A stretch of 64,000 bases of DNA from Escherichia phage T2. The notes beneath the pieces were generated by a model. That model did no database searches. It had not been told where the DNA came from and worked only from the letters and a program-made list of their open reading frames with translations. Both the position numbers and the translations under genes were made by a program. Shown one piece after another: positions 1 through 64,000 of the stretch. The number at the start of each line of letters is the position of its first letter. Position 1 is the first letter of the stretch. Where the stretch lies: sequence record NC_054931.1. One strand, written 5' to 3'.

Positions 1-1
1 G

Positions 2-514
2 TCTCCAGCTGGTTATAATCGTGGCCAGATTCTTAACGTTATTAAACTTGCTATTGAAACTCGCCAGGCTCAGCGCGACCGTTTATACCAAGAAGCTATC
101 AACCCAGTAACTGGTACAGGTGGCGATGGTTACGTATTGTATGGTGATAAAACAGCTACTTCTGTTCCTTCTCCATTTGATCGTATTAACGTTCGTCGTC
201 TGTTTAATATGTTGAAAACGAATATCGGACGTAGTTCAAAATATCGTTTGTTCGAATTAAACAACGCGTTTACTCGTTCATCATTCCGCACAGAAACTGC
301 CCAGTACTTGCAGGGAATTAAAGCTCTCGGTGGAATTTATGAATATCGTGTAGTTTGCGATACAACAAATAACACTCCGTCAGTAATTGATAGAAATGAG
401 TTTGTTGCAACATTCTACATCCAACCTGCGCGCAGTATAAATTATATTACTTTGAATTTCGTCGCAACGGCTACTGGTGCAGATTTCGATGAGTTAACTG
501 GTCTTGCAGGTTAA
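2..514 (+). CDS. 18: tail sheath protein, C-terminal fragment (5' end outside window)
   Basis: Frame of ORF 137..514 stays open back to the window start; sequence matches the T4 gp18 C-terminus and lies directly upstream of gene 19. Confidence 0.85.
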   Translation, partial: SPAGYNRGQILNVIKLAIETRQAQRDRLYQEAINPVTGTGGDGYVLYGDKTATSVPSPFDRINVRRLFNMLKTNIGRSSKYRLFELNNAFTRSSFRTETAQYLQGIKALGGIYEYRVVCDTTNNTPSVIDRNEFVATFYIQPARSINYITLNFVATATGADFDELTGLAG

Positions 515-549
515 TACGGTGCATTCTAAAGGCCTGTTTCGGCAGGCCA

Positions 550-557
550 TATAAATA
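550..557 (+). promoter_or_regulatory. T4-type late promoter motif TATAAATA (upstream of 19)
   Basis: Exact TATAAATA about 75 nt before the ATG. Confidence 0.55.
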
Positions 558-630
558 CACTATATCCTTAATTCTTTAATTCTATATGCCCTAGGTTAAA
601 CATAGGGATATAAATACTACAGAGGCTAAT

Positions 631-1122
631 ATGTTTGTAGATGATGTAACACGCGCGTTTGAATCAGGTGATTTTGCGCGACCTAACTTATTCCAAGTAG
701 AAATTTCTTATCTTGGACAAAATTTTACGTTTCAATGTAAAGCCACTGCTTTACCAGCTGGTATTGTAGAAAAAATTCCAGTCGGATTTATGAACCGTAA
801 AATTAACGTAGCAGGCGATCGTACATTCGATGACTGGACTGTTACAGTAATGAACGATGAAGCTCATGATGCTCGCCAGAAGTTCGTTGATTGGCAAAGC
901 ATTGCTGCGGGGCAAGGAAACGAAATTACTGGTGGAAAACCTGCAGAGTATAAAAAGAGCGCTATCGTTCGTCAATATGCTCGTGACGCTAAAACAGTAA
1001 CAAAAGAAATTGAAATTAAAGGTCTGTGGCCTACTAACGTGGGTGAACTTCAATTAGATTGGGATTCAAACAATGAAATCCAAACATTTGAAGTAACTCT
1101 TGCTCTCGATTATTGGGAATAA
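631..1122 (+). CDS. 19: tail tube protein
   Basis: 163 aa ORF, length and sequence as T4 gp19; TATAAATA late promoter motif upstream. Confidence 0.93.
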   Translation: MFVDDVTRAFESGDFARPNLFQVEISYLGQNFTFQCKATALPAGIVEKIPVGFMNRKINVAGDRTFDDWTVTVMNDEAHDARQKFVDWQSIAAGQGNEITGGKPAEYKKSAIVRQYARDAKTVTKEIEIKGLWPTNVGELQLDWDSNNEIQTFEVTLALDYWE

Positions 1123-1154
1123 AATGAATGGGGAGAAATCCCCATCCTGCTTAA

Positions 1155-2779
<1,625 letters not shown>

Positions 2780-2780
<1 letters not shown>

Positions 2781-3013
2781 TGGAAGGTTTAATTGAAGCT
2801 ATTAAATCAAACGACCTCGTAGCCGCTCGTAAATTATTTGCTGAAGCCATGGCTGCAAGAACGATTGATTTAATTAAAGAAGAAAAAATCGCTATCGCTC
2901 GTAATTTCTTAATCGAAGGTGAAGAACCTGAAGACGAGGATGAAGATGAAGATGATGACGAAGATAGCGATGATAAAGACGAAGACTCTGACGAAGACGA
3001 GGATGATGAATAA
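2780..3013 (+). CDS. 67: prohead core protein with acidic Asp/Glu-rich C-terminal tract
   Basis: 77 aa ORF overlapping the gene 20 stop; N-terminus as T4 gp67; acidic tail [14 protein letters not shown]. Confidence 0.85.
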
Positions 3014-3438
3014 TGCTTCTGATCCCTGAAACTCATGAATTAGTTCTCGAAAGTGTCGAAGCACTTATTACTGAAGCACAGGGTCGCTTTGACGAATTGT
3101 CTTCTGCTTTAAATAAAGACGATATAAATACAATTGTCGAGAATATGCTTGATGATGAAACTGATTTAGCGGTTGCATTAGCTTCTATTAATGAAAATAT
3201 GCCGTTAAATGAATTTATCGTTAAACATGTTTCCGCCCGTGGTGAAATTACTCGCACTAAAGATCGCAAAACCCGCGAACGAAATGCATTTCAAACCACT
3301 GGGCTGTCTAAAGCAAAACGTAGACAAATTGCTCGTAAAGCTACCAAAACGAAGATTGCCAATCCAGCAGGTCAATCTCGTGCTCAGCGTAAGCGTAAAA
3401 AAGCTCTTAAACGCCGTAAAGCATTAGGATTAAGCTAA
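3013..3438 (+). CDS. 68: prohead core protein
   Basis: 141 aa ORF, position and size as T4 gp68. Confidence 0.85.
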
Positions 3439-4076
3439 TGAATGAACCCCAATTACTAATTGAAACTTGGGGTCAACCTGGCGAAATTATTGATGGCGTG
3501 CCAATGCTTGAATCTCATGATGGAAAAGACTTAGGTTTAAAACCGGGTTTATACATCGAAGGAATATTCATGCAAGCGGAAGTCGTCAATAGAAATAAAC
3601 GTCTTTATCCAAAACGTATATTAGAAAAAGCGGTAAAAGACTATATTAATGAGCAAGTTTTAACTAAACAAGCTCTCGGAGAATTAAATCATCCTCCACG
3701 CGCTAATGTTGACCCGATGCAAGCCGCTATCATTATAGAAGATATGTGGTGGAAAGGAAATGACGTATACGGACGAGCTCGTGTTATTGAAGGTGACCAT
3801 GGTCCTGGAGATAAATTAGCAGCTAATATTCGTGCCGGATGGATTCCAGGAGTTTCTTCTCGTGGATTAGGTTCATTGACTGACACAAATAAAGGTTATC
3901 GTATCGTAAACGAAGGATTCAAATTAACTGTAGGTGTTGATGCAGTATGGGGTCCAAGTGCTCCAGATGCATGGGTAACTCCTAAGGAAATTACCGAATC
4001 ACAGACGGCGGAAGCCGATACAAGTGCCGATGACGCCTATATGGCTCTCGCAGAGGCCATGAAAAAAGCGTTATAA
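3438..4076 (+). CDS. 21: prohead core scaffold protein and protease
   Basis: 212 aa ORF, size, position and sequence as T4 gp21. Confidence 0.93.
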   Translation: MNEPQLLIETWGQPGEIIDGVPMLESHDGKDLGLKPGLYIEGIFMQAEVVNRNKRLYPKRILEKAVKDYINEQVLTKQALGELNHPPRANVDPMQAAIIIEDMWWKGNDVYGRARVIEGDHGPGDKLAANIRAGWIPGVSSRGLGSLTDTNKGYRIVNEGFKLTVGVDAVWGPSAPDAWVTPKEITESQTAEADTSADDAYMALAEAMKKAL

Positions 4077-4079
4077 ATA
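4072..4079 (+). promoter_or_regulatory. T4-type late promoter motif TATAAATA (upstream of 22)
   Basis: Exact motif at the 21/22 junction. Confidence 0.5.
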
Positions 4080-4106
4080 TTATTATCTAAACAACAGGAC
4101 TACAAA

Positions 4107-4916
4107 ATGCTTAAAGAACAACTGATTGCCGAAGCGCAGAAAATTGATGCTTCCGTTGCTCTTGATAGTATTTTCGAATCAGTTAATATTTCTCCGGAAG
4201 CAAAAGAAACTTTCGGCACTGTATTCGAAGCTACCGTCAAGCAGCACGCCGTTAAATTAGCTGAATCTCATATCGCTAAAATTGCTGAAAAAGCAGAAGA
4301 AGAAGTAGAAAAAAATAAAGAAGAAGCCGAAGAAAAAGCTGAGAAGAAAATCGCTGAGCAAGCTTCTAAATTCATTGACCATCTTGCAAAAGAATGGCTC
4401 GCTGAAAATAAATTAGCAGTTGATAAAGGCATCAAAGCCGAACTGTTTGAATCCATGCTTGGTGGATTAAAAGAGCTCTTTGTTGAACACAACGTTGTTG
4501 TTCCAGAAGAATCAGTTGATATTGTAGCTGAAATGGAAGAAGAGCTGCAAGAACATAAAGAAGAATCAGCTCGTCTGTTCGAAGAACTCAATATGCGCGA
4601 CGCATATATCAATTATGTGCAGCGTGAAGTGGCATTGAGCGAAAGTACTAAAGATCTGACTGAGTCTCAAAAAGAAAAAGTCTCTGCTCTGGTCGAAGGT
4701 ATGGATTATTCAGATGCATTCTCAAGTAAATTGAGTGCCATCGTAGAAATGGTGAAGAAGTCTAATAAAGATGAAAGCACTATTACTGATGGTATAAATA
4801 CTCCTGATACTGAAGCAGCCGGACTGAATTTCGTCACTGAAGCTGTAGAAGATAAAGCTGCACATGGTGCAGAAGATATTGTAAGTGTATATGCGAAAGT
4901 CGCATCTCGTTTCTAA
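4107..4916 (+). CDS. 22: prohead core scaffold protein
   Basis: 269 aa ORF, acidic coiled-coil-like sequence as T4 gp22. Confidence 0.9.
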   Translation: MLKEQLIAEAQKIDASVALDSIFESVNISPEAKETFGTVFEATVKQHAVKLAESHIAKIAEKAEEEVEKNKEEAEEKAEKKIAEQASKFIDHLAKEWLAENKLAVDKGIKAELFESMLGGLKELFVEHNVVVPEESVDIVAEMEEELQEHKEESARLFEELNMRDAYINYVQREVALSESTKDLTESQKEKVSALVEGMDYSDAFSSKLSAIVEMVKKSNKDESTITDGINTPDTEAAGLNFVTEAVEDKAAHGAEDIVSVYAKVASRF

Positions 4917-4934
4917 TTTTAAAGGTTAACACAA

Positions 4935-6500
4935 ATGACTATCAAAACTAAAGCTGAACTTTTGAACAAATGGAAGCCATTACTGGAAGGTGAAGGTTTA
5001 CCGGAAATTGCTAATAGCAAACAAGCGATTATCGCTAAAATCTTTGAAAACCAGGAAAAAGATTTCCAGACAGCTCCGGAATATAAAGACGAAAAAATTG
5101 CTCAGGCATTCGGTTCTTTCTTAACAGAAGCTGAAATCGGTGGTGACCACGGTTACAATGCTACCAACATCGCTGCAGGTCAGACTTCTGGCGCAGTAAC
5201 TCAGATTGGCCCAGCTGTTATGGGTATGGTACGTCGTGCTATTCCTAACCTGATTGCTTTCGATATTTGTGGTGTTCAGCCGATGAACAGCCCGACTGGC
5301 CAGGTATTCGCACTGCGCGCAGTATACGGTAAAGACCCGGTCGCTTCTGGTGCTAAAGAAGCATTCCACCCAATGTATGGTCCAGATGCAATGTTCTCTG
5401 GTCAGGGTGCTGCTAAGAAATTCGCTGCTTTGAAAGCAAGTGATACTCTTGAAGTCGGAACTATTTACACTCACTTCTTCCAGGAAACTGGTACTGTATA
5501 TCTGCAAGCTACAGAAGTTAAACAAATCGATGTCGGTGCTAGTGATGCAGCTAAATTAGATGCTGAAATTAAGAAACAAATGGAAGCTGGTGTACTGGTA
5601 GAAATCGCTGAAGGTATGGCTACTTCTATCGCTGAACTTCAGGAAGGTTTCAATGGTTCTACCGATAACCCATGGAATGAAATGGGCTTCCGTATCGATA
5701 AGCAAGTTATCGAAGCTAAATCTCGCCAGCTGAAAGCTGCTTACTCTATTGAATTAGCACAAGACCTCCGCGCTGTTCACGGTATGGATGCTGATGCTGA
5801 ACTGTCTGGTATTCTGGCTACAGAAATTATGCTGGAAATCAACCGTGAAGTTGTTGATTGGATTAACTACTCAGCTCAGGTTGGTAAATCTGGTATGACC
5901 CTGACTCCAGGTTCTAAAGCTGGTGTATTTGACTTCCAGGACCCAATCGATATTCGTGGTGCTCGCTGGGCGGGTGAATCCTTTAAAGCTCTGTTGTTCC
6001 AGATTGACAAAGAAGCAGTTGAAATTGCTCGTCAGACCGGTCGTGGTGAAGGTAACTTCATTATCGCTTCCCGTAACGTAGTTAACGTTCTGGCTTCAGT
6101 TGATACCGGCATTTCTTATGCTGCACAGGGTCTGGCTACCGGCTTCAACACTGATACTACCAAGTCAGTATTTGCTGGTGTTCTGGGTGGTAAATACCGC
6201 GTATATATCGACCAGTATGCTAAACAGGATTATTTCACTGTAGGTTATAAAGGTCCGAACGAAATGGATGCTGGTATTTACTATGCTCCATATGTAGCTC
6301 TGACTCCGCTGCGTGGTTCCGATCCGAAGAACTTCCAACCGGTAATGGGATTCAAAACTCGTTACGGTATCGGTATCAACCCATTTGCAGAATCCGCTGC
6401 TCAGGCTCCGGCTTCTCGCATCCAGAGCGGTATGCCTTCTATTCTGAATAGCCTTGGTAAAAACGCTTACTTTAGACGTGTATATGTTAAAGGTATCTAA
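4935..6500 (+). CDS. 23: major capsid protein
   Basis: 521 aa ORF; N-terminus MTIKTKAELLNKWKPLLEGEGLPEIANSKQ recognisable as T4 gp23. Confidence 0.98.
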   Translation: MTIKTKAELLNKWKPLLEGEGLPEIANSKQAIIAKIFENQEKDFQTAPEYKDEKIAQAFGSFLTEAEIGGDHGYNATNIAAGQTSGAVTQIGPAVMGMVRRAIPNLIAFDICGVQPMNSPTGQVFALRAVYGKDPVASGAKEAFHPMYGPDAMFSGQGAAKKFAALKASDTLEVGTIYTHFFQETGTVYLQATEVKQIDVGASDAAKLDAEIKKQMEAGVLVEIAEGMATSIAELQEGFNGSTDNPWNEMGFRIDKQVIEAKSRQLKAAYSIELAQDLRAVHGMDADAELSGILATEIMLEINREVVDWINYSAQVGKSGMTLTPGSKAGVFDFQDPIDIRGARWAGESFKALLFQIDKEAVEIARQTGRGEGNFIIASRNVVNVLASVDTGISYAAQGLATGFNTDTTKSVFAGVLGGKYRVYIDQYAKQDYFTVGYKGPNEMDAGIYYAPYVALTPLRGSDPKNFQPVMGFKTRYGIGINPFAESAAQAPASRIQSGMPSILNSLGKNAYFRRVYVKGI

Positions 6501-6511
6501 TCTTTGACGAT

Positions 6512-6545
6512 TTAAGGGACCTTCGGGTCCCTTTAGTTGTTTTTA
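6512..6545 (+). terminator. rho-independent terminator after gene 23
   Basis: Hairpin GGGACC-TTCG-GGTCCC followed by a T-rich run. Confidence 0.65.
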
Positions 6546-6548
6546 TGG

Positions 6549-6556
6549 TATAAATA
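6549..6556 (+). promoter_or_regulatory. T4-type late promoter motif TATAAATA (upstream of 24)
   Basis: Exact motif in the 23-24 intergenic region after the gene 23 terminator. Confidence 0.55.
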
Positions 6557-6583
6557 AATCATATAAACCAAAAGGAAAGCGCA

Positions 6584-7867
6584 ATGGCTAAAATCAACGA
6601 ACTTCTGCGCGAATCAACCACAACGAATAGCAACTCAATCGGTCGCCCAAATCTCGTTGCTTTGACTCGCGCTACCACTAAATTAATATATTCTGACATT
6701 GTAGCAACGCAAAGAACTAATCAACCTGTTGCTGCTTTTTATGGTATCAAATACCTTAACCCAGACAACGAATTTACATTTAAAACTGGTGCTACTTATG
6801 CTGGCGAAGCTGGATATGTAGACCGAGAACAAATCACAGAATTAACAGAAGAGTCTAAATTAACTCTCAATAAAGGCGATTTATTCAAATATAATAATAT
6901 CGTTTATAAAGTATTAGAAGATACACCATTTGCTGATATTGAAGAAAGCGACTTAGAGCTGGCTCTTCAGATTGCAATTGTTCTTTTAAAGGTTCGTCTA
7001 TTTTCTGACGCAGCGTCAACAAGCAAATTTGAAAGCTCTGATAGTGAAATTGCGGATGCTAGATTCCAGATTAATAAATGGCAAACCGCGGTTAAATCTC
7101 GTAAACTTAAAACTGGCATCACAGTTGAATTAGCGCAAGATTTAGAAGCAAATGGATTCGATGCTCCTAATTTCTTGGAAGATTTGCTTGCAACTGAAAT
7201 GGCAGATGAAATCAATAAAGATATTCTGCAATCTTTGATTACAGTGTCAAAACGCTATAAAGTTACAGGAATTACTGATAGTGGATTCATCGATTTGAGT
7301 TATGCGTCTGCACCTGAAGCTGGTCGTTCATTATACCGAATGGTATGTGAAATTGTTTCGCATATCCAAAAAGAATCAACTTATACAGCAACGTTCTGTG
7401 TTGCTTCTGCTCGTGCCGCTGCGATTCTTGCTGCATCAGGTTGGTTAAAACATAAACCAGAAGATGACAAATATCTTTCACAAAATGCCTACGGGTTATT
7501 AGCTAATGGTTTACCGCTTTATTGCGATACTAACAGCCCATTAGATTATGTAATCGTTGGTGTAGTAGAAAATATCGGTGAAAAAGAAATTGTTGGATCA
7601 ATTTTCTATGCTCCGTATACAGAAGGTCTCGACTTAGATGACCCTGAACATGTAGGCGCATTTAAAGTTGTTGTTGATCCAGAAAGCTTACAACCGTCTA
7701 TCAGTTTATTAGTTAGATATGCTTTATCAGCAAATCCTTATACCGTAGCAAAAGATGAAAAAGAAGCAAGAGTAATTGATGGTGGAGACATGGATAAAAT
7801 GGCGGGTCGTTCAGATTTGTCTGTTTTATTAGGTGTTAAATTACCAAAAATTATTATTGATGAATAA
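6584..7867 (+). CDS. 24: capsid vertex protein
   Basis: 427 aa ORF, gp23 paralog in the expected position; late promoter motif upstream. Confidence 0.95.
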   Translation: MAKINELLRESTTTNSNSIGRPNLVALTRATTKLIYSDIVATQRTNQPVAAFYGIKYLNPDNEFTFKTGATYAGEAGYVDREQITELTEESKLTLNKGDLFKYNNIVYKVLEDTPFADIEESDLELALQIAIVLLKVRLFSDAASTSKFESSDSEIADARFQINKWQTAVKSRKLKTGITVELAQDLEANGFDAPNFLEDLLATEMADEINKDILQSLITVSKRYKVTGITDSGFIDLSYASAPEAGRSLYRMVCEIVSHIQKESTYTATFCVASARAAAILAASGWLKHKPEDDKYLSQNAYGLLANGLPLYCDTNSPLDYVIVGVVENIGEKEIVGSIFYAPYTEGLDLDDPEHVGAFKVVVDPESLQPSISLLVRYALSANPYTVAKDEKEARVIDGGDMDKMAGRSDLSVLLGVKLPKIIIDE

Positions 7868-7897
7868 AACAAAGGGACCGAAAGGTCCCTTTTTATT
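7868..7897. terminator. bidirectional hairpin terminator between 24 and rnlB
   Basis: AAAGGGACC-GAAA-GGTCCCTTTTT, flanked by A-run and T-run. Confidence 0.6.
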
Positions 7898-8897
7898 TAG
7901 CTCACCAACTCAATCCAAGCTGGACGAAGTACATCTTACCATTTTAACTAATTCCTTTTTAATCAAAGAAGGATTATCTGCTTGAGTTAGAGTAATACCT
8001 TCACGAGAAGTTTCTTCCAAAATATCTTGAACAGTTAGCCCCATCACCTTTCCAAAATCCTTTGGACCAATTTCGCCAATTTTAGAAATAACGTTATTTA
8101 CACGGTTCAGTGTAACGTAACAAGCTAAAATTCCCACCAATTTGTTATCAGCTTCTGATAGTTCAACTTTAGCTTTAATAGGCTTATCAGACTTTTTCTT
8201 TTCACTAAATTTGGAATTCTTGCATTTAATTGCTACACGATTTCCATTATGAAGCCAAGAAGGATAACAAGGTTTCAATACATATCCTTCAGCAGTAAAT
8301 ACTTCGCCTTTTGCTTCGGCATTCCAAACGCATTTATTTGCATCAACTAATCCAGCATGGTCTACTGTAAAATTATAATCTTGGACGACAGAATCTAAAT
8401 CATTTGGCAATTTAATAAGCTCTTCAAATTTACCGCGACCTAAAAGTGGAGCAATTTTAAATTTAAATGTATTACAGAATGATTCCATCATATAATCATC
8501 AACATAAGTCACATCACCACTTTCTGTAGTGACAATAATGTCAAATACATAAAAATCTTTATCGCCATAATCAACATTCTTCTGAATGCCAGGTCCAGCG
8601 AATTCGCCAAAGACTTGATAAGATACAACCGCTGAGGTTTCCATAATATCTTGTACTGCTTTAATGGAATCAGCGTAATTCTTTAGAATAATTTCATACC
8701 CAAAGAAATCTTCAGCAGGAAGAATCGGTCCAGTACGTTTAGCACAAGTTACTTTATCACGCTCAATAATCAATGAGAAATTTGTGCCGTGAATCTTTTC
8801 ACGAGCTACCCATTCGCCGCCAGTCAATCCCAAGCTGTAAAGTTTTTCAATAAATTTAGAGTTGTAATGATTTTCAAGACTGCTACTTTTTAAACAT
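7897..8897 (-). pseudogene. rnlB: RNA ligase 2, interrupted by two apparent frameshifts
   Basis: ORF 7910..8833 carries the ligase core (EKIHGTN lysine motif) but opens at TTG; the ATG with a good RBS at about 8897 reads MFKK then stops; the C-terminal [12 protein letters not shown] is in another frame ending about 7897. Confidence 0.7.
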
Positions 8898-8906
8898 AAT
8901 TAATCC

Positions 8907-9182
8907 TCAAAATGTAATTTCTAACCAATCACCATCACGCTGATCACTATTGACTTTAAAATTAAATCCTTCTTTTCTCAGCCAATCACCAATTTCTTCA
9001 GTAATCAATTTATCGCGAGCAGTATAATAACTAAAATATGTTTTACCTTGTTCAGCTGCTTTATTAGCAAGTTCCGAAAAATCTTTAATAAAACACTCTA
9101 GCTTAAACTGTTTACTTTTTAATGCTTTTTCGCGTAATTGATTAGCAAAAGATTCATTTTCATAAAGTTCATACTGTTCCAT
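8907..9182 (-). CDS. hypothetical protein (T4 24.2/24.3 region)
   Basis: 91 aa ORF with AAGGTGA RBS; overlaps the upstream ORF by 14 nt. Confidence 0.6.
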   Translation of the reverse strand: MEQYELYENESFANQLREKALKSKQFKLECFIKDFSELANKAAEQGKTYFSYYTARDKLITEEIGDWLRKEGFNFKVNSDQRDGDWLEITF

Positions 9183-9384
9183 TTTTCACCTTTTTATTGA
9201 TATGTCTTTTTCTATAGACAACTTTTTCTCGAGTTTCAAATTTATTCTTAGCAGTCATAGCTCGAGCCCATAATACAGCCACTTCTTTTGCATGTAAGTT
9301 TAATTCACGAGCAATTTCAATGAATGACTTTCCAGACTCATGAAGAGTAAACACCACAACCTCAGTTCTCATATTCAATCTCAT
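9169..9384 (-). CDS. hypothetical small protein, possible helix-turn-helix
   Basis: 71 aa ORF; segment SFIEIARELNLHAKEVAVLWAR resembles an HTH; weak RBS. Confidence 0.5.
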   Translation of the reverse strand: MRLNMRTEVVVFTLHESGKSFIEIARELNLHAKEVAVLWARAMTAKNKFETREKVVYRKRHINKKVKNGTV

Positions 9385-9473
9385 GTTATCGAGTTGGTGC
9401 CATTATATACATCATTTTCTGATTGTGTTTTGTGTGCTTTCAAAATGAAGAAAGGGGCCGAAGCCCCTTATGA

Positions 9474-10590
9474 TTATGGATAGGTATAGATGATACCAGT
9501 TTCTAAAGCAGTTTTATGAATGATGTATCCATTACGCGATTCTTGGACATCAACTTCTGGATAGTCTTTCATCATCTTCTGAAGAGTGTAACGATGCAGG
9601 TAGTATTTACTCTGGATCTTCAGTTTTCCAATCTTTACCTTCTTCAGTCATTTTTTGGATTTCATCCATAACCCACCAACCGCACCAGATGTAAGCTGAA
9701 GTACGATGTGGAAGAGGATGAACATAAGGTAATTCACCTTCTGGTTCTGGAGCAACTTTATCAGTTACCTGAACTTGACCTGTTGTTTTAACTGTTTTGC
9801 TATCATAATCAGTAGCAGTAACGACGGCAGTCACTTCAATAGTTTGACTTCCAACAGATGAAGTATCAACGGTATATACATTAGTTGACCCTTCTACAGG
9901 AGAAGAATCTTTCTTCCATGAATAAGTAATTTGCGCTTCTTCTGGAGCATCAGTAACATTAGCAGTAAATGTAGCCGAAGCATCTTGTTGAACGTTAATA
10001 GAAGGAGGAGTCAATGTAACCTGTGGATTCATTGTCTTCTTATTAACCGTTAATGACACTTCATTAGAAGTAACGCTTAGTGCATCATAATCTGTCGCGG
10101 TTACTTGAGCTACACACTTGATTTTTTAACTCCACTTGTAGTTGGAGTATAGCTAAATGTAGAGTTAGTTTCTCCACCAACTTGTGAATCATCTACATAC
10201 CACTGATACGTAGCAGATGCTCCATCAGGTTGAGAAGCTAAGGCAGCAGTAAATTGAACTGGGGTTCCGATTACTCCAGCGTCAGGGCTATTAGGAGTTA
10301 CAGCTAAGGTGGTCGTTTGTGTCTTATTTTGAACTGTGATAGTTGTAGTAGCTTCTGCTGTTTCAGCTTCAGCTTCTGGAATTGTATTTGTTGCAACTAC
10401 TTTAATAGTCTTTTGACCGGCAGGTATAACTAAAAGTTGCTTCAGCTCCATCTTGTGGAACATTATCTACGCTCCAAGCATAGGTAATAGTTCCACCTTC
10501 AGTTTGACCACTGGGTGCAGCAGTAAACTGCTTGGTTTCATCAATAACCCCTGTCGGTGTTTTAGGAGTTATATCAACTGTAAAAGTCAT
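9474..10590 (-). pseudogene. hoc: outer capsid protein Hoc, interrupted by at least three frameshifts
   Basis: Three track ORFs (10402..10590, 10110..10463, 9607..10059) in different frames together encode the Ig-like Hoc domains; the capsid-binding C-terminus (YYLHRYTLQKMMKDYPEVDVQESRNGYIIHKTALETGIIYTYP) is in a further frame below 9607. Confidence 0.75.
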
Positions 10591-10599
10591 AAGTTATCC

Positions 10600-11280
10600 T
10601 TATTTTAATGTTACGAAAGAAGAATTGCGTGTTTCACGAATTAAAACTGATCCGTCGCGGTTAATGTAATAAATTAAGCTAAATAAAGTTTGGTGTGCTG
10701 ACGCATGTTCAAAACTAGTTGGGTGAGATTTCCAATCCGGAGTTTCAGCAATCCATTGATAAATCCACCAAGGAACAGTGCAGAATCCTGGATTTTTTCC
10801 AATCAGCTGAAGATTCGGACTAAAGTTTTCCGGAAGAGTAAATACAGACGGCTTTTCAGATTCAATAATCTCAGCTACAGCTTGTTCAAACTTTTCTTCA
10901 ACAAAAGGAGTATCTTCAATCAAAACATCGGTATTTTCAGGAATTTTATCCGTTTCTACTACTTCAATTTTAATGTCAGATTTAACCGGAGAATCAATCA
11001 GAAGTGCTGCTTCTGGATTGACTTCTTCATCGTCATATTTTAATCCCTCTGCGGCATCAGCAGCATCAATTAAGTCTTTAATAGATAACCCATCAGTCTC
11101 TGGCATAGGTTCACTAGCGAGCTTCTGGAGGGCTTCTTCAATATCAACAACGATATTATCAAAAGATTTATTCTTTTTGACCTTTATACCAAACTGTTCA
11201 GCATATTCAGCTAATTTAGCTTTAGCTTCTTTGTTATCATCAAGAGCCTTCAGCTCTGCAATATAATCTTTATCTATCAT
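10600..11280 (-). CDS. inh: inhibitor of prohead protease
   Basis: 226 aa ORF, size and position as T4 inh, next to hoc. Confidence 0.8.
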   Translation of the reverse strand: MIDKDYIAELKALDDNKEAKAKLAEYAEQFGIKVKKNKSFDNIVVDIEEALQKLASEPMPETDGLSIKDLIDAADAAEGLKYDDEEVNPEAALLIDSPVKSDIKIEVVETDKIPENTDVLIEDTPFVEEKFEQAVAEIIESEKPSVFTLPENFSPNLQLIGKNPGFCTVPWWIYQWIAETPDWKSHPTSFEHASAHQTLFSLIYYINRDGSVLIRETRNSSFVTLK

Positions 11281-11330
11281 AATATTTCCTCAGTATAAAT
11301 ATAGATATATTTATTACATGGTATTTAGAC

Positions 11331-12842
11331 ATGACTGACATTAAAGTACATTTTTATGATTTTAGTCACGTGAGAATTGATTGTGAAGAAAGTACATTTC
11401 ATGAACTCCGTGATTTCTTTAGCTTTGAAGCTGATGGGTATCGTTTTAATCCGAAATACAAATATGGCCACTGGGATGGACGAATCCGTCTTTTAGATTA
11501 TAATCGTCTTCTTCCATTCGGCTTAGTCGGGCAAATTAAAAAGTTCTGTGATAATTTTGGCTATAAAGCCTGGATTGACCCACAAATTAACGAAAAAGAA
11601 GAATTATCAAGAAAAGATTTTGATGAATGGCTTTCTAAATTAGAAATCTATTCAGGAAATAAAAGAATCGAACCACACTGGTATCAAAAAGATGCAGTGT
11701 TCGAAGGATTAGTTAATCGTCGTAGAATTCTTAATCTTCCAACATCTGCAGGTAAATCTTTAATTCAAGCTTTGCTTGCGCGATATTATTTGGAAAATTA
11801 TGAAGGTAAAATTCTTATCATTGTTCCAACAACTGCTTTAACAACTCAGATGGCTGATGACTTTGTTGACTATCGTTTATTCAGTCATGCAATGATAAAG
11901 AAAATTGGTGGCGGAGCATCAAAAGATGATAAATATAAAAATGATGCACCAGTCGTTGTTGGTACATGGCAAACTGTAGTTAAACAACCGAAAGAATGGT
12001 TCTCACAGTTTGGAATGATGATGAATGATGAATGCCATCTTGCTACAGGAAAAAGTATTTCATCTATCATATCAGGTTTAAATAACTGCATGTTCAAATT
12101 CGGTTTGTCTGGTTCATTACGTGATGGCAAAGCTAATATCATGCAGTATGTTGGAATGTTTGGTGAAATATTTAAGCCAGTAACGACTTCTAAATTAATG
12201 GAAGATGGACAAGTAACTGAGCTAAAAATTAATAGTATTTTTCTTCGCTATCCAGATGAGTTCACTACTAAATTAAAGGGAAAAACTTACCAAGAAGAAA
12301 TAAAAATTATTACTGGGCTCAGTAAAAGAAATAAATGGATCGCTAAATTAGCTATTAAGCTTGCGCAAAAAGATGAAAACGCTTTTGTCATGTTTAAACA
12401 TGTATCGCATGGTAAAGCTATTTTCGATTTAATTAAAAATGAATACGATAAAGTTTATTACGTATCAGGGGAAGTTGATACCGAAACCCGCAATATAATG
12501 AAAACCTTAGCTGAAAATGGTAAAGGAATAATTATAGTAGCTAGTTATGGTGTATTTTCTACTGGTATTTCAGTTAAAAATCTGCATCACGTTGTTTTAG
12601 CGCACGGTGTTAAATCAAAAATCATTGTATTACAAACAATCGGTCGTGTATTACGTAAGCATGGTTCTAAGACAATAGCAACCGTCTGGGACCTCATAGA
12701 TGATTGTGGTGTTAAGCCAAAATCTGCTAATACGAAAAAGAAATATGTTCATTTGAACTATCTTTTAAAACACGGCATTGATCGTATTCAGCGCTACGCA
12801 GATGAAAAATTTAATTACGTAATGAAAACAGTTAATTTATAA
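11331..12842 (+). CDS. uvsW: UvsW SF2 DNA helicase
   Basis: 503 aa ORF; Walker A LPTSAGKS and DECH box; size as T4 UvsW. Confidence 0.95.
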   Translation: MTDIKVHFYDFSHVRIDCEESTFHELRDFFSFEADGYRFNPKYKYGHWDGRIRLLDYNRLLPFGLVGQIKKFCDNFGYKAWIDPQINEKEELSRKDFDEWLSKLEIYSGNKRIEPHWYQKDAVFEGLVNRRRILNLPTSAGKSLIQALLARYYLENYEGKILIIVPTTALTTQMADDFVDYRLFSHAMIKKIGGGASKDDKYKNDAPVVVGTWQTVVKQPKEWFSQFGMMMNDECHLATGKSISSIISGLNNCMFKFGLSGSLRDGKANIMQYVGMFGEIFKPVTTSKLMEDGQVTELKINSIFLRYPDEFTTKLKGKTYQEEIKIITGLSKRNKWIAKLAIKLAQKDENAFVMFKHVSHGKAIFDLIKNEYDKVYYVSGEVDTETRNIMKTLAENGKGIIIVASYGVFSTGISVKNLHHVVLAHGVKSKIIVLQTIGRVLRKHGSKTIATVWDLIDDCGVKPKSANTKKKYVHLNYLLKHGIDRIQRYADEKFNYVMKTVNL

Positions 12843-12862
12843 GGGCTTCGGCCCTTTGGAGA
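12843..12862 (+). terminator. hairpin after uvsW
   Basis: GGGCTTCGGCCC hairpin. Confidence 0.4.
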
Positions 12863-13098
12863 AAAAGATGTTACTAGGATTTAAACAATTTCTTTATGAA
12901 GCTTCTATTGATGAATTTATGGGTAAAATTGCCTCTTGTCAAACATTAGAAGGTTTAGAAGAACTTGAAGCTTATTATAAGAAAAGAGTCAAAGAAACTG
13001 AATTAAAAGATACTGATGACATCTCTGTAAGAGATGCTTTGGCAGGAAAAAGAGCTGAATTAGAAGATTCAGACGATGAAGTAGAAGAAAGCTTTTAA
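12856..13098 (+). CDS. uvsW.1: small acidic protein
   Basis: 80 aa ORF immediately after uvsW, followed by a hairpin terminator. Confidence 0.6.
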   Translation: MEKKMLLGFKQFLYEASIDEFMGKIASCQTLEGLEELEAYYKKRVKETELKDTDDISVRDALAGKRAELEDSDDEVEESF

Positions 13099-13106
13099 AT
13101 TAAAAA

Positions 13107-13138
13107 AGGCCCAACCAAAAAGGAAGGGCCAAAACTAT
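13107..13138. terminator. bidirectional hairpin between uvsW.1 and the uvsY-side genes
   Basis: AAAAAAGGCCC...GGGCC hairpin with A-run and T-run context. Confidence 0.45.
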
Positions 13139-13153
13139 AGACTAAAGGTCACA

Positions 13154-13321
13154 CTATAGCAAAAGTTGTGTTTCATTTAATTGTTCTTCCGAACTTTCTG
13201 AAACTGGTAGTTCTTTAATGTAATTATAGCAAGGCCCAGGATGTACAGGACCTTTGTCTGTTTCAACAACCAATGCAGAATCGATTGGAGTTTTACAGAC
13301 AACACAAATCTTATCTGACAT
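13154..13321 (-). CDS. small Cys-containing protein (about 55 aa)
   Basis: Hand-translated: MSDKICVVCKTPIDSALVVETDKGPVHPGPCYNY...; strong GAGGAGA RBS; not in track because under 60 aa; coordinates approximate. Confidence 0.45.
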   Translation of the reverse strand: MSDKICVVCKTPIDSALVVETDKGPVHPGPCYNYIKELPVSESSEEQLNETQLLL

Positions 13322-13347
13322 GATTGTCTCCTCTGAATTATATCTAT

Positions 13348-13572
13348 TTATACAACTCTCATATGCATATCAATGCCCATATCTTTAGAATAAAAATATT
13401 CATCAAGATATCCGGCAAATTTTCCTTTAATATAAAGGACATCTTCACCACACGGGTGATCGGCCAGGATACGAATATCCTGACGCTTAAGATTATGCTT
13501 TTTCATTAAGAATTGAATCTCAGTTTCAAATTCTTCTTCATAATTAAAAGCATCATCAATGCTATATCTCAT
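13348..13572 (-). CDS. hypothetical protein
   Basis: 74 aa ORF abutting the uvsY stop. Confidence 0.55.
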   Translation of the reverse strand: MRYSIDDAFNYEEEFETEIQFLMKKHNLKRQDIRILADHPCGEDVLYIKGKFAGYLDEYFYSKDMGIDMHMRVV

Positions 13573-13985
13573 TATTTTCCAGCCTCAAATGCCCGCATGT
13601 CTTGAATATGCTTAATAGCAAATCCGCGTGATTTGATAGCATCAAGAGCTCCGCTACAGAAATCTAATAAAATCCCCCAATACTGTAACGAGGTATCAAC
13701 CTTTAAAACATCCTTATCCGCTGATAGAACTGTCTTCATTTCTGATTTCTCGTAACGATCCATACTAAATTCATCACCATCTCCTCGTCCCGAGTAGTAG
13801 TCTAATTTAGCTTTAAGAGCAACTTTTTTCTGTGCGTCAATTCTAAGCATTTCCTTTTTAATACTTGAATGCTTATTAAGCCATTTACTGTATAACATCA
13901 CATTATTAGCTGCTTCATACTGTAATTTAGTTGAATCTATAAACACATCTTTCTTCAATTCTTCTTGAAGATCTTCTAATCTCAT
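13572..13985 (-). CDS. uvsY: recombination mediator UvsY
   Basis: 137 aa ORF, size and sequence as T4 UvsY. Confidence 0.95.
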   Translation of the reverse strand: MRLEDLQEELKKDVFIDSTKLQYEAANNVMLYSKWLNKHSSIKKEMLRIDAQKKVALKAKLDYYSGRGDGDEFSMDRYEKSEMKTVLSADKDVLKVDTSLQYWGILLDFCSGALDAIKSRGFAIKHIQDMRAFEAGK

Positions 13986-14051
13986 ATTGTTCTCTATTCA
14001 ATTGTTATTGGATGGACTTAGATTCATTATACCACGTTTTAACGTGAAGCA

Positions 14052-14450
14052 TTATACCCTATTACTCGAAGCCAGTTGCAGTTTTATCTGCTCAATATCA
14101 TCAGGGTTATCGATGACCGAAAAGCGTATTTCTACTATCAGAGTATAATCATCATAAACTGGTATCACATTAACTGATAATTTATCAATACGTGGCTCAT
14201 AGTTTCTTACTGCGCTTTCGATATTGCGCTCAACCGTGTCAGCAGTAAGAGGAGTCATATTTTCAAAAAGCTGATCTGATAAATCACATCCAAATTCAGG
14301 GTCAAACGGTCTTGAACCTTTTCTTGTTGTAATAATTCCCAAAAGACTGTTTTTAATTGACCTTAATCCAAGTGATCTGGAAACATCTTTGTTCCAATCC
14401 ATTTTCATTTCCGGGTCAATGTCAGAATAAAGCTTATTAATATTTGCCAT
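14052..14450 (-). CDS. 25: baseplate wedge protein
   Basis: 132 aa ORF, size and position as T4 gp25. Confidence 0.9.
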   Translation of the reverse strand: MANINKLYSDIDPEMKMDWNKDVSRSLGLRSIKNSLLGIITTRKGSRPFDPEFGCDLSDQLFENMTPLTADTVERNIESAVRNYEPRIDKLSVNVIPVYDDYTLIVEIRFSVIDNPDDIEQIKLQLASSNRV

Positions 14451-15076
14451 TATAGTAACTCAAAGAACTCTTTGAGGCCTCTTATTACATGAGCATGGGT
14501 TTTTCCACACTCTGGACATTTAATTGGAACAGCCAAATAAACGGTAGGCTTTAAAAGCATATCTTTTATAGCTACAATATCTGACTCTGTGATGATAGAA
14601 TATAAATCTTCTAGTTCTTTTTCATTTAAGTCTTCAACTGGAATGCTTTCACCGTTAGCATGAATCGTTTCTATGCATGATACTATCATGTGGGCTATAT
14701 TTTTATCATCAAAAATTTTAGGGTATCGGAATTTAATTTTAATGTCACCCAGTGTATACCAGAGGTCTTCTGGTGCATCTATTTGTGTATGTAATAGATT
14801 TATATGGGTTGGTATTTCAGTTCCACAGGTGCACTTCCAGGAGTTTTCGTGATTAACTTCTCCAAGAGAATGCGCCCATAAATGAATCAGCAATAGTTCT
14901 GATTCTTGGCGGTTTAAATCTTTTGCATTTGTGCAGTCTTTGATTAGCTTTTTAACAATTACTTCTACGGAACCATTATTTTTGGCAGTAATAAGTTCTA
15001 GATATTCTTTAAGCGTGAATGCGCGACAATTGATTATTTTAGAACCAACTCTCACATCAAATTTGTATTCATACAT
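14450..15076 (-). CDS. 26: baseplate hub protein
   Basis: 208 aa ORF, size and position as T4 gp26. Confidence 0.9.
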
Positions 15077-15097
15077 ATTTAGCTCCTTTATTTATCA

Positions 15098-15109
15098 TAT
15101 TTATAAATA
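15098..15109. promoter_or_regulatory. divergent late promoter motifs for 51 (+) and 26/25 (-)
   Basis: TATTTATAAATA reads as TATAAATA on both strands in the 26-51 intergenic region. Confidence 0.5.
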
Positions 15110-15126
15110 GAATAAAAGGAGCATCT

Positions 15127-15876
15127 ATGGCAAACATTATTCGTTGTAAATTACCAGATGGTGTTCATCGTTTTAAACCATTTACGGTAGAAGATTATCG
15201 AGATTTTTTGTTAGTTCGAAACGATATAGAACATCGGTCACCACAAGAACAAAAAGAAATAATTACTGATTTAATTGATGATTATTTTGGAGACTATCCG
15301 AAGACTTGGCAACCATTTATATTTTTGCAGGTATTTGTAGGGTCAATAGGTAAAACTAAAGTACCGGTCACATTTGTATGTCCAAAATGTAAAAAAGAAA
15401 AGACAGTTCCATTTGAAATATATCAAAAAGAATTAAAGGAACCTGTTTTTGATGTAGCTAATGTTAAAATTAAATTAAAGTTTCCTTCTGAGTTTTATGA
15501 AAATAAAGCAAAGATGATTACTGAAAATATTCATTCTGTTCAAGTAGATGAAATATGGTATGATTGGAAGGAAATTAGTGAATCAAGCCAAATAGAACTT
15601 GTTGATGCCATCGAGATAGAAACATTAGAAAAAATTCTCGATGCAATGAATCCTATTAATTTAACTCTACATATGTCATGCTGTAATAAGTACATTAAAA
15701 AATACACTGATATAGTAGACGTGTTTAAGCTGTTAGTTAACCCAGATGAGATATTTACTTTTTATCAAATTAATCACACACTCGTAAAAAGTAATTATAG
15801 CTTAAATTCAATAATGAAAATGATTCCTGCCGAGCGCGGATTCGTATTAAAACTGATTGAGAAGGATAAACAATAA
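15127..15876 (+). CDS. 51: baseplate hub assembly protein
   Basis: 249 aa ORF divergent from 26; late promoter motif in the shared intergenic region. Confidence 0.9.
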
Positions 15877-17051
15877 TGAGTATGTTGCAACGCCCCGGAT
15901 ATCCAAATCTCAGCGTTAAATTATTTGATAGCTACGACGCTTGGAGTAATAATAGATTTGTTGAATTAGCTGCTACTATTACCACATTAACTATGCGGGA
16001 TTCTCTTTATGGACGAAATGAAGGAATGCTGCAGTTTTATGATTCTAAAAACATCCATACAAAAATGGATGGAAATGAAATAATTCAGATTTCTGTAGCT
16101 AATGCAAATGATATTAATAATGTTAAAACACGAATTTATGGATGTAAGCATTTTTCCGTGTCAGTAGATTCAAAAGGTGATAACATCATTGCTATTGAAT
16201 TGGGAACTATTCATTCTATAGAAAATCTTAAATTTGGTAGACAATTTTTCCCTGATGCAGGTGAATCTATAAAAGAAATGCTTGGTGTCATTTATCAGGA
16301 TCGCACATTATTAACTCCAGCAATAAATGCTATAAATGCTTATGTTCCTGATATTCCATGGACTAGCACATTTGAAAACTATTTGTCATATGTAAGAGAA
16401 GTTGCTCTAGCTGTAGGAAGCGACAAATTTGTATTTGTATGGCAAGACATCATGGGAGTTAACATGATGGACTATGATATGATGATAAATCAAGAACCAT
16501 ATCCAATGATTGTCGGTGAGCCATCTTTAATAGGTCAATTCATCCAAGAATTAAAATATCCATTAGCATATGATTTCGTTTGGTTGACTAAATCGAATCC
16601 TTACAAACGTGATCCAATGAAAAATGCTACTATCTATGCTCATTCATTTTTAGATTCTTCACTGCCAATGATTACTACAGGAAAGGGTGAAAACTCTATT
16701 GTAGTGTCAAGATCAGGTGCTTATTCTGAAATGACTTATAGGAATGGATATGAAGAAGCTATTCGTCTTCAAACTATGGCACAATATGACGGTTATGCTA
16801 AATGTTCTACTGTCGGTAATTTTAACTTGACTCCTGGTGTTAAAATTATTTTTAATGATAGTAAAAACCAATTTAAAACAGAATTTTACGTTGATGAAGT
16901 TATCCATGAATTATCCAATAATAATTCAGTAACTCATCTATATATGTTCACTAATGCAACGAAACTGGAAACAATAGACCCAGTTAAGGTTAAAAATGAA
17001 TTTAAATCTGATACTACCACTGAAGAAAGTAGTTCTTCCAATAAGCAATAA
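15876..17051 (+). CDS. 27: baseplate hub protein
   Basis: 391 aa ORF, size as T4 gp27. Confidence 0.9.
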
Positions 17052-17529
17052 AGAAGTTTCTATTCCTAAAATGGGTCTTAAACATTATAACATTTTAAAG
17101 GATGTTAAAGGTCCTGATGAAAATTTAAAACTTCTTATTGATTCTATTTGTCCGAATTTATCACCGGCAGAAGTTGATTTCGTTTCTATTCATTTATTGG
17201 AATTTAATGGAAAGATTAAATCTCGTAAAGAAATAGATGGCTATACTTATGACATTAATGATGTTTATGTATGCCAAAGATTAGAATTTCAATACCAAGG
17301 AAATACATTTTATTTTAGACCTCCTGGAAAATTTGAACAATTTTTAACGGTGAGCGATATGTTATCTAAATGCTTGCTTAAGGTCAACGATGAAGTTAAA
17401 GAAATTAATTTTCTTGAGATGCCAGCATTCGTTTTAAAATGGGCAAATGATATTTTTACAACTTTAGCAATTCCTGGCCCTAATGGTCCAATAACCGGAA
17501 TTGGCAATATTATTGGATTATTTGAATGA
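16996..17529 (+). CDS. 28: baseplate hub distal protein
   Basis: 177 aa ORF overlapping the end of 27, size as T4 gp28. Confidence 0.85.
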
Positions 17530-19298
17530 AAAAGCCACAAGAAATGCAAACGATGCGTAGAAAAGTTATTTCAGATAATAAACCAACACAGGAAGCGGCT
17601 AAATCCGCTTCTAACACTTTATCTGGACTTAATGATATATCTACGAAATTGGATGATGCTCAAGCTGCTTCTGAATTAATAGCTCAAACTGTCGAAGAAA
17701 AATCGAATGAAATAGTTGGAGCAATTGGTAACGTAGAAAACGCAGTGAGTGATACTACTGCCGGTTCTGAGTTAATTGCTGAAACTGTCGAAATTGGCAA
17801 CAATATTAATAAAGAAATCGGTGAATCACTCGGAAGCAAATTAGATAAATTAACAAGTTTACTAGAGCAAAAAATTCAGACAGCTGGAATTCAACAGACT
17901 GGAACTAGTTTAGCCACAGTTGAAAGCGCTATTCCTGTTAAAGTCGTTGAGGATGATACTGCTGAATCTGTGGGTCCTTTATTACCGGCTCCCGAAGCAG
18001 TTAATAATGATCCTGACGCTGATTTTTTCCCTACCCCTCAGCCAGTTGAACCCAAACAAGAATCGCCAGAAGAAAAACAGAAAAAAGAAGCATTTAACTT
18101 AAAATTATCTCAAGCTTTAGATAAATTAACAAAGACTGTTGATTTTGGATTTAAGAAATCCATTTCAATTAGTGATAAAATATCAAGCATGTTATTTAAG
18201 TACACCATCAGTGCTGCTATTGAAGCTGCTAAAATGACTGCAATGATATTGGCTGTTGTTGTTGGAATAGACCTGTTGATGGTTCACTTTAAATATTGGT
18301 CAGATAAATTTTCAAAAGCCTGGGATTTATTTAATACTGACTTTACTAAATTCTCTAGCGAAACCGGAACTTGGGGTCCTTTATTACAGAGCATCTTTGA
18401 TTCTATTGATAAAATTAAACAACTTTGGGAAGCGGGAGATTGGGGTGGATTGACAGTAGCTATTGTTGAAGGGCTTGGAAAGGTTCTTTATAATTTAGGA
18501 GAACTTATTCAGCTTGGAATGGCTAAATTATCTGCGGCAATTCTTCGAGTCATTCCTGGCATGAAGGATACTGCTGATGAAGTAGAAGGAAGAGCACTAG
18601 AAAATTTCCAAAATTCTACTGGAGCATCTCTCAATAAAGAAGACCAAGAAAAAGTAGCAAATTATCAAGATAAACGAATGAATGGAGACCTTGGCCCAAT
18701 AGCAGAAGGACTAGACAAAATCTCTAACTGGAAAACTCGTGCATCTAACTGGATTCGTGGTGTAGATAATAAAGAAGCACTGACTACTGACGAAGAACGT
18801 GCAGCAGAAGAAGAAAAATTAAAGCAGCTTTCACCTGAAGAAAGAAAAAATGCTTTAATGAAGGCCAATGAAGCTCGTGCCGCGATGATTCGTTTTGAAA
18901 AATATGCTGATTCAGCTGATATGAGTAAAGACTCAACGGTTAAATCAGTTGAAGCTGCCTATGAAGACCTTAAACAGCGGATGGATGACCCGGATTTAAA
19001 TAATTCGCCGGCAGTTAAAAAAGAACTTGCTTCTAGATTTGCTAAAATTGATGCTACTTATCAAGAGCTCAAGAAAAATCAGCCTAATGCCAAACCTGAA
19101 ACTTCTGCTAAATCACCAGAAGCGAAACAGGTCCAGGTTATTGAAAAGAACAAAGCACAACAAGCTCCTGTTCAACAAGCATCTCCTTCAATCAATAATA
19201 CTAATAATGTTATTAAGAAAAATACTGTCGTTCATAATATGACACCTGTTACGAGCACAACTGCTCCTGGTGTATTTGGCGCGACTGGAGTTAATTAA
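17526..19298 (+). CDS. 29: tail tape measure / baseplate hub protein
   Basis: 590 aa ORF, size as T4 gp29. Confidence 0.9.
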   Translation: MKKPQEMQTMRRKVISDNKPTQEAAKSASNTLSGLNDISTKLDDAQAASELIAQTVEEKSNEIVGAIGNVENAVSDTTAGSELIAETVEIGNNINKEIGESLGSKLDKLTSLLEQKIQTAGIQQTGTSLATVESAIPVKVVEDDTAESVGPLLPAPEAVNNDPDADFFPTPQPVEPKQESPEEKQKKEAFNLKLSQALDKLTKTVDFGFKKSISISDKISSMLFKYTISAAIEAAKMTAMILAVVVGIDLLMVHFKYWSDKFSKAWDLFNTDFTKFSSETGTWGPLLQSIFDSIDKIKQLWEAGDWGGLTVAIVEGLGKVLYNLGELIQLGMAKLSAAILRVIPGMKDTADEVEGRALENFQNSTGASLNKEDQEKVANYQDKRMNGDLGPIAEGLDKISNWKTRASNWIRGVDNKEALTTDEERAAEEEKLKQLSPEERKNALMKANEARAAMIRFEKYADSADMSKDSTVKSVEAAYEDLKQRMDDPDLNNSPAVKKELASRFAKIDATYQELKKNQPNAKPETSAKSPEAKQVQVIEKNKAQQAPVQQASPSINNTNNVIKKNTVVHNMTPVTSTTAPGVFGATGVN

Positions 19299-19306
19299 GG
19301 AATAAT

Positions 19307-20401
19307 ATGGCAATTGTTAAAGAAATAACTGCTGATTTAATTAAAAAGTCCGGTGAGACAATTTCAGCCGGACAGAGCACTAAATCAGAAGTAGGAATTA
19401 AAACATACACAGCCCAGTTTCCAACTGGGCGTGCTAGTGGTAATGACACTACAGGGGACTTCCAGGTAACAGATCTATATAAGAATGGATTATTATTTAC
19501 TGCATACAATATGTCATCTAGGGATTCTGGAAGTCTTAGATCGATGAGATCTAACTACTCTTCTTCATCTTCGAGTATTTTACGTACAGCCAGAAACACT
19601 ATTAGTAGTACAGTATCAAAACTATCAAATGGATTAATATCAAATAATAATTCAGGAACAATAAGTAAAGCTCCTGTCGCAAACATTCTTTTACCGAGAT
19701 CTAAATCTGATGTTGATACATCATCACATAGATTTAATGATGTTCAAGAAAGCCTTATCAGTAGAGGCGGAGGTACTGCTACTGGAGTGCTAAGTAATAT
19801 TGCTTCAACCGCAGTATTTGGGGCGTTGGAAAGTATAACACAAGGTATAATGGCTGATAATAATGAACAGATTTATACGACAGCCAGAAGTATGTATGGT
19901 GGTGCTGAAAATAGAACTAAAGTGTTTACATGGGATTTAACTCCACGTTCAACAGAAGATTTAATGGCTATTATTAATATCTATCAATATTTTAACTATT
20001 TTTCTTATGGTGAAACGGGTAAATCTCAATATGCTGCTGAAATAAAGGGGTATTTAGATGATTGGTATCGTTCTACGTTAATTGAACCTTTATCTCCGGA
20101 AGACGCAGCTAAAAATAAAACACTATTTGAGAAAATGACATCGAGTTTAACTAACGTTCTAGTAGTTTCAAACCCGACGGTTTGGATGGTGAAAAACTTT
20201 GGTGCAACATCTAAGTTTGATGGAAAAACGGAAATATTTGGTCCATGCCAAATACAGAGCATCAGATTTGATAAAACACCTAACGGTAACTTTAACGGAT
20301 TAGCTATTGCTCCAAATCTCCCTAGTACATTTACTCTCGAGATTACTATGAGAGAAATTATCACGTTAAACCGTGCTTCTTTATATGCGGGGACTTTTTA
20401 A
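19307..20401 (+). CDS. 48: baseplate-tail tube junction protein
   Basis: 364 aa ORF, size and position as T4 gp48. Confidence 0.9.
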   Translation: MAIVKEITADLIKKSGETISAGQSTKSEVGIKTYTAQFPTGRASGNDTTGDFQVTDLYKNGLLFTAYNMSSRDSGSLRSMRSNYSSSSSSILRTARNTISSTVSKLSNGLISNNNSGTISKAPVANILLPRSKSDVDTSSHRFNDVQESLISRGGGTATGVLSNIASTAVFGALESITQGIMADNNEQIYTTARSMYGGAENRTKVFTWDLTPRSTEDLMAIINIYQYFNYFSYGETGKSQYAAEIKGYLDDWYRSTLIEPLSPEDAAKNKTLFEKMTSSLTNVLVVSNPTVWMVKNFGATSKFDGKTEIFGPCQIQSIRFDKTPNGNFNGLAIAPNLPSTFTLEITMREIITLNRASLYAGTF

Positions 20402-21366
20402 TGTATTCTTTAGAGGAATTTAATAATCAAGCAATAAACGCAGATTTCCAACGTAATAATATGTTTAGCTGCGTTTTTGCAACAACTCCATCAACTAAAA
20501 GCTCTTCGTTGATAAGTTCAATTAGCAACTTTTCTTATAATAACTTGGGCCTAAATTCAGATTGGTTAGGATTAACTCAAGGTGATATTAATCAGGGAAT
20601 TACAACGCTAATTACAGCTGGCACACAAAAACTAATAAGAAAATCGGGGGTTAGTAAATATCTTATTGGTGCCATGAGTCAACGTACAGTTCAAAGTTTA
20701 TTAGGCTCATTTACAGTTGGTACATATTTAATTGACTTCTTTAACATGGCATATAACTCATCTGGATTGATGATATACTCTGTAAAAATGCCAGAGAATA
20801 GATTATCCTATGAAACTGATTGGAACTACAACTCTCCTAATATTCGTATAACTGGGAGAGAATTAGACCCTTTGGTTATTTCATTTAGAATGGATTCAGA
20901 ATCGTGTAATTACCGTGCAATGCAAGACTGGGTTAATGCTGTTCAAGACCCAGTAACTGGATTACGTGCTCTGCCACAAGATGTCGAGGCAGATATCCAG
21001 GTTAATCTTCATTCTCGTAATGGATTGCCTCATACTGCGGTGATGTTCACCGGATGTATTCCAGTGTCAGTGAGCGCTCCTGAGTTATCATATGATGGAG
21101 ATAACCAAATAACTACATTTGATGTTACTTTTGCGTATAGAGTCATGCAGGCTGGAGCAGTTGATAGGCAAGCTGCGCTTGAATGGCTTGAATCTGCTGC
21201 TATAAATGGTATTCAAAGCTCTTCTGGAAATAATGGAGGTGTTACTGAACTATCTAGTTCGCTTTCACGACTTAGTAGATTAGGAGGAACTGCAGGAAGC
21301 ATTTCAAACATTAATACTATGACAGGGATTGTCAATTCGCAGAGTAAAATATTAGGAGCAATATAA
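20401..21366 (+). CDS. 54: baseplate-tail tube initiator
   Basis: 321 aa ORF, size and position as T4 gp54; hairpin terminator downstream. Confidence 0.9.
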   Translation: MYSLEEFNNQAINADFQRNNMFSCVFATTPSTKSSSLISSISNFSYNNLGLNSDWLGLTQGDINQGITTLITAGTQKLIRKSGVSKYLIGAMSQRTVQSLLGSFTVGTYLIDFFNMAYNSSGLMIYSVKMPENRLSYETDWNYNSPNIRITGRELDPLVISFRMDSESCNYRAMQDWVNAVQDPVTGLRALPQDVEADIQVNLHSRNGLPHTAVMFTGCIPVSVSAPELSYDGDNQITTFDVTFAYRVMQAGAVDRQAALEWLESAAINGIQSSSGNNGGVTELSSSLSRLSRLGGTAGSISNINTMTGIVNSQSKILGAI

Positions 21367-21367
21367 C

Positions 21368-21400
21368 AATGGGGACCTTTCGGTCCCCATATTTTTATTT
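21368..21400 (+). terminator. rho-independent terminator after gene 54
   Basis: GGGGACC-TTTC-GGTCCCC hairpin followed by ATATTTTTATTT. Confidence 0.65.
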
Positions 21401-21685
21401 ACGGAATGAAATGAAAGCAGAAACTGAAGCAACTAAACTGTCTTCAATATAAACTTCAATTTTTACCGGAGCTTCTGACTCAAATTTACCTGTTACTACA
21501 CCCTGGAAAATGCTTTCAGTCTGTTCTGGCTTTGAAAAATTTTCAGAAGGAAAAATTCCGAACTTTTTATCTGTTCCAAAAATTTTAATAAATTCATCGT
21601 AAACCGCTTCGTTAAAAGCATTATCAGCAGGAATAACGCCTTCAACTACAAGTTCTTGACCTAAAAAGCGCAAAGAAGATTTCAT
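21395..21685 (-). CDS. hypothetical protein (T4 alt.-3 position)
   Basis: 96 aa ORF with GAGGAA RBS and an early-type promoter upstream. Confidence 0.6.
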   Translation of the reverse strand: MKSSLRFLGQELVVEGVIPADNAFNEAVYDEFIKIFGTDKKFGIFPSENFSKPEQTESIFQGVVTGKFESEAPVKIEVYIEDSLVASVSAFISFRK

Positions 21686-21689
21686 TTTG

Positions 21690-21745
21690 TGTTCCTCATG
21701 TTATGTCAGTAAGATTATTATAACACAACATAAGGAACTTGTAAA
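21690..21745 (-). promoter_or_regulatory. early promoter and conserved leader upstream of ORF 21395..21685
   Basis: GTTTACA, 17 nt, TATAAT, same leader as the alc copy. Confidence 0.5.
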
Positions 21746-23803
21746 CTACATTTTGAACTTTTTAGACATTCCGTTGATGTTAACCAAAGAAGCTAATATT
21801 TGAGAAACTTCGTTTTCCTCTTCTTTTGATTCTTCTACAAGGAATTGATTAAATCCAGCCATTGGACGAACTTCACCAGTTTCCATTAAATGGTCTCCAT
21901 CATATACTGATTCTTCTAATTGTTCAGAAGGAGGAACGATTGTACCTTCGATTAGATACTTGTTATAAGCAGTTTCTTTCATAAAGTACGTACTTACTTT
22001 ATTAATCTTCAGTAAAATTCCACGCGGTAGAATAACTTCAGCTTCTGATGGAAATCCTGATAAATGACCTGGAACGATAACTTTGATTCGCTCAGCTCCT
22101 TTAATTACCATACCCACGCTAGTTTCAGCATCTTCATTAGCATATGTAGAATGACTACCCATATGCATCAAATCTTCTGCATCAACGGAACCTTCTCCTT
22201 CTCCAGAAAATACTGCACCGGAATCATCTAGAGCCATATAGTTTTTACCATGCTCGCCAAAGATATTTGGTTTAAGTGATGTCGATACGAAGTTCTTGAA
22301 ATAGAACATTTTGTTTTCAATGTTGTGACGCAAAGTTTTAAAGGTAACTTCTTGTCCGCGATAAAGCGTAGTTCCTGGAGGAAGAACTGAACCTTTAGCG
22401 AATGCAGAATCCAACGTCTCGATGTGCTTAATAGCACGTTCCATATATTCTTCACGGGTAGAATCTGGTTTACCCAAAAGGAACGAGTTCATTTCAACAT
22501 ATGAATCTGCACAATAATCTTCAATTACATCAGACTCAGCCTGAGTCAGTCCTTTTGGAGTTACTTCAGTGCTTGCATATTCATATGCCTGGGCAGCAGA
22601 TTCATTAATCAATTTATAAATGCCATTCATGACAAATTGAATAATAACTGTCTTTTCATCTGGCGTAGCTTTAGAACCTTTAACCAAATCATTGATAATT
22701 TTCTTAATAACATCAAAGCTATTAGAAATATTAATATCAGCAAGATCACTTAAAATTTTATCAGTTTTATAATCAAAGAATTCTTTATTCTTTAAATATT
22801 CTTGAGAACCTTGATATGTTATATCGCTCTGTAACTTGATAGATGGATCACGTAAACGTGCATGGGCTAATGCAATATGATTTCGGAAGTTTTCTAGTTC
22901 ATAATCGCTAGATTTAAAACGAGAAGCACTTCTCATACCACCGATAGCTCCTTTGCTGAAGTTTGAACCAATCTGAATAACGCCAGAGTTCATTGGTCCT
23001 TCTGCTTTATATACCGGAACTTTAGATTCAAACTCTTGATATTTCTTGGCAGCGAAGCTATCACCCTGAAGTGAAGCATCGACAGTAGAATATTGAGCTT
23101 GTGCTGCTAATCGACGACTAATTTTAGTTTTCTGAATAACCGCTTGGTCAGTACGTTTATCATTTTCTAAAGCAATAGAAGCAGCAACAGCGACAGCTTT
23201 AGGAACAGCATCACCTGTTTTAACATCTACATAAACATCACCGACCTTCGATTCAACTTTTGCGAATAACTCAGTTGAAATAGGAGGTACACCTGGAATG
23301 TCTTCTAAATTGGCATTTTTACGGTAAACCATAATATATGCATACTTTTTATCATAGTCCCAGATTTCCTTTAAAAGAACATATCGACCTGCTCCTTTAG
23401 TACGTACTAAACGGTCAGCAATAACTTGCATTTGACGAGCTGCGCCATTTGTTTTACTTTTTAGTACGCGGAATAAGCATGCGTCGATTTTATACTGTTT
23501 CATTGTTTGAAGAGCAGTATCAAAAACAGCATTAATGACGCCAATTGGATTTCCACCCAAGTTTCTAAGCTTAACCAGCGATAATTTCTCGTTGACACCT
23601 ATCATTACGATATGCATCATTTTATCGCCTGGCTTAACGTTTTTATTTGTATCACCACCAGAGGTGTATGTACAAAATCTAAATCCAGGAAGCACGCTTT
23701 CTTCGCCGGCTTGAATAGCAAAAATTTGTGGTATTTTATGCTTAGGATTTAAGTTAACAACCGGCGCCGAAGCGCCGTCAAATAATTCTGTAATAAGTTC
23801 CAT
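21746..23803 (-). CDS. Alt-family mono-ADP-ribosyltransferase paralog
   Basis: 685 aa ORF; N-terminus MELITELFD...NLNPK shared with the neighbouring gene; C-terminal R / STS / EAEVILPRG motifs typical of R-S-E ADP-ribosyltransferases. Confidence 0.8.
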   Translation of the reverse strand: MELITELFDGASAPVVNLNPKHKIPQIFAIQAGEESVLPGFRFCTYTSGGDTNKNVKPGDKMMHIVMIGVNEKLSLVKLRNLGGNPIGVINAVFDTALQTMKQYKIDACLFRVLKSKTNGAARQMQVIADRLVRTKGAGRYVLLKEIWDYDKKYAYIMVYRKNANLEDIPGVPPISTELFAKVESKVGDVYVDVKTGDAVPKAVAVAASIALENDKRTDQAVIQKTKISRRLAAQAQYSTVDASLQGDSFAAKKYQEFESKVPVYKAEGPMNSGVIQIGSNFSKGAIGGMRSASRFKSSDYELENFRNHIALAHARLRDPSIKLQSDITYQGSQEYLKNKEFFDYKTDKILSDLADINISNSFDVIKKIINDLVKGSKATPDEKTVIIQFVMNGIYKLINESAAQAYEYASTEVTPKGLTQAESDVIEDYCADSYVEMNSFLLGKPDSTREEYMERAIKHIETLDSAFAKGSVLPPGTTLYRGQEVTFKTLRHNIENKMFYFKNFVSTSLKPNIFGEHGKNYMALDDSGAVFSGEGEGSVDAEDLMHMGSHSTYANEDAETSVGMVIKGAERIKVIVPGHLSGFPSEAEVILPRGILLKINKVSTYFMKETAYNKYLIEGTIVPPSEQLEESVYDGDHLMETGEVRPMAGFNQFLVEESKEEENEVSQILASLVNINGMSKKFKM

Positions 23804-23806
23804 GAT

Positions 23807-25903
23807 TTATCCTTGAACGAACTTGTAAGGCATGTTTGTAATATCTATGCAAGACGCAATAATTCCGAGAGATGATTCTACTTTCTGTTTAACATTTGAT
23901 GAAACAAATGATGCAAAGTCAACTCTGTCTTCTATTTCAATATCACCTGTCATTGCAACTACTTCGCCGGTTTCCATTAAACGGTCTCCGTCATAGATTA
24001 CCGATTCGGTGAGTTCTTCTGTGGTCATAACTTCAGCTTGAATGAGTTTTGTATTATTAGACGTGGTTCCGTCATTATTAGAAGCATCAGTTATTTTATT
24101 AACTTTGACCATCAATCCGCGCGGTAGAATAACTTCAGCTTCTGTTGCTATTCCGAGACTTCCTGGATATACAACATTAACTTTATGAGCTCCATCAATT
24201 GCCCATCCTATTTGAACTTTAACGTATTCAGGATTTTCTTTATACGCTCTTATTTCGTTTGGATTAATAGTTATTCCTTCTTCATTTTTATCAACTGTTA
24301 ATTCATTGCGAGCTTCTGGTTCTAAAAGACCAATACCAGCATGTGTAATTCCAAAACGTCCAAAAATGATAGGAGTTAAAGAAGTAGATACAAAATTTCT
24401 GAAATAGAACACTTTATTTTTAACTAGCGCTTCGTATATAGGAGCAGTCATACTTTGAGCACGATAAACTGTAATGCCTTCCGGTATGCGGTCACCATTT
24501 TCAAAAGCTGAATCTAAATTATTTATAGCAGATTCAATTTCTTTTTCACTCATTACATCATATCGTTCTGGATTGTAACGACCTAAAAGAAGATTATTAA
24601 TGTCTGTATATCCTGAACCACAATACTCTCTAATACCGCGCTTTTGTGATGGTGTATATTTAGAACCATCACAAGCAATAGTAATATCAATCATTGGACC
24701 AGCACCAATTCCAGAAAAACTATAAATCATTCGTTTGAGGAATTTAGTTTTTGCTGCATTCCAGGCATTTTTAGTTATTTCTCCCCAGACTTCATCTGGC
24801 TGCCCTTTACGAGTTTTATTATGTTTATCAAGCCAATTATCTTTATATTCTTCAAAGAATTGATTGACAGCTGCCGCGTATTTCTCTAAACATTTTATTG
24901 AAGTAGTTGGTTCATTTTTAATCGCGTTAAAAATTACATCTTTAATTTTTTCAGAAACTTCATCAACCTCACTTTTTGAAAAGAATTTATAGTCATAGTG
25001 AAGTTCATTCGCAGTTCCTTCGGCAATAATTTTTGCTGCCTTTGTTTTAGAAGCTAATGAATTAATTCCAATTTTCATTTCTTCTGCTTCGGGAATTAAA
25101 GGAGCGGTAGCAGGCTTATTGAAATTAGCTGCGGTAGATTCATACTTCTGGAATAATTCACTTTCAAATCTAGAAGATTCCAATGATTGACTTTGCGCAA
25201 TTGCTCTACGGGAAATTTTAACTTTAACGATTACAGCTTGGTCAGTACGTTTATCATTTTCTTGTGCAATAGATGCTGCAATTGCCTCGTTTTTAGTTAC
25301 TTGAGCTCCAGTATCTTTATTGATATAAACATCACCGACCTTCGATTCAACTTTAGTAAAGAGCTCGGTACTAATTTCCGGAACTCCTGGAATGTCTTCT
25401 AGTGATACATTTTTGCGATGTATAAGAATATATGCATACTTTTTATCATAATCCCAGAGTTCCTTAAGAAGGACGTATCTGCCACCTGAACGACTACGGA
25501 TAAGTCTATCAGCAATAACTTGAATTTGTCGAGCTTGACCAGCAGTTTTAGACTTAAGAATACGAAGCATACAAGCATCAATTTTATACTGACGCATTGT
25601 TTGCATTGCAACAGTAAAAACTGAATTGATATAATTAATTGGGCTTGGACCAAGACCTTTTAATTTAGCAATTGAACCTTTAGCAGTTAATGTAAAAGGA
25701 ACAATATGCATCATTTTATCGCCCATTTTTAAATCGCGATTAGTATCACCTCCAGATGTATAGGTACATAAACGAAAGCCTGGTTGTTCAATTGCATCAT
25801 CAACATGAACTGAAAAAATTTGTGGTATTTTCTTCTTTGGATTTAAGTTTGTAATCGGAAGAGTAGTATCTTCGTCAAATAATTCTGTAATGAGTTCCAT
25901 CAT
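23807..25903 (-). CDS. alt: Alt mono-ADP-ribosyltransferase (packaged internal head protein in T4)
   Basis: 698 aa ORF next to ligase gene 30; ART motifs YRAQ, FVSTSL, TEAEVILPRG; N-terminal MELITE consistent with prohead-protease processing. Confidence 0.8.
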   Translation of the reverse strand: MMELITELFDEDTTLPITNLNPKKKIPQIFSVHVDDAIEQPGFRLCTYTSGGDTNRDLKMGDKMMHIVPFTLTAKGSIAKLKGLGPSPINYINSVFTVAMQTMRQYKIDACMLRILKSKTAGQARQIQVIADRLIRSRSGGRYVLLKELWDYDKKYAYILIHRKNVSLEDIPGVPEISTELFTKVESKVGDVYINKDTGAQVTKNEAIAASIAQENDKRTDQAVIVKVKISRRAIAQSQSLESSRFESELFQKYESTAANFNKPATAPLIPEAEEMKIGINSLASKTKAAKIIAEGTANELHYDYKFFSKSEVDEVSEKIKDVIFNAIKNEPTTSIKCLEKYAAAVNQFFEEYKDNWLDKHNKTRKGQPDEVWGEITKNAWNAAKTKFLKRMIYSFSGIGAGPMIDITIACDGSKYTPSQKRGIREYCGSGYTDINNLLLGRYNPERYDVMSEKEIESAINNLDSAFENGDRIPEGITVYRAQSMTAPIYEALVKNKVFYFRNFVSTSLTPIIFGRFGITHAGIGLLEPEARNELTVDKNEEGITINPNEIRAYKENPEYVKVQIGWAIDGAHKVNVVYPGSLGIATEAEVILPRGLMVKVNKITDASNNDGTTSNNTKLIQAEVMTTEELTESVIYDGDRLMETGEVVAMTGDIEIEDRVDFASFVSSNVKQKVESSLGIIASCIDITNMPYKFVQG

Positions 25904-25952
25904 ATCCTCTCTAGTGTTTATTCTATTTATAAAATTAAAGGCCCGAAGGCCT

Positions 25953-26141
25953 TTAATAATCTATAGGTAAGAGAGTACGATATATTTCAAACTTTGGACC
26001 TTTTTCATAAGCATCAAAAGTTTCTGTGAATTTATTATAAGCATATGCATCTATAAATTCAATCATGATTTGTGATACAGAAGTAGAAACATCTCCACCT
26101 TCTTTTTGAGCTACAACAATTGTTTCTAAGTAAGCTTTCAT
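25953..26141 (-). CDS. hypothetical small protein (alt.1 position)
   Basis: 62 aa ORF overlapping the gene 30 stop by 4 nt. Confidence 0.5.
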   Translation of the reverse strand: MKAYLETIVVAQKEGGDVSTSVSQIMIEFIDAYAYNKFTETFDAYEKGPKFEIYRTLLPIDY

Positions 26142-27601
26142 AGACCAGTTACCTCATGAAAATCGCCAAATACATCTTCGAACGTATTAGCTTTAGTTTT
26201 ATCTTCGCGTAAACGAATCGCAATCGGAAGAAATAATTTAACGTAATCAGTGCGGCCATCAGATTTTAACCAACCGTTGCATTCGCACTCTAGAATTTTT
26301 CCAATATAATAATTTTGGTTTTCCATAATGCGAGTACGGTCAAGTTCATGCGATTTTACACCGGCTTTATCTTTTAAGCCTGAACCAGCATTTACCTTAA
26401 TTTTTCCGCACTCTGACTCAAGAATAAATCCACCTGCTTTAGTAGGGTCTTTACGGTGAGGATAAATTCCTACAATTTTTAAATCAACATCAATTACTTC
26501 TTTAAATTTATAGAGATTTTTTGAACGAGCATTTTCCCATAATCCATCGATATTTTTGAGAATAATACCTTCAAGACCTTGGTCAATATACTTTTTATAA
26601 ATTACCTTAGCTTCATCTAGGTTATTTACTACCTGGTTTTCAATTAAAATTACTTTATCATATCCCGATGTCATTTGTTCTAGTTTAGAAAAACGTACAT
26701 CATACTTCAAACGAAATGCAGGAAGACCGTATATTTCTACCAACGGGACATAATCCCAGACCTGAAACTTCATGCATTGAGCTTCTTTTTCAGAAATGGT
26801 TCCCTTTAAAGATTTATTGGCGATGCCATTAGATGCAGTACGTGATTCAGCTACTTCTGTGAAGTCTTTAACTTTACTGTTTTCAGGATGAGCATCAAAA
26901 AGAAAATCTAGGCCTTCTGGCTCCTTTTTAACTTGCTCATGGTATACCAATTCGCCATCAATTAACACGCCTTCTGGATGAATCTGGCGGGCTTCAGCGG
27001 TCATTTTGATTAATTCTTCCTTAAGAAGATCTAATCCTAGATATTCATTACCGGCTCGTGATAAAAGACGAACATCATCTAATTCATCACCTCTGACTTC
27101 GGCAAAGCACCGAGCCCCATCAGCTTTTAACTGGGCAAAAGCTGGAAATTTGATATTCTTATTAATGCCTTTTTCATCATAAGAACTTGCAAGCATTTGA
27201 GGTTGTTCAGGAATTAAACCTGGCCAAACTTTGTTTGCAATAGATACTGAAGCACCACATTCAAGGTCTCGCATCATCACTCGACGCAAAACTTCAACAT
27301 CATCTTTTTTACCATCGGTGATATATCCAGTTAATTCCTCAATTGCTGCATTTCCAGTCAATTTCCGAGTAGCTAATGTGAATTCAATGAAGTCAAGCAT
27401 ATCGATAAGAGTCAACATTCCAAAACTCTGGGTAGCAATACCAGGTTTAGGCCATTTCTTGATATAATACTGCAACCCACGAGAATAAGTCAGACGATAT
27501 ACTCGTTTAAGCAATTCATTATCTTTATTCTTTTCAAGAATTGCTTGCTTCTGCTTAGTTGAACCAATAGATGCTATTTCGTTCAGAATTTTAAGAATCA
27601 T
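26138..27601 (-). CDS. 30: ATP-dependent DNA ligase
   Basis: 487 aa ORF; adenylation motif KADGAR; size as T4 DNA ligase. Confidence 0.97.
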   Translation of the reverse strand: MILKILNEIASIGSTKQKQAILEKNKDNELLKRVYRLTYSRGLQYYIKKWPKPGIATQSFGMLTLIDMLDFIEFTLATRKLTGNAAIEELTGYITDGKKDDVEVLRRVMMRDLECGASVSIANKVWPGLIPEQPQMLASSYDEKGINKNIKFPAFAQLKADGARCFAEVRGDELDDVRLLSRAGNEYLGLDLLKEELIKMTAEARQIHPEGVLIDGELVYHEQVKKEPEGLDFLFDAHPENSKVKDFTEVAESRTASNGIANKSLKGTISEKEAQCMKFQVWDYVPLVEIYGLPAFRLKYDVRFSKLEQMTSGYDKVILIENQVVNNLDEAKVIYKKYIDQGLEGIILKNIDGLWENARSKNLYKFKEVIDVDLKIVGIYPHRKDPTKAGGFILESECGKIKVNAGSGLKDKAGVKSHELDRTRIMENQNYYIGKILECECNGWLKSDGRTDYVKLFLPIAIRLREDKTKANTFEDVFGDFHEVTGL

Positions 27602-27867
27602 TATTCATCCTTCAGAGTTTGGTTTACAGCTCTATTATAAATCAATTCATCATTAAGCTCAGTCAAAGACCTATGATATGTGGTTCTAACTTTATTTCCT
27701 TGCATCCAGTGCTTGACGTAAATGAAACCTTGCTCTACACATTTTTTAAAAATTCGTTCGTCTTTTTGAGCTCGGAATTCTGGATTGCATCTAAAAAATT
27801 GATTTACGTGACCGTAATCACGTGTAGTATTACCTTCATTTTCATAAATAGTGTGAACAACAAACAT
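27601..27867 (-). CDS. hypothetical protein (30.1 position)
   Basis: 88 aa ORF contiguous with gene 30. Confidence 0.6.
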   Translation of the reverse strand: MFVVHTIYENEGNTTRDYGHVNQFFRCNPEFRAQKDERIFKKCVEQGFIYVKHWMQGNKVRTTYHRSLTELNDELIYNRAVNQTLKDE

Positions 27868-28709
27868 TAGAATGCTCCTTGGAAAATATTATCACCACTA
27901 CCACTAGTAAGTCTATTAAAATACCCTGCGTCGCCAGGCTTAAAACTCCATGTATGGAATGGATGCATCTGGTGTGAGTGTGTATAATATGGATTATAAG
28001 GATTAAATCCAGGAGTTCTCCAGGTAGTGTTCCAAGGAAAAGAATCGTTTTTAATCATCTTCTCGATTGTATCTTTTATGGCTTTTTCACTATCAAAACT
28101 TTCTTTATTTTCCTTCGGCGAAAAAAGCTTATTTTCTACATCATTCCATGTATAAACCCGCTGAGCAGTTTTTGGAATATTGTCACGCTCTCCTCGAGCC
28201 ATCCAATAAACAGGAACACGTAATATTTCACTCGCATGGTCGCAGTGGTGAGCGAGATCGTCAATATAACAAATTACGTTATATTTCTCTTTTGCCTTTT
28301 TGAACAGCTCTTCTTTTGAAGAATCATGACCACACATCAATACTTCTGAGAAGGCACCAGGAAAAAGAGCATTCAAATTAAATTGACGATTCAGCAGAGC
28401 GTCAATAGAATCGCCCAATGCTGTAACAGCTACAAAATTATAATCTTCCTTTAATTTGTTAATTACACACAGAGCATCTTTATATGGAGACAAGTAACGA
28501 ATAAAATCTGAACGATTGTATTTTTCAATTAACTTGACACCAAGTTCTTCATCACAGTTAAAGAGTTTACCAGGTGAAATAAATTTCTCATCTTGGATCA
28601 TTTTTAAAATATGTTCTAACGGAAGATTATATTTCTGAGCAAAATAAGGAAGGCCTGATTGCCAGCTTAAACATACTCCATCAATATCAGTTAAAATAGT
28701 AGGCTTCAT
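27867..28709 (-). CDS. HAD-superfamily-like hydrolase (30.2 position)
   Basis: 280 aa ORF; N-terminal ILTDIDGV resembles HAD motif I (DxDG). Confidence 0.65.
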   Translation of the reverse strand: MKPTILTDIDGVCLSWQSGLPYFAQKYNLPLEHILKMIQDEKFISPGKLFNCDEELGVKLIEKYNRSDFIRYLSPYKDALCVINKLKEDYNFVAVTALGDSIDALLNRQFNLNALFPGAFSEVLMCGHDSSKEELFKKAKEKYNVICYIDDLAHHCDHASEILRVPVYWMARGERDNIPKTAQRVYTWNDVENKLFSPKENKESFDSEKAIKDTIEKMIKNDSFPWNTTWRTPGFNPYNPYYTHSHQMHPFHTWSFKPGDAGYFNRLTSGSGDNIFQGAF

Positions 28710-29164
28710 AGAGAGTCTCTTAATAGGTTTAACACATCAATAAATTCAGCTTCGGTTAGTATTGTATCATCTTTTGTTAGACCACTAGCCATGCTGTGCT
28801 TCAAAACTTTTCCTTTCGAGGCTAGTAATGCATCACGAAAGCCCTTGTTTTGAATCGCTGCTTCAAAATATGCATTTGTATATAATTCTTTCCACGCTGG
28901 GGAGTATCTTGAAAACGGAACTCCGAGCCAGAAGAGGGTCCCACGGTCCTGAGCTCTAGCATAAGACCTTCCAGCTTGTTGGGCGGCAAGCCCGGATAAC
29001 CCAAATATACGACGTTGTTGTTCAACATTTTTCACCTTGCATCCTTGGAGGAATCCTTCAAGACCTCCGAATTGAATACCATCCATGACGAAAGGCCATT
29101 GGGCGAAATTACTTAATGCGCATGATGGCCATCTAAAATTGCTTCTAATCTCTAACTCAGACAT
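28706..29164 (-). CDS. NADAR/YbiA-like domain protein (30.3 position)
   Basis: 152 aa ORF; SNFAQWPFVMDG, EGFLQGCK and later blocks align with conserved YbiA/NADAR blocks as I recall them. Confidence 0.7.
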   Translation of the reverse strand: MSELEIRSNFRWPSCALSNFAQWPFVMDGIQFGGLEGFLQGCKVKNVEQQRRIFGLSGLAAQQAGRSYARAQDRGTLFWLGVPFSRYSPAWKELYTNAYFEAAIQNKGFRDALLASKGKVLKHSMASGLTKDDTILTEAEFIDVLNLLRDSL

Positions 29165-29375
29165 CTTTAATACTTTATAATTTCAACATCCGCCCAATGA
29201 CCATAACTTGGCAGACGGTCTTCAATAGATAATCCACCATCATATTTAAGCATTTTAATTGTCATAATATGGCTCTAAATGGTCTTCTGTGAGCGTAGAA
29301 ACGTCAGTCACACGATAAGTAACTTCAACCATTTCCGTACCTAATAATTTCTGAATTAATTTCTTAAACATATTA

Positions 29376-29663
29376 TCAGAACCTCATCTGAAAACCGTGT
29401 GATTTAACATTACCGCCGCCAATATCAGAAATATTAATTTCACGCGCAATTGAAGGGTCAATGTCAATTTCGCGATTGAGTTTAGTGATAGCTAAAGTAT
29501 CACGCCCATTTACTGTACGGAATTCTAAAGGGCAGACTACATTAACGTAATTTTTAATCGATTCACTGGTAGGTTGCAAATGAGCAGGAAGGTCTTTAGG
29601 CGCCTTAGAGAAAACCACTTCACAAAAATTTTTGCGGGTATCAAAATAAGTAGTCATAAACAT
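29376..29663 (-). CDS. hypothetical protein
   Basis: Track ORF 29376..29687; start moved to the ATG preceded by GAGGAAA. Confidence 0.5.
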   Translation of the reverse strand: MFMTTYFDTRKNFCEVVFSKAPKDLPAHLQPTSESIKNYVNVVCPLEFRTVNGRDTLAITKLNREIDIDPSIAREINISDIGGGNVKSHGFQMRF

Positions 29664-29702
29664 AACATTTTCCTCAATAGGGGCCAAAGCCCCTCATTTA
29701 TT

Positions 29703-30068
29703 TTAAATATCAAATTCGTTAAGAACTACATCAAAGATTGCTTCAAGATGCTCAGGTTTAGCTCTGTTACTCAGAATATGACGAATCCAAGTTTTAACCA
29801 AAAGCTTGCGATTAGCACCATTCCAGCAAGGATGAGTCCCTAAATCGCGTTGACGAAAATCATCATCCAGAGCGATTTTAAAGTTGGAACCTTCCATTGT
29901 GATTGAAACCGTGATGCCATTTTCAAATCGCATATAAACATAGTTAGGAGTCATATACTGTTCAATTTCGCATACTGATCCATTTTGATGTTTCCAAAGG
30001 CAGATAGTATCAATAGAACCTGCAATACCATTAGAAACATATTTACGTTCAAAGTTGATGTAGTTCAT
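29703..30068 (-). CDS. hypothetical protein
   Basis: Track ORF 29703..30128; start moved to MNYINF, preceded by AAAGGAGAA RBS and an early promoter. Confidence 0.55.
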   Translation of the reverse strand: MNYINFERKYVSNGIAGSIDTICLWKHQNGSVCEIEQYMTPNYVYMRFENGITVSITMEGSNFKIALDDDFRQRDLGTHPCWNGANRKLLVKTWIRHILSNRAKPEHLEAIFDVVLNEFDI

Positions 30069-30074
30069 TTTTAT

Positions 30075-30130
30075 TCTCCTTTGTTTGTGTAAGATAATAC
30101 TATCACAAAGGAACCATACTGTAAACAACT
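30075..30130 (-). promoter_or_regulatory. early promoter upstream of ORF 29703..30068
   Basis: GTTTACA, 17 nt, TAGTAT/TATTAT, directly after a hairpin terminator. Confidence 0.45.
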
Positions 30131-30149
30131 TTATGCAATCTTTGGAAAA

Positions 30150-30178
30150 TAAAAAAGGACTCCCGAAGGAGTCCTCAA
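30150..30178 (-). terminator. hairpin terminator downstream of ORF 30180..30356
   Basis: GGACTCC-TTCG-GGAGTCC followed by a T-run on the minus strand. Confidence 0.55.
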
Positions 30179-30179
30179 C

Positions 30180-30356
30180 TTATGCTTTCTGCTTACCAAA
30201 ACGAGAAGCATCATCTCGAAGAACCGCACGTGCTCGGCGCATGATCTTCTCAACAGTTTGATTGATACGAGAGTTCGACCCACGCTTGTAGCCAGCGCGT
30301 TTAGAATCACCAACTTTCTTTTCAACTGCTTTCTTTGCTTTAGCTTGTTTTGCCAT
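30180..30356 (-). CDS. small basic protein (Lys/Arg-rich, 58 aa)
   Basis: Track ORF 30180..30398; probable start at MAKQAKAKK; hairpin terminator downstream. Confidence 0.5.
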   Translation of the reverse strand: MAKQAKAKKAVEKKVGDSKRAGYKRGSNSRINQTVEKIMRRARAVLRDDASRFGKQKA

Positions 30357-30644
30357 TATAAATTCTCTTTTAAACGAAAATGCAGGACTTATTGGCATTG
30401 CCTGCGAAAGCCCTCAAAGGGGTACTTAGGTTTTGAATATTTACCGACAGGATAACCATAAACCCGTCATCATACCACCAAGACTTACACAGATAACACT
30501 TTTCTGACGCATGATAGTAACATTCAAGAGGTACACCGTAAAACTGCCGGGGTCTTAAAACTATAATGATTCGCAAATCATTAATCAGACAGTTCGACGG
30601 CTCCTCGATTTTAGCTCACACTAAGGCAGTGAATCTCCAATAAA

Positions 30645-30893
30645 TTACTTCAATGTTACCACAAAGTGACGAACTGCTTTTCGCGCGGCAGAAGCCAGAG
30701 GCTTAGCATATTTAAGTTCATCTTTTTCCTGAAGCTCGGCAGCTAATGCAGTTTGAGCAGGATTCAGATGTTTGAAATAACGCAGGATTTCAAGAGCTTC
30801 GGCTTCAACATCAATAGATGCGCCATAGTTTTCGTGACCATTATTCCATGCGTTTCGTTGCAGTTCAAGAGCGTGTTGTAATTGTTTAATCAT
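30645..30893 (-). CDS. rIII: lysis inhibition accessory protein rIII
   Basis: 82 aa ORF, size and sequence as T4 rIII. Confidence 0.9.
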   Translation of the reverse strand: MIKQLQHALELQRNAWNNGHENYGASIDVEAEALEILRYFKHLNPAQTALAAELQEKDELKYAKPLASAARKAVRHFVVTLK

Positions 30894-31029
30894 TTAAAAA
30901 TTCTCGTTAGAGATTAAAACTCGGTAGTCACGTTCTTCTGAATTTCATCTTCTTTCGACAGATCTCTCAGTTGTAGACTACCACATAGAATTGTTCGGTT
31001 AACTTATTATTCCGACACCCAATTCATAT

Positions 31030-31037
31030 TATTTATA
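31030..31037 (-). promoter_or_regulatory. late promoter motif TATAAATA upstream of rIII
   Basis: Exact motif on the minus strand about 137 nt before the rIII ATG. Confidence 0.45.
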
Positions 31038-31373
31038 TCACTTATAAAGACACGGAATAGCTTTATAATGACAGGTAACGAATTTTTGTTTAATTTCTTT
31101 TGGCTGCTTAAGACCCAGAGCTACAAAAGGATGCGGAACGTTTCGAATTTGACCAACTGGAAGAGAAGTCAAATCACCAACTTCACAAAAACCTTCAGGA
31201 ACATCAGGACCGACAGAGTGAATTACACACAGTTCAGGAACTTCACCTTGAACACGTTTACCGATAATAAGTCCTGATTCTGTAACTTCTTCATCGCCGG
31301 CTTGTGCAGGTTCAGAAACTAAAATAACATATTCACCGACAGCACGAATTGGTAGCTGTTGTACTTCAGACAT
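31038..31373 (-). CDS. 31: GroES-like co-chaperonin for capsid folding
   Basis: 111 aa ORF, size and position as T4 gp31. Confidence 0.93.
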
Positions 31374-31429
31374 CGTTTTTCCTTTTTGCTAACAGATGAA
31401 TTAATAATAACAAATAATTCTTAAAGCAT

Positions 31430-31738
31430 TTATTTACCAATAAATTGAAGCAAATGCTCAACTTTCATACCATTAACAGAAATCAATTTGTCAATAGAAA
31501 AACCTCGCCAAGCGCCAAGTTCAACATCAAATACTGGAATCATATCCGTAGATTCTTTCCGAGTAGATTCAGTCAATTTACCGGTTTGCATGGTTGGCAT
31601 AAAGTCTGCATCACGAGTACCTTTCATAGTACGAATAGTACCATCAGACTTTTCAAAAACTACGTTTGAAACACCCATGGACAATTTAGTTTTCAAAATT
31701 TCACGAATTGCTACTTTCTGCTCAGTTGTCAGTTTCAT
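31430..31738 (-). CDS. hypothetical protein (31.1 position)
   Basis: 102 aa ORF. Confidence 0.6.
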   Translation of the reverse strand: MKLTTEQKVAIREILKTKLSMGVSNVVFEKSDGTIRTMKGTRDADFMPTMQTGKLTESTRKESTDMIPVFDVELGAWRGFSIDKLISVNGMKVEHLLQFIGK

Positions 31739-31975
31739 TTATTTACCTATTACAGTTTTAATATGAGTTGTTCCACGTTCTTTAAGGGTGGAAAGTAATT
31801 TTTGGAATTTTTCTAAATCAGATTTCCAACTATATGGTTTATCAATACAAACCCAATTTGTCTTATAATACTGTTTCCATTTAGAGAAAAAATATTTCTT
31901 ATACTCTACAGCAAACGAGATGTTCTCATTAGAATAAGAACTAATTGCTGTGAGCTTTACCAAACGAAATTTCAT
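31739..31975 (-). CDS. hypothetical protein (31.2 position)
   Basis: 78 aa ORF abutting the cd start. Confidence 0.55.
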   Translation of the reverse strand: MKFRLVKLTAISSYSNENISFAVEYKKYFFSKWKQYYKTNWVCIDKPYSWKSDLEKFQKLLSTLKERGTTHIKTVIGK

Positions 31976-32556
31976 TATTCACCGCAGAATTCGTTGATAT
32001 TTTCCCAGTTTAACTTATTCAAGTTTTTCTTAGGAACATTAAACACTTCAATACCTGCATTTCGCAGAATATCATCCCAGCCAGGTTTATTTTTATCATA
32101 TGTTTCGCAATAAACCAGCTTTTTAATACCAGATTGAGCTATCGCTTTTGCACAATCTGGACAAGGAGAAAGTGTTACATACATAGTAGCACCTTCAATA
32201 GAAGAACCATTTCGTGCAGCAAACAAAATTGCATTTAGCTCAGCATGAATTTCATTTTTAGACGACCATTCAGAGTGAGCACTACGATGTTCTTTCGCCA
32301 AGACAAAACGATCAGTTGAACCAAATGATACGCATTCAGGCTTATGGCCTTGAATGATAGTATGTTTAGGCTTATTCAGCAACCAACCTTGCTCAGCAGC
32401 ATAATCACAACAGTTCACACCCCCTGCGGGTGAACCATTATACCCAGTAGAAATAATACGTCCATTCTTTTCAATTACTGCTCCTACCTTCCAGGAGCAA
32501 CATTTTGATTCCTGCGATACTAAATATGCAATTTGAAGTACTGTACTCGCTTTCAT
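31975..32556 (-). CDS. cd: dCMP deaminase
   Basis: 193 aa ORF; zinc motifs HAE and PCxxC. Confidence 0.95.
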   Translation of the reverse strand: MKASTVLQIAYLVSQESKCCSWKVGAVIEKNGRIISTGYNGSPAGGVNCCDYAAEQGWLLNKPKHTIIQGHKPECVSFGSTDRFVLAKEHRSAHSEWSSKNEIHAELNAILFAARNGSSIEGATMYVTLSPCPDCAKAIAQSGIKKLVYCETYDKNKPGWDDILRNAGIEVFNVPKKNLNKLNWENINEFCGE

Positions 32557-32891
32557 TTCATAATCACCAGATAAGCAGATTTAGCAGTTTCAACACGATA
32601 AATTTCGTGACGAAGTTTAGTTATACTTTTAATAACAGAACTAATTATATTCTGCCCATCTTTAAAGCGGTTTTTCTTATCAATAAAAACTGCGCCAGTC
32701 ATCTTTTTATGAAGCTCAACTGGATACTTCGTCACAATAATAGCATCATACACAGAAGGATGAATACTATTCACCAGAGTATCATTCATTAAAGTTATTC
32801 TAATGAACTTTGCTGTTTCAGAGTCAAGCGCTCTATGATCGCCAGTATCATTTTCAAGACAATTATCAATTATATCAGTTAAATTCATCAT
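32553..32891 (-). CDS. hypothetical protein
   Basis: 112 aa ORF overlapping the cd stop. Confidence 0.55.
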   Translation of the reverse strand: MMNLTDIIDNCLENDTGDHRALDSETAKFIRITLMNDTLVNSIHPSVYDAIIVTKYPVELHKKMTGAVFIDKKNRFKDGQNIISSVIKSITKLRHEIYRVETAKSAYLVIMK

Positions 32892-33127
32892 AGTACGCCA
32901 TACACCCTTTGTGCTTCAACTAATCCATCAAAATCCAGTTTAAGATGCGATATTTGATCGCCATCACCTGGATTCACAATTACTAATACTGAACGAGGAG
33001 TTTCGGTAATAACACGAACCGATGTTTCAGGAAATCGTTCAGAAACCTTATTTACCAATTCCTGCGCAAATAGCTTAACTTTTTCTTGGAATTCTTTAAC
33101 AGTAATCGGTTTTTCACTTAGCAGCAT
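32888..33127 (-). CDS. hypothetical protein
   Basis: 79 aa ORF. Confidence 0.55.
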   Translation of the reverse strand: MLLSEKPITVKEFQEKVKLFAQELVNKVSERFPETSVRVITETPRSVLVIVNPGDGDQISHLKLDFDGLVEAQRVYGVL

Positions 33128-33186
33128 TTTGTTTTCCTCATTTGTTTGGTAGAGCTAATATCACAACTCTACCGTAAAGTAAACTA

Positions 33187-33462
33187 TTAAATTGCTTTGA
33201 ATTCTGCTGTCTGCGATTCAAAACGAATATCGCCTTTGATGACTAGCTCAGCATCAAGACCGAATACAACAATGATATGCGCGGAACCTGGATACAGCGT
33301 AATGGCAACAGAATCCACCTGGTCTGGAAGCAAAGTGTTCAATACATGAGTCACTTGAGCATGGATTCGAAGCTCGGCTGCGTTATCAAGTTTTTCAAAC
33401 ATATTATTAGCGATAATTTGGCTAAACACTACTTCTACGATTTTAGAATAAGTAGGAAACAT
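33187..33462 (-). CDS. hypothetical protein
   Basis: 91 aa ORF. Confidence 0.55.
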   Translation of the reverse strand: MFPTYSKIVEVVFSQIIANNMFEKLDNAAELRIHAQVTHVLNTLLPDQVDSVAITLYPGSAHIIVVFGLDAELVIKGDIRFESQTAEFKAI

Positions 33463-33526
33463 ATTTACCTCACATAATTTTCTTCAAGCCAATTAATAAT
33501 ATCCCAAGTTTCATGGTGCAAAGCCA

Positions 33527-34677
<1,151 letters not shown>

Positions 34678-34743
34678 GTATACTGCACCATGACATGCAT
34701 CAATGTAACGGTCTGAGCATTCAATATAGCATTAGCAGAGTTT

Positions 34744-34974
34744 TCATTTATTTTTCTCAACCAATGATTGAATATAATCATGCAGGTCTTTAGATGCTTT
34801 GCCCCACTTATTTTGATATTCATTTTTGAGATTAGCACGTGATTGAGCTAACAAAACATCATTAGTCGGAGGTAAAGATTCTAACCGCTGAATCTGGCGT
34901 CCATAAATCATTGCAGCCATCTCGGATTCATAAATCAATTCTTTGAGATGTTCAAATTGATGCCATGAAATCAT
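34744..34974 (-). CDS. hypothetical protein
   Basis: 76 aa ORF. Confidence 0.5.
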   Translation of the reverse strand: MISWHQFEHLKELIYESEMAAMIYGRQIQRLESLPPTNDVLLAQSRANLKNEYQNKWGKASKDLHDYIQSLVEKNK

Positions 34975-35270
34975 TTACATTTATCCTCTTTTAACTCTTG
35001 ACGATAATAACATATCATAGTTTTCTGGTCATGTACATATCGTTTTACATCATTAAGCCAAATACGAAATTCCTGGGAATCTTCAAATGGCATACCGACC
35101 CAAGCTTTACCATCGATAACTTTAACTTGCCAAGATAGTTTAGCTTCATCATATGACTTTATTTGTACAGGCCAATTAGGATGAACTGTTTCTTTCTTTA
35201 CTTCTAGAGGCTTTGTCGAACAACCAACTAGAAGACCAATAGATAATATTACTGCTGATAGTTTAATCAT
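34971..35270 (-). CDS. outer-membrane spanin (lipoprotein), T4 pseT.2-like
   Basis: 99 aa ORF; signal peptide with lipobox LLVGC; directly downstream of the i-spanin-like gene. Confidence 0.7.
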   Translation of the reverse strand: MIKLSAVILSIGLLVGCSTKPLEVKKETVHPNWPVQIKSYDEAKLSWQVKVIDGKAWVGMPFEDSQEFRIWLNDVKRYVHDQKTMICYYRQELKEDKCK

Positions 35271-35620
35271 TTAGAAAGGTCCTGGATGTCTTCTGCGAAC
35301 TTGTTGAAGGAGTTGTTGATTTGTTTTTCAACCAATCCTGGCTTATGAGCCACCACATCCGCCTTCTTTGCGTCTTTGCGCAGTTTTTCATTTTCACGCT
35401 CAATAGCAGAAATTGCCTCACGATTTTTAGTATTCATCGCATCAATATAATTATACTGAATTCGCAAATTATTTAATGCTAAAGCGTTTTCATTGGCCGT
35501 TTTTGTAATTTCTACAACAGACGTTTCTAATCTTTCAATTTTATTTTTTAAAATTAAAGAAGTTCCGCCTAATGCAATTACAATTAATAGCAAACCTGCT
35601 GTCGTATTACTTAATTGCAT
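35267..35620 (-). CDS. inner-membrane spanin, T4 pseT.3-like
   Basis: 117 aa ORF; N-terminal transmembrane helix then coiled-coil-like periplasmic region. Confidence 0.7.
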   Translation of the reverse strand: MQLSNTTAGLLLIVIALGGTSLILKNKIERLETSVVEITKTANENALALNNLRIQYNYIDAMNTKNREAISAIERENEKLRKDAKKADVVAHKPGLVEKQINNSFNKFAEDIQDLSK

Positions 35621-36114
35621 AAAGTTTTAATAACCTCTATAATATCGTCTTGAGAAAGACCGTTAATTAAAATATGATGTTCAGCTGGAGATTTAGAAAT
35701 TTTAAAGCATGCCTCAACATCTTCTGCCATATCCGATGCACTACGATTTGGATTACTAATCCCAAGGCGGTGTTTTCCCGTCAAAGGATTAACGATGATG
35801 TAGCATTTACAACTATTGATATGAACATTAGGCTGAGTCTGATTAATGAATACTTCGCACTCATACTTAGCGAGTTGATTTTCTAAAAAGACTTTCATCT
35901 CTTCAACCGCATCAGGAAGCATATCACGGGCTTGCTCAAGACGACGATTTCGATATTCTTTAATGGTCGTTTTCCGCTTGACTTGCTTAGCTAAATCTTT
36001 CTTAAGATCAGTGATATATCCAACTCGACGATTTCCTTTGAATACAGAAATCCCATCTGTAGTATCACCGTATGCTTCAACGACCATTTCAGTAGTAATA
36101 AGCTGCAAATCCAT
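35611..36114 (-). CDS. alc: Alc, inhibitor of host transcription
   Basis: Track ORF 35611..36117 (MMDLQ...); 167 aa from the second Met as in T4 Alc; early promoter upstream. Confidence 0.8.
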   Translation of the reverse strand: MDLQLITTEMVVEAYGDTTDGISVFKGNRRVGYITDLKKDLAKQVKRKTTIKEYRNRRLEQARDMLPDAVEEMKVFLENQLAKYECEVFINQTQPNVHINSCKCYIIVNPLTGKHRLGISNPNRSASDMAEDVEACFKISKSPAEHHILINGLSQDDIIEVIKTLCN

Positions 36115-36119
36115 CATAA

Positions 36120-36178
36120 AGTCCTCATGTTATGTCAGTAAGATTACTATAACACAACACGAAGGACTTGTAAACAGC
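36120..36178 (-). promoter_or_regulatory. early promoter and conserved leader upstream of alc
   Basis: GTTTACA, 17 nt, TATAGT, then leader CTTACTGACATAACATGAGGA; an almost identical copy lies at 21690..21745. Confidence 0.5.
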
Positions 36179-37766
<1,588 letters not shown>

Positions 37767-37793
37767 AATAAAATGGGCCTTGCGGCCCACTCC

Positions 37794-38972
37794 TTAAAAA
37801 TATTTTTTAAAACTCATCATAACTTTATCATCAACATCATTATCAATCTGTGCAACAAGGTAAGATGACAGTTCTACTTCTTGTGGCGCGGATTGAACAT
37901 TATCAGAATTAAGATATTCACGAATCCAAGGATATGGATGTTTAACCGGAGCATCGGTAATTGGGCATGGAAGACCGCACTGTTTCATACGAGATACAGT
38001 TAAGTAATCAATAAAGCTCCACATGCTATTTGTATTTAGTCCGGGAACGTCTCCATCTTTAAATAAATGAACCGCCCAATCTTTTTCTTGGCGGTTAACT
38101 TCCATGAAAATATCAACTGCTTCTTGTTCACACTCTTTGGCAATTTTAACCCATTCATCACCATCAGTGCCAAGTTGAAGTTGACGAATAATATATTGTG
38201 TACCTTTAAGATGAAGCTGCTCATCACGTGCAATGAACTTCATAATCTTGGCATTACCTTCCATGATTTCCATGTTCTTATGGAAGTTAAAGGTACATGC
38301 AAAAGATACATAAAAACGAATAGCTTCCAATGCGTTGATTACGTGCAGGCAGAGGTAAAGAGAGCGCATTAGTTCACGTTTCCAATACATTTCATGCTCT
38401 ATGGCATCTTTAATATCATCTTCGTCTGCGTTAATTTCTTTTTTGTACTCAATATCAGCTTTAGCATTCTGCCAATATCTAGTTTTCTCAATAACATCAT
38501 CATAATAACGACCAATAGATTCAGCACGTTTCATGATAGCTTTATCTAATACAATCTCATCAAATACCTTTGATGGATCAGTATAAAGATTTCGCATAAT
38601 ATGAGTGTATGAACGACTGTGAATAGTTTCACTAAAAGTCCATGTAGCAACCCATGTATCAAGACTTGGGTCTGAAATTAACGACATAAGTACAGCAGAC
38701 GGTGCACGACCCTGAATGCTATCTAGAAGTGATTGATACTTCAGGTTATTAGTAAAAATATCTTGCTGATATTGAGGAAGCTTGTTAAATTGCGCAGCAT
38801 CCATCATTAAGTTTACTTCTTCAGGACGCCAGAAAAATGACAACTGCTTTTCGGTTAAATCTTCAAAAACTTTATGACGTTGAATATCATAACGCGCAAT
38901 ACCAAGACCTGAACCAAAAAACATAGGTTCTTTTAAAACATCAACTGGATTTGTATTAAAAACTGTGCTCAT
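37794..38972 (-). CDS. nrdB: ribonucleotide reductase small subunit, uninterrupted
   Basis: 392 aa continuous ORF, N-terminus as T4 NrdB; no intron. Confidence 0.95.
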   Translation of the reverse strand: MSTVFNTNPVDVLKEPMFFGSGLGIARYDIQRHKVFEDLTEKQLSFFWRPEEVNLMMDAAQFNKLPQYQQDIFTNNLKYQSLLDSIQGRAPSAVLMSLISDPSLDTWVATWTFSETIHSRSYTHIMRNLYTDPSKVFDEIVLDKAIMKRAESIGRYYDDVIEKTRYWQNAKADIEYKKEINADEDDIKDAIEHEMYWKRELMRSLYLCLHVINALEAIRFYVSFACTFNFHKNMEIMEGNAKIMKFIARDEQLHLKGTQYIIRQLQLGTDGDEWVKIAKECEQEAVDIFMEVNRQEKDWAVHLFKDGDVPGLNTNSMWSFIDYLTVSRMKQCGLPCPITDAPVKHPYPWIREYLNSDNVQSAPQEVELSSYLVAQIDNDVDDKVMMSFKKYF

Positions 38973-39023
38973 AAATTTTCCACTTAGTTAATAGATAGTG
39001 ACTCGTCCATGAGTCAAATTATA

Positions 39024-41288
39024 TCATAATTTACAGGATGAACAATCTTCAGCTTTTGGAGTTTCTATTTCATAATCATCAGTACCAGAACCATCGCGGG
39101 TATTATGATAATAGAAATTTTTAATGCCATAATACCATCCGTATAACATGTCATCAATCATTATTGACATTGGAACCTTTCCTTTTGGAAAAATCTGCGG
39201 GTCATAATATGTATTCGCTGAAGCTGATTGACATACCCATTTCAGCATAATAGCTACCTGCGTAAGATAAGGTTTATTACCTTTCTTAGCTAATTTCCAT
39301 GTATAATCATATAGGTCTATGTTATGTTCAATATTGGGCACGACTTGATTAAAGGAACCCTCTTTTGATTCTTTAACAGAGACTGGTCCACGTGGAGGCT
39401 CGATACCGTTTGTACTGTTAGAAACTTGGGAAGATGACTCACATGGCATAAGTGCTGATAATGTGCTATTACGGATGCCAAAGAGCTTAAGGTCTTCCCG
39501 CAGCGACGACCAGTCACAAACGTATTTTGGAGCTGCGATTTGGTCAATCTTTTTATTGTACCAGTCGATAGGTAATTCGCCTCGAGACCAACGAGTGTCT
39601 GAATAATATTCACAAGGTCCTTTTTCTTTGGCGAGCTTAATGGATGCTTTAATGAGTCCATACTGTAATCTCTCAAATAGTTCATGTGTTAAATCGTTAG
39701 CATCTTCATAAGAAGCAAAGTTACTTGCCAGCCAAGCTGCATAGTTAGTAACACCTACACCAAGGTTACGACGCTTTTTAGCTTTTTCTGCTTCAGGAAC
39801 TGGATATCCTTGGTAATCCAACAGATTATCAAGAGCACGAACTTGAACTTCTGCCAATTCATTAATTTTATCTTGGTCTTGCCAGTCAAAATTATCTAGT
39901 ACGAATGCAGAGAGAGTACACAATCCAATTTCAGCATCAGGACTATTCACATCATTTGTTGGAATAGCAATTTCACAGCACAAGTTACTCTGACGAATAG
40001 GTGCCTTTTCACGAATAAACGGAGTATAGTTATTCGTATTATCAATGAACTGCACATAAATCCTTGCTGTTCCTGAACGTTCAGTCATGAGCAATTCAAA
40101 TAGTTCACGGGCTTTAATACGCTTTTTACGAATATTAGGGTCTTTTTCTGCTGCTTCGTATAATTCACGGAAACGGTCTTGGTCTTTAAAATAAGAATAA
40201 TACAGCTCTCCACCCATTTCATGCGGACTGAACAAAGTAATGTAATCGTTCTTTCCGAATCGTTCCATCATCAAATCATTCAGTTGAACACCATAATCCA
40301 TATGACGGATGCGGTTTTCTTCTACGCCTTTGTTATTTTTCAAAACGAGAAGATTTTCAACTTCCAAATGCCAAATAGGATAATAAGCAGTAGCAGCGCC
40401 GCCACGAATTCCACCCTGTGAACATGATTTAACAGCAGTCTGAAAATGTTTCCAAAAAGGAATAACACCAGTATGGCGTACTTCACCCATGCCAATCTTA
40501 GAACCTTCGGCACGAATCATACCAACGTTAATTCCAATTCCAGCGCGTTTAGAAATATATTCAACAATTGAAGCAGAAGCTTTATTAATTGACTTTAATG
40601 AATCACCAGCTTCAATAACAACGCATGAACTAAACTGCCGAGTTGGAGTACGGCAACCAGCCATAATAGGAGTTGGCAGTGAAATCTGTCGAGTAGATAC
40701 TGCTTCATAAAAACGAATAACATGTTTTAATCTGTCAACAGGTTCATCTTGATGCAATGCCATTCCAATAGTCATAAATGCAAACTGTGGAGTTTCATAA
40801 ATTTGACCAGTGGTTTTATCTTTAACGAGATATTTTTCTTTTAATTGCATCGCCCCGGAATAAGTAAATTCCATATCCCGCTCGTGCTTAATTTTTGATT
40901 CTAAAAATGTAATTTCTTCTGCAGAATATTTTGACAACAATTCAGGGTCGTATTTACCTTCATTTACACAGTAAGAAATATGGTCAATAAATGAACGCGG
41001 TTCATACTGCCCATAAACATGTTTACGAAGAGCAAACATTAAACAGCGTGCAGCTACATATTGATAATCAGGTTCTTCAACCGAAATAGAATTCGCAGCA
41101 GCCTTAATGACAATAGTCTGAATGTCATCAGTGGTCATTCCATCACGGAGATATGATTTAATATTTTCATATAATTCATAAGGATCTACAGATGTTCCTT
41201 CAGCTGCCCAAGATAAAACTTTAATAATTTTTTGCGGGTCAAAGCTCTGAGAAACACCACTACTTTTGATAACATTAATTAATTGCAT
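39024..41288 (-). CDS. nrdA: ribonucleotide reductase large subunit
   Basis: 754 aa ORF, size as T4 NrdA; C-terminal CSSC thiol motif. Confidence 0.97.
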   Translation of the reverse strand: MQLINVIKSSGVSQSFDPQKIIKVLSWAAEGTSVDPYELYENIKSYLRDGMTTDDIQTIVIKAAANSISVEEPDYQYVAARCLMFALRKHVYGQYEPRSFIDHISYCVNEGKYDPELLSKYSAEEITFLESKIKHERDMEFTYSGAMQLKEKYLVKDKTTGQIYETPQFAFMTIGMALHQDEPVDRLKHVIRFYEAVSTRQISLPTPIMAGCRTPTRQFSSCVVIEAGDSLKSINKASASIVEYISKRAGIGINVGMIRAEGSKIGMGEVRHTGVIPFWKHFQTAVKSCSQGGIRGGAATAYYPIWHLEVENLLVLKNNKGVEENRIRHMDYGVQLNDLMMERFGKNDYITLFSPHEMGGELYYSYFKDQDRFRELYEAAEKDPNIRKKRIKARELFELLMTERSGTARIYVQFIDNTNNYTPFIREKAPIRQSNLCCEIAIPTNDVNSPDAEIGLCTLSAFVLDNFDWQDQDKINELAEVQVRALDNLLDYQGYPVPEAEKAKKRRNLGVGVTNYAAWLASNFASYEDANDLTHELFERLQYGLIKASIKLAKEKGPCEYYSDTRWSRGELPIDWYNKKIDQIAAPKYVCDWSSLREDLKLFGIRNSTLSALMPCESSSQVSNSTNGIEPPRGPVSVKESKEGSFNQVVPNIEHNIDLYDYTWKLAKKGNKPYLTQVAIMLKWVCQSASANTYYDPQIFPKGKVPMSIMIDDMLYGWYYGIKNFYYHNTRDGSGTDDYEIETPKAEDCSSCKL

Positions 41289-41605
41289 AAGTCCTCAACT
41301 TGAAAATCGTCTTTAAACAATCGGTTAACTATATGAGCTATTATATCACCATGACACGGCTTTGGTTTACATGTGCATCCTAGCCTCATTCCACGTAAAG
41401 GCTCTAAATGTTCTTTAGTTATTTCTCCGGATTTAATTCGACGTATAAAATCTTTTTTGAATAATTCAATGGCAGCCTCCCGGCTGCCAGCATCTTTACC
41501 GACGTAATTTCCCCAAAATGTACCACGGTGAATATTAACATCAAAGTCGGATTTATATTTATTCACTACCTGGCATAGACGGCCCGCGCGGCGATAATTC
41601 GTCAT
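41279..41605 (-). CDS. hypothetical Cys/His-motif protein (nrdA.1 position)
   Basis: 108 aa ORF; motif [12 protein letters not shown]. Confidence 0.6.
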
Positions 41606-41834
41606 ATTGTTTTTCCGTTAAAACAGTAATATCATAGTAACAATCTGAAGAAGTTTTAACTGTAGAAATTTTATTATCAAAATACTCACGAGTCATTTTA
41701 TGAGTATAATATTTTTTGCCATAAATGATAATAGGCTGATTTGGTCCTGGAACTTCTAACTCGCTTGGATTAGGAAGTGTAAAAAGAACGACACCAGAAG
41801 TATCTTTAAATCGTAAAATCATATATCCTCGCAA
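41559..41834 (-). CDS. hypothetical protein (nrdA.2 position)
   Basis: 91 aa ORF overlapping the next gene. Confidence 0.5.
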
Positions 41835-41845
41835 TTAAATTAAAA

Positions 41846-42706
41846 TTATACCGCCATCTTTCCTTTAATTGGCGGGTGAGATACATAGTTGTTAAGAACG
41901 AAATCTTTAGGCCTAAGTTTAAGAACATATTTTAATTGTTCTTTAGTAGAAAGATATCGGAATTTATAAGGTAGACCACTTATTACCAGCTCACAAAGCT
42001 CTTTAGGTTCACGACGCAAAATTTCTTTACATTGTTCTACGTGATTCATATAGATATGAGTATTACCGCCAGAAAATATCAAATCTCCAGGAATAAGATT
42101 ACACATCTTAGCTACAATATGAACTAACGCAGCATATGATGCAATATTAAATGGAAGACCAAGAAAAACATCTACTGATCGTTGATACCACTGCAAATCC
42201 AAATAGCCATTACGCACATTAAACTGATAGAACATATGACAAGGCGGTAATGCCATATATTTAAGTTCAGCTGGATTCCACGCAGAAACAATTTGTCGCC
42301 TATCATTCGGCAGTTTTTTAATACGATCAATAACTTCTACAATTTGGTCTACACCGCCAAAATCACGCCACTGTTTTCCATAAATTGGACCAAGTTCACC
42401 GCTATGGTATCCTAAATCTTTTGCTTGATTTTCGTAATTTTCATCCCAGACTGTTTTGCCTTGAATTAATGAATCATGCTGAATTAATCGTAAATCATTG
42501 ACATTTGTGCTTCCTGATAAAAACCAAAGTAGCTCAGCAATGCAAGCTTTCCAGGCGAGCTTTTTAGTTGTTACTGCAGGAAAACCTTTACTTAAATCCC
42601 AGCGTAATTTAGTACCGAACAAAGCAATTGTTCCTGTGCCTGTTCGATCATCGGTTTCATAGCCATTTTCAAAAATGTCTTTAATTAAATCTTGGTATTG
42701 TTTCAT
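41846..42706 (-). CDS. td: thymidylate synthase, uninterrupted
   Basis: 286 aa continuous ORF, size as T4 Td; no intron. Confidence 0.97.
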   Translation of the reverse strand: MKQYQDLIKDIFENGYETDDRTGTGTIALFGTKLRWDLSKGFPAVTTKKLAWKACIAELLWFLSGSTNVNDLRLIQHDSLIQGKTVWDENYENQAKDLGYHSGELGPIYGKQWRDFGGVDQIVEVIDRIKKLPNDRRQIVSAWNPAELKYMALPPCHMFYQFNVRNGYLDLQWYQRSVDVFLGLPFNIASYAALVHIVAKMCNLIPGDLIFSGGNTHIYMNHVEQCKEILRREPKELCELVISGLPYKFRYLSTKEQLKYVLKLRPKDFVLNNYVSHPPIKGKMAV

Positions 42707-42751
42707 TTAGTACCTTATATAAATTATAATACATTTTATGAAGCTAAATAA

Positions 42752-43099
42752 TCAATACGGTTTAGCATCAAATTTTCTTTCGATTTCAGGAGTGAAATAT
42801 AATTCTTTACCGCGTTTAGAAAAGCGACCAATAATATGATAATTATTCTCATCAAACGTAATATTGCCAATATCCATGGCTTTCAACCAAATATCGATAT
42901 TTCTATCCAGTTTTATATCAAAATTCCAATACGGAGAACTATTACCGAAAATACTGCAAGCGGATTCAGTGAAACAACTGCTATAAATCTTGTCTTTAGG
43001 AACTACTAATTGATAGACGCCTTTAATAAACTGAGGACCCTGCCATTTTGGTTGTTTCGCGTCTTTTTCTAATAGAATAGGGTAATAATTAAAGTTCAT
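42752..43099 (-). CDS. hypothetical protein inserted between frd and td
   Basis: Track ORF 42752..43111 (GTG); probable ATG start at MNFNYY (115 aa); no recognisable motif. Confidence 0.55.
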   Translation of the reverse strand: MNFNYYPILLEKDAKQPKWQGPQFIKGVYQLVVPKDKIYSSCFTESACSIFGNSSPYWNFDIKLDRNIDIWLKAMDIGNITFDENNYHIIGRFSKRGKELYFTPEIERKFDAKPY

Positions 43100-43119
43100 A
43101 TTTTCCGCCACGCGTTATT

Positions 43120-43946
<827 letters not shown>

Positions 43947-43956
43947 ATCATCTCCT

Positions 43957-44199
43957 TCAAACAGACTTTTTCACAATTTTCCAATCAGTTTTAAACTGCT
44001 CGACGTCAGAATGGTAAATCCAGAATCCTGCGCTTTCTCCGTCTTCATAAAGAGGACATCCATCGCATTCATCTTCCCATCCCATATCACGTAAAAGATG
44101 TTCAGCTTTTTCAACAAGTTCAGAATCTTTACCGATGATATTAAAATACCATTTACCTCTAACTTCTGAATCTTTGATGCTTTGGCGTTGTAATCTCAT
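43957..44199 (-). CDS. hypothetical protein
   Basis: 80 aa ORF. Confidence 0.55.
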   Translation of the reverse strand: MRLQRQSIKDSEVRGKWYFNIIGKDSELVEKAEHLLRDMGWEDECDGCPLYEDGESAGFWIYHSDVEQFKTDWKIVKKSV

Positions 44200-44253
44200 T
44201 TTATTCTCCTTAGTTGATAGGGTAATAGTATCACACTACTACCCTTCTGTAAA

Positions 44254-44619
44254 CTACTTTTTGAAAGTTTTTCGCAAAAGTTCAATGATTTCATCTACAT
44301 TGTTTTCGTCTACAATGCAGTGAATTTTTGTTACGCCAGAAACCTTGTCTTCGATTTCATCTTCTTCAGAAGTCTGTTCTTTATACTCACGAAAACAATG
44401 AAATTCATCTTCACAAATGTTAAAGTAAAAATGCTTTCCATTTGCGCATTCAATGTGTTTTATTGCTCTAAATCCATCAACAAAGAAAGTTTCTTTAACT
44501 TCAAACCACCCGCCATTTTCTTCAATAATTTTAACTATTGATGAATTAGAACGTGGGCGATAATTAATAAATGTATCAATAAGTCTTGGAACAAGTTCAT
44601 ACTTTTTGCCAATATACAT
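44254..44619 (-). CDS. hypothetical protein
   Basis: 121 aa ORF. Confidence 0.55.
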   Translation of the reverse strand: MYIGKKYELVPRLIDTFINYRPRSNSSIVKIIEENGGWFEVKETFFVDGFRAIKHIECANGKHFYFNICEDEFHCFREYKEQTSEEDEIEDKVSGVTKIHCIVDENNVDEIIELLRKTFKK

Positions 44620-44663
44620 TACGTTTTCCTCATTTTAACGGGGCTGTAATAGCCCCTTGATAA

Positions 44664-44891
44664 TTATTGTTCAATCAGTCCCATGTAAAATTCTGCGTCT
44701 TCAGAATCCATACCATCGCAATATTCATTAGCCATAAAGCGGGTGAGGTCTTCAAGAGGACCTTCAATAACGATTTGAATACTCCAAAACTTAGAATCTT
44801 GCACGCTTGTGATACTAAGTTCAGGATAACGATTACGAATAATTTCTTCAATATATTCAAAATCAACGATGTCAATATCAACTTTAGCCAT
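44664..44891 (-). CDS. hypothetical acidic protein
   Basis: Track ORF 44664..44954; start moved to MAKVDIDIV after AGAGGAAAA RBS; early promoter upstream. Confidence 0.5.
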
Positions 44892-44929
44892 ATTATTTTC
44901 CTCTTTAATCATCAGCAGTATTGCCGATA

Positions 44930-44995
44930 GTTGTATAGTACCATGGAAGGACAAGGATGTAAACCGTTTTGTGAAAAATTTTTGAAATAAAAAAG
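44930..44995 (-). promoter_or_regulatory. early promoter with UP element (upstream of ORF 44664..44891)
   Basis: Minus strand AAAAATTTTTCACAAAACGGTTTACA then TACTAT; near-identical to the motA promoter element. Confidence 0.55.
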
Positions 44996-45016
44996 GGGAC
45001 CCTAGAGGTCCCCAAT
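44988..45016 (-). terminator. hairpin terminator after gene 32
   Basis: GGGGACC-TCTA-GGGTCCCC followed by a T-run on the minus strand. Confidence 0.6.
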
Positions 45017-45035
45017 TAATTAGTAATATAATCTA

Positions 45036-45944
45036 TTAAAGGTCATTCAAAAGGTCATCCAGGTCCGTGTCATCAGCACTAGATGAACTGCCAGAGCTTG
45101 AGCTCATAAAATCATCTTCAGTTTTTGTATTGAAGTCATCAACATTGAATGCATCCAAATCATCAGCAACTTTATCAGCTTTCTTAGCAGCAGTCGCTGC
45201 GGCACCACCCATAGCAGCAGTTCCCATAACTTGACTAAACTTAGTGCTCAGTTCTTCGAACGATTTGAATTTATCTTTAGAAGTCATTTCAGAAAGGTCA
45301 ACCATTTGTTCGAACAGTTCTTTCTGGAAAGATTCATCGTCAATGTTTGGAATCGCAGATTGATTCAGGAATTTAGATTCGTCGTAGTTACTAAATCCGG
45401 AAACTTGTTTAACTTTCAGTACAAAGTTAGCACCTTCCCACGGACAAGTTACATCAACCGGAGTTTCACCCATTTCAACATCAACTGCAATCATTGCATT
45501 GATTTTATCCCAGATTTTCTTACCGAAACGGTATTTAAATACTTTACCTTCGTTTTCTGGAGCAGCTGGATCTTTTACTACAAGAATGTTAGCCCAGTAA
45601 GAAGTTTTACGTTTAACAAGACCGTACTCTTTATTGTCAGTGTTGTACAAATCATTTTTACTGATGTACTGACATACTGGACAAGAATCGTAATCACCGT
45701 GGGTAGATGAGCAATTTTCGATATACCATTTACCGTTTTTCTTGAAACCGTGATTTACAAGAATTGCAAATGGTGCTTGTTCATCATTTTTAGACGGAAG
45801 AAAACGAATTACTGCTTGACCGTTACCCGCATTATCGAGTTTCAGTTTCCACTCGCCTTTATCTTCAGAAGAAAAACCACCTTTATTTCCAGCCAGTTTA
45901 GCCATTTGTGCAGCGAGTTCAGCAGTAGATTTACGTTTAAACAT
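45036..45944 (-). CDS. 32: single-stranded DNA-binding protein
   Basis: 302 aa ORF, sequence as T4 gp32; autoregulatory pseudoknot in the 5' leader. Confidence 0.97.
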
Positions 45945-46010
45945 TTTTATTTCCTTTTTAATTTAATTAACAGTTGGTGCTATGACGATGTATGACCTCA
46001 TAGCTGGTCA
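45945..46010 (-). promoter_or_regulatory. gene 32 translational operator (pseudoknot plus A/U-rich tract)
   Basis: Leader reads UGACC-AGCUAUGA-GGUCA-UACAUCG-UCAUAGC, then an A/U-rich unstructured stretch up to the ATG. Confidence 0.7.
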
Positions 46011-46043
46011 GTGAGATAATTATAATCTATTTATAATAAGCAA

Positions 46044-46697
46044 TTAATACTTGCAAGATTTCACAGTTTCAATGAAAACATTTTTAGCTTTCTGTGAATC
46101 AATATTTAAAATTTTTCTATAAGCCTTTAACTTTATAGAATAATTATTCCAGACTAAATTATCAGTCTGTTCATCGTGTTTATCAATTATATTTAAAAAC
46201 GAATCAAGCAAGATAAACGTTTCAAACGAAATTATATTCGACTGAAGCAGTTTAAAAATATAACTTGATTGAACCTTTGGATTATATTCAAAGATTTCTT
46301 TAAAAGCAGAAACTTCAACTTTTTTACTAAAATAATAAATGTTGCGAATATCTTCTTCAAACTTAAATTTAATTTGCTTTAAGCGTCCGATATATTCACG
46401 ATAAAACACAAGTGCATCAGCGTCAGAGATGTCACCAATCCAAGCATCTTGGTTAGCAACCAAATTACTTATAAAAATTAAAGCAAGTTCCTTTAATTTA
46501 TATTTTTCTGATAACTTCTGGAAAAAATACTTATCCCTTCGCTTTTGATAAGCGGCATCAGACACCCGCATGCACCAATTATACTTAATAACATCATACT
46601 TTCCATTCATATGCTGTTTTATCATTAAGTATAATTTATAAACTGATTTACCATCAATGTATCTTTCACCACCAGCAGGCATGCGGAATTTAATCAT
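46044..46697 (-). CDS. 59: helicase loader
   Basis: 217 aa ORF, size and position as T4 gp59. Confidence 0.93.
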   Translation of the reverse strand: MIKFRMPAGGERYIDGKSVYKLYLMIKQHMNGKYDVIKYNWCMRVSDAAYQKRRDKYFFQKLSEKYKLKELALIFISNLVANQDAWIGDISDADALVFYREYIGRLKQIKFKFEEDIRNIYYFSKKVEVSAFKEIFEYNPKVQSSYIFKLLQSNIISFETFILLDSFLNIIDKHDEQTDNLVWNNYSIKLKAYRKILNIDSQKAKNVFIETVKSCKY

Positions 46698-47032
46698 AGT
46701 AGAAAATCTAATGTATTAGTTTTTTCACAGCGAACAACAGAAGGACGTAAAAGATTTTCGTCAATAGCTTCTGACTGAATTTTTTCAATTATACCCGAAG
46801 GAATAAATTTAGCAAATTGAGTTTCAGGAATAGAATTTTCTTCTAAGAATGCTGTTGTAGCTTCAAGATAACTCATTCCAAACTCTTCTACCATTTTTTC
46901 AATAATAAATCCATTTTCTTGACGATCAAGAAGCTTTGCTATTTCATCCTTTTCTTTCTTGATTGAAAGTTCTTTTTCTGAAAGACCGGTCTCATCGACC
47001 GGACGAATATCATTTAGAGAAAACTGTGTCAT
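46694..47032 (-). CDS. 33: late transcription co-activator
   Basis: Track ORF 46694..47041; start at MTQFSLNDIRP gives 112 aa. Confidence 0.9.
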   Translation of the reverse strand: MTQFSLNDIRPVDETGLSEKELSIKKEKDEIAKLLDRQENGFIIEKMVEEFGMSYLEATTAFLEENSIPETQFAKFIPSGIIEKIQSEAIDENLLRPSVVRCEKTNTLDFLL

Positions 47033-47279
47033 AAAGTTCAACTACCTCTTCAGTTTCAGCTTCAAACACATCACGGTTATCTTTATGATACAAAGCTAAT
47101 AGACGATTAAACATCTTACCATCAACGCCAAGTTCATCTTTAGCACGAATTCGAATATCTTTAATCAGTTCATTATAACCGGAAATTTTCAGTTTATGAT
47201 CAGATGCTTCTTTAATAAATTTAGCCAAGTCTTCGCCATGGATAGCTTCATCAAATTCAACCATTTCTTTTTTAGCCAT
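47010..47279 (-). CDS. dsbA: double-stranded DNA binding protein
   Basis: 89 aa ORF, size and position as T4 DsbA. Confidence 0.88.
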   Translation of the reverse strand: MAKKEMVEFDEAIHGEDLAKFIKEASDHKLKISGYNELIKDIRIRAKDELGVDGKMFNRLLALYHKDNRDVFEAETEEVVELYDTVFSK

Positions 47280-47287
47280 TATTCACC

Positions 47288-48205
47288 TCAAAATTCATTA
47301 ATGCTATTAGTTAATTTAGAAAGACCCGCTTTTACAAAATATGAATAAATTTTGCCACGCGGTGGTAATTTATATGAATTATAGTAATTCACAATGTTTG
47401 AAGCAATATTATCAGGAATATAATCAAAATCAATTAGAACTAAATTTTCTTTATAACGATTATATTCAGATTCTGTGAGAAGCACCTTAGCTTGCTCACG
47501 GTCATTAGCAATGGCTTCAACGATTGAAGTTTTCATTGAAGGAGTTCGTTCACCTTCAACTCTGGTAAACCAGAAGTCAGATCGTACTTTAACTGAAGCA
47601 ACGTTATCCTTTTTGTCGCCTTTAAGGATTTTAGTCATACAGTCAATTTCAGCAGAACCGCTTTTAATTTTAACCCATTTCTTATGCATTGGAGACCATT
47701 GCTTAACATTTGGATATTTGTGAAGCTGTGTAAAGTCACCATCCGACGAAATGATTAAAATCTTATGTCCTTCTAAAGAGAACTTTTTAACAAGAACAGC
47801 AATATGGTCATCCGCTTCATACTTATCAATATCCATAACAATGTATGGCATATAAGCTTTCAATTCATCTATAACTTTATGGCTGGATTCAAAATAACCT
47901 TCCCAGTCCCAAGTAGATTCTTCTCGTGCTTTTCCACGGTTTTTCTTATAATAATAAGCAAAATCACGACGCCAATATCCAGATTTCGCGTTATCAATAC
48001 ACAACACGATTTTAGTGTATCCAAGCGTTTTTGCTTTTTTGACATTAAACTTAATTGAGTTCAATATCAAATGACGAACCATTGATAAATTAATTTTTTC
48101 TTTATCTGGGAAGTTTACTAAAGCAGTTGAAAGCGCAATTTGACTAAAGTCAATAAAGCAAATTCCCTCTTTGTAATCTTCATCCAGCATCATTTCTAAA
48201 TCCAT
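47288..48205 (-). CDS. rnh: RNase H / 5'-3' flap exonuclease
   Basis: Track ORF 47288..48220; start at MDLEMM gives 305 aa. Confidence 0.95.
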   Translation of the reverse strand: MDLEMMLDEDYKEGICFIDFSQIALSTALVNFPDKEKINLSMVRHLILNSIKFNVKKAKTLGYTKIVLCIDNAKSGYWRRDFAYYYKKNRGKAREESTWDWEGYFESSHKVIDELKAYMPYIVMDIDKYEADDHIAVLVKKFSLEGHKILIISSDGDFTQLHKYPNVKQWSPMHKKWVKIKSGSAEIDCMTKILKGDKKDNVASVKVRSDFWFTRVEGERTPSMKTSIVEAIANDREQAKVLLTESEYNRYKENLVLIDFDYIPDNIASNIVNYYNSYKLPPRGKIYSYFVKAGLSKLTNSINEF

Positions 48206-48266
48206 ATGAACCCCGTTCAATTAGTGAGATTTCTATTATATACCATCCAAATCTTAAAGTAAACAA

Positions 48267-48274
48267 GTATAAAT
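48267..48274 (+). promoter_or_regulatory. T4-type late promoter motif TATAAATA (upstream of 34)
   Basis: Exact motif about 36 nt before the ATG. Confidence 0.55.
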
Positions 48275-48309
48275 ACTTATTATTGAAAACACAATAGGAG
48301 CCCGGGAGA

Positions 48310-51300
48310 ATGGCCGAGATTAAAAGAAAGTTCAGAGCAGAAGATGGTCTGGACGCAGGTGGTGATAAAATAATCAACGTAGCTTTAGCTGATCGTGCCG
48401 TAGGAACTGACGGTGTTAACGTTGATTACTTAATTCAAGAAAATACAGTTCAACAATATGATCCAACTCGTGGATATTTAAAAGATTTTGTAATCATTTA
48501 TGATAACCGCTTTTGGGCTGCTATAAATGATATTCCAAAACCAGCAGGAGCTTTTAATAGCGGACGCTGGAGAGCATTACGTACCGATGCAAACTGGATT
48601 ACGGTTTCATCCGGTTCATATCAATTAAAATCCGGTGAAGCAATTTCGGTTAATACTGCAGCTGGAAATGACATCACGTTTACTTTACCATCTTCTCCAA
48701 TTGATGGTGATACTATCGTTCTCCAAGATATTGGAGGAAAACCCGGAGTTAACCAAGTTTTAATTGTAGCTCCAGTGCAAAGTATTGTAAACTTTAGAGG
48801 TGAACAAGTACGTTCAGTACTAATGACTCATCCAAAGTCACAGCTAGTTTTAATTTTTAGTAATCGTCTGTGGCAAATGTATGTTGCTGATTATAGTAGA
48901 GAAGCTGTAATTGTAACACCAGCGAATACTTATCAAGCACAATCAAACGATTTTATCGTGCATAGATTTACTTCTGCCGCACCGATAAATATTAAACTTC
49001 CGAGATTTGCTAATCACGGAGATATTATTAATTTCGTTGATTTAGATAAACTAAATCCACTTTATCATACAATTGTTACTACATACGATGAAACTACTTC
49101 AATACAAGAAGATGGAACTCATTCTATTGAAGACCGTACATCAATCGACGGTTTCTTGATGTTTGATGATAATGAGAAATTGTGGAGATTGTTTGACGGG
49201 GACAGTAAAGCACGTTTACGTATCATAACGACTAATTCAAACATTCTTCCAAATGAAGAAGTTATGGTATTTGGTGCGAATAACGGAACAACTCAAACAA
49301 TTGAGCTTCAGCTTCCAACTAATATTTCTGTTGGTGATACTGTTAAAATTTCCATGAATTACATGAGAAAAGGACAAACAGTTAAAATCAAAGCTGCTGA
49401 TGAAGATAAAATTGCTTCTTCAGTTCAATTACTGCAATTCCCAAAACGCTCAGAATATCCGCCTGAAGCTGAATGGGTAACTGTCCAAGAATTAGTTTTT
49501 AACGGTGAAACTAATTATGTTCCAGTTTTGGAGCTTGCTTATATTGAAGATTCTGATGGAAAATACTGGGTTGTACAGCAAAACGTTCCAACCGTAGAAA
49601 GAGTAGATTCTTTAAATGATTCTACTAGAGCAAGATTAGGCGTAATTGCTTTAGCTACACAAGCTCAAGCTAACGTCGATTTAGAAAATTCTCCACAAAA
49701 AGAATTAGCAATTACTCCAGAAACGTTAGCTAATCGCACTGCTACTGAAACTCGCAGAGGTATTGCAAGAATAGCAACTACTGCTCAAGTGAATCAGAAC
49801 ACCACATTCTCTTTTGCTGACGATATTATCATCACTCCTAAAAAGCTGAATGAAAGAACTGCTACTGAAACTCGCAGAGGTGTTGCTGAAATTGCTACGC
49901 AGCAAGAAACTAATACAGGTACTGATGATACTACAATCATCACTCCTAAAAAGCTTCAAGCCCGTCAAGGTTCTGAATCATTATCTGGTATTGTAACTTT
50001 TGTATCTACTGCAGGTGCTACTCCAGCTTCTAGCCGTGAATTAAATGGTACGAATGTTTATAATAAAAACACTAATAATTTAGTTGTTTCACCTAAAGCT
50101 TTGGATCAGTATAAAGCTACTCCAACGCAGCAAGGTGCAGTAATTTTAGCAGTTGAAAGTGAAGTAATTGCTGGAAAAAGTCAGGAAGGATGGGCGAATG
50201 CTGTTGTAACGCCAGAAACGTTACATAAAAAGACATCAACTGATGGAAGAATTGGTTTAATTGAAATTGCTACGCAAAGTGAAGTTAATACAGGAACTGA
50301 TTATACTCGTGCAGTCACTCCTAAAACTTTAAATGACCGTAGAGCAACTGAAAGTTTAAGTGGTATAGCTGAAATTGCTACACAAGTTGAATTCGACGCA
50401 GGCGTCGACGATACTCGTATCTCTACACCATTAAAAATTAAAACCAGATTTAATAGTACTGATCGTACTTCTGTTGTTGCTCTATCTGGATTAATTGAAT
50501 CAGGAACTCTCTGGGACCATTATACCCTTAATATTCTTGAAGCAAATGAGACACAACGTGGTACACTTCGTGTAGCTACACAAGTTGAAGCTGCTGCAGG
50601 AAAATTAGATAATGTTTTAATAACTCCTAAAAAGCTTTTAGGTACTAAATCTACCGAATCGCAAGAGGGTGTTATTAAAGTTGCAACTCAGTCTGAAGCT
50701 GTGGCTGGAACGTCAGCAAATACTGCTATATCTCCAAAAAATTTAAAATGGATTGTGCAGAGTGAACCTTCTTGGAGAGCAACTACTACGGTAAGAGGGT
50801 TTGTTAAAACTTCGTCTGGTTCAATTACATTCGTTGGTAATGATACAGTCGGTTCTACCCAAGATTTAGAACTTTATGAGAAAAATAATTATGCAGTATC
50901 ACCATATGAATTAAACCGTGTATTAGCAAATTATTTGCCGTTAAAAGCAAAAGCTGTAGATAGTAATTTATTGGATGGTCTAGATTCATCCCAGTTCATT
51001 CGTAGGGATATTGCACAGACGGTTAATGGTTCACTAACCTTAACCCAACAAACGAATCTGAGTGCCCCTCTTGTATCATCTAGTACTGCTACGTTTGGTG
51101 GTTCAGTTTCGGCAAATAGTACATTAACTATTTCTAATACTGGTACGACTTCTTCTCGATTTACATTTGAGAAAGGTCCTGCTTCTGGTAGTAATGCTGA
51201 TTCTGCATTGTATGTTCGTGTATGGGGTAATAAGTACAGCGGCGGTTCTGATGTAACTCGTGCAACGATTATAGAATTCTCTGATGCTACCGGCTCTCAT

Positions 51301-52182
51301 TTCTATTCTCAAAGAGATACGTCAAATAATGTGTTGTTCAACATTTCAGGTACGATGCAATCAGTCAACGCTAGCGTTCGTGGTGTTCTGAACGTTACAG
51401 GTGTCTCAACGTTTAATAGTTCAGTTACAGCCAATGGTGAATTCATCAGTAAATCACCAAATGCTTTTAGAGCAATAAATGGAAATTACGGATTCTTTAT
51501 TCGTAATGCTGGTAATGACACCTATTTTATGCTCACTGCAGCAGGTGATCAGAGCGGTGGATTTAATGGATTACGTCCATTATCAATTAATAATCAATCC
51601 GGTCAGGTTACGATTGGTGAAAGCTTAATCATTGCCAAAGGTGCTACTATAAATTCAGGTGGTTTGACTGTTAACTCGAGAATTCGTTCTCAGGGTACTA
51701 AAACATCTGATTTATATACCCGTGCGCCAACATCTGATACTGTAGGATTCTGGTCAATCGATATTAATGATTCAGCCACTTATAACCAGTTCCCGGGTTA
51801 TTTTAAAATGGTTGAAAAAACTAATGAAGTGACTGGGCTTCCATACTTAGAACGTGGCGAAGAAGTTAAATCTCCTGGTACACTGACTCAGTTTGGTAAT
51901 ACACTTGATTCGCTTTACCAAGATTGGATTACTTATCCAACGACGCCAGAAGCGCGTACCACTCGCTGGACACGTACATGGCAGAAAACCAAAAACTCTT
52001 GGTCAAGTTTTGTTCAGGTATTTGATGGTGGAAACCCTCCTCAACCTTCTGATATTGGTGCTTTACCTTCTGATAATGCAACAATCGGAAACTTGACAAT
52101 AAGGGATTTCTTAAGGATTGGTAATGTCCGCATTATTCCAGACCCTGTGAATAAATCTGTTAAATTCGAGTGGATTGAATAA
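48310..52182 (+). CDS. 34: long tail fibre proximal subunit
   Basis: 1290 aa ORF with internal sequence repeats; late promoter motif upstream. Confidence 0.95.
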   Translation: MAEIKRKFRAEDGLDAGGDKIINVALADRAVGTDGVNVDYLIQENTVQQYDPTRGYLKDFVIIYDNRFWAAINDIPKPAGAFNSGRWRALRTDANWITVSSGSYQLKSGEAISVNTAAGNDITFTLPSSPIDGDTIVLQDIGGKPGVNQVLIVAPVQSIVNFRGEQVRSVLMTHPKSQLVLIFSNRLWQMYVADYSREAVIVTPANTYQAQSNDFIVHRFTSAAPINIKLPRFANHGDIINFVDLDKLNPLYHTIVTTYDETTSIQEDGTHSIEDRTSIDGFLMFDDNEKLWRLFDGDSKARLRIITTNSNILPNEEVMVFGANNGTTQTIELQLPTNISVGDTVKISMNYMRKGQTVKIKAADEDKIASSVQLLQFPKRSEYPPEAEWVTVQELVFNGETNYVPVLELAYIEDSDGKYWVVQQNVPTVERVDSLNDSTRARLGVIALATQAQANVDLENSPQKELAITPETLANRTATETRRGIARIATTAQVNQNTTFSFADDIIITPKKLNERTATETRRGVAEIATQQETNTGTDDTTIITPKKLQARQGSESLSGIVTFVSTAGATPASSRELNGTNVYNKNTNNLVVSPKALDQYKATPTQQGAVILAVESEVIAGKSQEGWANAVVTPETLHKKTSTDGRIGLIEIATQSEVNTGTDYTRAVTPKTLNDRRATESLSGIAEIATQVEFDAGVDDTRISTPLKIKTRFNSTDRTSVVALSGLIESGTLWDHYTLNILEANETQRGTLRVATQVEAAAGKLDNVLITPKKLLGTKSTESQEGVIKVATQSEAVAGTSANTAISPKNLKWIVQSEPSWRATTTVRGFVKTSSGSITFVGNDTVGSTQDLELYEKNNYAVSPYELNRVLANYLPLKAKAVDSNLLDGLDSSQFIRRDIAQTVNGSLTLTQQTNLSAPLVSSSTATFGGSVSANSTLTISNTGTTSSRFTFEKGPASGSNADSALYVRVWGNKYSGGSDVTRATIIEFSDATGSHFYSQRDTSNNVLFNISGTMQSVNASVRGVLNVTGVSTFNSSVTANGEFISKSPNAFRAINGNYGFFIRNAGNDTYFMLTAAGDQSGGFNGLRPLSINNQSGQVTIGESLIIAKGATINSGGLTVNSRIRSQGTKTSDLYTRAPTSDTVGFWSIDINDSATYNQFPGYFKMVEKTNEVTGLPYLERGEEVKSPGTLTQFGNTLDSLYQDWITYPTTPEARTTRWTRTWQKTKNSWSSFVQVFDGGNPPQPSDIGALPSDNATIGNLTIRDFLRIGNVRIIPDPVNKSVKFEWIE
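49690..50720 (+). repeat. internal tandem sequence repeats within gene 34
   Basis: Repeated coding unit seen at nucleotide level (ACTGCTACTGAAACTCGCAGAGGT... twice about 120 nt apart) and at protein level (recurrent TPKKL ... IATQ.E...GTD motif). Confidence 0.6.
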
Positions 52183-52190
52183 GAGGTATT

Positions 52191-53306
52191 ATGGAAAAAT
52201 TTATGGCTAAGTTTGGACAAGGATACGTCCAAACGCCATTTTTATCGGAAAGCAATTCAGTACGATTTAAATTAAGCATAGCGGGATCTTGCCCGCTTTC
52301 TACAGCAGGACCATACGTTAAATTTCAAGATAATCCTGTAGGAAGTCAAACATTTAGCGCAGGTCTTCATTTAAGAGTTTTTGACCCTTCCACCGGAGCA
52401 TTAGTTGATAGTAAGTCATATGCTTTTTCGACTTCAAATGATACTACATCAGCTGCTTTTGTTAGCTTCATGAATTCTTTGACAAATAATAGAATTGTTG
52501 CTATATTAACTAACGGAAAGGTTAATTTTCCTCCTGAAGTAGTATCTTGGTTAAGAACTGCAGGAACGTCTGCTTTTCCATCTGATTCTATATTGTCAAG
52601 ATTCGACGTATCATATGCTGCTTTTTATACTTCTTCTAAAAGAGCTATTGCATTAGAGCATGTTAAACTGAGTAATAGAAAAAGCACAGATGATTATCAA
52701 ACTATTTTAGATGTCGTATTTGACAGTTTAGAAGATGTTGGAGCTACCGGGTTTCCAAGAAGAACGTATGAAAGCGTTGAGCAATTTATGTCAGCGGTTG
52801 GTGGAACTAATAACGAAATCGCGCGTTTACCAACTTCGGCTGCTATAAGTAAATTATCTGATTATAATTTAATTCCTGGTGATGTTCTTTATCTTAAAAC
52901 ACAGCTATACGCCGATGCCGATTTACTTGCTCTTGGAACTACGAATATATCCATTCGATTTTATAATGCATCAAATGGATATATTTCCTCGACACAAGCT
53001 GAATTTACCGGGCAAGCTGGTGTTTGGGAATTAAAAGAAGATTATGTAGTTGTTCCAGAAAATGCAGTAGGATTTACGATATATGCACAAAGAACTGCAC
53101 AAGCTGGTCAAGGTGGAATGAGGAACTTAAGCTTTTCTGAGGTATCAAGAAATGGTAGTATTTCGAAACCCGCTGAATTTGGTGTCAATGGTATTCGAGT
53201 TAATTATGTCTGTGAATCTGCTTCACCTCCGGATATAATGGTACTTCCTACACAAGCATCGTCTAAAACTGGTAAAGTGTTTGGGCAAGAATTTAGAGAA
53301 GTATAA
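52191..53306 (+). CDS. 35: long tail fibre hinge connector
   Basis: 371 aa ORF, size and position as T4 gp35. Confidence 0.9.
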   Translation: MEKFMAKFGQGYVQTPFLSESNSVRFKLSIAGSCPLSTAGPYVKFQDNPVGSQTFSAGLHLRVFDPSTGALVDSKSYAFSTSNDTTSAAFVSFMNSLTNNRIVAILTNGKVNFPPEVVSWLRTAGTSAFPSDSILSRFDVSYAAFYTSSKRAIALEHVKLSNRKSTDDYQTILDVVFDSLEDVGATGFPRRTYESVEQFMSAVGGTNNEIARLPTSAAISKLSDYNLIPGDVLYLKTQLYADADLLALGTTNISIRFYNASNGYISSTQAEFTGQAGVWELKEDYVVVPENAVGFTIYAQRTAQAGQGGMRNLSFSEVSRNGSISKPAEFGVNGIRVNYVCESASPPDIMVLPTQASSKTGKVFGQEFREV

Positions 53307-53307
53307 A

Positions 53308-53340
53308 TTGAGGGAGCCTTCGGGTTCCCTTTTTCTTTAT
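53308..53340 (+). terminator. rho-independent terminator after gene 35
   Basis: GGGAGCC-TTCG-GGTTCCC then TTTTTCTTT. Confidence 0.6.
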
Positions 53341-53345
53341 AAATA
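53338..53345 (+). promoter_or_regulatory. T4-type late promoter motif TATAAATA (upstream of 36)
   Basis: Exact motif just after the gene 35 terminator. Confidence 0.5.
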
Positions 53346-53368
53346 CTATTAAAATAAAGGGGCATACA

Positions 53369-54028
53369 ATGGCTGATTTAAAAGTAGGTTCAACAACTGG
53401 AGGCTCTGTCATTTGGCATCAAGGAAATTTTCCATTGAATCCAGCCGGTGACGATGTACTCTATAAATCATTTAAAATATATTCAGAATACAATAAACCA
53501 CAAGCTGCTGATAACGATTTCGTTTCTAAAGCTAATGGCGGTACTTATCTAAACCGAGTTATCTTTAACCGGGGTATTCAAGTCCCGGGAGCCGGCAATG
53601 GTCTGACCGGGATGTTTGTTGGGCCAGGTGATGGAGCAACTTATGATAATGTTAACCTTGATATAATATCTTGGTATGGTATCGGATTTAAATCATCTCA
53701 AGGAACAGGACCCAGGACAATTGTTTTTAACGTTCGTGACGGTGAAATTTCGGCCCGTGGTAATATAAATTCACAGCGTCAGGTGCGAGCCGAAGCCGCA
53801 GCGCCCATTGCCGCGAATGACCTTACTAGAAAGGACTATGTTGATGGAGCAATAAATACTGTTACAGCAAATGCGAACTCTAGAGTGTTGCGTTCTGGCG
53901 ATACTATGACAGGTAATTTAACCGCGCCAAACTTTTTCTCGCAGAATCCCGCATCTCAACCTTCACATGTTCCACGATTTGACCAAATCGTAATTAAGGA
54001 TTCTGTTCAAGATTTCGGCTATTATTAA
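53369..54028 (+). CDS. 36: long tail fibre distal connector
   Basis: 219 aa ORF; late promoter motif upstream. Confidence 0.9.
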
Positions 54029-54036
54029 GAGGACTT

Positions 54037-57000
54037 ATGGCTACTTTAAAACAAATACAATTTAAAAGAAGCAAAACCGCAGGTGCACGTCCTGCTGCTT
54101 CAGTATTAGCCGAAGGTGAATTGGCTATAAACTTAAAAGATAGAACAATTTTTACTAAAGATGATTCAGGAAATATCATTGATTTAAGCATTTCTGCTGG
54201 TGGTAATATCAGTGGAAATATCACTCAAACTGGTGATTATACACAGACTGGAAAATTTAATTTAATTGGTCCGCAAATTGTAGCAAGCGGTGGATATATT
54301 GAGTTTAATTATCGTACTACTGGAAGTGGGGCTTGGTCCGGTCAACATACTGCGAAAGCTCCAATTTTTGTAGATTTAAGCTCAGCTACTTCCACATCTG
54401 AATATAATCCTATAATTAAACAGCGCTTTAAAGATGGAACTTTTTCATTAGGTACTTTAGTTTCTGAAGGTTCGTTGAAGATTCATTATATCAATGAATC
54501 TGGCGATTCGAAATATTGGACGTTTCGACGTGACGGCGGATTTACTGTTGACGGTGGAGGTTTAGGAGTATCAGGAGGTAGTATAACTACATCTGGAAAT
54601 ATTGCAGCTCTCGGAAATATTACTTCGCCTCAGATTAATACTAAAAATATTATTTTAGATACAAAAGCATTTGGACAATACGATTCGCAATCATTAGTTC
54701 AATATGTTTATCCTGGAACAGGTGAAGAAAATGGTATAAACTATCTTCGTAAAGTTCGAGCTAAATCAGGCGGAACCATTTACCATGAAATCGCTTCAGC
54801 TCAAACCGGTAAAAATGATGAAATTTCTTGGTGGACCGGAAATACACTTACTACTAAATTAATGGGTCTTCGTAATGATGGCGCAATGGTATTACGTCGT
54901 TCACTTGCTATTGGCACAATTACTGCTGACGAAAATACCAATAACTACGGCTCTCCTACTCCAATGGGAGAAAGATATATTGCTTTGGGCGATGCTGCCA
55001 CTGGTTTAAAATACATTAAGCAGGGCGTTTATGATTTAGTAGGTAATTGGAATTCTGTTGCTTCTATTACTCCTGATAGTTTCCGTAGTACTCGTAAAGC
55101 ATTATTTGGACGTTCAGAAGACCAAGGCGGAACCTGGACAATGCCTGGAACGAACGCTGCTCTCTTGTCTGTTCAAACTCAGGCAGATGTGAATAACGCA
55201 GGTGATGGACAAACTCATATCGGTTATAACTCCGGCGGGAAAATGTCCCACTATTTCCGCGGTAAAGGCCAAACTAATATTAATACTCAAAAAGGCATGG
55301 AAGTTAACCCTGGTATTTTAAAATTGGTAACTGACTCTAATAACGTACAGTTTTATGCTAATGGAACAGTATCTTCAATACAAAGAATTAAATTTGATAA
55401 CGGATTAGTTCTTACTGGTGCTAGACCCGACGGTATTCAACTTGACGCTCCTACAGCAGCAGATGGCACTAAAACTATACTGTGGGCTGGTGGTACTCGC
55501 GCAGGTCAGAATAAAAGTTATGTATCTATTAAAGCGTGGGGTAATTCATTTAACGCATCTGGCGATCGTGCTCGTGAAACGGTTTTTGAGGTAGGTGATG
55601 GGCAAGGTTTCCATTTTTATTCTCAACGTGTAGCTCCTGCGCCTGGTTCGACTGTCGGGCCTATTCAACTCCGAGTTAATGGTGGTTTATTAACTGCAGG
55701 TAGTATTGTTGCTTCTGGTTCTATTACAACTGAATCTTCTTTAAATGTTAATAATGGATTGTCTGTAAATGGACAAGCTAAATTTGGTGGAACAGCAAAC
55801 GCACTGAGAATTTGGAACGCTGAATACGGTGTTATTTTCCGTCGTTCTGAAAGTAACTTTTATATTATTCCAACCAATCAAAATGAAGGCGAAAGTGGAG
55901 ACATTCACAGCTCTTTAAGACCCGTGAGAATAGGATTAAACGATGGTGCGGTTGGATTAGGAAGAGATTCTTTTATAGTAGATCAAAATAATGCTTTAAC
56001 TACGATAAACAGTAACTCTCGCATTAATGCCAACTTTAGAATGCAATTGGGGCAGTCGACATATATTGATGCAGAATGTACTGATACTGTTCGACCAGCT
56101 GGTGCAGGTTCATTTGTCTCGCAAAATAATGAAAACGTTCGTGCTCCATTCTATATGAATATTAATCGTACAGATACAAGTACTTACGTTCCTATTTTAA
56201 AACAACGTTATGTTCAAGGAAATAGCTGTTATTCTTTAGGTACATTAATTAGTACGGGTGATTTTAGAATTCATTATCATGAAGGTGGTGATAATGGTTC
56301 AACAGGTCCACAAAAGGCGGATTTAGCATGGCAATTTAGACGTGATGGCTCGTTCCGTTCACCTAATAAAATTGAAATTAATGCCGTTACAATTGGTACT
56401 GATGGCAACATCACAGGTGGTACTGGTAATTTTGCCAACTTAAATACCACGTTAAATCGTAAAACGACTGTGGGAGGTTGGGCTGGTAGTTCCGTTGTTG
56501 GATGGTACAAATTTGCTACAGTAACAATTCCTCAGAGTACTGGCACAGTAACTTTTAAAATTTCCGGTGGAGCTGGTTTTAATTTTAAAAGCTATAACCA
56601 AGCTTCTATTGCTGAGATAGTTCTTCGCACAGGTAATAATCCTAAAGGCATAAACGCTGTACTATGGAACAGGTCAGACCTGAGTTTTAATCAGATAGCT
56701 ACTATGAATACATCTGATGATACTTATGATGTATACGTATTCTGTGAAGGTTATACAAACGCATTGATAGTTGAATATTCATGTAGTGAAAACTCTTCAG
56801 TAACTGTAGTCGGTCTTAACGGAGGCATTCAACCAGTTGTTGATGCATTGCCTGAGGGACATGTTGTAGGTAAAACAGTTCGTCTGTTAAATAATATTGG
56901 CGGAACTTTCGCAGCTGGCGAATCTGACATTGTTACTCGTGGTGAATACGTTGCTGATAATCAAAAAGGCATGCGTATTAAATCTAACGGTAATAATATC

Positions 57001-58062
57001 GGTTCTAATGCTGCTATACTTCGAAATGACGGCGGAAGTTTTTATATTTTAGCTACAGATAAAAATACAGCAGAAAAATCCGATGCAGCTAATGGTGATT
57101 GGAATGGCTTAAGACCTTTCGCCATTAATATGGCTGATGGTCGCGTTGGTATGAACCATGGTCTAAATATTACCGGCGGTGGCTTGAATGTTACTGGTGG
57201 CTTGAATGTTACTAGTGGTAATACTAGTTTAGGTAATATTTCGTCTCGTGTGGTGGCTCGTTGGCGAGGAGCGTCCGGTTGGGCTGATAACTCGGATACA
57301 ATGAAATCTAAAATCACCTTTATGGCAGACCATGGGGATTTATCTAATTCAGACAGTTATTATCCTATTGTAGGCGCATACAGCAACTATGGTTCAGCGG
57401 GTTATCGTCAAACCTTTGAGTTCGGATGGGTCGGTTCCGGCACTACAGCGGGTTGGCGCGATGGTATTATTCGTATTCGCGGAGATAATGCTAATGGCCA
57501 GCAAGCAAGATGGCGCTTTACAATGGACGGTACTTTAGATTGCCCTGGTAAAGTACTGCTACCACAAACAGGTGCCTTTGGTGTCAATACATCAAATGGT
57601 CTCGGTGGAAATAGTATAACATTTGGTGATAGCGATACTGGTATTAAGCAAAATGGCGATGGATTATTAGACATATATGCGAACAGCGTACAAGTATTCC
57701 GTTTCCAAAACGGTGATTTGTACTCATACAAAAATATAAATGCTCCAAACGTTTATATTCGTTCTGATATTCGTTTAAAATCCAACTTCAAACCTATCGA
57801 AAATGCGCTTGATAAAGTTGAAAAACTTAACGGTGTCATTTACGATAAAGCTGAATACATCGGTGGAGAGGCAATTGAAACTGAAGCGGGTATTGTGGCT
57901 CAAACGTTACAAGACGTTTTACCAGAAGCTGTCCGTGAAACAGAAGACAGCAAGGGTAATAAAATACTCACTGTTTCTTCTCAAGCCCAGATTGCTCTTC
58001 TAGTTGAAGCTGTGAAAACACTTTCTGCTCGTGTAAAAGAACTTGAATCTAAACTTATGTAA
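54037..58062 (+). CDS. 37: long tail fibre distal subunit with C-terminal chaperone/autoprotease-like domain
   Basis: 1341 aa ORF; C-terminus has SDIRLK and GIVAQTL motifs followed by a coiled-coil-like tail. Confidence 0.9.
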
Positions 58063-58090
58063 AAGAGGGCTTCGGCCCTCTAAGGATTTT
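58063..58090 (+). terminator. hairpin after gene 37
   Basis: GAGGGC-TTCG-GCCCTC hairpin. Confidence 0.45.
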
Positions 58091-58092
58091 TA

Positions 58093-58881
58093 ATGGCAAT
58101 TGTAGGTGTTCCTGGCTGGATTGGAGAATCTGCCGTGAATGAAACTGGACAACGCTGGATGGATGCTGCGATGAGAGCTGTTCATGTTTCAGTTCCCGGC
58201 TGGATGAGCTCAATGGCAGGACAATCAAAAGAAATTTATCTATCTATAGGGGCTAACCATAATTATGATAGAAACTCCCTTATTAACTGGATGAGGGCTC
58301 AAGGTGGTGCGCCCGTGGTTATTACAATCACTGGTGACTTAGTATCAAACAGCACAGGTAACGCTTGTTTGGAATTTCCTAGTGACCTTCCTAACGCGTA
58401 TATTCAACTTATCATTAATAGCGGTGTGACTGTTTATGGCCGAGGAGGTAATGGTTCTACTAATAGTTCGGCAGGTGGAAACGGTGGTACAGCTATCCAT
58501 AATGCAGCCGGAACTAAACTCCGTATTCGTAATAACGGCGCTATTGCCGGTGGTGGCGGTGGTGGCGGTGCCGCATCATTGAAAAATAGCTATCCAACTA
58601 ATGGTAGCTGCGGTGGTGGCGGCGGTAGACCATTTGGCGTAGGTGGCAAAATAGGCTCTGACTCTATATTGTCCGGTTCGAATGCGTCTTTAACAGATGC
58701 CGGTACAGGTGGTACTACATTCCAATACGGCGCAGGTAACGGCGGTAACGTTGGAGCTGGCGGTGGACGAGGATGGGGCAAAAATGTTTATACTTCAGAG
58801 GGTGGCGCAGCTGGTGCTGCTGTCACAGGCAATGCTCCTAACTGGCAAAACGTAGGAACTATTTACGGCTCAAGAGTCTAA
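58093..58881 (+). CDS. 38: receptor-recognising adhesin, T2-type gp38 with glycine-rich motifs
   Basis: 262 aa ORF; Gly-rich blocks (GGGGGGAASL, CGGGGGRPFGVGGK, GAGNGGNVGAGGGRGWG) separated by variable segments. Confidence 0.85.
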   Translation: MAIVGVPGWIGESAVNETGQRWMDAAMRAVHVSVPGWMSSMAGQSKEIYLSIGANHNYDRNSLINWMRAQGGAPVVITITGDLVSNSTGNACLEFPSDLPNAYIQLIINSGVTVYGRGGNGSTNSSAGGNGGTAIHNAAGTKLRIRNNGAIAGGGGGGGAASLKNSYPTNGSCGGGGGRPFGVGGKIGSDSILSGSNASLTDAGTGGTTFQYGAGNGGNVGAGGGRGWGKNVYTSEGGAAGAAVTGNAPNWQNVGTIYGSRV

Positions 58882-58912
58882 TTTTTGAATAAATATCTTA
58901 AAAGGAGGGTCT

Positions 58913-59569
58913 ATGGCAGCACCTAGAATATCATTTTCGCCCTCTGATATTCTGTTTGGTGTTCTAGATCGCTTGTTCAAAGATAACGCTACCGGGAAGG
59001 TTCTTGCTTCCCGGGTAGCTGTCGTAATTCTTTTGTTTATAATGGCGATTGTTTGGTATAGGGGAGATAGTTTCTTTGAGTACTATAAGCAATCAAAGTA
59101 TGAAACATACAGTGAAATTATTGAAAAGGAAAGAACTGCACGCTTTGAATCTGTCATCCTGGAACAACTCCAGATAGTTCATATATCATCTGAGGCAGAC
59201 TTTAGTGCGGTGTATTCTTTCCGCCCTAAAAACTTAAACTATTTTGTTGATATTATAGCATACGAAGGAAAATTACCTTCAACGATAAGTGAAAAATCAC
59301 TTGGAGGATATCCTGTTGATAAAACTATGGATGAATATGCAGTTCATTTAAATGGACGTCATTATTATTCCAGCTCAAAATTTGCTTTTTTGCCAACTAA
59401 AAAGCCTACTCCCGAAATAAACTACATGTACAGTTGTCCATATTTTAATTTGGATAATATCTATGCTGGAACAATAACCATGTACTGGTATAGAAATGAT
59501 CATATAAGTAATGACCGCCTTGAATCAATATGTTCTCAGGCGGCCAGAATATTAGGAAGGGCTAAATAA
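58913..59569 (+). CDS. t: holin
   Basis: 218 aa ORF; N-terminal transmembrane segment and large C-terminal domain as in T4 T. Confidence 0.95.
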   Translation: MAAPRISFSPSDILFGVLDRLFKDNATGKVLASRVAVVILLFIMAIVWYRGDSFFEYYKQSKYETYSEIIEKERTARFESVILEQLQIVHISSEADFSAVYSFRPKNLNYFVDIIAYEGKLPSTISEKSLGGYPVDKTMDEYAVHLNGRHYYSSSKFAFLPTKKPTPEINYMYSCPYFNLDNIYAGTITMYWYRNDHISNDRLESICSQAARILGRAK

Positions 59570-59842
59570 TTATTTGTTTGTATACATCTCTAGATATCGA
59601 TATACACCCTCAAAACCCTCGTTGAATTCGTCGATGAGGGTTTTCTTATCTTCTTGAGTTAATTCAGAAACAATTTTACGGAATGAATTCTGATTTAACT
59701 TTCTACCTTCATGCGTTACTCCAATCTCATTCAGAAATGCAATAAAATTAGCACGATTCTCAACAATATCTTCTCTGGAAAATTTAATCAAAATAGACGC
59801 AACAGTAATAATTTCACGAACTGTATCAATATTTTTATTCAT
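59570..59842 (-). CDS. asiA: anti-sigma-70 factor
   Basis: 90 aa ORF, sequence as T4 AsiA. Confidence 0.95.
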   Translation of the reverse strand: MNKNIDTVREIITVASILIKFSREDIVENRANFIAFLNEIGVTHEGRKLNQNSFRKIVSELTQEDKKTLIDEFNEGFEGVYRYLEMYTNK

Positions 59843-59858
59843 TAACTATACCACTCAA

Positions 59859-60005
59859 TTAGTTGACTTTGTTAATATCATCAGACGCTTGATTTGTAAA
59901 CTGGTCTGTGTTATTTTCTTCAAAAATTTTTTCTACGAATTCCTTGAACGACTCACGTTCCTGAGCTACATTGTGCTCGATTACATTTTCAAGATTATGA
60001 CTCAT
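59859..60005 (-). CDS. small acidic protein (about 48 aa)
   Basis: Hand-translated ORF whose ATG overlaps the arn stop (ATGA); coordinates approximate. Confidence 0.35.
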   Translation of the reverse strand: MSHNLENVIEHNVAQERESFKEFVEKIFEENNTDQFTNQASDDINKVN

Positions 60006-60280
60006 TCGAAATAATCTTCAATTTCGTAATCATGGACATAAAACATTATAGTTTTTAATACATCATCAATACTTTTTCCTGGAGCTGGAATTACGTAAAA
60101 ATACCCTGCTTTTGAGAGGTCTTTATAAGTTCCAATCAAGAAATCATTATTCTCAAGATGTAACTCTTCAACTAATTCATTAACAATTGAGTGGTATAAA
60201 TTTGGTAGAAACTTATATAGCTTTTCTAGAATATCAATTTTGATTGTGTATTGAACCACAGATTGAGAATCAATAATCAT
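60002..60280 (-). CDS. arn: anti-restriction nuclease (McrBC inhibitor in T4)
   Basis: 92 aa acidic ORF, size and position as T4 Arn. Confidence 0.75.
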   Translation of the reverse strand: MIIDSQSVVQYTIKIDILEKLYKFLPNLYHSIVNELVEELHLENNDFLIGTYKDLSKAGYFYVIPAPGKSIDDVLKTIMFYVHDYEIEDYFE

Positions 60281-60363
60281 AGACCTTCCCCTTATGTTTC
60301 TGTTTGCGATTAGATTCTTTAAACGCTTTCTTCTTATCCTTATGAACAGAAGCTTTATTAAAA

Positions 60364-60582
60364 TTATGTTTTGCGACTAAATTGTTCATAGTGCTGAATT
60401 ACCTCTCTCAAACATTTGCATGTGAATGAAAACTTTTTAGCTACACCACATTCAAATATATGTTCTCTTAAATCACGTGTATCGGTATATCCCATCTCAA
60501 CGATAAAATGCCGTATTAGATTTTTATCTTTATCATTGAGAGAATTAAAATAATCGGATTTTGAATTAATTTCCCTGGCCAA
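60364..60582 (-). CDS. hypothetical protein
   Basis: 72 aa ORF. Confidence 0.5.
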   Translation of the reverse strand: MAREINSKSDYFNSLNDKDKNLIRHFIVEMGYTDTRDLREHIFECGVAKKFSFTCKCLREVIQHYEQFSRKT

Positions 60583-60862
60583 ATTGAATCACCTTCAGTT
60601 GACGTTTTAATTCTTTTATCATCTCTTCGTTCATCGCAATATAAAGATCGCGTAAAGCAGGTTTTAACATTCCATTTACTGGAGAACTAAATGGACATAC
60701 ATAATCTTTTCCTACGAGCTTTTTAGTGAATTCAATATTACAGAACTGAAATGCCGGCTCATTGGTATAAATTCCCCAATTAGTTGACATCATTTTATTG
60801 GCATATTCCAGTGCCTGGATTTGATTCATAATTCCATCAATTTGAAACTGTTTAATATTCAT
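60566..60862 (-). CDS. hypothetical protein
   Basis: 98 aa ORF. Confidence 0.5.
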   Translation of the reverse strand: MNIKQFQIDGIMNQIQALEYANKMMSTNWGIYTNEPAFQFCNIEFTKKLVGKDYVCPFSSPVNGMLKPALRDLYIAMNEEMIKELKRQLKVIQFGQGN

Positions 60863-61323
60863 TAGTAAAGGTCCTCAGAGTAAAGTTCTTTTTCACTACC
60901 ACCACGTTCAATACGTACTTGTCCAGCGTAAGTTGCAATAATCATTGCTTCTTCACGTGTCCAATAATTACTATATTGGTCAATAAACCCTTGGTCATCA
61001 TCACAAACTTGTTGAGTAACTAATTGAGGTTTAACTACATCTAAAACTTCTGCCATATCTTTAGAATAATGACGAGCACCTGGAATAATAAGAGTTCGTC
61101 CATCTTTTAATTTAAAACGATTAGCTGCACAGACAATTCGTCGTTGATACTTTTGGTTTTCATCCCAATATGCAGTCTGCCAACAGATTTCAGGAACTTC
61201 TTTCAGAATATCTTCTTCTGTGCATTTATAACCATGCGCTTTAAATTTTTCAACAAGACTTTCTGGAGTTTCACGAGATAAAGGAACATTCAGCATTTTT
61301 AAACGATTAATAAATGGGTTCAT
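60862..61323 (-). CDS. hypothetical protein
   Basis: 153 aa ORF. Confidence 0.55.
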
Positions 61324-61631
61324 TTAAACCATCCTTTAATACGTTGCCACAAAGTTTTCTGCTGAGCTTTGTTGACACCAATTGAACGAATAACTGGTTG
61401 AGATTCCTGGAATTCTTTATAATCGGCAAGGTAAATTTCGTAAGCTGCATCCGTAAATGAACTTATCGCTGCCATAAAATTATTGCGAATACCTACTGGA
61501 GCATCTTTACTTTCACGAATAATCATGTATTTACCAGTCTTAATCTTTACAATAGTTCCAAGATAAGCTATGGTACCAAATATCCCAACCCTCTTGAGTA
61601 GGTTCTGCACAACGACGAAGTTCATTAACAA
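61320..61631 (-). CDS. hypothetical protein (start uncertain, possible frame break)
   Basis: 103 aa track ORF with a non-ATG start; a 35 aa ORF with a strong RBS overlaps its 5' end in another frame. Confidence 0.4.
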
Positions 61632-61657
61632 TTTCTAACTTGTTCATTATTTATTCC

Positions 61658-62293
61658 TCACAGTTCAGATGCTACAGTGATTACAGCTTCAATGTTTTCT
61701 GCCGAGCGTTTAATGTCAAGATACACATTACCGTTTTTAGCGATTTTACATGACATTCCGATGTCAGTAAATTTCTGAATATGATGTTCCATCATTTTAT
61801 ATCCAAAAATTCGCATATTTCCATTGTTGTTAATTTCAAAATTACGAATTCCGTGAGTGCGTTTTTCTAAAATAGCGAGATAGTTACTGCGATAAGTTTC
61901 AACCTTTTTAAGAACAAATCCATTTTCATCTAAAAGTTTTAACATGAGGTCTTTATCTTCTTCCATATCGGAAGTAATCTCACGAGCTTTACGAGTTGCT
62001 CGTTTTTTCAGCAGTTCCGGAGCATTTTCTTGTGCGTATAAAGTTGCTGCATTTGAAATAATATCCTGAGCTTCACCAGTAATGATTAATCCATCACCAG
62101 ATTTCTCCACCAGGCCTTTTTTAATCAATACCCCAATATTACTATTAACTACTGCGTTACCTAAATCTGGATGCACCTCACGAACTTCTGCAGCTGTAAT
62201 GAAATCTTTCTTAGCAATGGTAATTAAAATCGCAGCAGTTTTTTCATTCAGAACATCGTTAGAAGCTTTGATGATGTAAGTTACTTTAGACAT
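61658..62293 (-). CDS. motA: middle-transcription activator
   Basis: 211 aa ORF, size and sequence as T4 MotA; early promoter upstream. Confidence 0.95.
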   Translation of the reverse strand: MSKVTYIIKASNDVLNEKTAAILITIAKKDFITAAEVREVHPDLGNAVVNSNIGVLIKKGLVEKSGDGLIITGEAQDIISNAATLYAQENAPELLKKRATRKAREITSDMEEDKDLMLKLLDENGFVLKKVETYRSNYLAILEKRTHGIRNFEINNNGNMRIFGYKMMEHHIQKFTDIGMSCKIAKNGNVYLDIKRSAENIEAVITVASEL

Positions 62294-62329
62294 TTTCTAA
62301 TCTCCGTAATTCTGTATCAGTAGTTGATA

Positions 62330-62395
62330 GTTGTATAATACCACAGTATGCTTTGGTTGTAAACCGTTTTGTGAAAAAAATTTTAAAATAAAAAA
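62330..62395 (-). promoter_or_regulatory. early promoter with A/T-rich UP element (upstream of motA)
   Basis: Minus strand reads AAAATTTTTTTCACAAAACGGTTTACA, 17 nt spacer, TATTAT; matches the T4 early promoter consensus. Confidence 0.6.
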
Positions 62396-62418
62396 AGGGA
62401 GAGCCTCGGCTCTCCCTA
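62388..62418 (-). terminator. hairpin terminator after the small membrane ORF, before the motA promoter
   Basis: GGGAGAGCC-TCGG-CTCTCCC followed by a T-run on the minus strand. Confidence 0.6.
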
Positions 62419-62421
62419 AAA

Positions 62422-62571
62422 TTACTGCATGACTGTGATAACTGTCATGATAACACGTTGAATTCCGAACGCAAGAAGACCTCCTGCTACGGCTGGAACA
62501 ACGCCTAAACCCGCCAGTAAAATGCTACCGGATACTAATGCAGCGCTTGTAATACCTATGAATGGACTCAT
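62422..62571 (-). CDS. small hydrophobic membrane protein (about 49 aa)
   Basis: Hand-translated MSPFIGITSAALVSGSILLAGLGVVPAVAGGLLAFGIQRVIMTVITVMQ; ATG overlaps the gene 52 stop; coordinates approximate. Confidence 0.4.
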   Translation of the reverse strand: MSPFIGITSAALVSGSILLAGLGVVPAVAGGLLAFGIQRVIMTVITVMQ

Positions 62572-63896
62572 TTGATTTCCTCTAAATCTTTGGTGTATTC
62601 GGTAACTACATCAGTAGTTTTCCAATATTCGTTTTCTTCTTTTTTAGCTTTAGCTTCTTCAGCAAGTTTCTTCGCTTCATCGGAAGTCATATGAAAAATA
62701 TTCATTCCAACTAGTTTATCAACATAAGAAGAATACATATCGATTTTCGAAAGTTCTTCGGTCAGTTCTTTACGAGTTTTACCCTGTACAACAATTTCAC
62801 CTGAAATTACTTTCTTAATGAAATGTGCTTTGGCAAAGGCTAAACGAAAAGCTGACTCAGTTTCTTTAATTTTGTTATCAATTCGTTTTTGGACATAAGT
62901 TTTACGAACTTCAACAAAGTCTTTAATTAAATCAACTACGTTATCGTAAACTTGCAGCTTTCCTTTCTCATTAATAACCGTAATATTCTGGGAACGACGT
63001 TCAATCAGTCCGAAGTCTTTCATAATTTTTGCATGGCGTTCTTCTTCGTTATCGCTCAAAGAATATTCTTTACGGAATTTAACTTTGAATCCAAAACCAT
63101 GCTCACCACAAGCATCATCCCATGTAATGAAGCCTTTATCTTCAAGTGGGTCTAAAATTTTACTCACGTAAGTTTCACGATCATACTTATACGGAATCTC
63201 AGTGATATGCATTTGAGTTCGTGAAGTAAACTTATATGTTCCGCGAATTTCATATTGACCATCAATCTCAACGACTTCACCACGAAATTCTGGGAATTCT
63301 ACCTTCGGTTTAGTTACTTTCTTTCCTTGAAGAGCTTGCAGTACAGCTTTCTTGACAGAAGAAACACTATGAGGAAGAATGTAAGTTGCATAACCAGTTG
63401 CAATACCGGAAACGCCATTAAGAAGAACAGTAGGAATAATAGGCAAATAGAAAGCAGGCGGAATGTGTTCTTTATCTTGATGTACCGGAGCATATTCAGT
63501 ATCTTTATATACGTTATAGAAATTTTTACTTACACGAGCAAAAATATAACGACTTGCCGCTGCTTTTTGAACGGTACGAGAACCGAAGTTTCCTTGACCA
63601 TCTAACAGAGGAAAGTTATTATTCCAAGTGTTAGCCATCAAAGCTCCCGCATCTTGCGCAGAGTTTTCTCCATGGTGATATCCAAGGTCCGCTACACCAC
63701 CTGCAATAGAAGCGAGTTTGTGAAACTTATCTTTATTCCCTCGTGCCAAATCAAGAGCTCGAGCAATAACAAATCGTTGAACCGGCTTAAATCCATCAAT
63801 CATATTTGGGATAGCACGATTTTCAACCGTGTACATAGCATAAGCCAATGCTTCATTATCAATGATACTTTTTAAATCGCGATTATTCAGTTGCAT
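62568..63896 (-). CDS. 52: DNA topoisomerase II medium subunit
   Basis: 442 aa ORF, size and position as T4 gp52. Confidence 0.95.
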   Translation of the reverse strand: MQLNNRDLKSIIDNEALAYAMYTVENRAIPNMIDGFKPVQRFVIARALDLARGNKDKFHKLASIAGGVADLGYHHGENSAQDAGALMANTWNNNFPLLDGQGNFGSRTVQKAAASRYIFARVSKNFYNVYKDTEYAPVHQDKEHIPPAFYLPIIPTVLLNGVSGIATGYATYILPHSVSSVKKAVLQALQGKKVTKPKVEFPEFRGEVVEIDGQYEIRGTYKFTSRTQMHITEIPYKYDRETYVSKILDPLEDKGFITWDDACGEHGFGFKVKFRKEYSLSDNEEERHAKIMKDFGLIERRSQNITVINEKGKLQVYDNVVDLIKDFVEVRKTYVQKRIDNKIKETESAFRLAFAKAHFIKKVISGEIVVQGKTRKELTEELSKIDMYSSYVDKLVGMNIFHMTSDEAKKLAEEAKAKKEENEYWKTTDVVTEYTKDLEEIK

Positions 63897-63904
63897 AAAT
63901 TTAC

Positions 63905-64000
63905 CATACTAGTGAATGTAGTGCCATAATAACATCAGAAATGAAAAGCACGACTTGAATTAATCCGAACATTATTCCGTAATATAACGCTATCAATAAA
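63905..64000 (-). CDS. partial ORF, hydrophobic C-terminus (5' end outside window)
   Basis: Open frame from the window end encoding ...GIMFGLIQVVLFISDVIMALHSLVW; frame choice uncertain. Confidence 0.25.

Follow-up and report, generated by a model that had tools for sequence, protein, structure and literature searches.

RNA ligase 2 (Rnl2), the product of rnlB, is among the biochemically best-characterised RNA ligases and is routinely used as a laboratory reagent, yet what it does during phage infection is still unknown (PMC3884662). The rnlB locus of Escherichia phage T2 raises the question of whether a gene that is annotated as RNA ligase 2 in T2 records still yields the enzyme. The analysed window comprises 64,000 nucleotides of the T2 record NC_054931.1, and all positions given below refer to it. 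For this window, the initial annotation, made from the sequence alone, had described rnlB as carrying two 2-nt frameshifts. Our results suggest that T2 rnlB (gp24.1) is probably a lineage-specific frameshift pseudogene and that functional Rnl2 is most likely missing from this phage.

Reading frames and deletions of the T2 rnlB locus

The rnlB locus occupies positions 7897-8897 on the minus strand, between gene 24 and gene 24.2 (8907-9182, minus). Gene 24, the capsid-vertex gene (6584-7867, plus), is convergent with rnlB, and a bidirectional terminator hairpin (7871-7892) lies between the two. The initial annotation had reported an ATG with a good ribosome-binding site near 8897 that reads MFKK and then meets a stop. 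In agreement with this, the ancestral Shine-Dalgarno element GAGG was located at 8908-8905 (minus), 7 nt 5' of the ATG and identical to that of T4, AugustSocin and RB3. Translation from the ATG (8897-8895) gave Met-Phe-Lys-Lys, followed by a premature TAG at 8885-8883, so that the ancestral start and codons 1-4 together with the stop span 8897-8883 on the minus strand.

The ligase frame itself is open from 8899, and according to the ORF list the earliest ATG, GTG or TTG in it is the TTG at 8833. Ancestral codons 6-22 (8899-8834, minus) are therefore open in this frame with no start codon before that TTG, which corresponds to T4 Leu23 in the alignment to 1S68. This placement bore out the earlier view that the frame of the KIHGTN core starts no earlier than a TTG at T4 residue 23. 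The ORF that begins there (7910-8833, minus) ends with a TGA at 7912-7910 and encodes 307 amino acids, namely ancestral residues 23-321 followed by eight out-of-frame residues, RCTSSSLD. It is the ORF annotated as RNA ligase 2 in T2 records, and it matched the solved T4 Rnl2 chains with E = 8e-202, with residues 1-227 of the ORF corresponding to residues 23-249 of 1S68. The last 12 ancestral codons and their TAA (7935-7897, minus) lie untranslated in a third frame, as translation of this segment confirmed. T2 rnlB is split over three frames, with no single uninterrupted frame that has both a start codon and a ribosome-binding site.

The locus is 1001 nt long in T2, compared with 1005 nt in the intact rnlB of T4, T6, RB3 and AugustSocin, which is the shortfall of 4 nt that had been suspected at the outset. 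Comparison with T4 also showed that the termini of T4 Rnl2 assumed in the initial annotation were correct. Nucleotide alignment to T4 and the three other intact orthologues revealed exactly two gaps in T2 rnlB, each of 2 nt, in accordance with the two frameshifts proposed. Deletion 1 corresponds to TA missing from AAG[TA]TAGC in codon 5, the Tyr codon with the sequence TATA, with its junction at about 8884/8885 (minus; the placement is ambiguous within GTAG). Deletion 2 corresponds to AC or CA missing from GGT[AC]AAG at codons 321/322, with its junction at about 7937/7938 (minus) in the alignment to the intact orthologues. Both deletions are dinucleotides outside homopolymers.

We propose that rnlB was inactivated in the T2 lineage through two independent 2-bp deletions. 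The first takes TA out of the TATA at codon 5 and thereby creates the TAG, so that ribosomes starting at the ancestral ATG would make just Met-Phe-Lys-Lys and stop. The second puts the last 13 codons out of frame, with RCTSSSLD in their place. The central 299 codons are still open, with all catalytic motifs and without a proper start, and any product would be devoid of the conserved N-terminal 22 residues and of the conserved end of the C-terminal domain.

What the ligase keeps and lacks, and how it could be translated

The central part of the gene is well preserved. T2 and T4 rnlB share 97.5% nucleotide identity, and residues 23-321 differ at three positions (C112G, M149I and R217H). Four substitutions in the central ORF are unique to T2, two of them synonymous and the other two (M149I and R217H) at variable columns; a ratio of two synonymous to two non-synonymous changes is too small a sample for judging relaxed selection. 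Conservation was assessed in an alignment of 11 sequences, consisting of the T2 ORF and ten intact homologues with 36-100% identity to T4. Motif I, KIHGTN with the adenylylation lysine (T4 Lys35), is intact at 8780-8797 (minus), and the invariant columns E34, K35, I36, H37, G38 and N40 are all present in the T2 ORF. The same applies to R55, E99, F119/D120, E204, K209 and K225/K227, which are invariant in this alignment. Furthermore, both Pfam domains were recognised, PF09414 with 82.7 bits (profile positions 2-170 of 171) and PF18043 with 83.3 bits (2-80 of 82).

The lost parts are conserved as well. Of the 1373 phage records in which a tblastn search with T4 Rnl2 detected a homologue, 1369 gave a single uninterrupted alignment covering 80% or more of the protein. 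Even at 33-57% identity, the alignment begins at residue 1-2 and reaches about residue 329-334. In the 11-sequence alignment, M1, F2, K4, Y5, S7, L8 and N10 near the N-terminus and R326 and W329 near the C-terminus are conserved at 90% or more, and all of these positions fall in parts that T2 no longer encodes in frame. Among them, Tyr5 was reportedly scored as essential in the alanine scans of the Shuman laboratory. Residues 322-329, including R326 and W329, are swapped for out-of-frame sequence in the T2 ORF. The NCBIfam equivalog profile TIGR02307 covers positions 21-314 of 326 in the T2 ORF and 1-326 in T4, and its score falls from 467 bits in T4 to 415 bits in T2; a full-length match including the conserved N-terminal segment was not obtained with the T2 ORF. 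In T4 Rnl2, residues 1-234 form the nucleotidyltransferase domain and residues 244-329 the C-terminal domain (PMC4599027), the latter being required for nick recognition and step 2 (PMC3884662, PMC1807946).

Since the central ORF is otherwise pristine and both Pfam domains score above threshold, a truncated and partly active protein is conceivable. Such a protein of 307 amino acids would be made from TTG 8833, or by reinitiation after the MFKK mini-ORF, and would keep some ligase or adenylyltransferase function. It would retain every nucleotidyltransferase motif, and the ORF contains no internal stops and only the two missense changes at variable positions. Additionally, the isolated adenylyltransferase domain of T4 Rnl2 self-adenylylates and seals pre-adenylylated nicks, and so carries out steps 1 and 3 alone (PMC3884662). 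We nevertheless regard this outcome as unlikely. With just four lineage-specific substitutions, chance would be expected to leave the ORF open even in the absence of selection, and seven near-invariant positions lie in the missing N-terminal 22 residues and two in the missing C-terminal tail. The start signals also argue against it. No GGAG-like or Shine-Dalgarno element is present in AAAAACTTTACAGC, the stretch preceding TTG 8833, while the strong initiation signal of the locus feeds the four-codon ORF in another frame. The next in-frame ATG after TTG 8833 is Met86, past the catalytic lysine. A scan for promoter-like sequences was uninformative, with matches no more numerous than in shuffles.

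Public annotation is divided on this ORF. Exactly the 924-nt CDS from the TTG is annotated in three T2 records, as 'RNA ligase (2)' or 'hypothetical protein', which could be taken in favour of a truncated enzyme, but the annotators of phage SV76 chose other, shorter CDSs (120 nt and 603 nt) on the identical sequence. The CDS call thus depends on the pipeline, and the 307-aa 'RNA ligase 2' would be a product of gene calling, which makes the public annotation appear misleading. With the start and the conserved ends lost, T2 most likely makes no functional Rnl2. Expression and activity of the gene are most likely both absent, and since the product annotated from the TTG would most likely not function as an enzyme, rnlB would best be called a pseudogene.

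A second route to a product would be recoding at the deletion sites, which we consider very improbable. Ribosomes from ATG 8897 would shift by -2 (AAG back to AAA) or by +1 at the 'shifty stop' A-AAA-AAG-UAG and make MFKK(S)SSLENHY..., with a near-full-length N-terminus that lacks only Tyr5. The C-terminus would then be either altered or restored through a second +1 shift at GUA-AGA. The ligase frame is indeed open across site 1, and ancestral residues 6-22 are still encoded. Site 1 reads AUG-UUU-AAA-AAG-UAG, an A-rich Lys-Lys run directly before a stop, a context that Weiss and colleagues reportedly found in 1987 to promote low-level slippage. Site 2 contains AGA, a rare codon in E. coli, although T-even phages have their own AGA-reading tRNA, which counts against recoding there.

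The remaining evidence weighs against such a shift. Only T2 shows the frameshifted arrangement, which is missing in more than 440 relatives and is therefore not conserved. The efficient slip at A-AAG is -1, which leads into a dead-end frame, and re-pairing at site 1 (AAG to AAA) is possible for a -2 shift only. At site 2 (GUA-AGA-UGU) there is no re-pairing for the Val-tRNA. Folding of the 103 nt that surround and follow site 1 gave -9.1 kcal/mol, compared with a shuffle mean of -14.3 (z = +1.84), so that this RNA is less structured than the shuffles. The flanks of site 1 do not differ from those in phages whose gene is intact, and this shared downstream sequence indicates that no stimulator has evolved. 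Of the features of programmed frameshifting, re-pairing at each shift, a stimulatory RNA and conservation, none was found at rnlB. Moreover, Tyr5, conserved at 90% or more, would be lost even after recoding. That T2 makes a small amount of a Tyr5-less, Rnl2-like enzyme with an altered C-terminus, through an accidental and newborn slippage site, would likewise be very improbable.

Distribution of the lesions and state of the neighbouring genes

Positions 7850-8950 of the window were searched by megablast against 50,697 phage records. Identity of 100% across the 1101 nt was observed in six records, five of Escherichia phage T2 and that of SV76. The next best matches all belong to Tequatrovirus, with at most 98.0% identity and a length of 1105 nt in this interval, 4 nt more than in T2. 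Each deletion was also examined with a junction probe of 40 nt centred on it, for which an intact gene cannot give the 28-nt exact word of megablast. Each of these 40-mers matched the same six records only within the GenBank phage set, while the intact versions of the junctions occurred in 484 records (deletion 1) and 443 records (deletion 2). Junction 27-mers of either deletion had no exact match in IMG/VR or the JGI metagenomes, and junction probes revealed no single-deletion intermediates in the GenBank phage set, IMG/VR or the JGI metagenomes. An exact-protein look-up of the 307-aa ORF returned the NCBI T2 record alone and no independent run-level assemblies. In literature searches, no paper mentioning the T2 rnlB lesions was found, and matches to 'rnlB' concerned mostly an unrelated E. 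coli antitoxin.

The T2 records differ in the host and country given for them (Japan and USA, with SV76 from France) and in annotation, and so apparently come from different groups. They may not all represent independent stocks, as SV76 is equal to T2 over 4.1 kb: between SV76 (OM339528.1) and T2 (MH751506.1), 0 differences were counted over 4101 nt around rnlB. SV76 is therefore effectively the same phage and would be either a T2 re-isolate or the result of a stock mix-up. The SV76 genome, obtained from sewage in France, has a length of 163,826 bp, equal to that of the T2 record AP018813.

Indels in the neighbouring genes were surveyed by tblastn of T4 proteins against the window and by a scan at base level. 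Within the well-conserved blocks between gene 24 and gene 54, uncompensated indels that break a frame relative to T4 were limited to the two in rnlB, three in hoc and one net +1 at uvsW/uvsW.1. The hoc gene (within 9474-10590, minus) is broken into four ORF fragments, at 10402-10590, 10110-10463, 9607-10059 and 9474-9575. Relative to T4, its frame is broken by deletions of 11 nt near 10426, 1 nt near 10124 and 2 nt near 9611. According to long-standing reports, T2 capsids are without Hoc. The lesions in hoc and rnlB, next to clean essential genes in the same blocks, form a pattern of real decay rather than of random error, and are consistent with the decay of two adjacent dispensable genes in T2.

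These data also bear on the idea that T2 rnlB is really intact and that the gaps are errors handed on from record to record, as may happen in reference-guided assembly. The glucosyl-hydroxymethylation of T-even DNA can interfere with some sequencing chemistries, and an older T2 record could have served for polishing some of the newer ones, but six identical records from apparently different groups in Japan, the USA and France, together with two non-homopolymer 2-nt gaps in rnlB and three frame-breaking lesions in hoc beside clean essential genes, leave such an artefact with hardly any probability. As six records agree and the deletions are dinucleotides outside homopolymers, sequencing error is very unlikely as their source. 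The rnlB lesions appear to be real; all T2/SV76 records carry them, and no other record does.

The features of a frameshift pseudogene, namely a disrupted frame, a reproducible lesion restricted to one lineage and the loss of conserved parts, were all found at T2 rnlB. Like the adjoining hoc, rnlB would be a fairly young pseudogene of a non-essential function, in this case an accessory enzyme. The classical partners of RNA repair are full length in the window: rnlA, encoding Rnl1 (36182-37303, minus), is intact with 374/374 aa and 97.9% identity to T4, and pseT, encoding the polynucleotide kinase-phosphatase Pnkp (33530-34429, minus), is intact with 301/301 aa and 91.7% identity. Of its two RNA ligase genes, T2 has only the second one broken.

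Several other differences from T4 were noted in the window. On the plus strand at 12780-12900, uvsW ends with a TAA at 12840-12842, followed by the hairpin GGGCTTCGGCCC, a GGAG and the ATG (about 12869) of a separate uvsW.1. In the T4 RefSeq record, uvsW is a single fused CDS of 587 aa, and the net difference of +1 nt lies at 12840-12844; the T6 record, too, annotates uvsW.1 separately. Two full-length alt-like ORFs are arranged in tandem on the minus strand at 21746-25903, one of 685 aa (21746-23803) and one of 698 aa (23807-25903). T4 alt shows 70% identity to the 698-aa ORF and 41% to the 685-aa ORF, and the T4 remnants alt.-1 and alt.-2 match the N-terminus of the latter at 88-96%. This resemblance indicates that T2 keeps intact a paralogue that is fragmented in T4.

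For the homing endonucleases segD, segE, mobE, I-TevI and segG of T4 (comparison with T4 100.5-150.5 kb), no tblastn match was found in the window, and the same was true of T4 30.5, 30.8, cd.4 and nrdB.1. T4 gene 30.4 is barely recognisable in the window, and cd.5 matches over its first 21 residues only. Gene 24.3 (about 9228) carries an in-frame insertion of 33 nt relative to T4, and gene 67 (about 2951-2975) a 3-nt insertion and a 12-nt deletion in its acidic repeat, both in frame.

T2 rnlB would represent an unremarkable kind of gene decay, in which a laboratory phage loses an accessory function. Should T2 prove to be a natural Rnl2-null, the enzyme is directly seen to be dispensable for growth on laboratory E. 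coli. T2 would then be a ready natural comparator for finding the function of Rnl2, for example against RNA-targeting defence systems, and its lack of the enzyme would be a caveat for reading differences in defence sensitivity among T2, T4 and T6. In GenBank records of T2, rnlB should be flagged as a pseudogene and not as 'RNA ligase 2'.

Comparison with known systems

The closest reference is T4 Rnl2 (gp24.1, rnlB; PDB 1S68, 2HVQ/2HVR/2HVS), whose gene, between gene 24 and 24.2, is the orthologue of T2 rnlB. The T4 and T2 genes have the same Shine-Dalgarno element, ATG and terminator, and T4 Rnl2 and the T2 ORF share KIHGTN, all invariant catalytic residues and matches to PF09414, PF18043 and TIGR02307. 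Unlike the T4 gene, T2 rnlB is distributed over three frames, has no usable start for its core, and has its N-terminal 22 and C-terminal 13 residues lost or replaced. Both T4 and T6 carry an intact rnlB of 1005 nt.

Regarding recoding, site 1 of T2 resembles the A-AAA-AAG (-1) site of dnaX and the CUU-UGA-C (+1) site of prfB in its slippery Lys-Lys run and stop (U-AAA-AAG-UAG). Unlike these systems, T2 would need a shift of -2 or +1 rather than the efficient -1, and in addition a second shift at a non-slippery site. Site 1 also differs in having no internal Shine-Dalgarno element at stimulatory spacing beyond the gene's own, no downstream structure and no conservation.

A frame-disrupted rnlB may have a precedent in the strabovirus Aeromonas phage Aeh1 (AY266303.2), where rnlB-A (295-504) and rnlB-B (512-1321) are annotated in different frames. 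Unlike T2, the Aeh1 homologue, which is very distant at 35% identity, has a single break near residue 70, and each of its pieces has an annotated start.

The second example of decay is found within T2 itself. Like rnlB, hoc is dispensable, lies about 0.6 kb away and contains small frame-shifting deletions, including another one of 2 nt. Unlike rnlB, it encodes a structural decoration protein and not an enzyme, and shows three lesions and four fragments. With more lesions and fragments than rnlB, the decay of hoc is probably older or faster.

Follow-up and report, generated by a model that had tools for sequence, protein, structure and literature searches.

Does the stretch of phage T2 DNA that runs from rnlB to hoc hold genes that have really been lost, and if so how recently and by what process, or do its many frameshifts reflect a faulty sequence or an unusual mode of expression? 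The stretch lies within a window of 64,000 nucleotides from Escherichia phage T2 (NC_054931.1), whose positions 7000-11500 are 100% identical to five T2-type records. Positions 7860-10620 were aligned with PhiZZ6, RB18 and T4, relatives in which the genes are intact, by means of MAFFT, which places deletions with an ambiguity of 1-2 nt. Six sites were found at which T2 alone carries a deletion. A first-pass annotation, made from the letters of the window, had counted at least five indels in rnlB and hoc, mostly small deletions; the alignment gives exactly five frameshifts, five out of five being deletions. The limits it had set for the block are also correct, since 7897-7899 is the ancestral stop codon of rnlB and 10588-10590 the ATG of hoc. 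Both genes were identified by synteny with the annotated hoc and rnlB of T4, RB18 and PhiZZ6 and by their Pfam domains. Of the two small genes in between, both on the minus strand, gene 24.2 (8907..9182) is intact, with 91 aa and an in-frame 3-bp deletion at 9023|9024 in the MAFFT alignment, and gene 24.3 (9169..9354) is intact as well.

The RNA ligase 2 gene, rnlB or gene 24.1 (7897..8897, minus strand; native ATG at 8895-8897), carries two 2-bp deletions on that strand. One, at 8883|8884, takes TA out of TATA and creates a stop at codon 5, so that translation from the native ATG gives MFKK and ends. The other (TG or GT, at 7936|7937) falls at codon ~322 of 334 in the MAFFT alignment and swaps the final 12 residues, which now read RCTSSSLD. 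Residues 4-322 of the T4/RB18 RnlB protein (334 aa) are recovered by tblastn in a single frame with 98.4% identity. The longest ORF left, 7910-8833, has 307 aa and a TTG start; it matches RNA_ligase PF09414 (E = 4e-23) and T4_Rnl2_C PF18043 (E = 1.5e-23) and contains REKIHGTNF, with the motif I lysine of KxxG. An Rnl2-type ligase is thus still recognizable by its nucleotidyltransferase domain with KxxG and by its C-terminal domain, whereas a complete 334-aa ORF from the conserved start is no longer found. Compared with T4 Rnl2 (NP_049790), T2 retains the two Pfam domains as well as KIHG, the adenylylation motif, but its two deletions uncouple the native start and alter the C-terminus. Synthesis of the catalytic body would depend on inefficient re-initiation at the TTG and would leave out 27 N-terminal residues. 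Because the native start leads to MFKK and a stop, because re-initiation at the TTG is inefficient and because the last 12 residues are replaced, rnlB of T2 is most likely null. GenBank records of T2 type present rnlB as an ordinary 307-aa CDS, and the SV76 record presents it as two short CDS.

The gene for the capsid decoration protein, hoc, occupies 9474..10590 on the minus strand (ancestral stop at 9474-9476) and is broken into ORF pieces at 10402-10590, 10110-10463, 9607-10059 and 9474-9575; tblastn recovers it only as several HSPs in different frames. The alignment with MAFFT places three deletions on that strand: 11 bp at 10425|10426 (codon ~55), which is the first disabling lesion that a ribosome meets, 1 bp at 10123|10124 (codon ~159) and 2 bp, TA or AT, at 9610|9611 (codon ~331 of 376). 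Translation from the native ATG gives 55 native residues and then seven others (TCRSKDY) before a stop, and the deletion at codon ~331 cuts off the final ~45 residues, which we take to be part of the capsid-binding domain. In Pfam, the fragment 10110-10463 contains a PKD domain (PF00801, E = 4.5e-6, above the cut-off) and the fragment 9607-10059 gives weak matches to Ig_3 and I-set. Two marks of the Hoc family are therefore present, namely tandem Ig-like/PKD domains and a gene with 24.3 on one side and inh on the other, opposite in strand to gene 24, an order shared with T4, RB18 and PhiZZ6; the single ORF of ~376 aa that should link the Ig domains with the C-terminal one is interrupted by the three frameshifts. 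T4 Hoc (NP_049793) is encoded at the same locus and on the same strand, and T2 shares ~91-92% amino-acid identity with it over the longest single-frame stretch and retains PKD/Ig remnants, but carries the 11-, 1- and 2-bp deletions. As far as the sequence can tell, hoc of T2 is a pseudogene of the Hoc family and not a functional member. With the 11-bp deletion followed by two more frameshifts on its 3' side, no product with the C-terminal region should be made, and since none is possible, T2 capsids would be without Hoc. In T4-type heads, Hoc sits on the capsid at one copy per hexameric capsomer. Ishii and Yanagida, in 1975-77, are said to have observed just such Hoc-less T2 capsids. A review states that Hoc is absent from T2 (PMC8396182), and our search of the literature for an account of these lesions in hoc and rnlB yielded only this statement. 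In T2 GenBank records, three 'Hoc-like' fragments are annotated.

Comparison with the available records shows that the lesions, so far as these records represent the group, are confined to T2, hundreds of relatives being without them, and are young next to T2's divergence. The rnlB codon-5 junction is found exactly in 6 T2-type records only, while in 488 others the 71 nt around it are the same and the 2 bases are there; for a deletion in arn.4, described below, the junction is exact only in the 6 T2-type records out of 184, and the 178 others have identical flanks and the 2 bases. Neither IMG/VR nor the JGI metagenomes contained the codon-5 junction, the undeleted rnlB sequence used as control having 4 hits in IMG/VR, and IMG/VR did not contain the hoc 11-bp junction either. 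A closer intact hoc allele, which would help in dating the lesions, was sought among 655 matching phage records without success: the allele that comes next stands at ~93%, and no non-T2 record exceeds a ~93% match to the T2 hoc region. The T2-specific substitutions also bear on age. There are 9 synonymous and 2 non-synonymous ones in hoc, a ratio typical of a gene under selection, and one of each kind in rnlB, and neither gene has in-frame stops once its frame is restored. If hoc had been neutral over the whole T2 branch, ~32 non-synonymous changes would be expected, and the observed counts depart from neutrality with P = 4.5e-5. This implies that hoc would have been a pseudogene for less than ~10-15% of the T2 branch, a fraction above 15% being excluded at P ~0.02. 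The dN/dS near 1 and the in-frame stops of a long-decaying pseudogene are not seen. To estimate a recent indel-to-substitution ratio, stretches of T2 with 99.5% identity or more to RB18 or T4 were used, but the block is outside these, which makes the ratio uninformative.

It had been claimed that all detectable frameshifts are in this one block. This does not hold, since T2-specific lesions occur elsewhere in the window and outside it. On the minus strand, a T2-specific 2-bp deletion at 59874..59876 (~59875) alters the last residues of asiA.1, and another at 61569..61571 (~61570) divides arn.4 in its long form (109 aa); the window also contains a fragmented 30.4 (29167-29371) and an intergenic loss of 2 nt at ~33156. 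Outside the window, nrdC.2, RB32ORF097c, mobD.1 and vs.8 are listed as split in the T2 record. The net restoration of frame by several hits (nrdC.2, -6; ORF097c, -3; mobD.1, -3) was considered, but chance could account for it, and the T2 annotators still list split ORFs. Private small deletions are present in at least 10 named dispensable ORFs over the whole T2 genome, and at least 13 polarised T2-private deletions of 2 bp fall in such ORFs, often several per gene. All the polarised indels whose length is not a multiple of three are outside the 70 kb that we class as essential. The earlier statement that core genes are intact was borne out: with 192 RB18/T4 proteins as tblastn queries, each essential gene of the window is covered in one frame. 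The same search reveals no frameshift in the window in alt, pseT, rnlA, cd, nrdA/B, td, frd and denA, all presumably non-essential in T4. Since many non-essential genes of the window are unhit, dispensability alone is no predictor of where the hits fall.

Within the window, the indels are nevertheless concentrated beyond chance, as had been suspected: 5 of the 7 coding frameshifts lie in 2.7 kb out of ~31.7 kb of non-essential DNA, with a binomial P = 8e-5 that applies to a block named beforehand. At the scale of the genome, the region at 53.8-54.8 kb of T2 matches the block in lesion density, and a genome-wide scan gives the block a P of 0.02 when only polarised hits are used and of 0.2 with all hits. 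The nearest-neighbour distance of the hits has a median of 338 bp, which is tighter than uniform scatter over non-essential DNA (P = 0.0015). By this genome-wide count, the rnlB-hoc block is a local peak of a general pattern and is not unique.

We put at about 80% the probability that both genes of the block are real accessory genes that were inactivated recently in the T2 lineage. The pattern as a whole is best read as a lineage that has recently been losing accessory genes not under selection, with an unexplained bias toward 2-bp deletions feeding the process. The small deletions private to T2, the majority exactly 2 bp long, are found in many dispensable ORFs and in no essential gene. The lesions of the block would persist if, as seems probable, neither rnlB nor hoc is needed on laboratory E. 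coli and selection against their loss is relaxed or absent; and a gene already inactivated could take more hits at no cost, which could account for several hits per gene. One of the two explanations offered in the first-pass annotation was that selection is relaxed on dispensable genes, in a lineage possibly adapted to the laboratory; it fits best, but three corrections are needed. It is not special to the block, given the ten or more named ORFs hit across the genome; it cannot mean long-term decay, which is contradicted by the 9:2 ratio of synonymous to non-synonymous changes in hoc; and it fails by itself to explain the excess of 2-bp deletions, which make up 9 of the 19 isolated indels specific to T2 vs 3 of 35 in RB18 and T4 (Fisher P = 0.002).

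The case has a parallel in microbes that are bottlenecked or propagated in the laboratory, whose genes decay into pseudogenes through small deletions under relaxed selection. It shares with them the loss of accessory genes, the deletion bias and the sparing of essential genes; it differs in that T2 has no substitution signature of relaxed selection and in that the indels are mostly exactly 2 bp. Another parallel is T4 HAP1, a fully viable laboratory variant of T4 whose hoc gene has a nonsense mutation (PMC8396182). In both, Hoc was lost in a laboratory-lineage phage through a point lesion, but HAP1 has one nonsense mutation, whereas T2 has three frameshift deletions and many lesions in other accessory genes. 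The feature is thus known biology of an ordinary class, lineage-private pseudogenes in a long-propagated laboratory phage, and not a new system. For annotation, rnlB of T2 should be flagged as a pseudogene and the three 'Hoc-like' CDS treated as pieces of one dead gene. As a 'wild-type' comparator to T4, T2 would be naturally Hoc-null and very probably Rnl2-null, and it bears lesions in many small accessory ORFs as well, including ac, arn.4, vs.8 and nrdC.2; uses affected are studies of capsid decoration, mucus adherence, immunogenicity and RNA repair, and defence-system screens.

One loose end has wider interest, namely the excess and clustering of the 2-bp deletions. Two observations run counter to simple neutral decay: five deletions against 3 non-synonymous T2-specific substitutions in hoc and rnlB together is indel-heavy, and the hits are more clustered than a uniform scatter over non-essential DNA would make them. 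A tentative explanation, which complements gene loss and which we hold to be possible though well short of probable, is an episode of frameshift-specific mutagenesis that produced small deletions and few substitutions, kept where they were tolerated; candidates are an acridine or another intercalating agent, and breaks that were rejoined or repaired with errors, and the rnlB-hoc block would be one cluster among several. The 2-bp excess itself is in its favour, with 13 T2-private deletions polarised by at least two outgroups and ~7 more by one, as are the several hits per gene (3 deletions each in hoc and nrdC.2, 2 each in rnlB and vs.8), their spatial clustering and the want of a matching excess of substitutions. 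From the site contexts, the deleted dinucleotide is AT or TA in about half of the cases, and about a third to half of the sites are within short dinucleotide or mononucleotide repeats. The acridine-resistance gene ac has a T2-private nonsense mutation, with TAA in place of TCA at codon 11. The differences between T2 stocks of today are ordinary, being substitutions and one homopolymer slip; since no 2-bp deletion is among them, the process that made the lesions seems not to be ongoing. On the other hand, the frameshifts that acridines induce in T4 are for the most part of the -1 kind or short duplications rather than -2. Inspection by eye of the 19 sites of 2-bp deletion revealed no shared motif beyond AT-richness and the AT/TA preference, the stop in ac may be one more neutral loss, and a patchy distribution of truly neutral DNA could also yield clustering. 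We know of no historical record of the standard T2 stock being mutagenised.

If such an episode did occur, T2, one of the founding model phages, may bear the scar of a distinct process that removes exactly 2 bp with few accompanying substitutions: at least 13, perhaps ~20, private 2-bp deletions in spatial clusters, and ten or more accessory genes silenced (hoc, rnlB, nrdC.2, nrdC.7, ORF097c, mobD.1, vs.4, vs.8, asiA.1, arn.4 and others). The cause could be a past intercalating mutagen, as hinted by the ac nonsense mutation, or error-prone processing of DNA breaks, and the 'wild-type' T2 in use since the 1940s would then be a multiply mutated derivative. Scars of cuts by GIY-YIG homing endonucleases, which leave 2-nt 3' overhangs, were also thought of, but this is speculation without supporting evidence; segD and segE, which flank the block in T4, are missing from T2 as judged by tblastn.

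Another possibility, which we regard as improbable, is that hoc, rnlB and the other ORFs were inactivated under positive selection, for faster growth or for escape from defences or antibodies. That the lesions are fixed in all T2 stocks would agree with this, and so would the high immunogenicity of Hoc (PMC8396182) and the ease with which host defences select loss-of-function alleles of agt in T2 (bioRxiv 10.1101/2025.10.21.683753). But a single hit suffices for an adaptive loss, so that three in hoc and two in rnlB are rather what is predicted by neutrality after the first hit, and some lesions are mild, such as those that alter the last residues of asiA.1 or the C-terminus of rnlB.

It is less likely again, indeed very unlikely, that hoc and rnlB are ancient pseudogenes which have decayed under relaxed selection through most of T2's divergence from the other T-evens. 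Several disabling lesions per gene, and a hoc only ~93% identical to its nearest non-T2 allele, might suggest great age. However, two non-synonymous changes against nine synonymous ones in hoc, and no stops, are far from the ~32 non-synonymous changes expected, and the flanks of the rnlB and arn.4 deletions are identical to those of hundreds of phages.

Still more doubtful is that the genes remain expressed by ribosomal frameshifting or re-initiation, for example through a slip of tRNA-Lys on A AAA AAG. In rnlB, which now begins ATG TTT AAA AAG TAG, an A-run at codons 3-4 directly precedes the new stop, and a +1 or -2 slip on it would regain the ligase frame. The sequence A AAA AAG is shift-prone in E. 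coli, but it is known for -1 slips, which would give the wrong frame here, and the lesion destroys Tyr5, which we assume to be required for Rnl2 activity. The arrangement exists in no relative and so is not a conserved recoding site, and hoc would require three separate events, one of them over the 11-bp deletion. Neither a conserved shift site nor a long reversible repeat, as in programmed frameshifting or contingency loci, was found: none of the five lesions is within a homopolymer of 6 bases or more, and two are in dinucleotide repeats no longer than TATA. Contingency loci of phages, such as agt, vary by +/-1 slips in adenine runs (~9 nt for agt) that revert at high rate (bioRxiv 10.1101/2025.10.21.683753). 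The contingency loci of T2 and T4 resemble the block in the inactivation of non-essential T2 genes by frameshift, but the lesions of the block are outside adenine tracts and there are several per gene, so that simple reversion cannot restore hoc or rnlB.

The other explanation first offered, a sequencing, assembly or consensus artefact limited to the block, is the least credible of all and can be rejected: although the clustering of indels had raised the suspicion and GenBank annotators call rnlB a normal CDS, separately deposited T2-type records (six across hoc, five across the whole block) agree base for base while differing elsewhere, 2- and 11-bp deletions outside homopolymers are judged atypical of platform errors, and Hoc is reportedly absent from T2 (PMC8396182). 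This comparison of sister isolates, which had been proposed as a check, finds the same block in separately deposited sequences of the same organism, and on the evidence of the deposited records it shows that the lesions are genuine and fixed in every sequenced T2 stock. Outside the block, the other T2-type records differ from the window by 1-3 changes per 14-25 kb segment, as estimated from bit scores; over 39 kb, the window and MH751506 are set apart by 3 substitutions and a single A7/A6 indel.

The deletions of T2 are real, private, recent and inactivating, and they are confined to dispensable genes. Alignment of window positions 7860-10620 with the homologous stretch of the relatives PhiZZ6, RB18 and T4, in which the annotated rnlB (RNA ligase 2; 1005 nt) and hoc (capsid decoration protein Hoc; 1131 nt) are all intact, revealed T2-only deletions in minus-strand genes. 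Two of them, each of 2 bp, affect rnlB: the one at 7936|7937 (codon ~322) alters the last 12 residues, and with the other, at 8883|8884 (codon 5), the native start reads ATG TTT AAA AAG TAG, i.e. MFKK*. In hoc, 2 bp are lost at 9610|9611 (codon ~331), 1 bp at 10123|10124 (codon ~159) and 11 bp at 10425|10426 (codon ~55), and translation from the native ATG runs through 55 native residues and ends in TCRSKDY*. A 3-bp deletion at 9023|9024 removes one codon, in frame, from gene 24.2. The first-pass annotation, made from the sequence alone, had announced five or more indels, chiefly small deletions, between 7897 and 10590; there are exactly five frameshifts, all of them deletions. Both limits are exact: the A of hoc's ATG is at 10590, and the ancestral stop of rnlB has its first base at 7897. 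According to Pfam, the surviving 307-aa rnlB ORF contains the RNA_ligase and T4_Rnl2_C domains and the hoc pieces contain PKD and Ig remnants. In T2, the empty sites of segD and segE flank the hoc-rnlB block. T2 and all relatives carry a conserved GC-rich hairpin just downstream of hoc (9453-9470), GGGGCCGAAGCCCC with T's behind it; it is probably a terminator common to them, and RB18 shows a 1-nt difference immediately after it.

In a megablast search, window 7000-11500 matched five T2-type records (MH751506, AP018813, PV648363, PV648364 and 'SV76' OM339528) along its entire length at 100% identity, and the closest phage after these reached 96.4%; hoc is also identical in a sixth T2 record, PV958097. 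This identifies the window as phage T2. These are separate submissions, with E. coli B, K-12 and BW25113 as hosts and coming from Japan, the USA and France; hoc is identical in 6/6 and the whole block in five. Differences elsewhere in the genome indicate that they are not copies of one another. Between 25001 and 64000, the window differs from MH751506 (coordinate = window position + 95,997) by three substitutions (C/T, T/C and C/A) and one A7/A6 run, the latter in the motA-motA.1 spacer, at 28678, 37104, 62115 and 62390; each other T2 record has 1-3 differences from the window per 14-25 kb segment, as judged by bit scores. The window is byte-identical to no public T2 record. The localised assembly or consensus problem initially envisaged was therefore rejected: separate records concur on lesions common to T2-type phages that differ elsewhere, and Hoc is absent from T2 according to a review (PMC8396182).

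The lesions are also restricted to T2. With 71-nt queries that had the rnlB codon-5 deletion or the arn.4 deletion (see below) at their midpoint, exact matches came from the six T2-type records only; a further 488 and 178 phage records, respectively, aligned at 97.3%, i.e. with identical flanks but the two bases present. The hoc 11-bp junction had no match in IMG/VR and the rnlB junction none in IMG/VR or the JGI metagenomes, the undeleted rnlB form being present in IMG/VR. T2-specific substitutions, at sites with a single state shared by the outgroups, were read in the restored frame: 9 are synonymous and 2 non-synonymous in hoc (pN/pS 0.06), rnlB has 1 of each, and the restored frames of T2 hoc and rnlB contain no in-frame stop. 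The essential neighbours show the same synonymous:non-synonymous pattern (12:4 for gp24, 27:10 for gp23). Neutrality predicts ∼78% non-synonymous changes (P = 4.5e-5 for the hoc counts), and a hoc pseudogene phase exceeding ∼15% of the T2 branch is excluded (P ∼0.02). T2 hoc and rnlB are functional-looking alleles that acquired their deletions recently, rather than long-decayed genes.

The 192 annotated RB18 and T4 CDS covering the window were translated and compared with it by tblastn. Every essential gene was covered end to end in one frame, as had been claimed for the core genes: 19-24, 25-29, 48, 51, 54, 30, 31, 32, 59, 33, 34-36, and likewise t, asiA, motA and 52, as well as nrdA, rnlA, pseT and others. 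Besides hoc and rnlB, the flags raised were mosaic divergence (gp37/38, frd.2, 30.4/30.5), absent mobile elements (segD, segE, segG, mobE, I-TevI, I-TevIII) and peculiarities of T4 as a reference (fused uvsW, short alt.-1/-2). Two other genes carry a T2-specific 2-bp deletion: asiA.1 at ~59875 (59874-59876), where the C-terminus DDIITKSTN* becomes DDINKVN*, and arn.4 at ~61570 (61569-61571), where the 109-aa form is split, leaving a 68-aa C-terminal ORF, a form also used by T4 because its upstream ATG is ATA. Two further 2-bp deletions lie at ~33156, in the cd.2/cd.3 spacer (intergenic, against both RB18 and T4), and at ~34734, at the start of RB32ORF217c (against RB18 only, in a divergent region). 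In the T2 annotation, 30.4 (29167-29371) is broken into two pieces ('matches fragment in phage LZ'), and neither 30.5 nor 30.8 is present; the 30.4 region may be one more accessory segment that has decayed or been replaced. The initial proposal that all detectable frameshifts cluster in the block is thus too strong even for the window itself, asiA.1 and arn.4 being hit and 30.4 fragmented, but 5/7 coding frameshifts do fall in these 2.7 kb out of ∼31.7 kb of non-essential window DNA, which is far from uniform (P = 8e-5).

Whole T2, RB18 and T4 genomes were assembled from fetched loci, and indels of one genome against both others were counted when isolated in well-aligned sequence. Two-bp deletions represent 9/19 of such private indels in T2, 2/10 in RB18 and 1/25 in T4, i.e. 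9/19 versus 3/35 (Fisher P = 0.002). With PhiZZ6 added as third outgroup for T2 43-64 kb, and the intergenic site against RB18 and T4 also counted, 13 2-bp deletions were placed on the T2 branch by at least two outgroups (T2 coordinates 45249, 45291, 49403, 54017, 60831, 61955, 62200, 103935, 104883, 105609, 129153, 155872 and 157567) and about 7 more by one. The T2-private indels span MH751506 coordinates 4657-157567. The genes hit by 2-bp deletions are nrdC.2 (three in 113 bp), nrdC.7, RB32ORF097c, mobD.1, vs.4, vs.8 (two), rnlB (two), hoc, asiA.1 and arn.4; ORF097c and mobD.1 have one -2 and one -1 apiece, and one-base deletions occur in nrdC.4, gene 5.1 and hoc. The MH751506 annotation already gives N- and C-terminal fragments for nrdC.2, ORF097c, mobD.1 and vs.8. 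No polarised indel of a length other than a multiple of three lies inside the 70 kb that we take, from T4 genetics, to be essential. When the other 94 kb were scanned, the five hits within 2.7 kb gave P = 0.02 for the polarised set and P = 0.2 with single-outgroup hits included, since T2 53.8-54.8 kb matches the block in density; hits of this type are clustered overall (median nearest-neighbour distance 338 bp, P = 0.0015).

The relaxed selection on a dispensable block suggested by the first-pass annotation, for a real and correctly located finding, is only partly correct as an interpretation. We propose that hoc, rnlB and the other affected genes would be unneeded under the conditions of T2 propagation, so that lesions would not be purged; once the first had arrived, a gene would become a free target, which could account for the multi-hit genes. 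Another, rather unlikely, possibility is that an episodic frameshift-specific process hit T2, with an intercalating mutagen or error-prone break processing as candidates. It would fit four features that relaxed selection does not by itself explain: an input rich in exact 2-bp deletions, the scarcity of accompanying substitutions, the clustering, and the ordinary look of present-day differences between T2 stocks, but direct evidence for it was not found. A suggestive point is a nonsense codon, private to T2, in ac, the acridine-resistance gene that lies just beyond the end of the window (codon 11, TCA to TAA; MH751506 ~160150-160185). The 80-nt haplotype with this codon occurs in the six T2-type records only; T6 and others are one base away, presumably with the sense codon TCA as in RB18 and T4, and on its genotype T2 should be ac-minus. 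Against the mutagen, however, the classical acridine spectrum in T4 consists mainly of -1 and short duplications. Less probable still are recoding of rnlB at its A AAA AAG run, formally possible but requiring an unusual +1 or -2 slip on an arrangement conserved in no relative, and adaptive loss, which has no need of several hits per gene.

Part of this is already known: T2 sequences are public, T2 without Hoc is in the literature and reportedly traced to Ishii and Yanagida in the 1970s, three 'Hoc-like' fragments are annotated in two of the T2 records inspected, and accessory genes are known to be lost through small deletions. The doubly frameshifted rnlB, annotated as a normal CDS, and the genome-wide signature of private 2-bp deletions seem to be undescribed in the literature searched. 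The finding is of modest interest, its main use being caution over annotation and strain background.

In the window, T2 lacks all of T4's homing-endonuclease genes and introns (segD, segE, segG, mobE, and I-TevI and I-TevIII together with their introns in td and nrdB), the empty sites being at 6500-6584, 11280-11331, ~38000-39000, ~41850-42700 and ~45950-46050; segD is retained in RB18. At 21755-25900, T2 carries a pair of full-length alt paralogues of ~685 aa (alt, alt.-2), as does RB18; in T4 nothing but short remnants (alt.-1, alt.-2) is left, so that the decayed copy here is T4's. Outside the window, denV (endonuclease V) is missing between vs.8 and the internal-protein gene (MH751506 61947-62436, compared with T4 64939-65355); it is also missing in RB18 and present in PhiZZ6, and its absence fits the classically higher UV sensitivity of T2. 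The Soc homologue of T2 (85 aa, MH751506 13952-14209) has an intact frame, with a middle and C-terminus divergent from those of T4 and RB18.

Follow-up and report, generated by a model that had tools for sequence, protein, structure and literature searches.

What is left of hoc in phage T2, and could it still give rise to a capsid protein? The question is raised by positions 9474-10590 of the window, by which we mean the whole 64,000-nt stretch of Escherichia phage T2 DNA (NC_054931.1) analyzed here. The original prediction read this interval as hoc split across four reading-frame segments by three apparent losses, and expected the phage to lack a functional Hoc. In the Hoc protein, three Ig-like domains precede a capsid-binding domain at the C-terminus, in which ESRNG (residues 355-359) is the most conserved element (PMC10385173). 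We conclude with high confidence that positions 9474-10590, on the minus strand, are T2 hoc, turned into a pseudogene by three independent small deletions of 11, 1 and 2 nt.

Over its first 24 kb, the window matches at 100% identity the T2 records MH751506, AP018813 and PV648364 and also SV76 (OM339528), itself a T2 duplicate. The remnant and its signals lie as follows.

9474..10590, minus strand: hoc pseudogene of phage T2; the remnant measures 1117 nt (intact relatives: 1131 nt) and, with 14 nt put back, is collinear with residues 1-376 of T4 Hoc
10588-10590, minus strand: hoc start codon ATG, unchanged with respect to relatives
10597..10601, minus strand: ribosome-binding site AAGGA, which overlaps the inh stop codon and lies 6 nt upstream of the ATG of hoc
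9452..9469, minus strand: intrinsic terminator hairpin AAGGGGCTTCGGCCCCTT followed by a T-run, just past the hoc stop

Both neighborhood and sequence identify the locus. It is flanked by inh (10600..11280) and by the 24.3 homologue (9169..9384), the arrangement of T4, according to the annotations of T2, T4, FL33, G8 and fPS-2. The repaired translation aligns without a gap to residues 1-376 of T4 Hoc (PDB 5vf3 chain Z, E=8e-229) and matches PHROG 1149, 'Hoc-like head decoration' (E=6e-124). Pfam returns a PKD domain above cut-off (E=4.5e-6), together with Ig_3/I-set matches that are weak and fall below the gathering cut-off. The AAGGA ribosome-binding site occupies invariant alignment columns and is the same as in intact relatives, and the terminator hairpin is identical to the terminator annotated in T4 (X14869), which is also annotated in G8, fPS-2 and Aplg8. 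Full-length collinearity with T4 Hoc and conserved synteny both hold for the T2 locus, and its earlier assignment to hoc is borne out by these matches, the inh-hoc-24.3 order and the conserved terminator. The Ig/PKD-like domains and, at the C-terminus, the capsid-binding domain with its ESRNG motif are all there, yet as separated pieces. What the locus lacks, owing to three frameshifting deletions, is an uninterrupted ORF, and it is therefore classed as a hoc pseudogene and not as a hoc gene.

Set beside T4 hoc, the T2 copy occupies the same place between inh and 24.3, ends at the same terminator, has the same 376 codons once repaired, and shares 92.6% of its coding nucleotides and the domain order (three Ig/PKD-like domains, then the C-terminal ESRNG domain). 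In contrast to T4, where hoc is a single ORF whose product decorates the capsid, the T2 copy carries three frameshifting deletions and cannot encode the protein. On the minus strand, the T4-type late promoter TATAAATA has no exact match immediately upstream of either hoc or inh; the closest sites, near 11308-11329, differ from it by one mismatch. Over the whole window this T4 late-promoter octamer occurs 18 times, against 8.4 expected from shuffles. On the plus strand, a 47-aa ORF at 9340-9483 spans the stop codon and terminator of hoc in antisense; PV958097 calls it a 'hypothetical protein', and it looks like a spurious call.

The lesions were mapped by aligning window positions 9440-10620 (minus strand) with the intact hoc genes of T4 (X14869), FL33, G8 and fPS-2. 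Exactly three gaps separate T2 from these four genes, 14 nt in total.

Junction 10425..10426, minus strand: lesion 1, an 11-nt deletion by alignment (GTAyTAAAAGG; GTACTAAAAGG or GTATTAAAAGG in relatives)
10122..10127, minus strand: lesion 2, loss of one A from a homopolymer, now A6 (A7 in G8 and fPS-2, AAAAGAA in T4)
Junction 9611..9612, minus strand: lesion 3, a 2-nt deletion by alignment (AT; CCAGATAGT reduced to CCAGAGT)

Lesion 1 takes out Hoc codons 56-59 and shifts the frame, lesion 2 returns reading to the original frame (frame A below), and lesion 3 splits the capsid-binding domain at residues ~331/332. Re-insertion of the 14 nt yields a stop-free ORF of 1131 nt and 376 codons. Slippage readily accounts for the loss in the A-run; little or no microhomology flanks the deletions of 11 and 2 nt. 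The alignment places the three losses where they had been proposed, near 10425-10432, 10122-10127 and 9608-9612.

These deletions divide the gene into four pieces, read in two frames that we call A and B.

10426..10590, minus strand: piece 1, frame A, covering Hoc residues 1-55 (Ig-like domain 1, N-terminal half)
10402..10425, minus strand: out-of-frame tail of piece 1, TCRSKDY, then TAA at 10402-10404
10128..10424, minus strand: piece 2, frame B, covering Hoc residues about 60-158 (remainder of Ig domain 1 and PKD-like domain 2)
9612..10125, minus strand: piece 3, frame A, ending ...KTEDPE with TAA at 9607-9609; weak Pfam Ig_3/I-set
9474..9611, minus strand: piece 4, frame B, covering Hoc residues about 332-376 and reading SKYYLHRY...ESRNG...IIYTYP up to the stop

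Four minus-strand ORFs correspond to them, at 10402..10590 (62 aa), 10110..10463 (117 aa), 9607..10059 (150 aa) and 9474..9575 (33 aa), each with a recognizably Hoc translation, and the first three at the positions originally given for them. The ORF at 10110..10463 begins at an out-of-frame ATG upstream of lesion 1; as start-to-stop ORFs, it and the one at 9607..10059 do not overlap, whereas their open frames do. The claim of four segments, the last in yet another frame, holds for the number of pieces and fails for the number of frames. There are just two, alternating A, B, A, B with every stretch closed by stop codons; piece 3 agrees in frame with piece 1, and piece 4 with piece 2, because the 11 nt and 1 nt lost at lesions 1 and 2 add up to 12, which restores the original frame after lesion 2. 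The same sum might have made lesions 1 and 2 (-11 and -1, together -12) mutually compensating; this was rejected, as the shifted frame meets a TAA 24 nt past lesion 1. Taken together, the pieces are collinear with the intact gene at 92-94% nucleotide identity, and the gene is uninterrupted in all 19 intact relatives extracted. The agreement of the pieces with intact hoc is not chance.

A sequencing or assembly artefact, with hoc truly intact in T2 and the indels representing errors such as homopolymer miscalls, would produce the same pattern on paper, and one of the three lesions does sit in a homopolymer, a classic error site. The records speak otherwise. Six of them (five T2 and SV76) are 100% identical across 1301 nt spanning the locus, and the five T2 records come from several submissions, with E. 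coli B, K-12 BW25113 or an unstated strain as host. The 11-nt and 2-nt deletions fall in non-repetitive sequence and are atypical of platform errors. At the A-run at 10122-10127, the one of the three sites with published read counts, all 2238 of 2238 reads have length 6 in the population shown in the supplement of a recent preprint (10.1101/2025.10.21.683753), with no heterogeneity. The lesions also agree with a passage of a review in which T2 is said to lack Hoc (PMC8396182). We attach next to no probability to an artefact; alignments, six identical records and read counts together place the disabling lesions in the DNA itself.

Annotators have met the same fragments. AP018813 annotates three of them, two as 'large head outer capsid protein' and one as 'head outer capsid protein'; PV958097 likewise annotates three, each as 'Hoc-like head decoration protein'; in MH751506 the interval carries no annotation; and two split CDS, KMC23_gp228 and gp229, appear on the RefSeq record NC_054931 in one of the preprint's supplementary tables (10.1101/2025.10.21.683753). 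Automatic annotation of T2 passes over the locus in some cases and in others predicts two or three spurious 'Hoc-like' proteins. A further 1-bp deletion, at window position about 10563 (NC_054931 106563), lies within piece 1 in T2 passaged with ptgvAB (Supplementary Table 4 of 10.1101/2025.10.21.683753); the preprint labels it 'intergenic' because RefSeq leaves piece 1 unannotated.

The lesions are also private to T2. Among 50,697 phage records searched, a 70-nt probe over each junction was found exactly only in the six T2/SV76 records; the other matches to the probes span 79-81, 71 or 72 nt, that is, they keep an extra 9-11, 1 or 2 nt. Degenerate patterns of all three junctions had no match in IMG/VR, the junction 1 pattern none in metagenome contigs, and the junction 3 pattern none in genome contigs. 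As positive controls, intact hoc was recovered at 21 IMG/VR loci and the intact form of junction 3 in nine metagenome contigs. The three T2 lesions were thus found in no sequence other than T2 and SV76 across the phage records, IMG/VR, and the metagenome and genome contigs as searched. A relative carrying the identical sequence as a single ORF was also looked for and none was found; at best, intact hoc genes reach 93-94% identity overall, and the one nearest to T2, at 93.6%, retains the 14 nt. Every T2 stock sequenced so far carries the lesions, which are fixed. At T2 junction 1, two records labelled 'Escherichia phage T4' (MZ375356 and OL964745, 151.8 and 159.8 kb) have 79 nt rather than 81, with 'head outer capsid protein (x2)' annotated in one; their hoc would seem to be altered by 2 nt, and the strains look engineered or deleted.

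The start codon, ribosome-binding site and terminator of T2 hoc are intact, so that transcription and initiation should proceed. A ribosome would then translate 55 native codons, meet the 11-nt deletion, shift frame and stop after 62 residues. This 62-aa peptide, 55 native codons followed by seven wrong residues, is the sole product from the authentic hoc start, and pieces 2, 3 and 4 have no authentic start.

Ribosomes might in principle read through such a gene. T4-type phages have one famous translational bypass, that of gene 60, and programmed recoding at three sites, or a bypass of that kind, would yield full-length Hoc. At lesion 2, a -1 slip on the A6 run would indeed read ...SGVKK/IKCVAQ... 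correctly without meeting a stop. Recoding signals would, however, be expected to be conserved, yet hoc is a plain uninterrupted ORF in 19 of 19 intact relatives extracted; the split arrangement is not shared, as the T2 deletions were not found outside T2 and SV76. Judged from the sequence, site 2 alone, with its A6, is slippery, and neither slippery motif nor take-off or landing signal is seen at sites 1 and 3, which are deletions in ordinary sequence, the first with four codons lost. Three low-efficiency events in series would give a negligible yield, and T2 is reported without Hoc in the review passage (PMC8396182). Recoding to full-length Hoc is, in our view, barely credible. Lesion 2 alone could in principle be leaky, suppressed by a low-level -1 ribosomal or transcriptional slip on A6; slippage there does not rescue lesions 1 and 3.

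Reversible switching is a second way in which the A-run could matter. Homopolymers of at least 6 nt in T2, T4 and T6 have been proposed as contingency loci, and this A-run is listed among them (10.1101/2025.10.21.683753); the tract would then turn hoc on and off, with Hoc-plus phages present in T2 populations. The tract is a coding simple-sequence repeat (A6 at 10122-10127, an SSR in the preprint's T2 table), lesion 2 amounts to a one-base change in it, and T6 has an independent +1 at the same tract. Neither reversibility nor heterogeneity is seen. A change from A6 to A7 would leave the 11-nt and 2-nt deletions in place and the gene off, and 0 of 2238 reads varied at the tract in the population shown. 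The T2 change thus differs from a contingency locus in being fixed (2238/2238 reads) and in being accompanied by two lesions outside repeats, which leaves no reversible switch. We consider phase variation of T2 hoc very improbable.

A third possibility is that the split gene remains functional, with fragments translated from internal starts acting as a shorter decoration protein. Short forms do occur in nature, such as the PG7 protein of 233 residues, which has one Ig domain and the binding domain (PMC10385173), and piece 3 has a GTG start and Ig domain 3. Lesion 3, however, leaves piece 3 without the last 45 residues, including ESRNG, while piece 4 (33-45 aa) retains the ESRNG motif of the capsid-binding domain but has no Ig domain and is cut off from the upstream parts. 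No T2 fragment matches the known short variants, which combine one or two Ig domains with the whole binding domain, and inspection short of a formal scan noticed no ribosome-binding site for internal starts. We give a short functional Hoc only a small chance.

No possible T2 fragment links an Ig-like domain to a complete C-terminal capsid-binding domain, and therefore no functional Hoc is expected. The lesion map makes a strong case that T2 would produce none, as had been predicted. No Hoc fibre would then be mounted at the centers of the hexamers of gp23, the major capsid protein, and T2 would be a natural Hoc-null phage. In 1970s capsid work by Ishii and Yanagida, Hoc was reportedly missing from T2. 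A passage of the review (PMC8396182), citing Dabrowska et al. 2007, states that Hoc 'is not present' in T2, and the Hoc-null state inferred here fits that published statement. The loss would be expected to cost nothing in culture, because Hoc is non-essential (PMC3012670). The Hoc-less phenotype of T2 is thus already in the literature, and the fragmented gene is visible in GenBank annotation. Our literature search for T2 hoc lesions at the sequence level found no paper spelling out the three, and the map of the three deletions is the only new element; it supplies a cause, at the nucleotide level, for the published account of T2 virions as Hoc-less and leaves the understanding of Hoc itself unchanged.

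T4 hoc-null mutants, namely HAP1 and the hoc-deletion strains used for display, resemble T2 in having lost a dispensable decoration protein at no growth cost in culture (PMC8396182; PMC10385173). Studies of how phages behave in mammals have set T2 beside T4 and HAP1, a comparison that the review attributes to the absence of Hoc from T2 (PMC8396182). HAP1 differs in owing its state to one nonsense mutation in hoc, whereas T2 has three independent, fixed deletions and no route to reversion: all three would have to be undone separately. T2 is therefore unusable for Hoc display unless hoc is repaired. A lack of Soc in T2 as well is contradicted at the gene level: the T2 record MH751506 has an intact annotated soc of 258 nt, at 1453-1710 of the extracted segment and outside the window. 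At that level, T2 has lost just one of the two T4-type decoration proteins.

How long ago hoc was lost was approached by comparing repaired T2 hoc with the 19 intact relatives, which were the best BLAST hits to the whole gene or to segments of it, a choice biased towards sharing T2 alleles. T2 is 91-94% identical to them, with 295 variable alignment columns. Within this best-hit sample, none of 1131 sites carries a nucleotide state private to T2. Dating by private substitutions or dN/dS gave no computable ratio, because there are no private substitutions against the 19 relatives. T2 hoc appears from these alignments to be a mosaic of circulating alleles with three private indels and zero private substitutions. 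Lesions that are fixed in T2, were found nowhere else searched and come without private substitutions therefore point to a very recent inactivation in evolutionary terms, either shortly before isolation or in the decades of laboratory propagation. Simple neutral decay does not predict three indels beside zero private substitutions. By rough arithmetic from the T4 mutation rate, neutral drift in laboratory passage seems too slow for three hits in 1.1 kb.

T6 hoc offers a parallel at one of the three sites. In the T6 record MH550421 the gene is unannotated, and its reading breaks into an N-terminal ORF of 161 aa, which ends ...TTSGVKKN, and a C-terminal frame.

1209-2340 of the extracted segment of MH550421, minus strand: T6 hoc, with a +1-nt lesion near 1855-1870

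By alignment, the extra nucleotide falls in the A-tract of T2 lesion 2 (T6 GGAGTTAAAAAGAATT versus T4 GGAGTAAAAAGAATT). It is present in both independent T6 sequences, MH550421 and AP018814, as well as in RefSeq NC_054907, and in no other record. T6 hoc thus resembles T2 hoc in being split, and the only lesion found in it lies at the tract of T2 lesion 2; it differs in gaining a nucleotide rather than losing one and in being free of lesions 1 and 3. The downstream frame of T6 retains Ig domain 3 and the complete capsid-binding domain, so that T6, unlike T2, could conceivably yield a short product. A 2026 reporter-phage paper took the T6 'Hoc-like' gp220 (666 nt) as its integration locus. The frameshift is a caution against treating gp220 as a normal hoc.

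Private hoc frameshifts are thus found in two of the three classical T-even phages, both touching the same A-tract, which is suggestive, and not more, of a hot spot there, perhaps with relaxed or positive selection in culture. A possible, if rather unlikely, extension is that the classical T-even stocks lost Hoc convergently: the A-tract, where Ig domains 2 and 3 meet, would be a slippage hot spot, hit independently in T2 (-1) and in T6 (+1), and the T2 indels would mark laboratory domestication or an indel-biased mutational episode and not ordinary natural decay.

Only one or two of 59 evenly spaced non-T2 records have a split hoc annotation, OE5505 and possibly AR1: NC_054926 (OE5505) lists 'Hoc-like head decoration (x2)', and AP011113 (AR1) has two features under the hoc match, 'hoc' and 'hypothetical protein'. 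Both may be further natural split hoc genes. Among environmental hoc loci 3 of 30 look split (2 of 21 from IMG/VR, 1 of 9 from metagenomes), at positions unlike those of the T2 lesions.

IMG/VR locus L027, about 1938-1982: apparent split
IMG/VR locus L028: apparent split
Metagenome locus L051, about 2865-2880: apparent split

These three could be real disruptions or assembly errors. Length varies as well: in several relatives (loci L030, L011, L016, L018 and L025), with 310Ecol104PP and its hoc of 1419 nt as an example, the gene is longer and has an extra Ig-like domain, and the number of domains therefore varies within Tequatrovirus.

Follow-up and report, generated by a model that had tools for sequence, protein, structure and literature searches.

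In the window analyzed, a stretch of 64,000 nucleotides of Escherichia phage T2 (NC_054931.1), the genes alt and alt.-2 lie in tandem and probably encode (probability about 0.65) two modular mono-ADP-ribosyltransferases (ARTs) of the arginine type that are both packaged, injected and endowed with different substrate preferences. As a genome feature the pair is ordinary and was already known, being annotated in databases before this analysis and discussed in print at the genome level (PMC1524935; PMC13600099); functional divergence of the two copies has likewise been inferred in a 2026 paper.

The two ORFs of 685 and 698 aa described in a previous reading made from the letters of the DNA (the sequence-only reading) were recovered at the same positions, co-oriented on the minus strand (21746-23803 and 23807-25903, respectively). 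Two ATGs stand side by side at the start of alt: the 698-aa reading uses the first, and the start in deposited annotations is the second (25900; 697 aa, MELITE...), which has a better spacing to the GAGG Shine-Dalgarno. The upstream ORF is alt and the downstream ORF is the full-length gene named alt.-2 in RB32. The locus is 100% identical to T2 genomes in which two Alt-like ARTs are annotated, and the RefSeq label for both genes in T2, T6, RB32 and others is "Alt-like RNA polymerase ADP-ribosyltransferase". Synteny matches that of the Alt locus, with gene 30/alt.1 on one side, alt.-3/gene 54 on the other, and a late promoter. The genes are:

23807..25900, minus strand: alt, 697 aa from the second ATG, ortholog of T4 Alt
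21746..23803, minus strand: second Alt paralog (alt.-2 in RB32 nomenclature), 685 aa, full-length and intact
21395..21685, minus strand: ortholog of alt.-3 (96 aa), next gene downstream; it does not encode an ART

Both alt and alt.-2 would be transcribed from one late promoter. The candidate, TATAAATA, directly follows a GC-rich hairpin located after alt.1 and is likely functional, judging from the known T4 late-promoter consensus, a motif that is enriched within the window (18 found vs 8.4 expected). Three nucleotides separate the alt stop codon from the next ATG, and no terminator was found between alt and the second copy. The signals around the pair are:

25924..25931, minus strand: T4-type late promoter TATAAATA; the alt start codon lies 23 nt downstream of it
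23810..23814, minus strand: AAGGA ribosome-binding site of the second copy, within the last codons of alt
21717..21745, minus strand: early-type sigma-70 promoter (TTTACA, 17 nt, TG-TATAAT) that abuts the second-copy stop codon and drives alt.-3
21369..21390, no strand assigned: bidirectional intrinsic terminator hairpin closing the alt/alt.-2/alt.-3 block against gene 54

Concerning catalysis, the phrog_802 profile covers both proteins over their full length (alt, E 5e-272; 685-aa copy, E 7e-255, residues 1-685) and PF03496 (ADPrib_exo_Tox) scored 129.1 bits for alt (E 1.7e-37) and 71.4 bits for the 685-aa copy, the gathering score being 23.4; no NCBIfam model matched either Alt protein. The following catalytic elements were located:

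24461..24463, minus strand: alt catalytic Arg480 (YRAQ), by alignment
24380..24388, minus strand: alt STS motif S505-T-S507, by alignment
24134..24142, minus strand: alt ExE motif E587-A-E589, by alignment
21920..22558, minus strand: ART catalytic domain of the second copy, aa 416-628 (PF03496 at 416-620, Foldseek and profile alignment)
22358..22360, minus strand: second-copy catalytic Arg482 (YRGQ), by alignment and by profile alignment to solved ARTs
22277..22285, minus strand: second-copy STS motif S507-T-S509, by alignment
22037..22045, minus strand: second-copy ExE motif E587-A-E589; Phe583 lies ahead of it in the ARTT loop

The motifs quoted in the sequence-only reading are all present in both T2 proteins, and its view that both catalytic signatures are intact was sustained: R482, S507/S509 and E587/E589 are invariant in an alignment of 21 sequences, in line with C3/iota-like toxins. 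Loss of the catalytic Glu or Arg from one copy, to which that reading had drawn attention as evidence against it, is not observed, both residues being present in both copies. The catalytic Arg and the ARTT (Q/E)xE of the second copy align with the YRG and (Q/E)xE of the solved C3 and BECa structures; these solved ARTs were reached by the family profile only, a single-sequence search against PDB sequences having given no match. Structure prediction with AF2 covered the second copy, as full-length protein and as its N-terminal domain, and in Foldseek comparisons the model matched Vis, Certhrax, CDTa, C3 and VIP2, with E 1.5e-7 to the arginine-specific Vis and TMt ~0.6 to C3 and other R-S-E toxins. 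This evidence supports the assignment of both T2 proteins as Alt-type ARTs with an arginine-type R-S-ExE signature.

The catalytic fold and the Arg/STS/(Q/E)xE residues are those of C3bot/C3cer, Vis, Certhrax, CDTa, iota, VIP2 and BECa, and the ExE form of the phage enzymes is that of the arginine-specific toxin members. Identity between toxin and phage enzymes is nevertheless below 20%, the phage Alt enzymes, unlike C3-like/binary toxins, have a long and variable insertion separating the STS motif from the ARTT motif, and they carry phage-head delivery modules whereas the toxins depend on secretion or a B component for delivery.

Aligned end to end, the two T2 copies show 41% identity (E 2e-161), very unevenly distributed: it is 68% in aa 1-235, falls to 19% in aa 236-415 and amounts to 33% in the ART domain and 46% in the C-terminus, which bears out the earlier remark that the ends are common and the center divergent. 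In the ARTT loop the second copy has GFPSEAE vs GIATEAE in alt. Compared with T4 Alt (gpAlt, 682 aa; a head-packaged NAD+:arginine ADP-ribosyltransferase), the T2 pair occupies the same locus, from alt.1 to alt.-3/gene 54, and agrees in domain order, in the MELITE propeptide, in the C-terminal LxE site, in the R-STS-ExE residues and in the late promoter. T2 alt is the ortholog of T4 Alt (70% identity), with aa 1-240 and the C-terminus near-identical and a diverged center; by domain it is a mosaic, the N-terminal domain being 99% identical to that of T4 Alt, the middle region 32% and the ART domain 65%; this last domain is nearer to that of a Dhakavirus (82%) than to that of T4 Alt. The 685-aa copy is 41% identical to T4 Alt overall, its middle being unrelated (12%) and its ART domain 34% identical. 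Of these proteins, only T4 Alt is known to modify RNA polymerase alpha and further proteins of the host by NAD+-dependent ADP-ribosylation (PMC5512222; PMC9503650; PMC11404850). In the proposed mechanism, the substrate preferences of the two T2 enzymes would differ by virtue of their unrelated middle regions, their 33%-identical ART domains and the different residues of their ARTT loops.

The modules have been exchanged in nature. A single hybrid gene with the N-terminus of alt and the body of alt.-2 was found in the isolate genomes ECML-134, SCS4 and PST, where the alt.-2 module is the sole remaining catalytic module; in PST and ECML-134 the hybrid sits in the alt slot as the only Alt-family gene. 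Clean single crossovers occur at different points in ECML-134 and PST, and a hybrid metagenomic contig (L006) has a third one. N-terminal domains cluster by genome (68% and 64% for copies from one genome, 42-46% for copies from different genomes), and in the middle and ART regions the clustering follows gene position (ART domain, 82% and 56%). Repeat collapse was considered as the cause of the chimeric metagenome proteins P0003-P0006 and was dropped for the class as a whole because three complete isolate genomes carry hybrids and the clean crossovers of ECML-134 and PST differ; individual Logan hybrid contigs may still be artefacts.

An alternative in which both enzymes are active and packaged and yet largely redundant, for instance with RNA polymerase alpha as a common target, so that the pair confers dosage or robustness and not new targets, is unlikely. 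The ExE, arginine-type signature is present in both copies and loss has been reciprocal, T4-type phages keeping the alt module only (91 records) and ECML-134, SCS4 and PST the alt.-2 module only; each enzyme is therefore individually dispensable in nature, a pattern that fits partial redundancy as well as distinct roles. Against redundancy, each lineage is conserved across genera despite the low identity between the copies in the middle (19%) and ART (33%) regions, and the two genes are under strong purifying selection, with dN/dS of 0.054 for alt (7 phages) and 0.044 for the second copy, 0.033 in its ART domain (7 genomes, gene length identical in all). Moreover, both copies are kept in ~80% of Tequatrovirus records and, as a general principle, fully redundant genes are rarely kept long in a compact phage genome. 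The pair is also old: Dhakavirus dhabil has the same alt tandem, with the second copy at the same position.

The reading of two injected enzymes with different preferences further depends on delivery, for which the following elements of the second copy and of alt were located:

23786..23803, minus strand: MELITE (codons 1-6), putative N-terminal propeptide, with Glu6 as its last residue and P1 for gp21
23099..23785, minus strand: alpha/beta domain at the N-terminus (aa 7-235; PF26846, Tevenvirinae_ADPRT), candidate module for capsid incorporation
22559..23098, minus strand: helical region in the middle (aa 236-415), where identity to the corresponding part of alt is 19%
21911..21919, minus strand: LEE-631, predicted C-terminal gp21 site, aligned to T4 LTE-619
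21749..21910, minus strand: predicted acidic C-terminal propeptide, aa 632-685, pI 4.6, low pLDDT in the model
24005..24013, minus strand: in alt, LTE-632, in the same sequence context as LTE-619, the C-terminal gp21 site mapped in T4 Alt

The gp21 sites ITE-6 and LTE-619 of T4 Alt were mapped experimentally, with a product of 68.2 kDa (PMC5694885); the mass computed from these sites (68.2 kDa) agrees with the reported value, and the X15811 annotation of T4 Alt has 6 N-terminal residues removed. Both T2 copies keep motifs matching the two mapped sites and begin with MELITE at residue 1, identical to that of T4 Alt; the suggestion of the sequence-only reading that MELITE fits a gp21 cleavage context is thereby substantiated, as it corresponds to the mapped site ITE-6 (PMC5694885; X15811). 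The P1 Glu at both sites (E6 and E631) is invariant in the 21 sequences, P3 at the C-terminal site being L, I or M. PF26846 is present according to precomputed Pfam matches on 99%-identical cluster representatives and on the hybrids, the AF2 model of the second-copy N-terminal domain reached pLDDT 84.7 and pTM 0.83, and this domain may act as the capsid-incorporation module.

Altogether, each protein would consist of a 6-residue propeptide, an N-terminal domain of ~230 aa that is phage-specific and not paralog-specific, a helical region that varies, an ART domain resembling those of C3 and Vis and, at the C-terminus, an acidic propeptide. According to the proposed mechanism, both Alt proteins would enter the prohead core, gp21 would cut them after Glu6 and after an LxE located ~55-65 residues from the C-terminus, and both enzymes would leave the head along with the DNA and, consuming NAD+, would ADP-ribosylate proteins of the host.

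It is improbable, and more so than redundancy, that the second copy has ART activity, does not enter the host along with the DNA and either has a late role in the producing cell or serves mainly as a core/scaffold component. Late expression by itself is compatible with a late intracellular function, a core role besides the enzymatic one has been discussed for Alt (PMC11404850), and no proteomic evidence for packaging of the second copy was found in the literature searched; the search for virion proteomics, enzymology or genetics of this protein returned genome-level remarks only (PMC1524935; PMC13600099), and a paper on injected T-even proteins does not mention Alt (PMC12373910). Many mentions of "alt" in the CmdTAC preprint refer to alt.-3 and not to ARTs. 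The predicted mature masses of the two T2 products (~70.0 and 69.2 kDa) are less than 1 kDa apart, and gels that do not resolve them are for this reason no evidence either way on a second packaged species. What argues for delivery is that the second-copy propeptide is identical to that of Alt, that the P1 Glu is kept at both gp21 sites across the family, that the N-terminal module is common to Alt and naturally interchangeable with that of Alt, and that in PST and ECML-134 a hybrid fills the alt slot with no other Alt-family gene.

The sequence-only reading took a second intact paralog as a departure from T4, a perspective that has to be reversed, as the pair is the majority state in Tequatrovirus and already annotated: the full second copy was found in ~395 phage records (at least 95% identity) and the T4 remnant in 91. 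On sequence comparison, T4 is the derived exception among its close relatives. In T4, alt.-1/alt.-2 correspond to the first ~116 codons of the gene for the 685-aa copy (93-97% nucleotide identity), and the 685-aa copy is the best match of the PHROGs of T4 alt.-1 and alt.-2 (23015 and 15247). One A is missing from an A5 run near codon 54, and the resulting 1-nt frameshift splits the gene into two ORFs. The T4 deletion (1,699 bp, codons ~117 to ~682) is bounded by a 9-bp direct repeat, of which T2 has both copies:

23456..23464, minus strand: upstream copy of CTAAAAAGT, gene nt 340-348
21757..21765, minus strand: downstream copy of CTAAAAAGT, gene nt 2039-2047

These comparisons identify T4 alt.-1/alt.-2, annotated as an "old duplication of the first part of gene alt", as the remnant of a truncated full-length paralog. 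In Shigella phage sb4 both genes appear broken into several ORFs; apparent decay there was read as a sequencing error because gp48 is broken up too. That the second copy in general is a decaying duplicate without function, as the frameshifted and truncated T4 remnant and the label "hypothetical" in some database records might suggest, is hardly credible and runs counter to the selection analysis: the gene keeps an uninterrupted frame and the same length in 7/7 genomes, it is under purifying selection, its catalytic residues are invariant, it is present at high identity in the hundreds of records mentioned above and it has orthologous copies in another genus.

T4 ModA and ModB are small early proteins of ~200 aa which are not known to have an N-terminal PF26846 domain or gp21 propeptides. 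They belong to the same R-S-E ART clade, which comprises the Alt/VIP2 and Mod families (PMC5512222; PMC9503650), and, unlike Alt, they are neither packaged nor injected (PMC5512222). The MuF-fused or polyvalent head-packaged phage ARTs embody the same concept as the T2 pair, an effector joined to a module for head incorporation and delivered by injection together with the DNA (PMC5512222; PMC9503650). However, the T2 pair has no MuF domain, its N-terminal module being the Tevenvirinae-specific PF26846, and its incorporation would use the T4 scaffolding core and gp21 trimming.

Knowledge of phage-injected ADP-ribosylation comes nearly all from T4, by these comparisons a degenerate case, and in most of its close relatives, T2 and T6 among them, there is a second Alt-family enzyme that is strongly conserved, bears the same packaging signatures and differs greatly in its substrate-facing half. 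It can tentatively be proposed, at somewhat less than even odds, that Alt.-2 is a second head-packaged injected ART with substrates unlike those of Alt, possibly related to host takeover or anti-defence, and that PF26846 is a general capsid-delivery adaptor for effectors shuffled by recombination, the latter on account of the natural alt/alt.-2 hybrids and of the cross-genus module pattern. An injected Alt.-2 would have been missed by T4-centered research because T4 deleted it. A natural set of genotypes is available, with both enzymes (T2), Alt only (T4) or the Alt.-2 module only (PST, ECML-134). If the second enzyme is injected, the toolkit with which T-even phages take over the host in the first seconds exceeds the T4 model, and differences among T2, T4 and T6 in host takeover or sensitivity to defence could partly derive from Alt.-2.

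The T2 window carries two co-oriented Alt-type genes; five T2 genome records and phage SV76 match the 4.9-kb region around them with 100% identity. The features are the following.

21395-21685 (-), alt.-3 ortholog, 96 aa, phrog_1739
21717-21745 (-), strong early-type promoter of alt.-3, abutting the stop codon of the second copy
21746-23803 (-), second Alt copy (ORF, 685 aa), co-oriented with alt
21757-21765 and 23456-23464 (-), copies of CTAAAAAGT
23807-25903 (-), alt (ORF), co-oriented with the second copy

The upstream gene, with 70% identity, is orthologous to T4 alt; the downstream gene is the full-length version of the gene named alt.-2 in RB32. The alt ORF opens with ATG-ATG and deposited annotations take the second ATG (25900; 697 aa, MELITE...), which is favoured as the start by its better spacing from the GAGG Shine-Dalgarno sequence. 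The additional in-frame ATG at 25901-25903 (-), directly before the annotated start, accounts for the database proteins that begin with MMELITE (P0059 and P0113 in the family alignment). Both products matched the profile phrog_802, "Alt-like RNA polymerase ADP-ribosyltransferase", over their full length (E 7e-255 for the second copy and 5e-272 for alt) as well as Pfam PF03496, well over threshold. Aligned with each other they share 41% identity overall (E 2e-161), with values of 68% for residues 1-235, 19% for residues 236-415, 33% for the catalytic domain and 46% for the C-terminal tail. These regional values bear out the shared ends and divergent centre described in the sequence-only reading, and all the motifs quoted there are present.

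As a feature, the gene pair is already known. RefSeq records of T2, T6, RB32, RB27, the slur phages and others annotate two Alt-like ADP-ribosyltransferases (ARTs), and a 2006 comparative paper described alt.-1, alt.-2 and the full-length duplicates of other T4-like phages as paralogous alt duplications (PMC1524935). [quoted passage not shown] No experimental work on the second enzyme was found in the literature search.

The proposal that both copies are intact Alt-type enzymes was supported at several levels. Arg482, Ser507/Ser509 and Glu587/Glu589 (second-copy numbering) are invariant in a 21-sequence family alignment. The profile derived from this alignment reached solved C3 and iota-like toxins, pairing the family YRG with the catalytic YRG of the toxins and the family ExE with their QxE or ExE. 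The AlphaFold model of the 685-aa protein (mean pLDDT 74; 80-90 across most of the ART core) had Vis, Certhrax, CDTa, C3, VIP2 and iota toxin as top PDB matches (TM ~0.6 on target). Altogether, the invariant motifs, the profile alignments and the model matches indicate that the catalytic signatures are intact. A T4 Alt mutant denoted "E577A" was reported to be catalytically dead (PMC11404850); by our own count the ExE glutamates in the KJ477685 sequence (T4, L002 2501-4549) are E574 and E576, so the published number is probably offset by one.

In T4, the prohead protease gp21 cuts Alt at ITE-6 and LTE-619 to give a 68.2-kDa mature protein (PMC5694885), a mass that was reproduced when both sites were applied to the T4 sequence. 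Both cleavage contexts are kept exactly in T2 Alt. The second copy has an identical MELITE propeptide, in line with the gp21 context proposed for both T2 proteins, and SEQLEE|SV stands at the aligned C-terminal cleavage position. Across the family alignment Glu6 and Glu631 do not vary, and P3 is L, I or M. The mature masses predicted from these contexts, 70.0 and 69.2 kDa, would be hard to resolve on a gel. A T4 head contains about 40 copies of Alt.

The N-terminal domain model of the second copy (mde0384973289; window 23084-23803, aa 1-240) strongly matched other Alt homologs in a Foldseek search of a viral structure library. Weaker matches (E 1e-8 to 1e-4, TM ~0.5) came from unrelated myophages and were large, uncharacterised proteins, in part annotated as having zeta-toxin, ParB/sulfiredoxin or deaminase domains; the PDB structure search gave no informative neighbour. 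The viral matches hint that this domain may be a reusable delivery module.

A consensus late promoter, TATAAATA, lies 23 nt upstream of alt. The second copy begins 3 nt past the alt stop codon with its own AAGGA ribosome-binding site, and no terminator was found between the two genes, the first strong hairpin occurring only after alt.-3. Considering the late promoter, the 3-nt gap and the missing intergenic terminator, late co-expression of the pair with the head genes is likely. A second exact TATAAATA at 24520-24527 (-), within the alt coding sequence and ~720 nt upstream of the second-copy start, may act as an internal late promoter or have arisen by chance. With regard to the neighbouring alt.-3, T4 mutants with a C-terminal extension of Alt.-3 escape the CmdTAC defence because degradation of the antitoxin CmdA is blocked (bioRxiv 10.1101/2024.02.24.581662).

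The pair is not unusual: a translated search found the second copy at >=95% identity in ~395 phage records. In the seven Tequatrovirus genomes compared for selection (T2, RB32, phiD1, PP01, OES_C-2, FL34 and ECO4) both genes are intact and of constant length in every case, with a mean dS of 0.19 and dN/dS of 0.044 for the second copy (0.033 in its catalytic domain) and 0.13 and 0.054, respectively, for alt. In Shigella phage sb4, both Alt genes and gp48 are broken into several short ORFs, which looks like indel sequencing error rather than biology.

The corresponding tandem occupies the same position in the Dhakavirus phage dhabil (L013 701-4888 vs window 21746-25900). Between T2 and dhabil the middle region and the ART domain cluster according to gene position, with ART identities of 82% for the upstream and 56% for the downstream copies, and by this grouping the two catalytic lineages are older than the Tequatrovirus/Dhakavirus split. 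In contrast, the N-terminal domains group by genome (68% and 64% within, 42-46% across), as would be expected if this domain were fitted to the head-assembly machinery of each phage or homogenised by gene conversion. Together, these groupings point to concerted evolution or to the exchange of modules onto an N-terminal domain specific to the phage. T2 Alt is itself a mosaic relative to T4 Alt (identity of 99% for residues 1-235, 32% for the middle, 65% for the ART domain and 94% for the C-terminal tail; window 23807-25900 vs L002 2501-4549), its ART domain being nearer to that of a Dhakavirus (82%) than to that of T4 (65%); therefore several catalytic "alleles" exist at the alt locus, even among orthologs.

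In T4, the alt.-1 and alt.-2 ORFs (L002 4550-4970) correspond to nt 1-342 of the T2 second copy, at 94-98% identity. T4 lacks one A of an A5 run near codon 54, and the resulting frameshift breaks the remnant into two ORFs. Past nt 342 the alignment skips 1,699 bp and resumes at the final 20 nt of the gene. The 9-bp CTAAAAAGT stands at both deletion edges in T2 (nt 340 and nt 2039 of the gene) and as a single copy in T4. By this alignment, alt.-1/alt.-2 are the full-length gene minus the 1,699 bp between two CTAAAAAGT copies and minus one A, that is, a deletion remnant of the full-length paralog. The T4 annotation, "an old duplication of the first part of alt", was rejected on the same grounds. 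The T4-type junction was found in 91 records, and in the remaining ~400 the match to the junction query is limited to its sequence upstream of the deletion.

A third arrangement occurs in three isolated phages with complete genomes, ECML-134, vB_EcoM_SCS4 and Yersinia phage PST, each of which has one 686-aa gene between alt.1 and alt.-3. Hybrid genes that join an alt-type N-terminus to an alt.-2-type body are the following.

L014 1501-3561, ECML-134
L015 1501-3561, PST
L006 6001-8055, metagenomic contig

Judged by the positions at which the T2 paralogs differ, the genes of ECML-134 and PST change cleanly from alt-type to alt.-2-type sequence, each at a different point, and the crossover in the metagenomic hybrid differs from both. 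Exact matches between the T2 paralogs reach at most 30 nt (at nt 547 of alt and nt 544 of alt.-2). The PST gene carries the plain annotation 'alt'. The hybrids are products of independent unequal crossovers inside the homologous N-terminal regions, with the catalytic half of alt lost and that of alt.-2 kept. These natural hybrids show that the N-terminal modules are interchangeable and that a viable phage can have the alt.-2 catalytic module as its sole Alt-family enzyme. They also show that either enzyme can be dispensed with in nature, and some redundancy between the two is possible.

That the second product is packaged, injected and differently targeted, as the sequence-only reading proposed, is plausible. 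The main gain is a clearer picture of the evolution of the family, in which two copies are common, the T4 state derives from a deletion, and reciprocal hybrids occur in PST and ECML-134. Taken together, the two-copy, T4-type and hybrid genotypes offer a clean experimental contrast.

What the first reader, a model, noticed from the sequence alone, without database searches (positions are those of the whole stretch)
27867..29164. HAD-like hydrolase and NADAR/YbiA-like protein encoded back to back downstream of DNA ligase
ORF 27867..28709 begins with a HAD motif I-like DIDGV; ORF 28706..29164 has YbiA/NADAR-like blocks (SNFAQWPFVMDG, EGFLQGCK). NADAR enzymes reverse guanine ADP-ribosylation by DarT-type toxins and process ADP-ribose conjugates, so this pair, overlapping by 4 nt and likely co-translated, may be an anti-defence or NAD/ADP-ribose salvage module.
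Basis: partly seen in the sequence, partly recalled or inferred. Interest (0 to 1): 0.45.

Follow-up and report, generated by a model that had tools for sequence, protein, structure and literature searches.

The report
T2 AdfN NADAR plus HAD phosphatase
These are phage T2 genes 30.3 and 30.2: the first is AdfN, an already published enzyme that strips toxic ADP-ribose off phage DNA to defeat the bacterial DarTG1 defence, and the second is an uncharacterised HAD-family phosphatase that published transposon data show is not needed for that job.

Summary
The window is phage T2 (100% match). Both ORFs are real but lie on the minus strand, so they sit upstream of the ligase gene, in the order 30.3, 30.2, 30.1, 30. 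ORF 28706..29164 is gp30.3 (Pfam PF08010, E 2.6e-70). Its model has a NADAR fold: the three best PDB matches are the three NADAR structures. It carries the catalytic E36 and K43 and the phage-type H123. It is 150/152 identical to T4 AdfN, which was published in 2025 as the DNA ADP-ribosylglycohydrolase that T4 and T2 need to plaque on DarTG1 hosts. ORF 27867..28709 is gp30.2, a true HAD-fold protein with all four catalytic motifs invariant, a C1 cap and a disordered C-terminal tail. Its nearest relatives are 5'(3')-deoxyribonucleotidases (NT5C). Its substrate is unknown. The 'co-working pair' idea is not supported. T4 transposon sequencing shows 30.2 insertions are neutral on DarTG1 (log2FC -0.12), while 30.3 insertions are lost (-7.25). 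Nine T4-like genomes carry the two genes 50-60 kb apart. The 4-nt overlap is typical of this gene string. Verdict: already known (AdfN), next to an ordinary unassigned phosphatase.

The parts
28706..29164 (-). Gene 30.3 = adfN. It encodes a 152-aa NADAR-family DNA ADP-ribosylglycohydrolase (anti-DarT factor NADAR).
   Evidence: ORF. Pfam PF08010 at E 2.6e-70. AF2 model pLDDT 93.7. The top 3 PDB fold hits are YbiA 2b3w, PnNADAR 8bau and GlNADAR 8bat. 150/152 identical to T4 gp30.3. Function published for T4 and T2.
29057..29059 (-). Codon GAA for E36 of AdfN, a catalytic glutamate.
   Evidence: Read. Invariant in 37 homologues. The E36A mutant is impaired in vivo and was the inactive control in vitro (PMC11825919).
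29036..29038 (-). Codon AAG for K43 of AdfN, a catalytic lysine.
   Evidence: Read. Conserved in at least 90% of homologues. The K43A mutant is impaired.
28796..28798 (-). Codon CAC for H123 of AdfN. This histidine in the last strand marks the phage gp30.3 NADAR subfamily; the YbiA family has Glu and the DarT-linked family has Asp at this position.
   Evidence: Invariant. It lies in strand E120-123 of the model. The subfamily definition is in PMC11125620.
28706..28709 (-). ATGA junction where the stop of 30.3 overlaps the start of 30.2.
   Evidence: The same 4-nt overlap occurs in T4.
27867..28709 (-). Gene 30.2. It encodes a 280-aa HAD-superfamily phosphatase-like protein of unknown substrate.
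   Evidence: ORF. PHROG 420 at E 2.5e-89. 93% identical to T4 gp30.2.
28110..28709 (-). HAD catalytic core plus C1 cap (about residues 1-200).
28674..28688 (-). HAD motif I, D8-I-D10-G-V. D8 is the nucleophile and D10 the general acid/base.
   Evidence: Codons read. D8, D10 and G11 are invariant in 34 homologues. D8 and D10 are also invariant in 48 more distant relatives.
28422..28424 (-). Codon for T96, HAD motif II, at the end of strand 91-96.
28314..28316 (-). Codon for K132, HAD motif III.
   Evidence: Invariant.
28257..28262 (-). Codons for D150 and D151, HAD motif IV, at the end of strand 145-150.
   Evidence: Invariant. D151 is kept in at least 90% of distant relatives.
27870..28109 (-). 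Disordered, fast-evolving C-terminal tail of gp30.2 (about residues 201-280), rich in aromatic residues, Pro and Asn.
   Evidence: pLDDT is about 40-65 over most of the tail; a short predicted helix at 207-220 scores about 87. The tail is absent from many homologues of about 200 aa. T2 and T4 differ here by indels, while the catalytic part differs at only 2 positions.
27601..27867 (-). Context: gene 30.1 (DUF3045), next gene in the string, overlapping 30.2 by 1 nt.
26138..27601 (-). Context: gene 30, ATP-dependent DNA ligase, last gene of the 30.3-30.2-30.1-30 string.

Best explanation
These are two adjacent but functionally separable early accessory genes of phage T2. Gene 30.3 is adfN. Its product is a stand-alone NADAR enzyme that hydrolyses the N-glycosidic bond between ADP-ribose and guanine in phage DNA modified by the host DarT1 toxin, so replication can proceed in DarTG1 hosts. 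This has been shown experimentally by others for T4 and T2. Gene 30.2 encodes a Mg2+-dependent phosphomonoesterase of the HAD superfamily. It would act through an Asp8 phospho-enzyme intermediate with Asp10 as acid/base, and it has a helical C1 cap that points to a small-molecule substrate. Its closest relatives are 5'(3')-deoxyribonucleotidases (NT5C), so the most likely substrate is a nucleoside monophosphate or a similar sugar phosphate. That substrate assignment is inferred and was not tested. The two genes are co-transcribed and probably translationally coupled simply because they belong to the tightly packed 30.x gene string. gp30.2 is not required for AdfN's anti-DarTG1 function.
For: Identity: the region is 100% identical to phage T2 AP018813.

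AdfN: PF08010 at E 2.6e-70. NADAR fold, with the top 3 PDB hits all NADARs. A profile hit to YbiA over the SNFA...EGF block at E 0.004. E36 and H123 invariant, K43 nearly so. 150/152 identical to T4 AdfN. Published results: deletion of adfN in T4 and in T2 abolishes plaquing on DarTG1; purified AdfN removes ADP-ribose from DarT1-modified DNA; E36A and K43A are impaired. An independent T4 Tn-seq gives 30.3 log2FC -7.25, adjusted p 0, on DarTG1.

Separability: 30.2 is neutral on DarTG1 (log2FC -0.12, 71 TA sites) and in M9 (-0.10), and is non-essential (72/72 TA sites hit). Nine genomes have the two genes 50-60 kb apart. 42 of 79 HAD loci and 61 of 80 NADAR loci lack the partner within 6 kb.
Against: Some observations favour a link. 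Where the genes are linked (37 of 79 HAD loci), the NADAR gene is always immediately upstream on the same strand. The two genes have almost the same distribution across about 1,450 phage records. One genome (L029) has a divergent gp30.2-like HAD near a NADAR in the reverse order. AdfN of T4 needs an unidentified T-even factor for full activity outside T-even infection.

Confidence: 0.8

Rival explanations
1. The pair is a two-enzyme module. AdfN releases ADP-ribose from DNA, and gp30.2 dephosphorylates a downstream product (for example AMP or ribose-5-phosphate after Nudix cleavage, or a phosphorylated ADP-ribose derivative). Alternatively gp30.2 is the unknown T-even factor that potentiates AdfN.
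For: The genes share a 4-nt ATGA overlap. The order NADAR then HAD is conserved in 37 of 79 loci, 19 of them overlapping by the stop-to-stop ORF measure. Their phyletic distributions are nearly identical. L029 shows a second arrangement of the two genes. There is a published precedent for ADP-ribosylglycohydrolases coupled to phosphatases, including a HAD 5'-nucleotidase (PMC9503650). AdfN-T4 is fully active only in T-even infections.
Against: In T4 Tn-seq, 71 TA sites in 30.2 show no depletion on DarTG1 (log2FC -0.12, adjusted p 1.0), while 30.3 insertions are lost. The genes are unlinked in 9 T4-like genomes. Most NADAR loci outside close T4 relatives have no HAD nearby. Every junction in the 30.x string overlaps in the same way. 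Conserved synteny is the rule in T4-like genomes, so adjacency carries little weight.
Confidence: 0.1
2. gp30.2 is a DNA-end 3'-phosphatase that prepares nicks for the ligase gp30 encoded two genes further on, as the HAD phosphatase domain of polynucleotide kinase does.
For: gp30.2 lies next to 30.1 and the ligase gene in T2 and T4. One distant relative gives a weak hit to Pfam HAD_PNKP (E 0.0032). From general knowledge, the T4 PseT phosphatase domain is a HAD fold.
Against: gp30.2 has a helical C1 cap of about 80 residues between motifs I and II, and capped HADs typically act on small molecules (general knowledge of the superfamily). Sequence and fold point to NT5C rather than PNKP. T4-type phages already have PseT (own knowledge; not checked in this window).
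Confidence: 0.05
3. gp30.2 is a catalytically dead HAD-like scaffold whose function lies in its disordered C-terminal tail.
For: The tail of about 80 residues is disordered, rich in aromatic residues and Pro, and evolves fast. No phenotype was seen in any Tn-seq condition examined.
Against: All catalytic residues (D8, D10, K132, D150, D151) are invariant and T96 is nearly so, and most are kept in relatives at 22-34% identity. Many homologues lack the tail altogether.
Confidence: 0.03

Closest known systems
AdfN (T4 gp30.3), anti-DarT factor NADAR; Johannesman et al. 2025, Nat Commun (PMC11825919)
   Same: Same gene. The T2 protein is 150/152 identical and has E36, K43 and H123. The paper used T2 as the donor of the resistance locus and made a T2 deletion.
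   Different: Nothing of substance. There are two conservative substitutions (L114Q and M125I relative to T4).
DarG1 / Geobacter lovleyi NADAR (8bat), Phytophthora NADAR (8bau) and E. coli YbiA (2b3w)
   Same: Same fold (these are the top 3 Foldseek hits), and the same SNF...EGF...K catalytic block.
   Different: gp30.3 lacks the N-terminal extension of DarG1. It has His where the YbiA family has Glu and the DarT-linked family has Asp. It is not encoded next to a DarT toxin. It does not reach Pfam PF08719 at E <= 0.1. According to the paper, it cannot replace DarG1 in uninfected cells.
5'(3')-deoxyribonucleotidases, NT5C family (human and mouse cdN/mdN: 2jao, 2i7d, 4yih, 1q92; S. epidermidis 3bwv)
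ARG-phosphatase neighbourhoods (ADP-ribosylglycohydrolase coupled to a HAD 5'-nucleotidase and other phosphatases) described by Iyer et al. 2022 (PMC9503650)
   Same: An ADP-ribose-removing hydrolase encoded next to a HAD-type phosphatase.
   Different: Those are bacterial systems built on the ARG fold, with regulators and chaperones. Here the hydrolase is a NADAR, the setting is a phage early region, and genetic data argue that the phosphatase is dispensable for the known function.

Membership tests
NADAR superfamily, phage gp30.3/AdfN subfamily | Match to the family profile (Pfam PF08010 Phage_30_3) above its gathering score | tested here: met
   235.1 bits against a cutoff of 36, E 2.6e-70, covering 138/138 profile positions.
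NADAR superfamily, phage gp30.3/AdfN subfamily | YbiA/NADAR alpha+beta fold | tested here: met
   The AF2 model has pLDDT 93.7. The only strong Foldseek PDB hits are YbiA 2b3w (E 2.2e-5), PnNADAR 8bau and GlNADAR 8bat.
NADAR superfamily, phage gp30.3/AdfN subfamily | Catalytic Glu and Lys in the EGFxQxxK block | tested here: met
   E36 and K43 are present. E36 is invariant and K43 is kept in at least 90% of 37 homologues. These are the residues mutated in PMC11825919.
NADAR superfamily, phage gp30.3/AdfN subfamily | Histidine in the last strand instead of the Glu (YbiA) or Asp (DarT-linked) of other NADARs | tested here: met
   H123 is invariant and lies in strand 120-123. The definition is in PMC11125620.
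NADAR superfamily, phage gp30.3/AdfN subfamily | Direct hit to the general NADAR models (Pfam PF08719/DUF1768, TIGR02464) | tested here: not met
   There is no PF08719 hit at E <= 0.1. TIGR02464 reaches only E 0.16, 12 bits against a cutoff of 73.7. The subfamily has its own Pfam model, so this does not exclude superfamily membership.
NADAR superfamily, phage gp30.3/AdfN subfamily | Guanine-specific DNA ADP-ribosylglycohydrolase activity and an anti-DarTG1 phenotype | not testable with these tools
   Published for the 99%-identical T4 protein in vitro and for T4 and T2 deletions in vivo. Supported independently by T4 Tn-seq.
HAD (haloacid dehalogenase-like) phosphatase superfamily | Rossmann-like HAD core fold | tested here: met
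HAD (haloacid dehalogenase-like) phosphatase superfamily | Motif I DxD at the end of strand 1 | tested here: met
   D8 and D10 follow strand 4-7. They are invariant in 34 close and 48 distant relatives.
HAD (haloacid dehalogenase-like) phosphatase superfamily | Motif II (Thr/Ser), motif III (Lys) and motif IV (acidic pair) | tested here: met
   T96 is at the end of strand 91-96, K132 precedes helix 133-142, and D150-D151 are at the end of strand 145-150.
HAD (haloacid dehalogenase-like) phosphatase superfamily | Significant hit of the protein itself to a curated HAD model (PF00702, PF13419) | tested here: not met
   The T2 protein gives no Pfam family at E <= 0.1 and no NCBIfam family. Hits among homologues are all below the gathering scores: 10 of 34 to PF00702, best E 3.5e-4.
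HAD (haloacid dehalogenase-like) phosphatase superfamily | Mg2+-dependent phosphoryl-transfer activity | not testable with these tools
   No biochemical data were found (one search returned nothing relevant).
NT5C 5'(3')-deoxyribonucleotidase family | Match to Pfam PF06941 | tested here: inconclusive
   The T2 protein gives no hit. 5 of 34 close homologues hit it (best E 1.2e-4), as do 21 of 48 distant relatives (best E 6.1e-10).
NT5C 5'(3')-deoxyribonucleotidase family | Closest structural neighbours are NT5C enzymes | tested here: inconclusive
NT5C 5'(3')-deoxyribonucleotidase family | Deoxyribonucleoside monophosphate phosphatase activity | not testable with these tools
   No assay data exist.
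Two-gene AdfN + cofactor counter-defence module | Both genes required for resistance to DarTG1 | tested here: not met
Two-gene AdfN + cofactor counter-defence module | Conserved linkage across genomes that carry both genes | tested here: not met
   The genes are linked in 37 of 79 HAD loci but lie 50-60 kb apart in 9 genomes.

The most novel reading that the evidence does not exclude
gp30.2 is a nucleotide or sugar-phosphate phosphatase that works downstream of ADP-ribose removal. It might clear an ADP-ribose-derived phosphate or feed nucleoside salvage, or it might help AdfN work only in T-even infections. If so, the frequent NADAR-then-HAD arrangement in T4-like phages would be a real, if non-essential, functional coupling that laboratory Tn-seq conditions do not reveal.
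Probability: 0.1. Interest if true: 0.5.

Novelty: already known. Interest (0 to 1): 0.15.

Why it matters
The interesting half of the finding has been solved: a phage NADAR that reverses DarT-type guanine ADP-ribosylation was published as AdfN, using this very phage. What remains is modest. gp30.2 is one of the roughly 100 unassigned T4-type genes. It can now be described with confidence as an active-looking, NT5C-like HAD phosphatase found in about 1,400 phage records. It can also be set aside as the 'missing T-even factor' that AdfN needs. Most GenBank records still call both genes 'hypothetical protein', so the annotations could be updated.

Tried and rejected
- Direct Pfam, NCBIfam and PADLOC scans of gp30.2 gave nothing.
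- Single-sequence searches of PDB gave only chance hits for both proteins.
- gp30.3 has no PADLOC hit, so it does not match any defence-system model, DarG included.
- A literature search for gp30.2 or 'gene 30.2' returned only irrelevant papers.
- The promoter scan found no more sigma-70-like sites than in shuffled sequence (21 against 19.7 +/- 4.3), so it says nothing about transcription units. It showed only a terminator-like hairpin upstream of 30.7.
- Long or fused relatives of gp30.2 (P0263, P0330, P0216, P0257 and others) were scanned for informative partner domains. None was found.
- A relaxed HMM search for a second, cryptic HAD next to the relocated NADAR genes found only one case, L029.
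- I considered gp30.2 as the unknown T-even factor needed by AdfN and rejected it on the Tn-seq data.
- I considered T4 gene 30.4 as that factor, because it is mildly depleted on DarTG1. I judged this most likely a polar effect, because T2 has only a split 30.4 yet relies on AdfN.

Full report
**What is there.** The 1.9 kb around the finding is 100% identical to Escherichia phage T2 (AP018813) and 94-95% identical to many Tequatrovirus genomes. All genes in this part of the window are on the minus strand. In the direction of transcription the order is:
- 30.7 (29703..30128);
- a 30.6-like ORF (29376..29687);
- two short ORFs;
- 30.3 (28706..29164);
- 30.2 (27867..28709);
- 30.1 (27601..27867, DUF3045);
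- gene 30, DNA ligase (26138..27601);
- alt.1;
- Alt ADP-ribosyltransferase (23807..25903).

So the pair lies upstream of the ligase gene, not downstream. However, 30.2/30.1 and 30.1/30 also overlap, by 1 nt each. The overlap is therefore a property of the whole gene string and not of this pair. No terminator-like site lies on the minus strand between a hairpin at 30176-30155 and the end of the ligase gene. Promoter-like matches are no more frequent than in shuffled sequence.

**Gene 30.3 is AdfN.**
- The 152-aa product matches Pfam PF08010 (Phage_30_3) end to end at E 2.6e-70.
- It does not reach the general NADAR model PF08719 at E <= 0.1, and it reaches TIGR02464 only at E 0.16.
- A profile of 37 homologues finds E. 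coli YbiA in the PDB (E 0.004), aligned over the SNFA...EGF...K block.
- An AlphaFold model (pLDDT 93.7) has as its three best PDB matches exactly the three solved NADARs: YbiA 2b3w, Phytophthora NADAR 8bau and Geobacter NADAR 8bat. Nothing else scores better than E of about 2.
- E36 and H123 are invariant and K43 is nearly invariant across homologues down to 35% identity.
- H123 is the histidine that defines the phage gp30.3 subfamily, where YbiA has Glu and DarT-linked NADARs have Asp (PMC11125620).

The function is published. Johannesman et al. (PMC11825919) mapped DarTG1 resistance by T2 x RB69 recombination to the 3' part of 30.3 and renamed the gene adfN. Their main results:
- Deleting adfN from T4 or from T2 abolishes plaquing on DarTG1 cells.
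- Ectopic adfN rescues RB69.
- Purified protein removes ADP-ribose from DarT1-modified DNA.
- E36A and K43A mutants are impaired.

The T2 protein in this window is 150/152 identical to the T4 protein. An independent T4 transposon-sequencing study (bioRxiv 10.1101/2025.11.20.689424) found that 30.3 insertions are lost on DarTG1 (log2FC -7.25, adjusted p 0; Data S6).

**Gene 30.2 is a real HAD-fold protein of unknown substrate.** The 280-aa product hits no Pfam or NCBIfam model, and by sequence alone it has no relative among solved structures. It belongs to PHROG 420, of unknown function. Evidence for the HAD fold:
- Among 34 homologues (34-94% identity) the invariant residues include D8, D10 and G11 (motif I), K132 (motif III) and D150-D151 (motif IV). 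T96 (motif II) is nearly invariant.
- The AlphaFold model is confident over residues 1-190 (pLDDT above 90). It places each motif at the end of the expected strand, with about 80 helical residues inserted after motif I, that is, a C1 cap.
- Foldseek gives 112 PDB hits at E <= 1e-3, and the 50 best listed are HAD-fold entries.

Within the superfamily, four weak but concordant lines point to the 5'(3')-deoxyribonucleotidase (NT5C) family:
- The best PDB profile hit is mouse cdN 2jao, with DxDGVLxxWxSGL aligned to NMDGVLADFESGL.
- The lowest-rmsd Foldseek hits are cdN and mdN.
- An exhaustive profile search found 1,480 cluster representatives at E <= 1e-3. Of 48 distant ones, 21 match Pfam NT5C, against 8 for Hydrolase and 7 for HAD_2. 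These relatives still keep D8, D10, R108 and K132.

Residues from about 200 to 280 are predicted to be disordered. This tail is missing from many homologues. It is where T2 and T4 differ, by indels, while the catalytic part differs at only two positions. A few GenBank records already label the gene 'HAD-like protein' or '5' nucleotidase deoxy pyrimidine cytosolic type protein'.

**Are the two genes a functional pair?** Points in favour:
- The genes overlap.
- In IMG/VR, 37 of 79 gp30.2-anchored loci have a NADAR gene upstream on the same strand. By the stop-to-stop ORF measure, 19 of these overlap it and the rest lie within about 1.2 kb.
- tblastn against 50,697 phage records finds the two genes in almost the same sets: 1,438 and 1,509 records, with near-identical counts per host genus.
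- One contig (L029) has a divergent gp30.2-like HAD two small genes upstream of a NADAR, the reverse order.
- ADP-ribosylglycohydrolase plus HAD 5'-nucleotidase neighbourhoods have been described in bacteria (PMC9503650).
- AdfN-T4 needs an unidentified T-even factor for full activity.

Points against:
- Nine T4-like genomes hold both genes 50-60 kb apart (contig ranges).
- 42 of 79 HAD loci lack a NADAR within 6 kb, and 36 of those 42 have at least 5 kb of upstream flank.
- 61 of 80 NADAR loci lack the HAD.
- Decisively, T4 Tn-seq on a DarTG1 host leaves 30.2 insertions unchanged. Across 71 TA sites the mean count goes from 271.5 to 249.8 (log2FC -0.12, adjusted p 1.0). In the same sheet 30.3 insertions vanish.
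- 30.2 is also neutral in M9 against LB and is non-essential, with 72 of 72 TA sites hit.

I conclude that gp30.2 is not needed for AdfN's known function and is not the missing factor. A looser metabolic link cannot be excluded, and I give it about 10%.

**Mechanism.**
- *Shown by others:* DarT1 ADP-ribosylates guanine in phage DNA and blocks replication. AdfN hydrolyses the ribose-guanine bond and releases ADP-ribose.
- *Inferred here for gp30.2:* Asp8 attacks a phosphomonoester to form an aspartyl-phosphate. Asp10 protonates the leaving group. K132, T96 and D150/D151 with Mg2+ stabilise the transition state. The C1 cap selects a small substrate, most plausibly a nucleoside monophosphate.

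**Verdict.** Novelty: already known. Interest: low.

Noticed in passing
window 29167..29371 (-), compared with L161 4759..5159: T2 lacks T4 gene 30.5 (about 185 bp are missing). Its counterpart of T4 30.4 is split into two short ORFs of 38 aa (29255..29371) and 32 aa (29167..29265). In T4 Tn-seq, 30.4 is mildly depleted on DarTG1 (log2FC -1.79, adjusted p 0.014). This is probably a polar effect on 30.3, because T2 without an intact 30.4 still depends on AdfN for resistance.
   Followed up: partly
window 27870..28109 (-): The C-terminal tail of gp30.2 (about 80 residues) is predicted to be disordered and is rich in Trp, Tyr, Phe, His, Pro and Asn. It varies by indels between T2 and T4 and is absent from many homologues. 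Several distant homologues share a short motif near the end (GxEYLNRQPT-like), which might be a docking peptide.
   Followed up: partly
window 28822..29028 (-): A 68-aa out-of-frame ORF inside 30.3 lies where T4's annotated 30.3' does ('internal translation in a different reading frame'). I did not test whether it is expressed or conserved as a coding sequence.
   Followed up: no
window 23807..25903 (-): Alt, the phage's own packaged ADP-ribosyltransferase (PF03496, E 1.7e-37), lies about 3 kb further along the same strand as the ADP-ribose-removing AdfN. [quoted passage not shown]
   Followed up: no
L029 4736..5308 and 5989..6456: In a 166-kb viral contig, a divergent gp30.2-like HAD (190 aa, motif I DIDGC, motif IV 'ED' instead of 'DD') lies two small genes upstream of a NADAR. 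This is the reverse of the T2 order.
   Followed up: partly
window 30155..30176 (-): A strong terminator-like hairpin (9-bp stem, 5 G-C pairs, T-run) lies just upstream of gene 30.7. No other terminator-like site occurs on the minus strand down to the end of the ligase gene, which is consistent with one transcription unit.
   Followed up: no
window 28706..29164; PHROG 652: The PHROG profile that gp30.3 matches is 296 positions long, and gp30.3 aligns only to positions 126-272. Some members of that family must therefore carry an N-terminal extension of about 125 residues. Separately, one paper lists its 'T4 NADAR (gp30.3)' construct as residues 1-208, although the gene encodes 152 aa.
   Followed up: no
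GenBank records under window 27500..29400: Annotation is inconsistent. Most records call both genes 'hypothetical protein'. AP018813 (T2) carries odd names under this stretch ('secreted LysM/SCP-PR1 domain protein', 'high-light inducible protein'). One Acinetobacter phage record names the gp30.2 homologue 'DNA ligase'.
   Followed up: no
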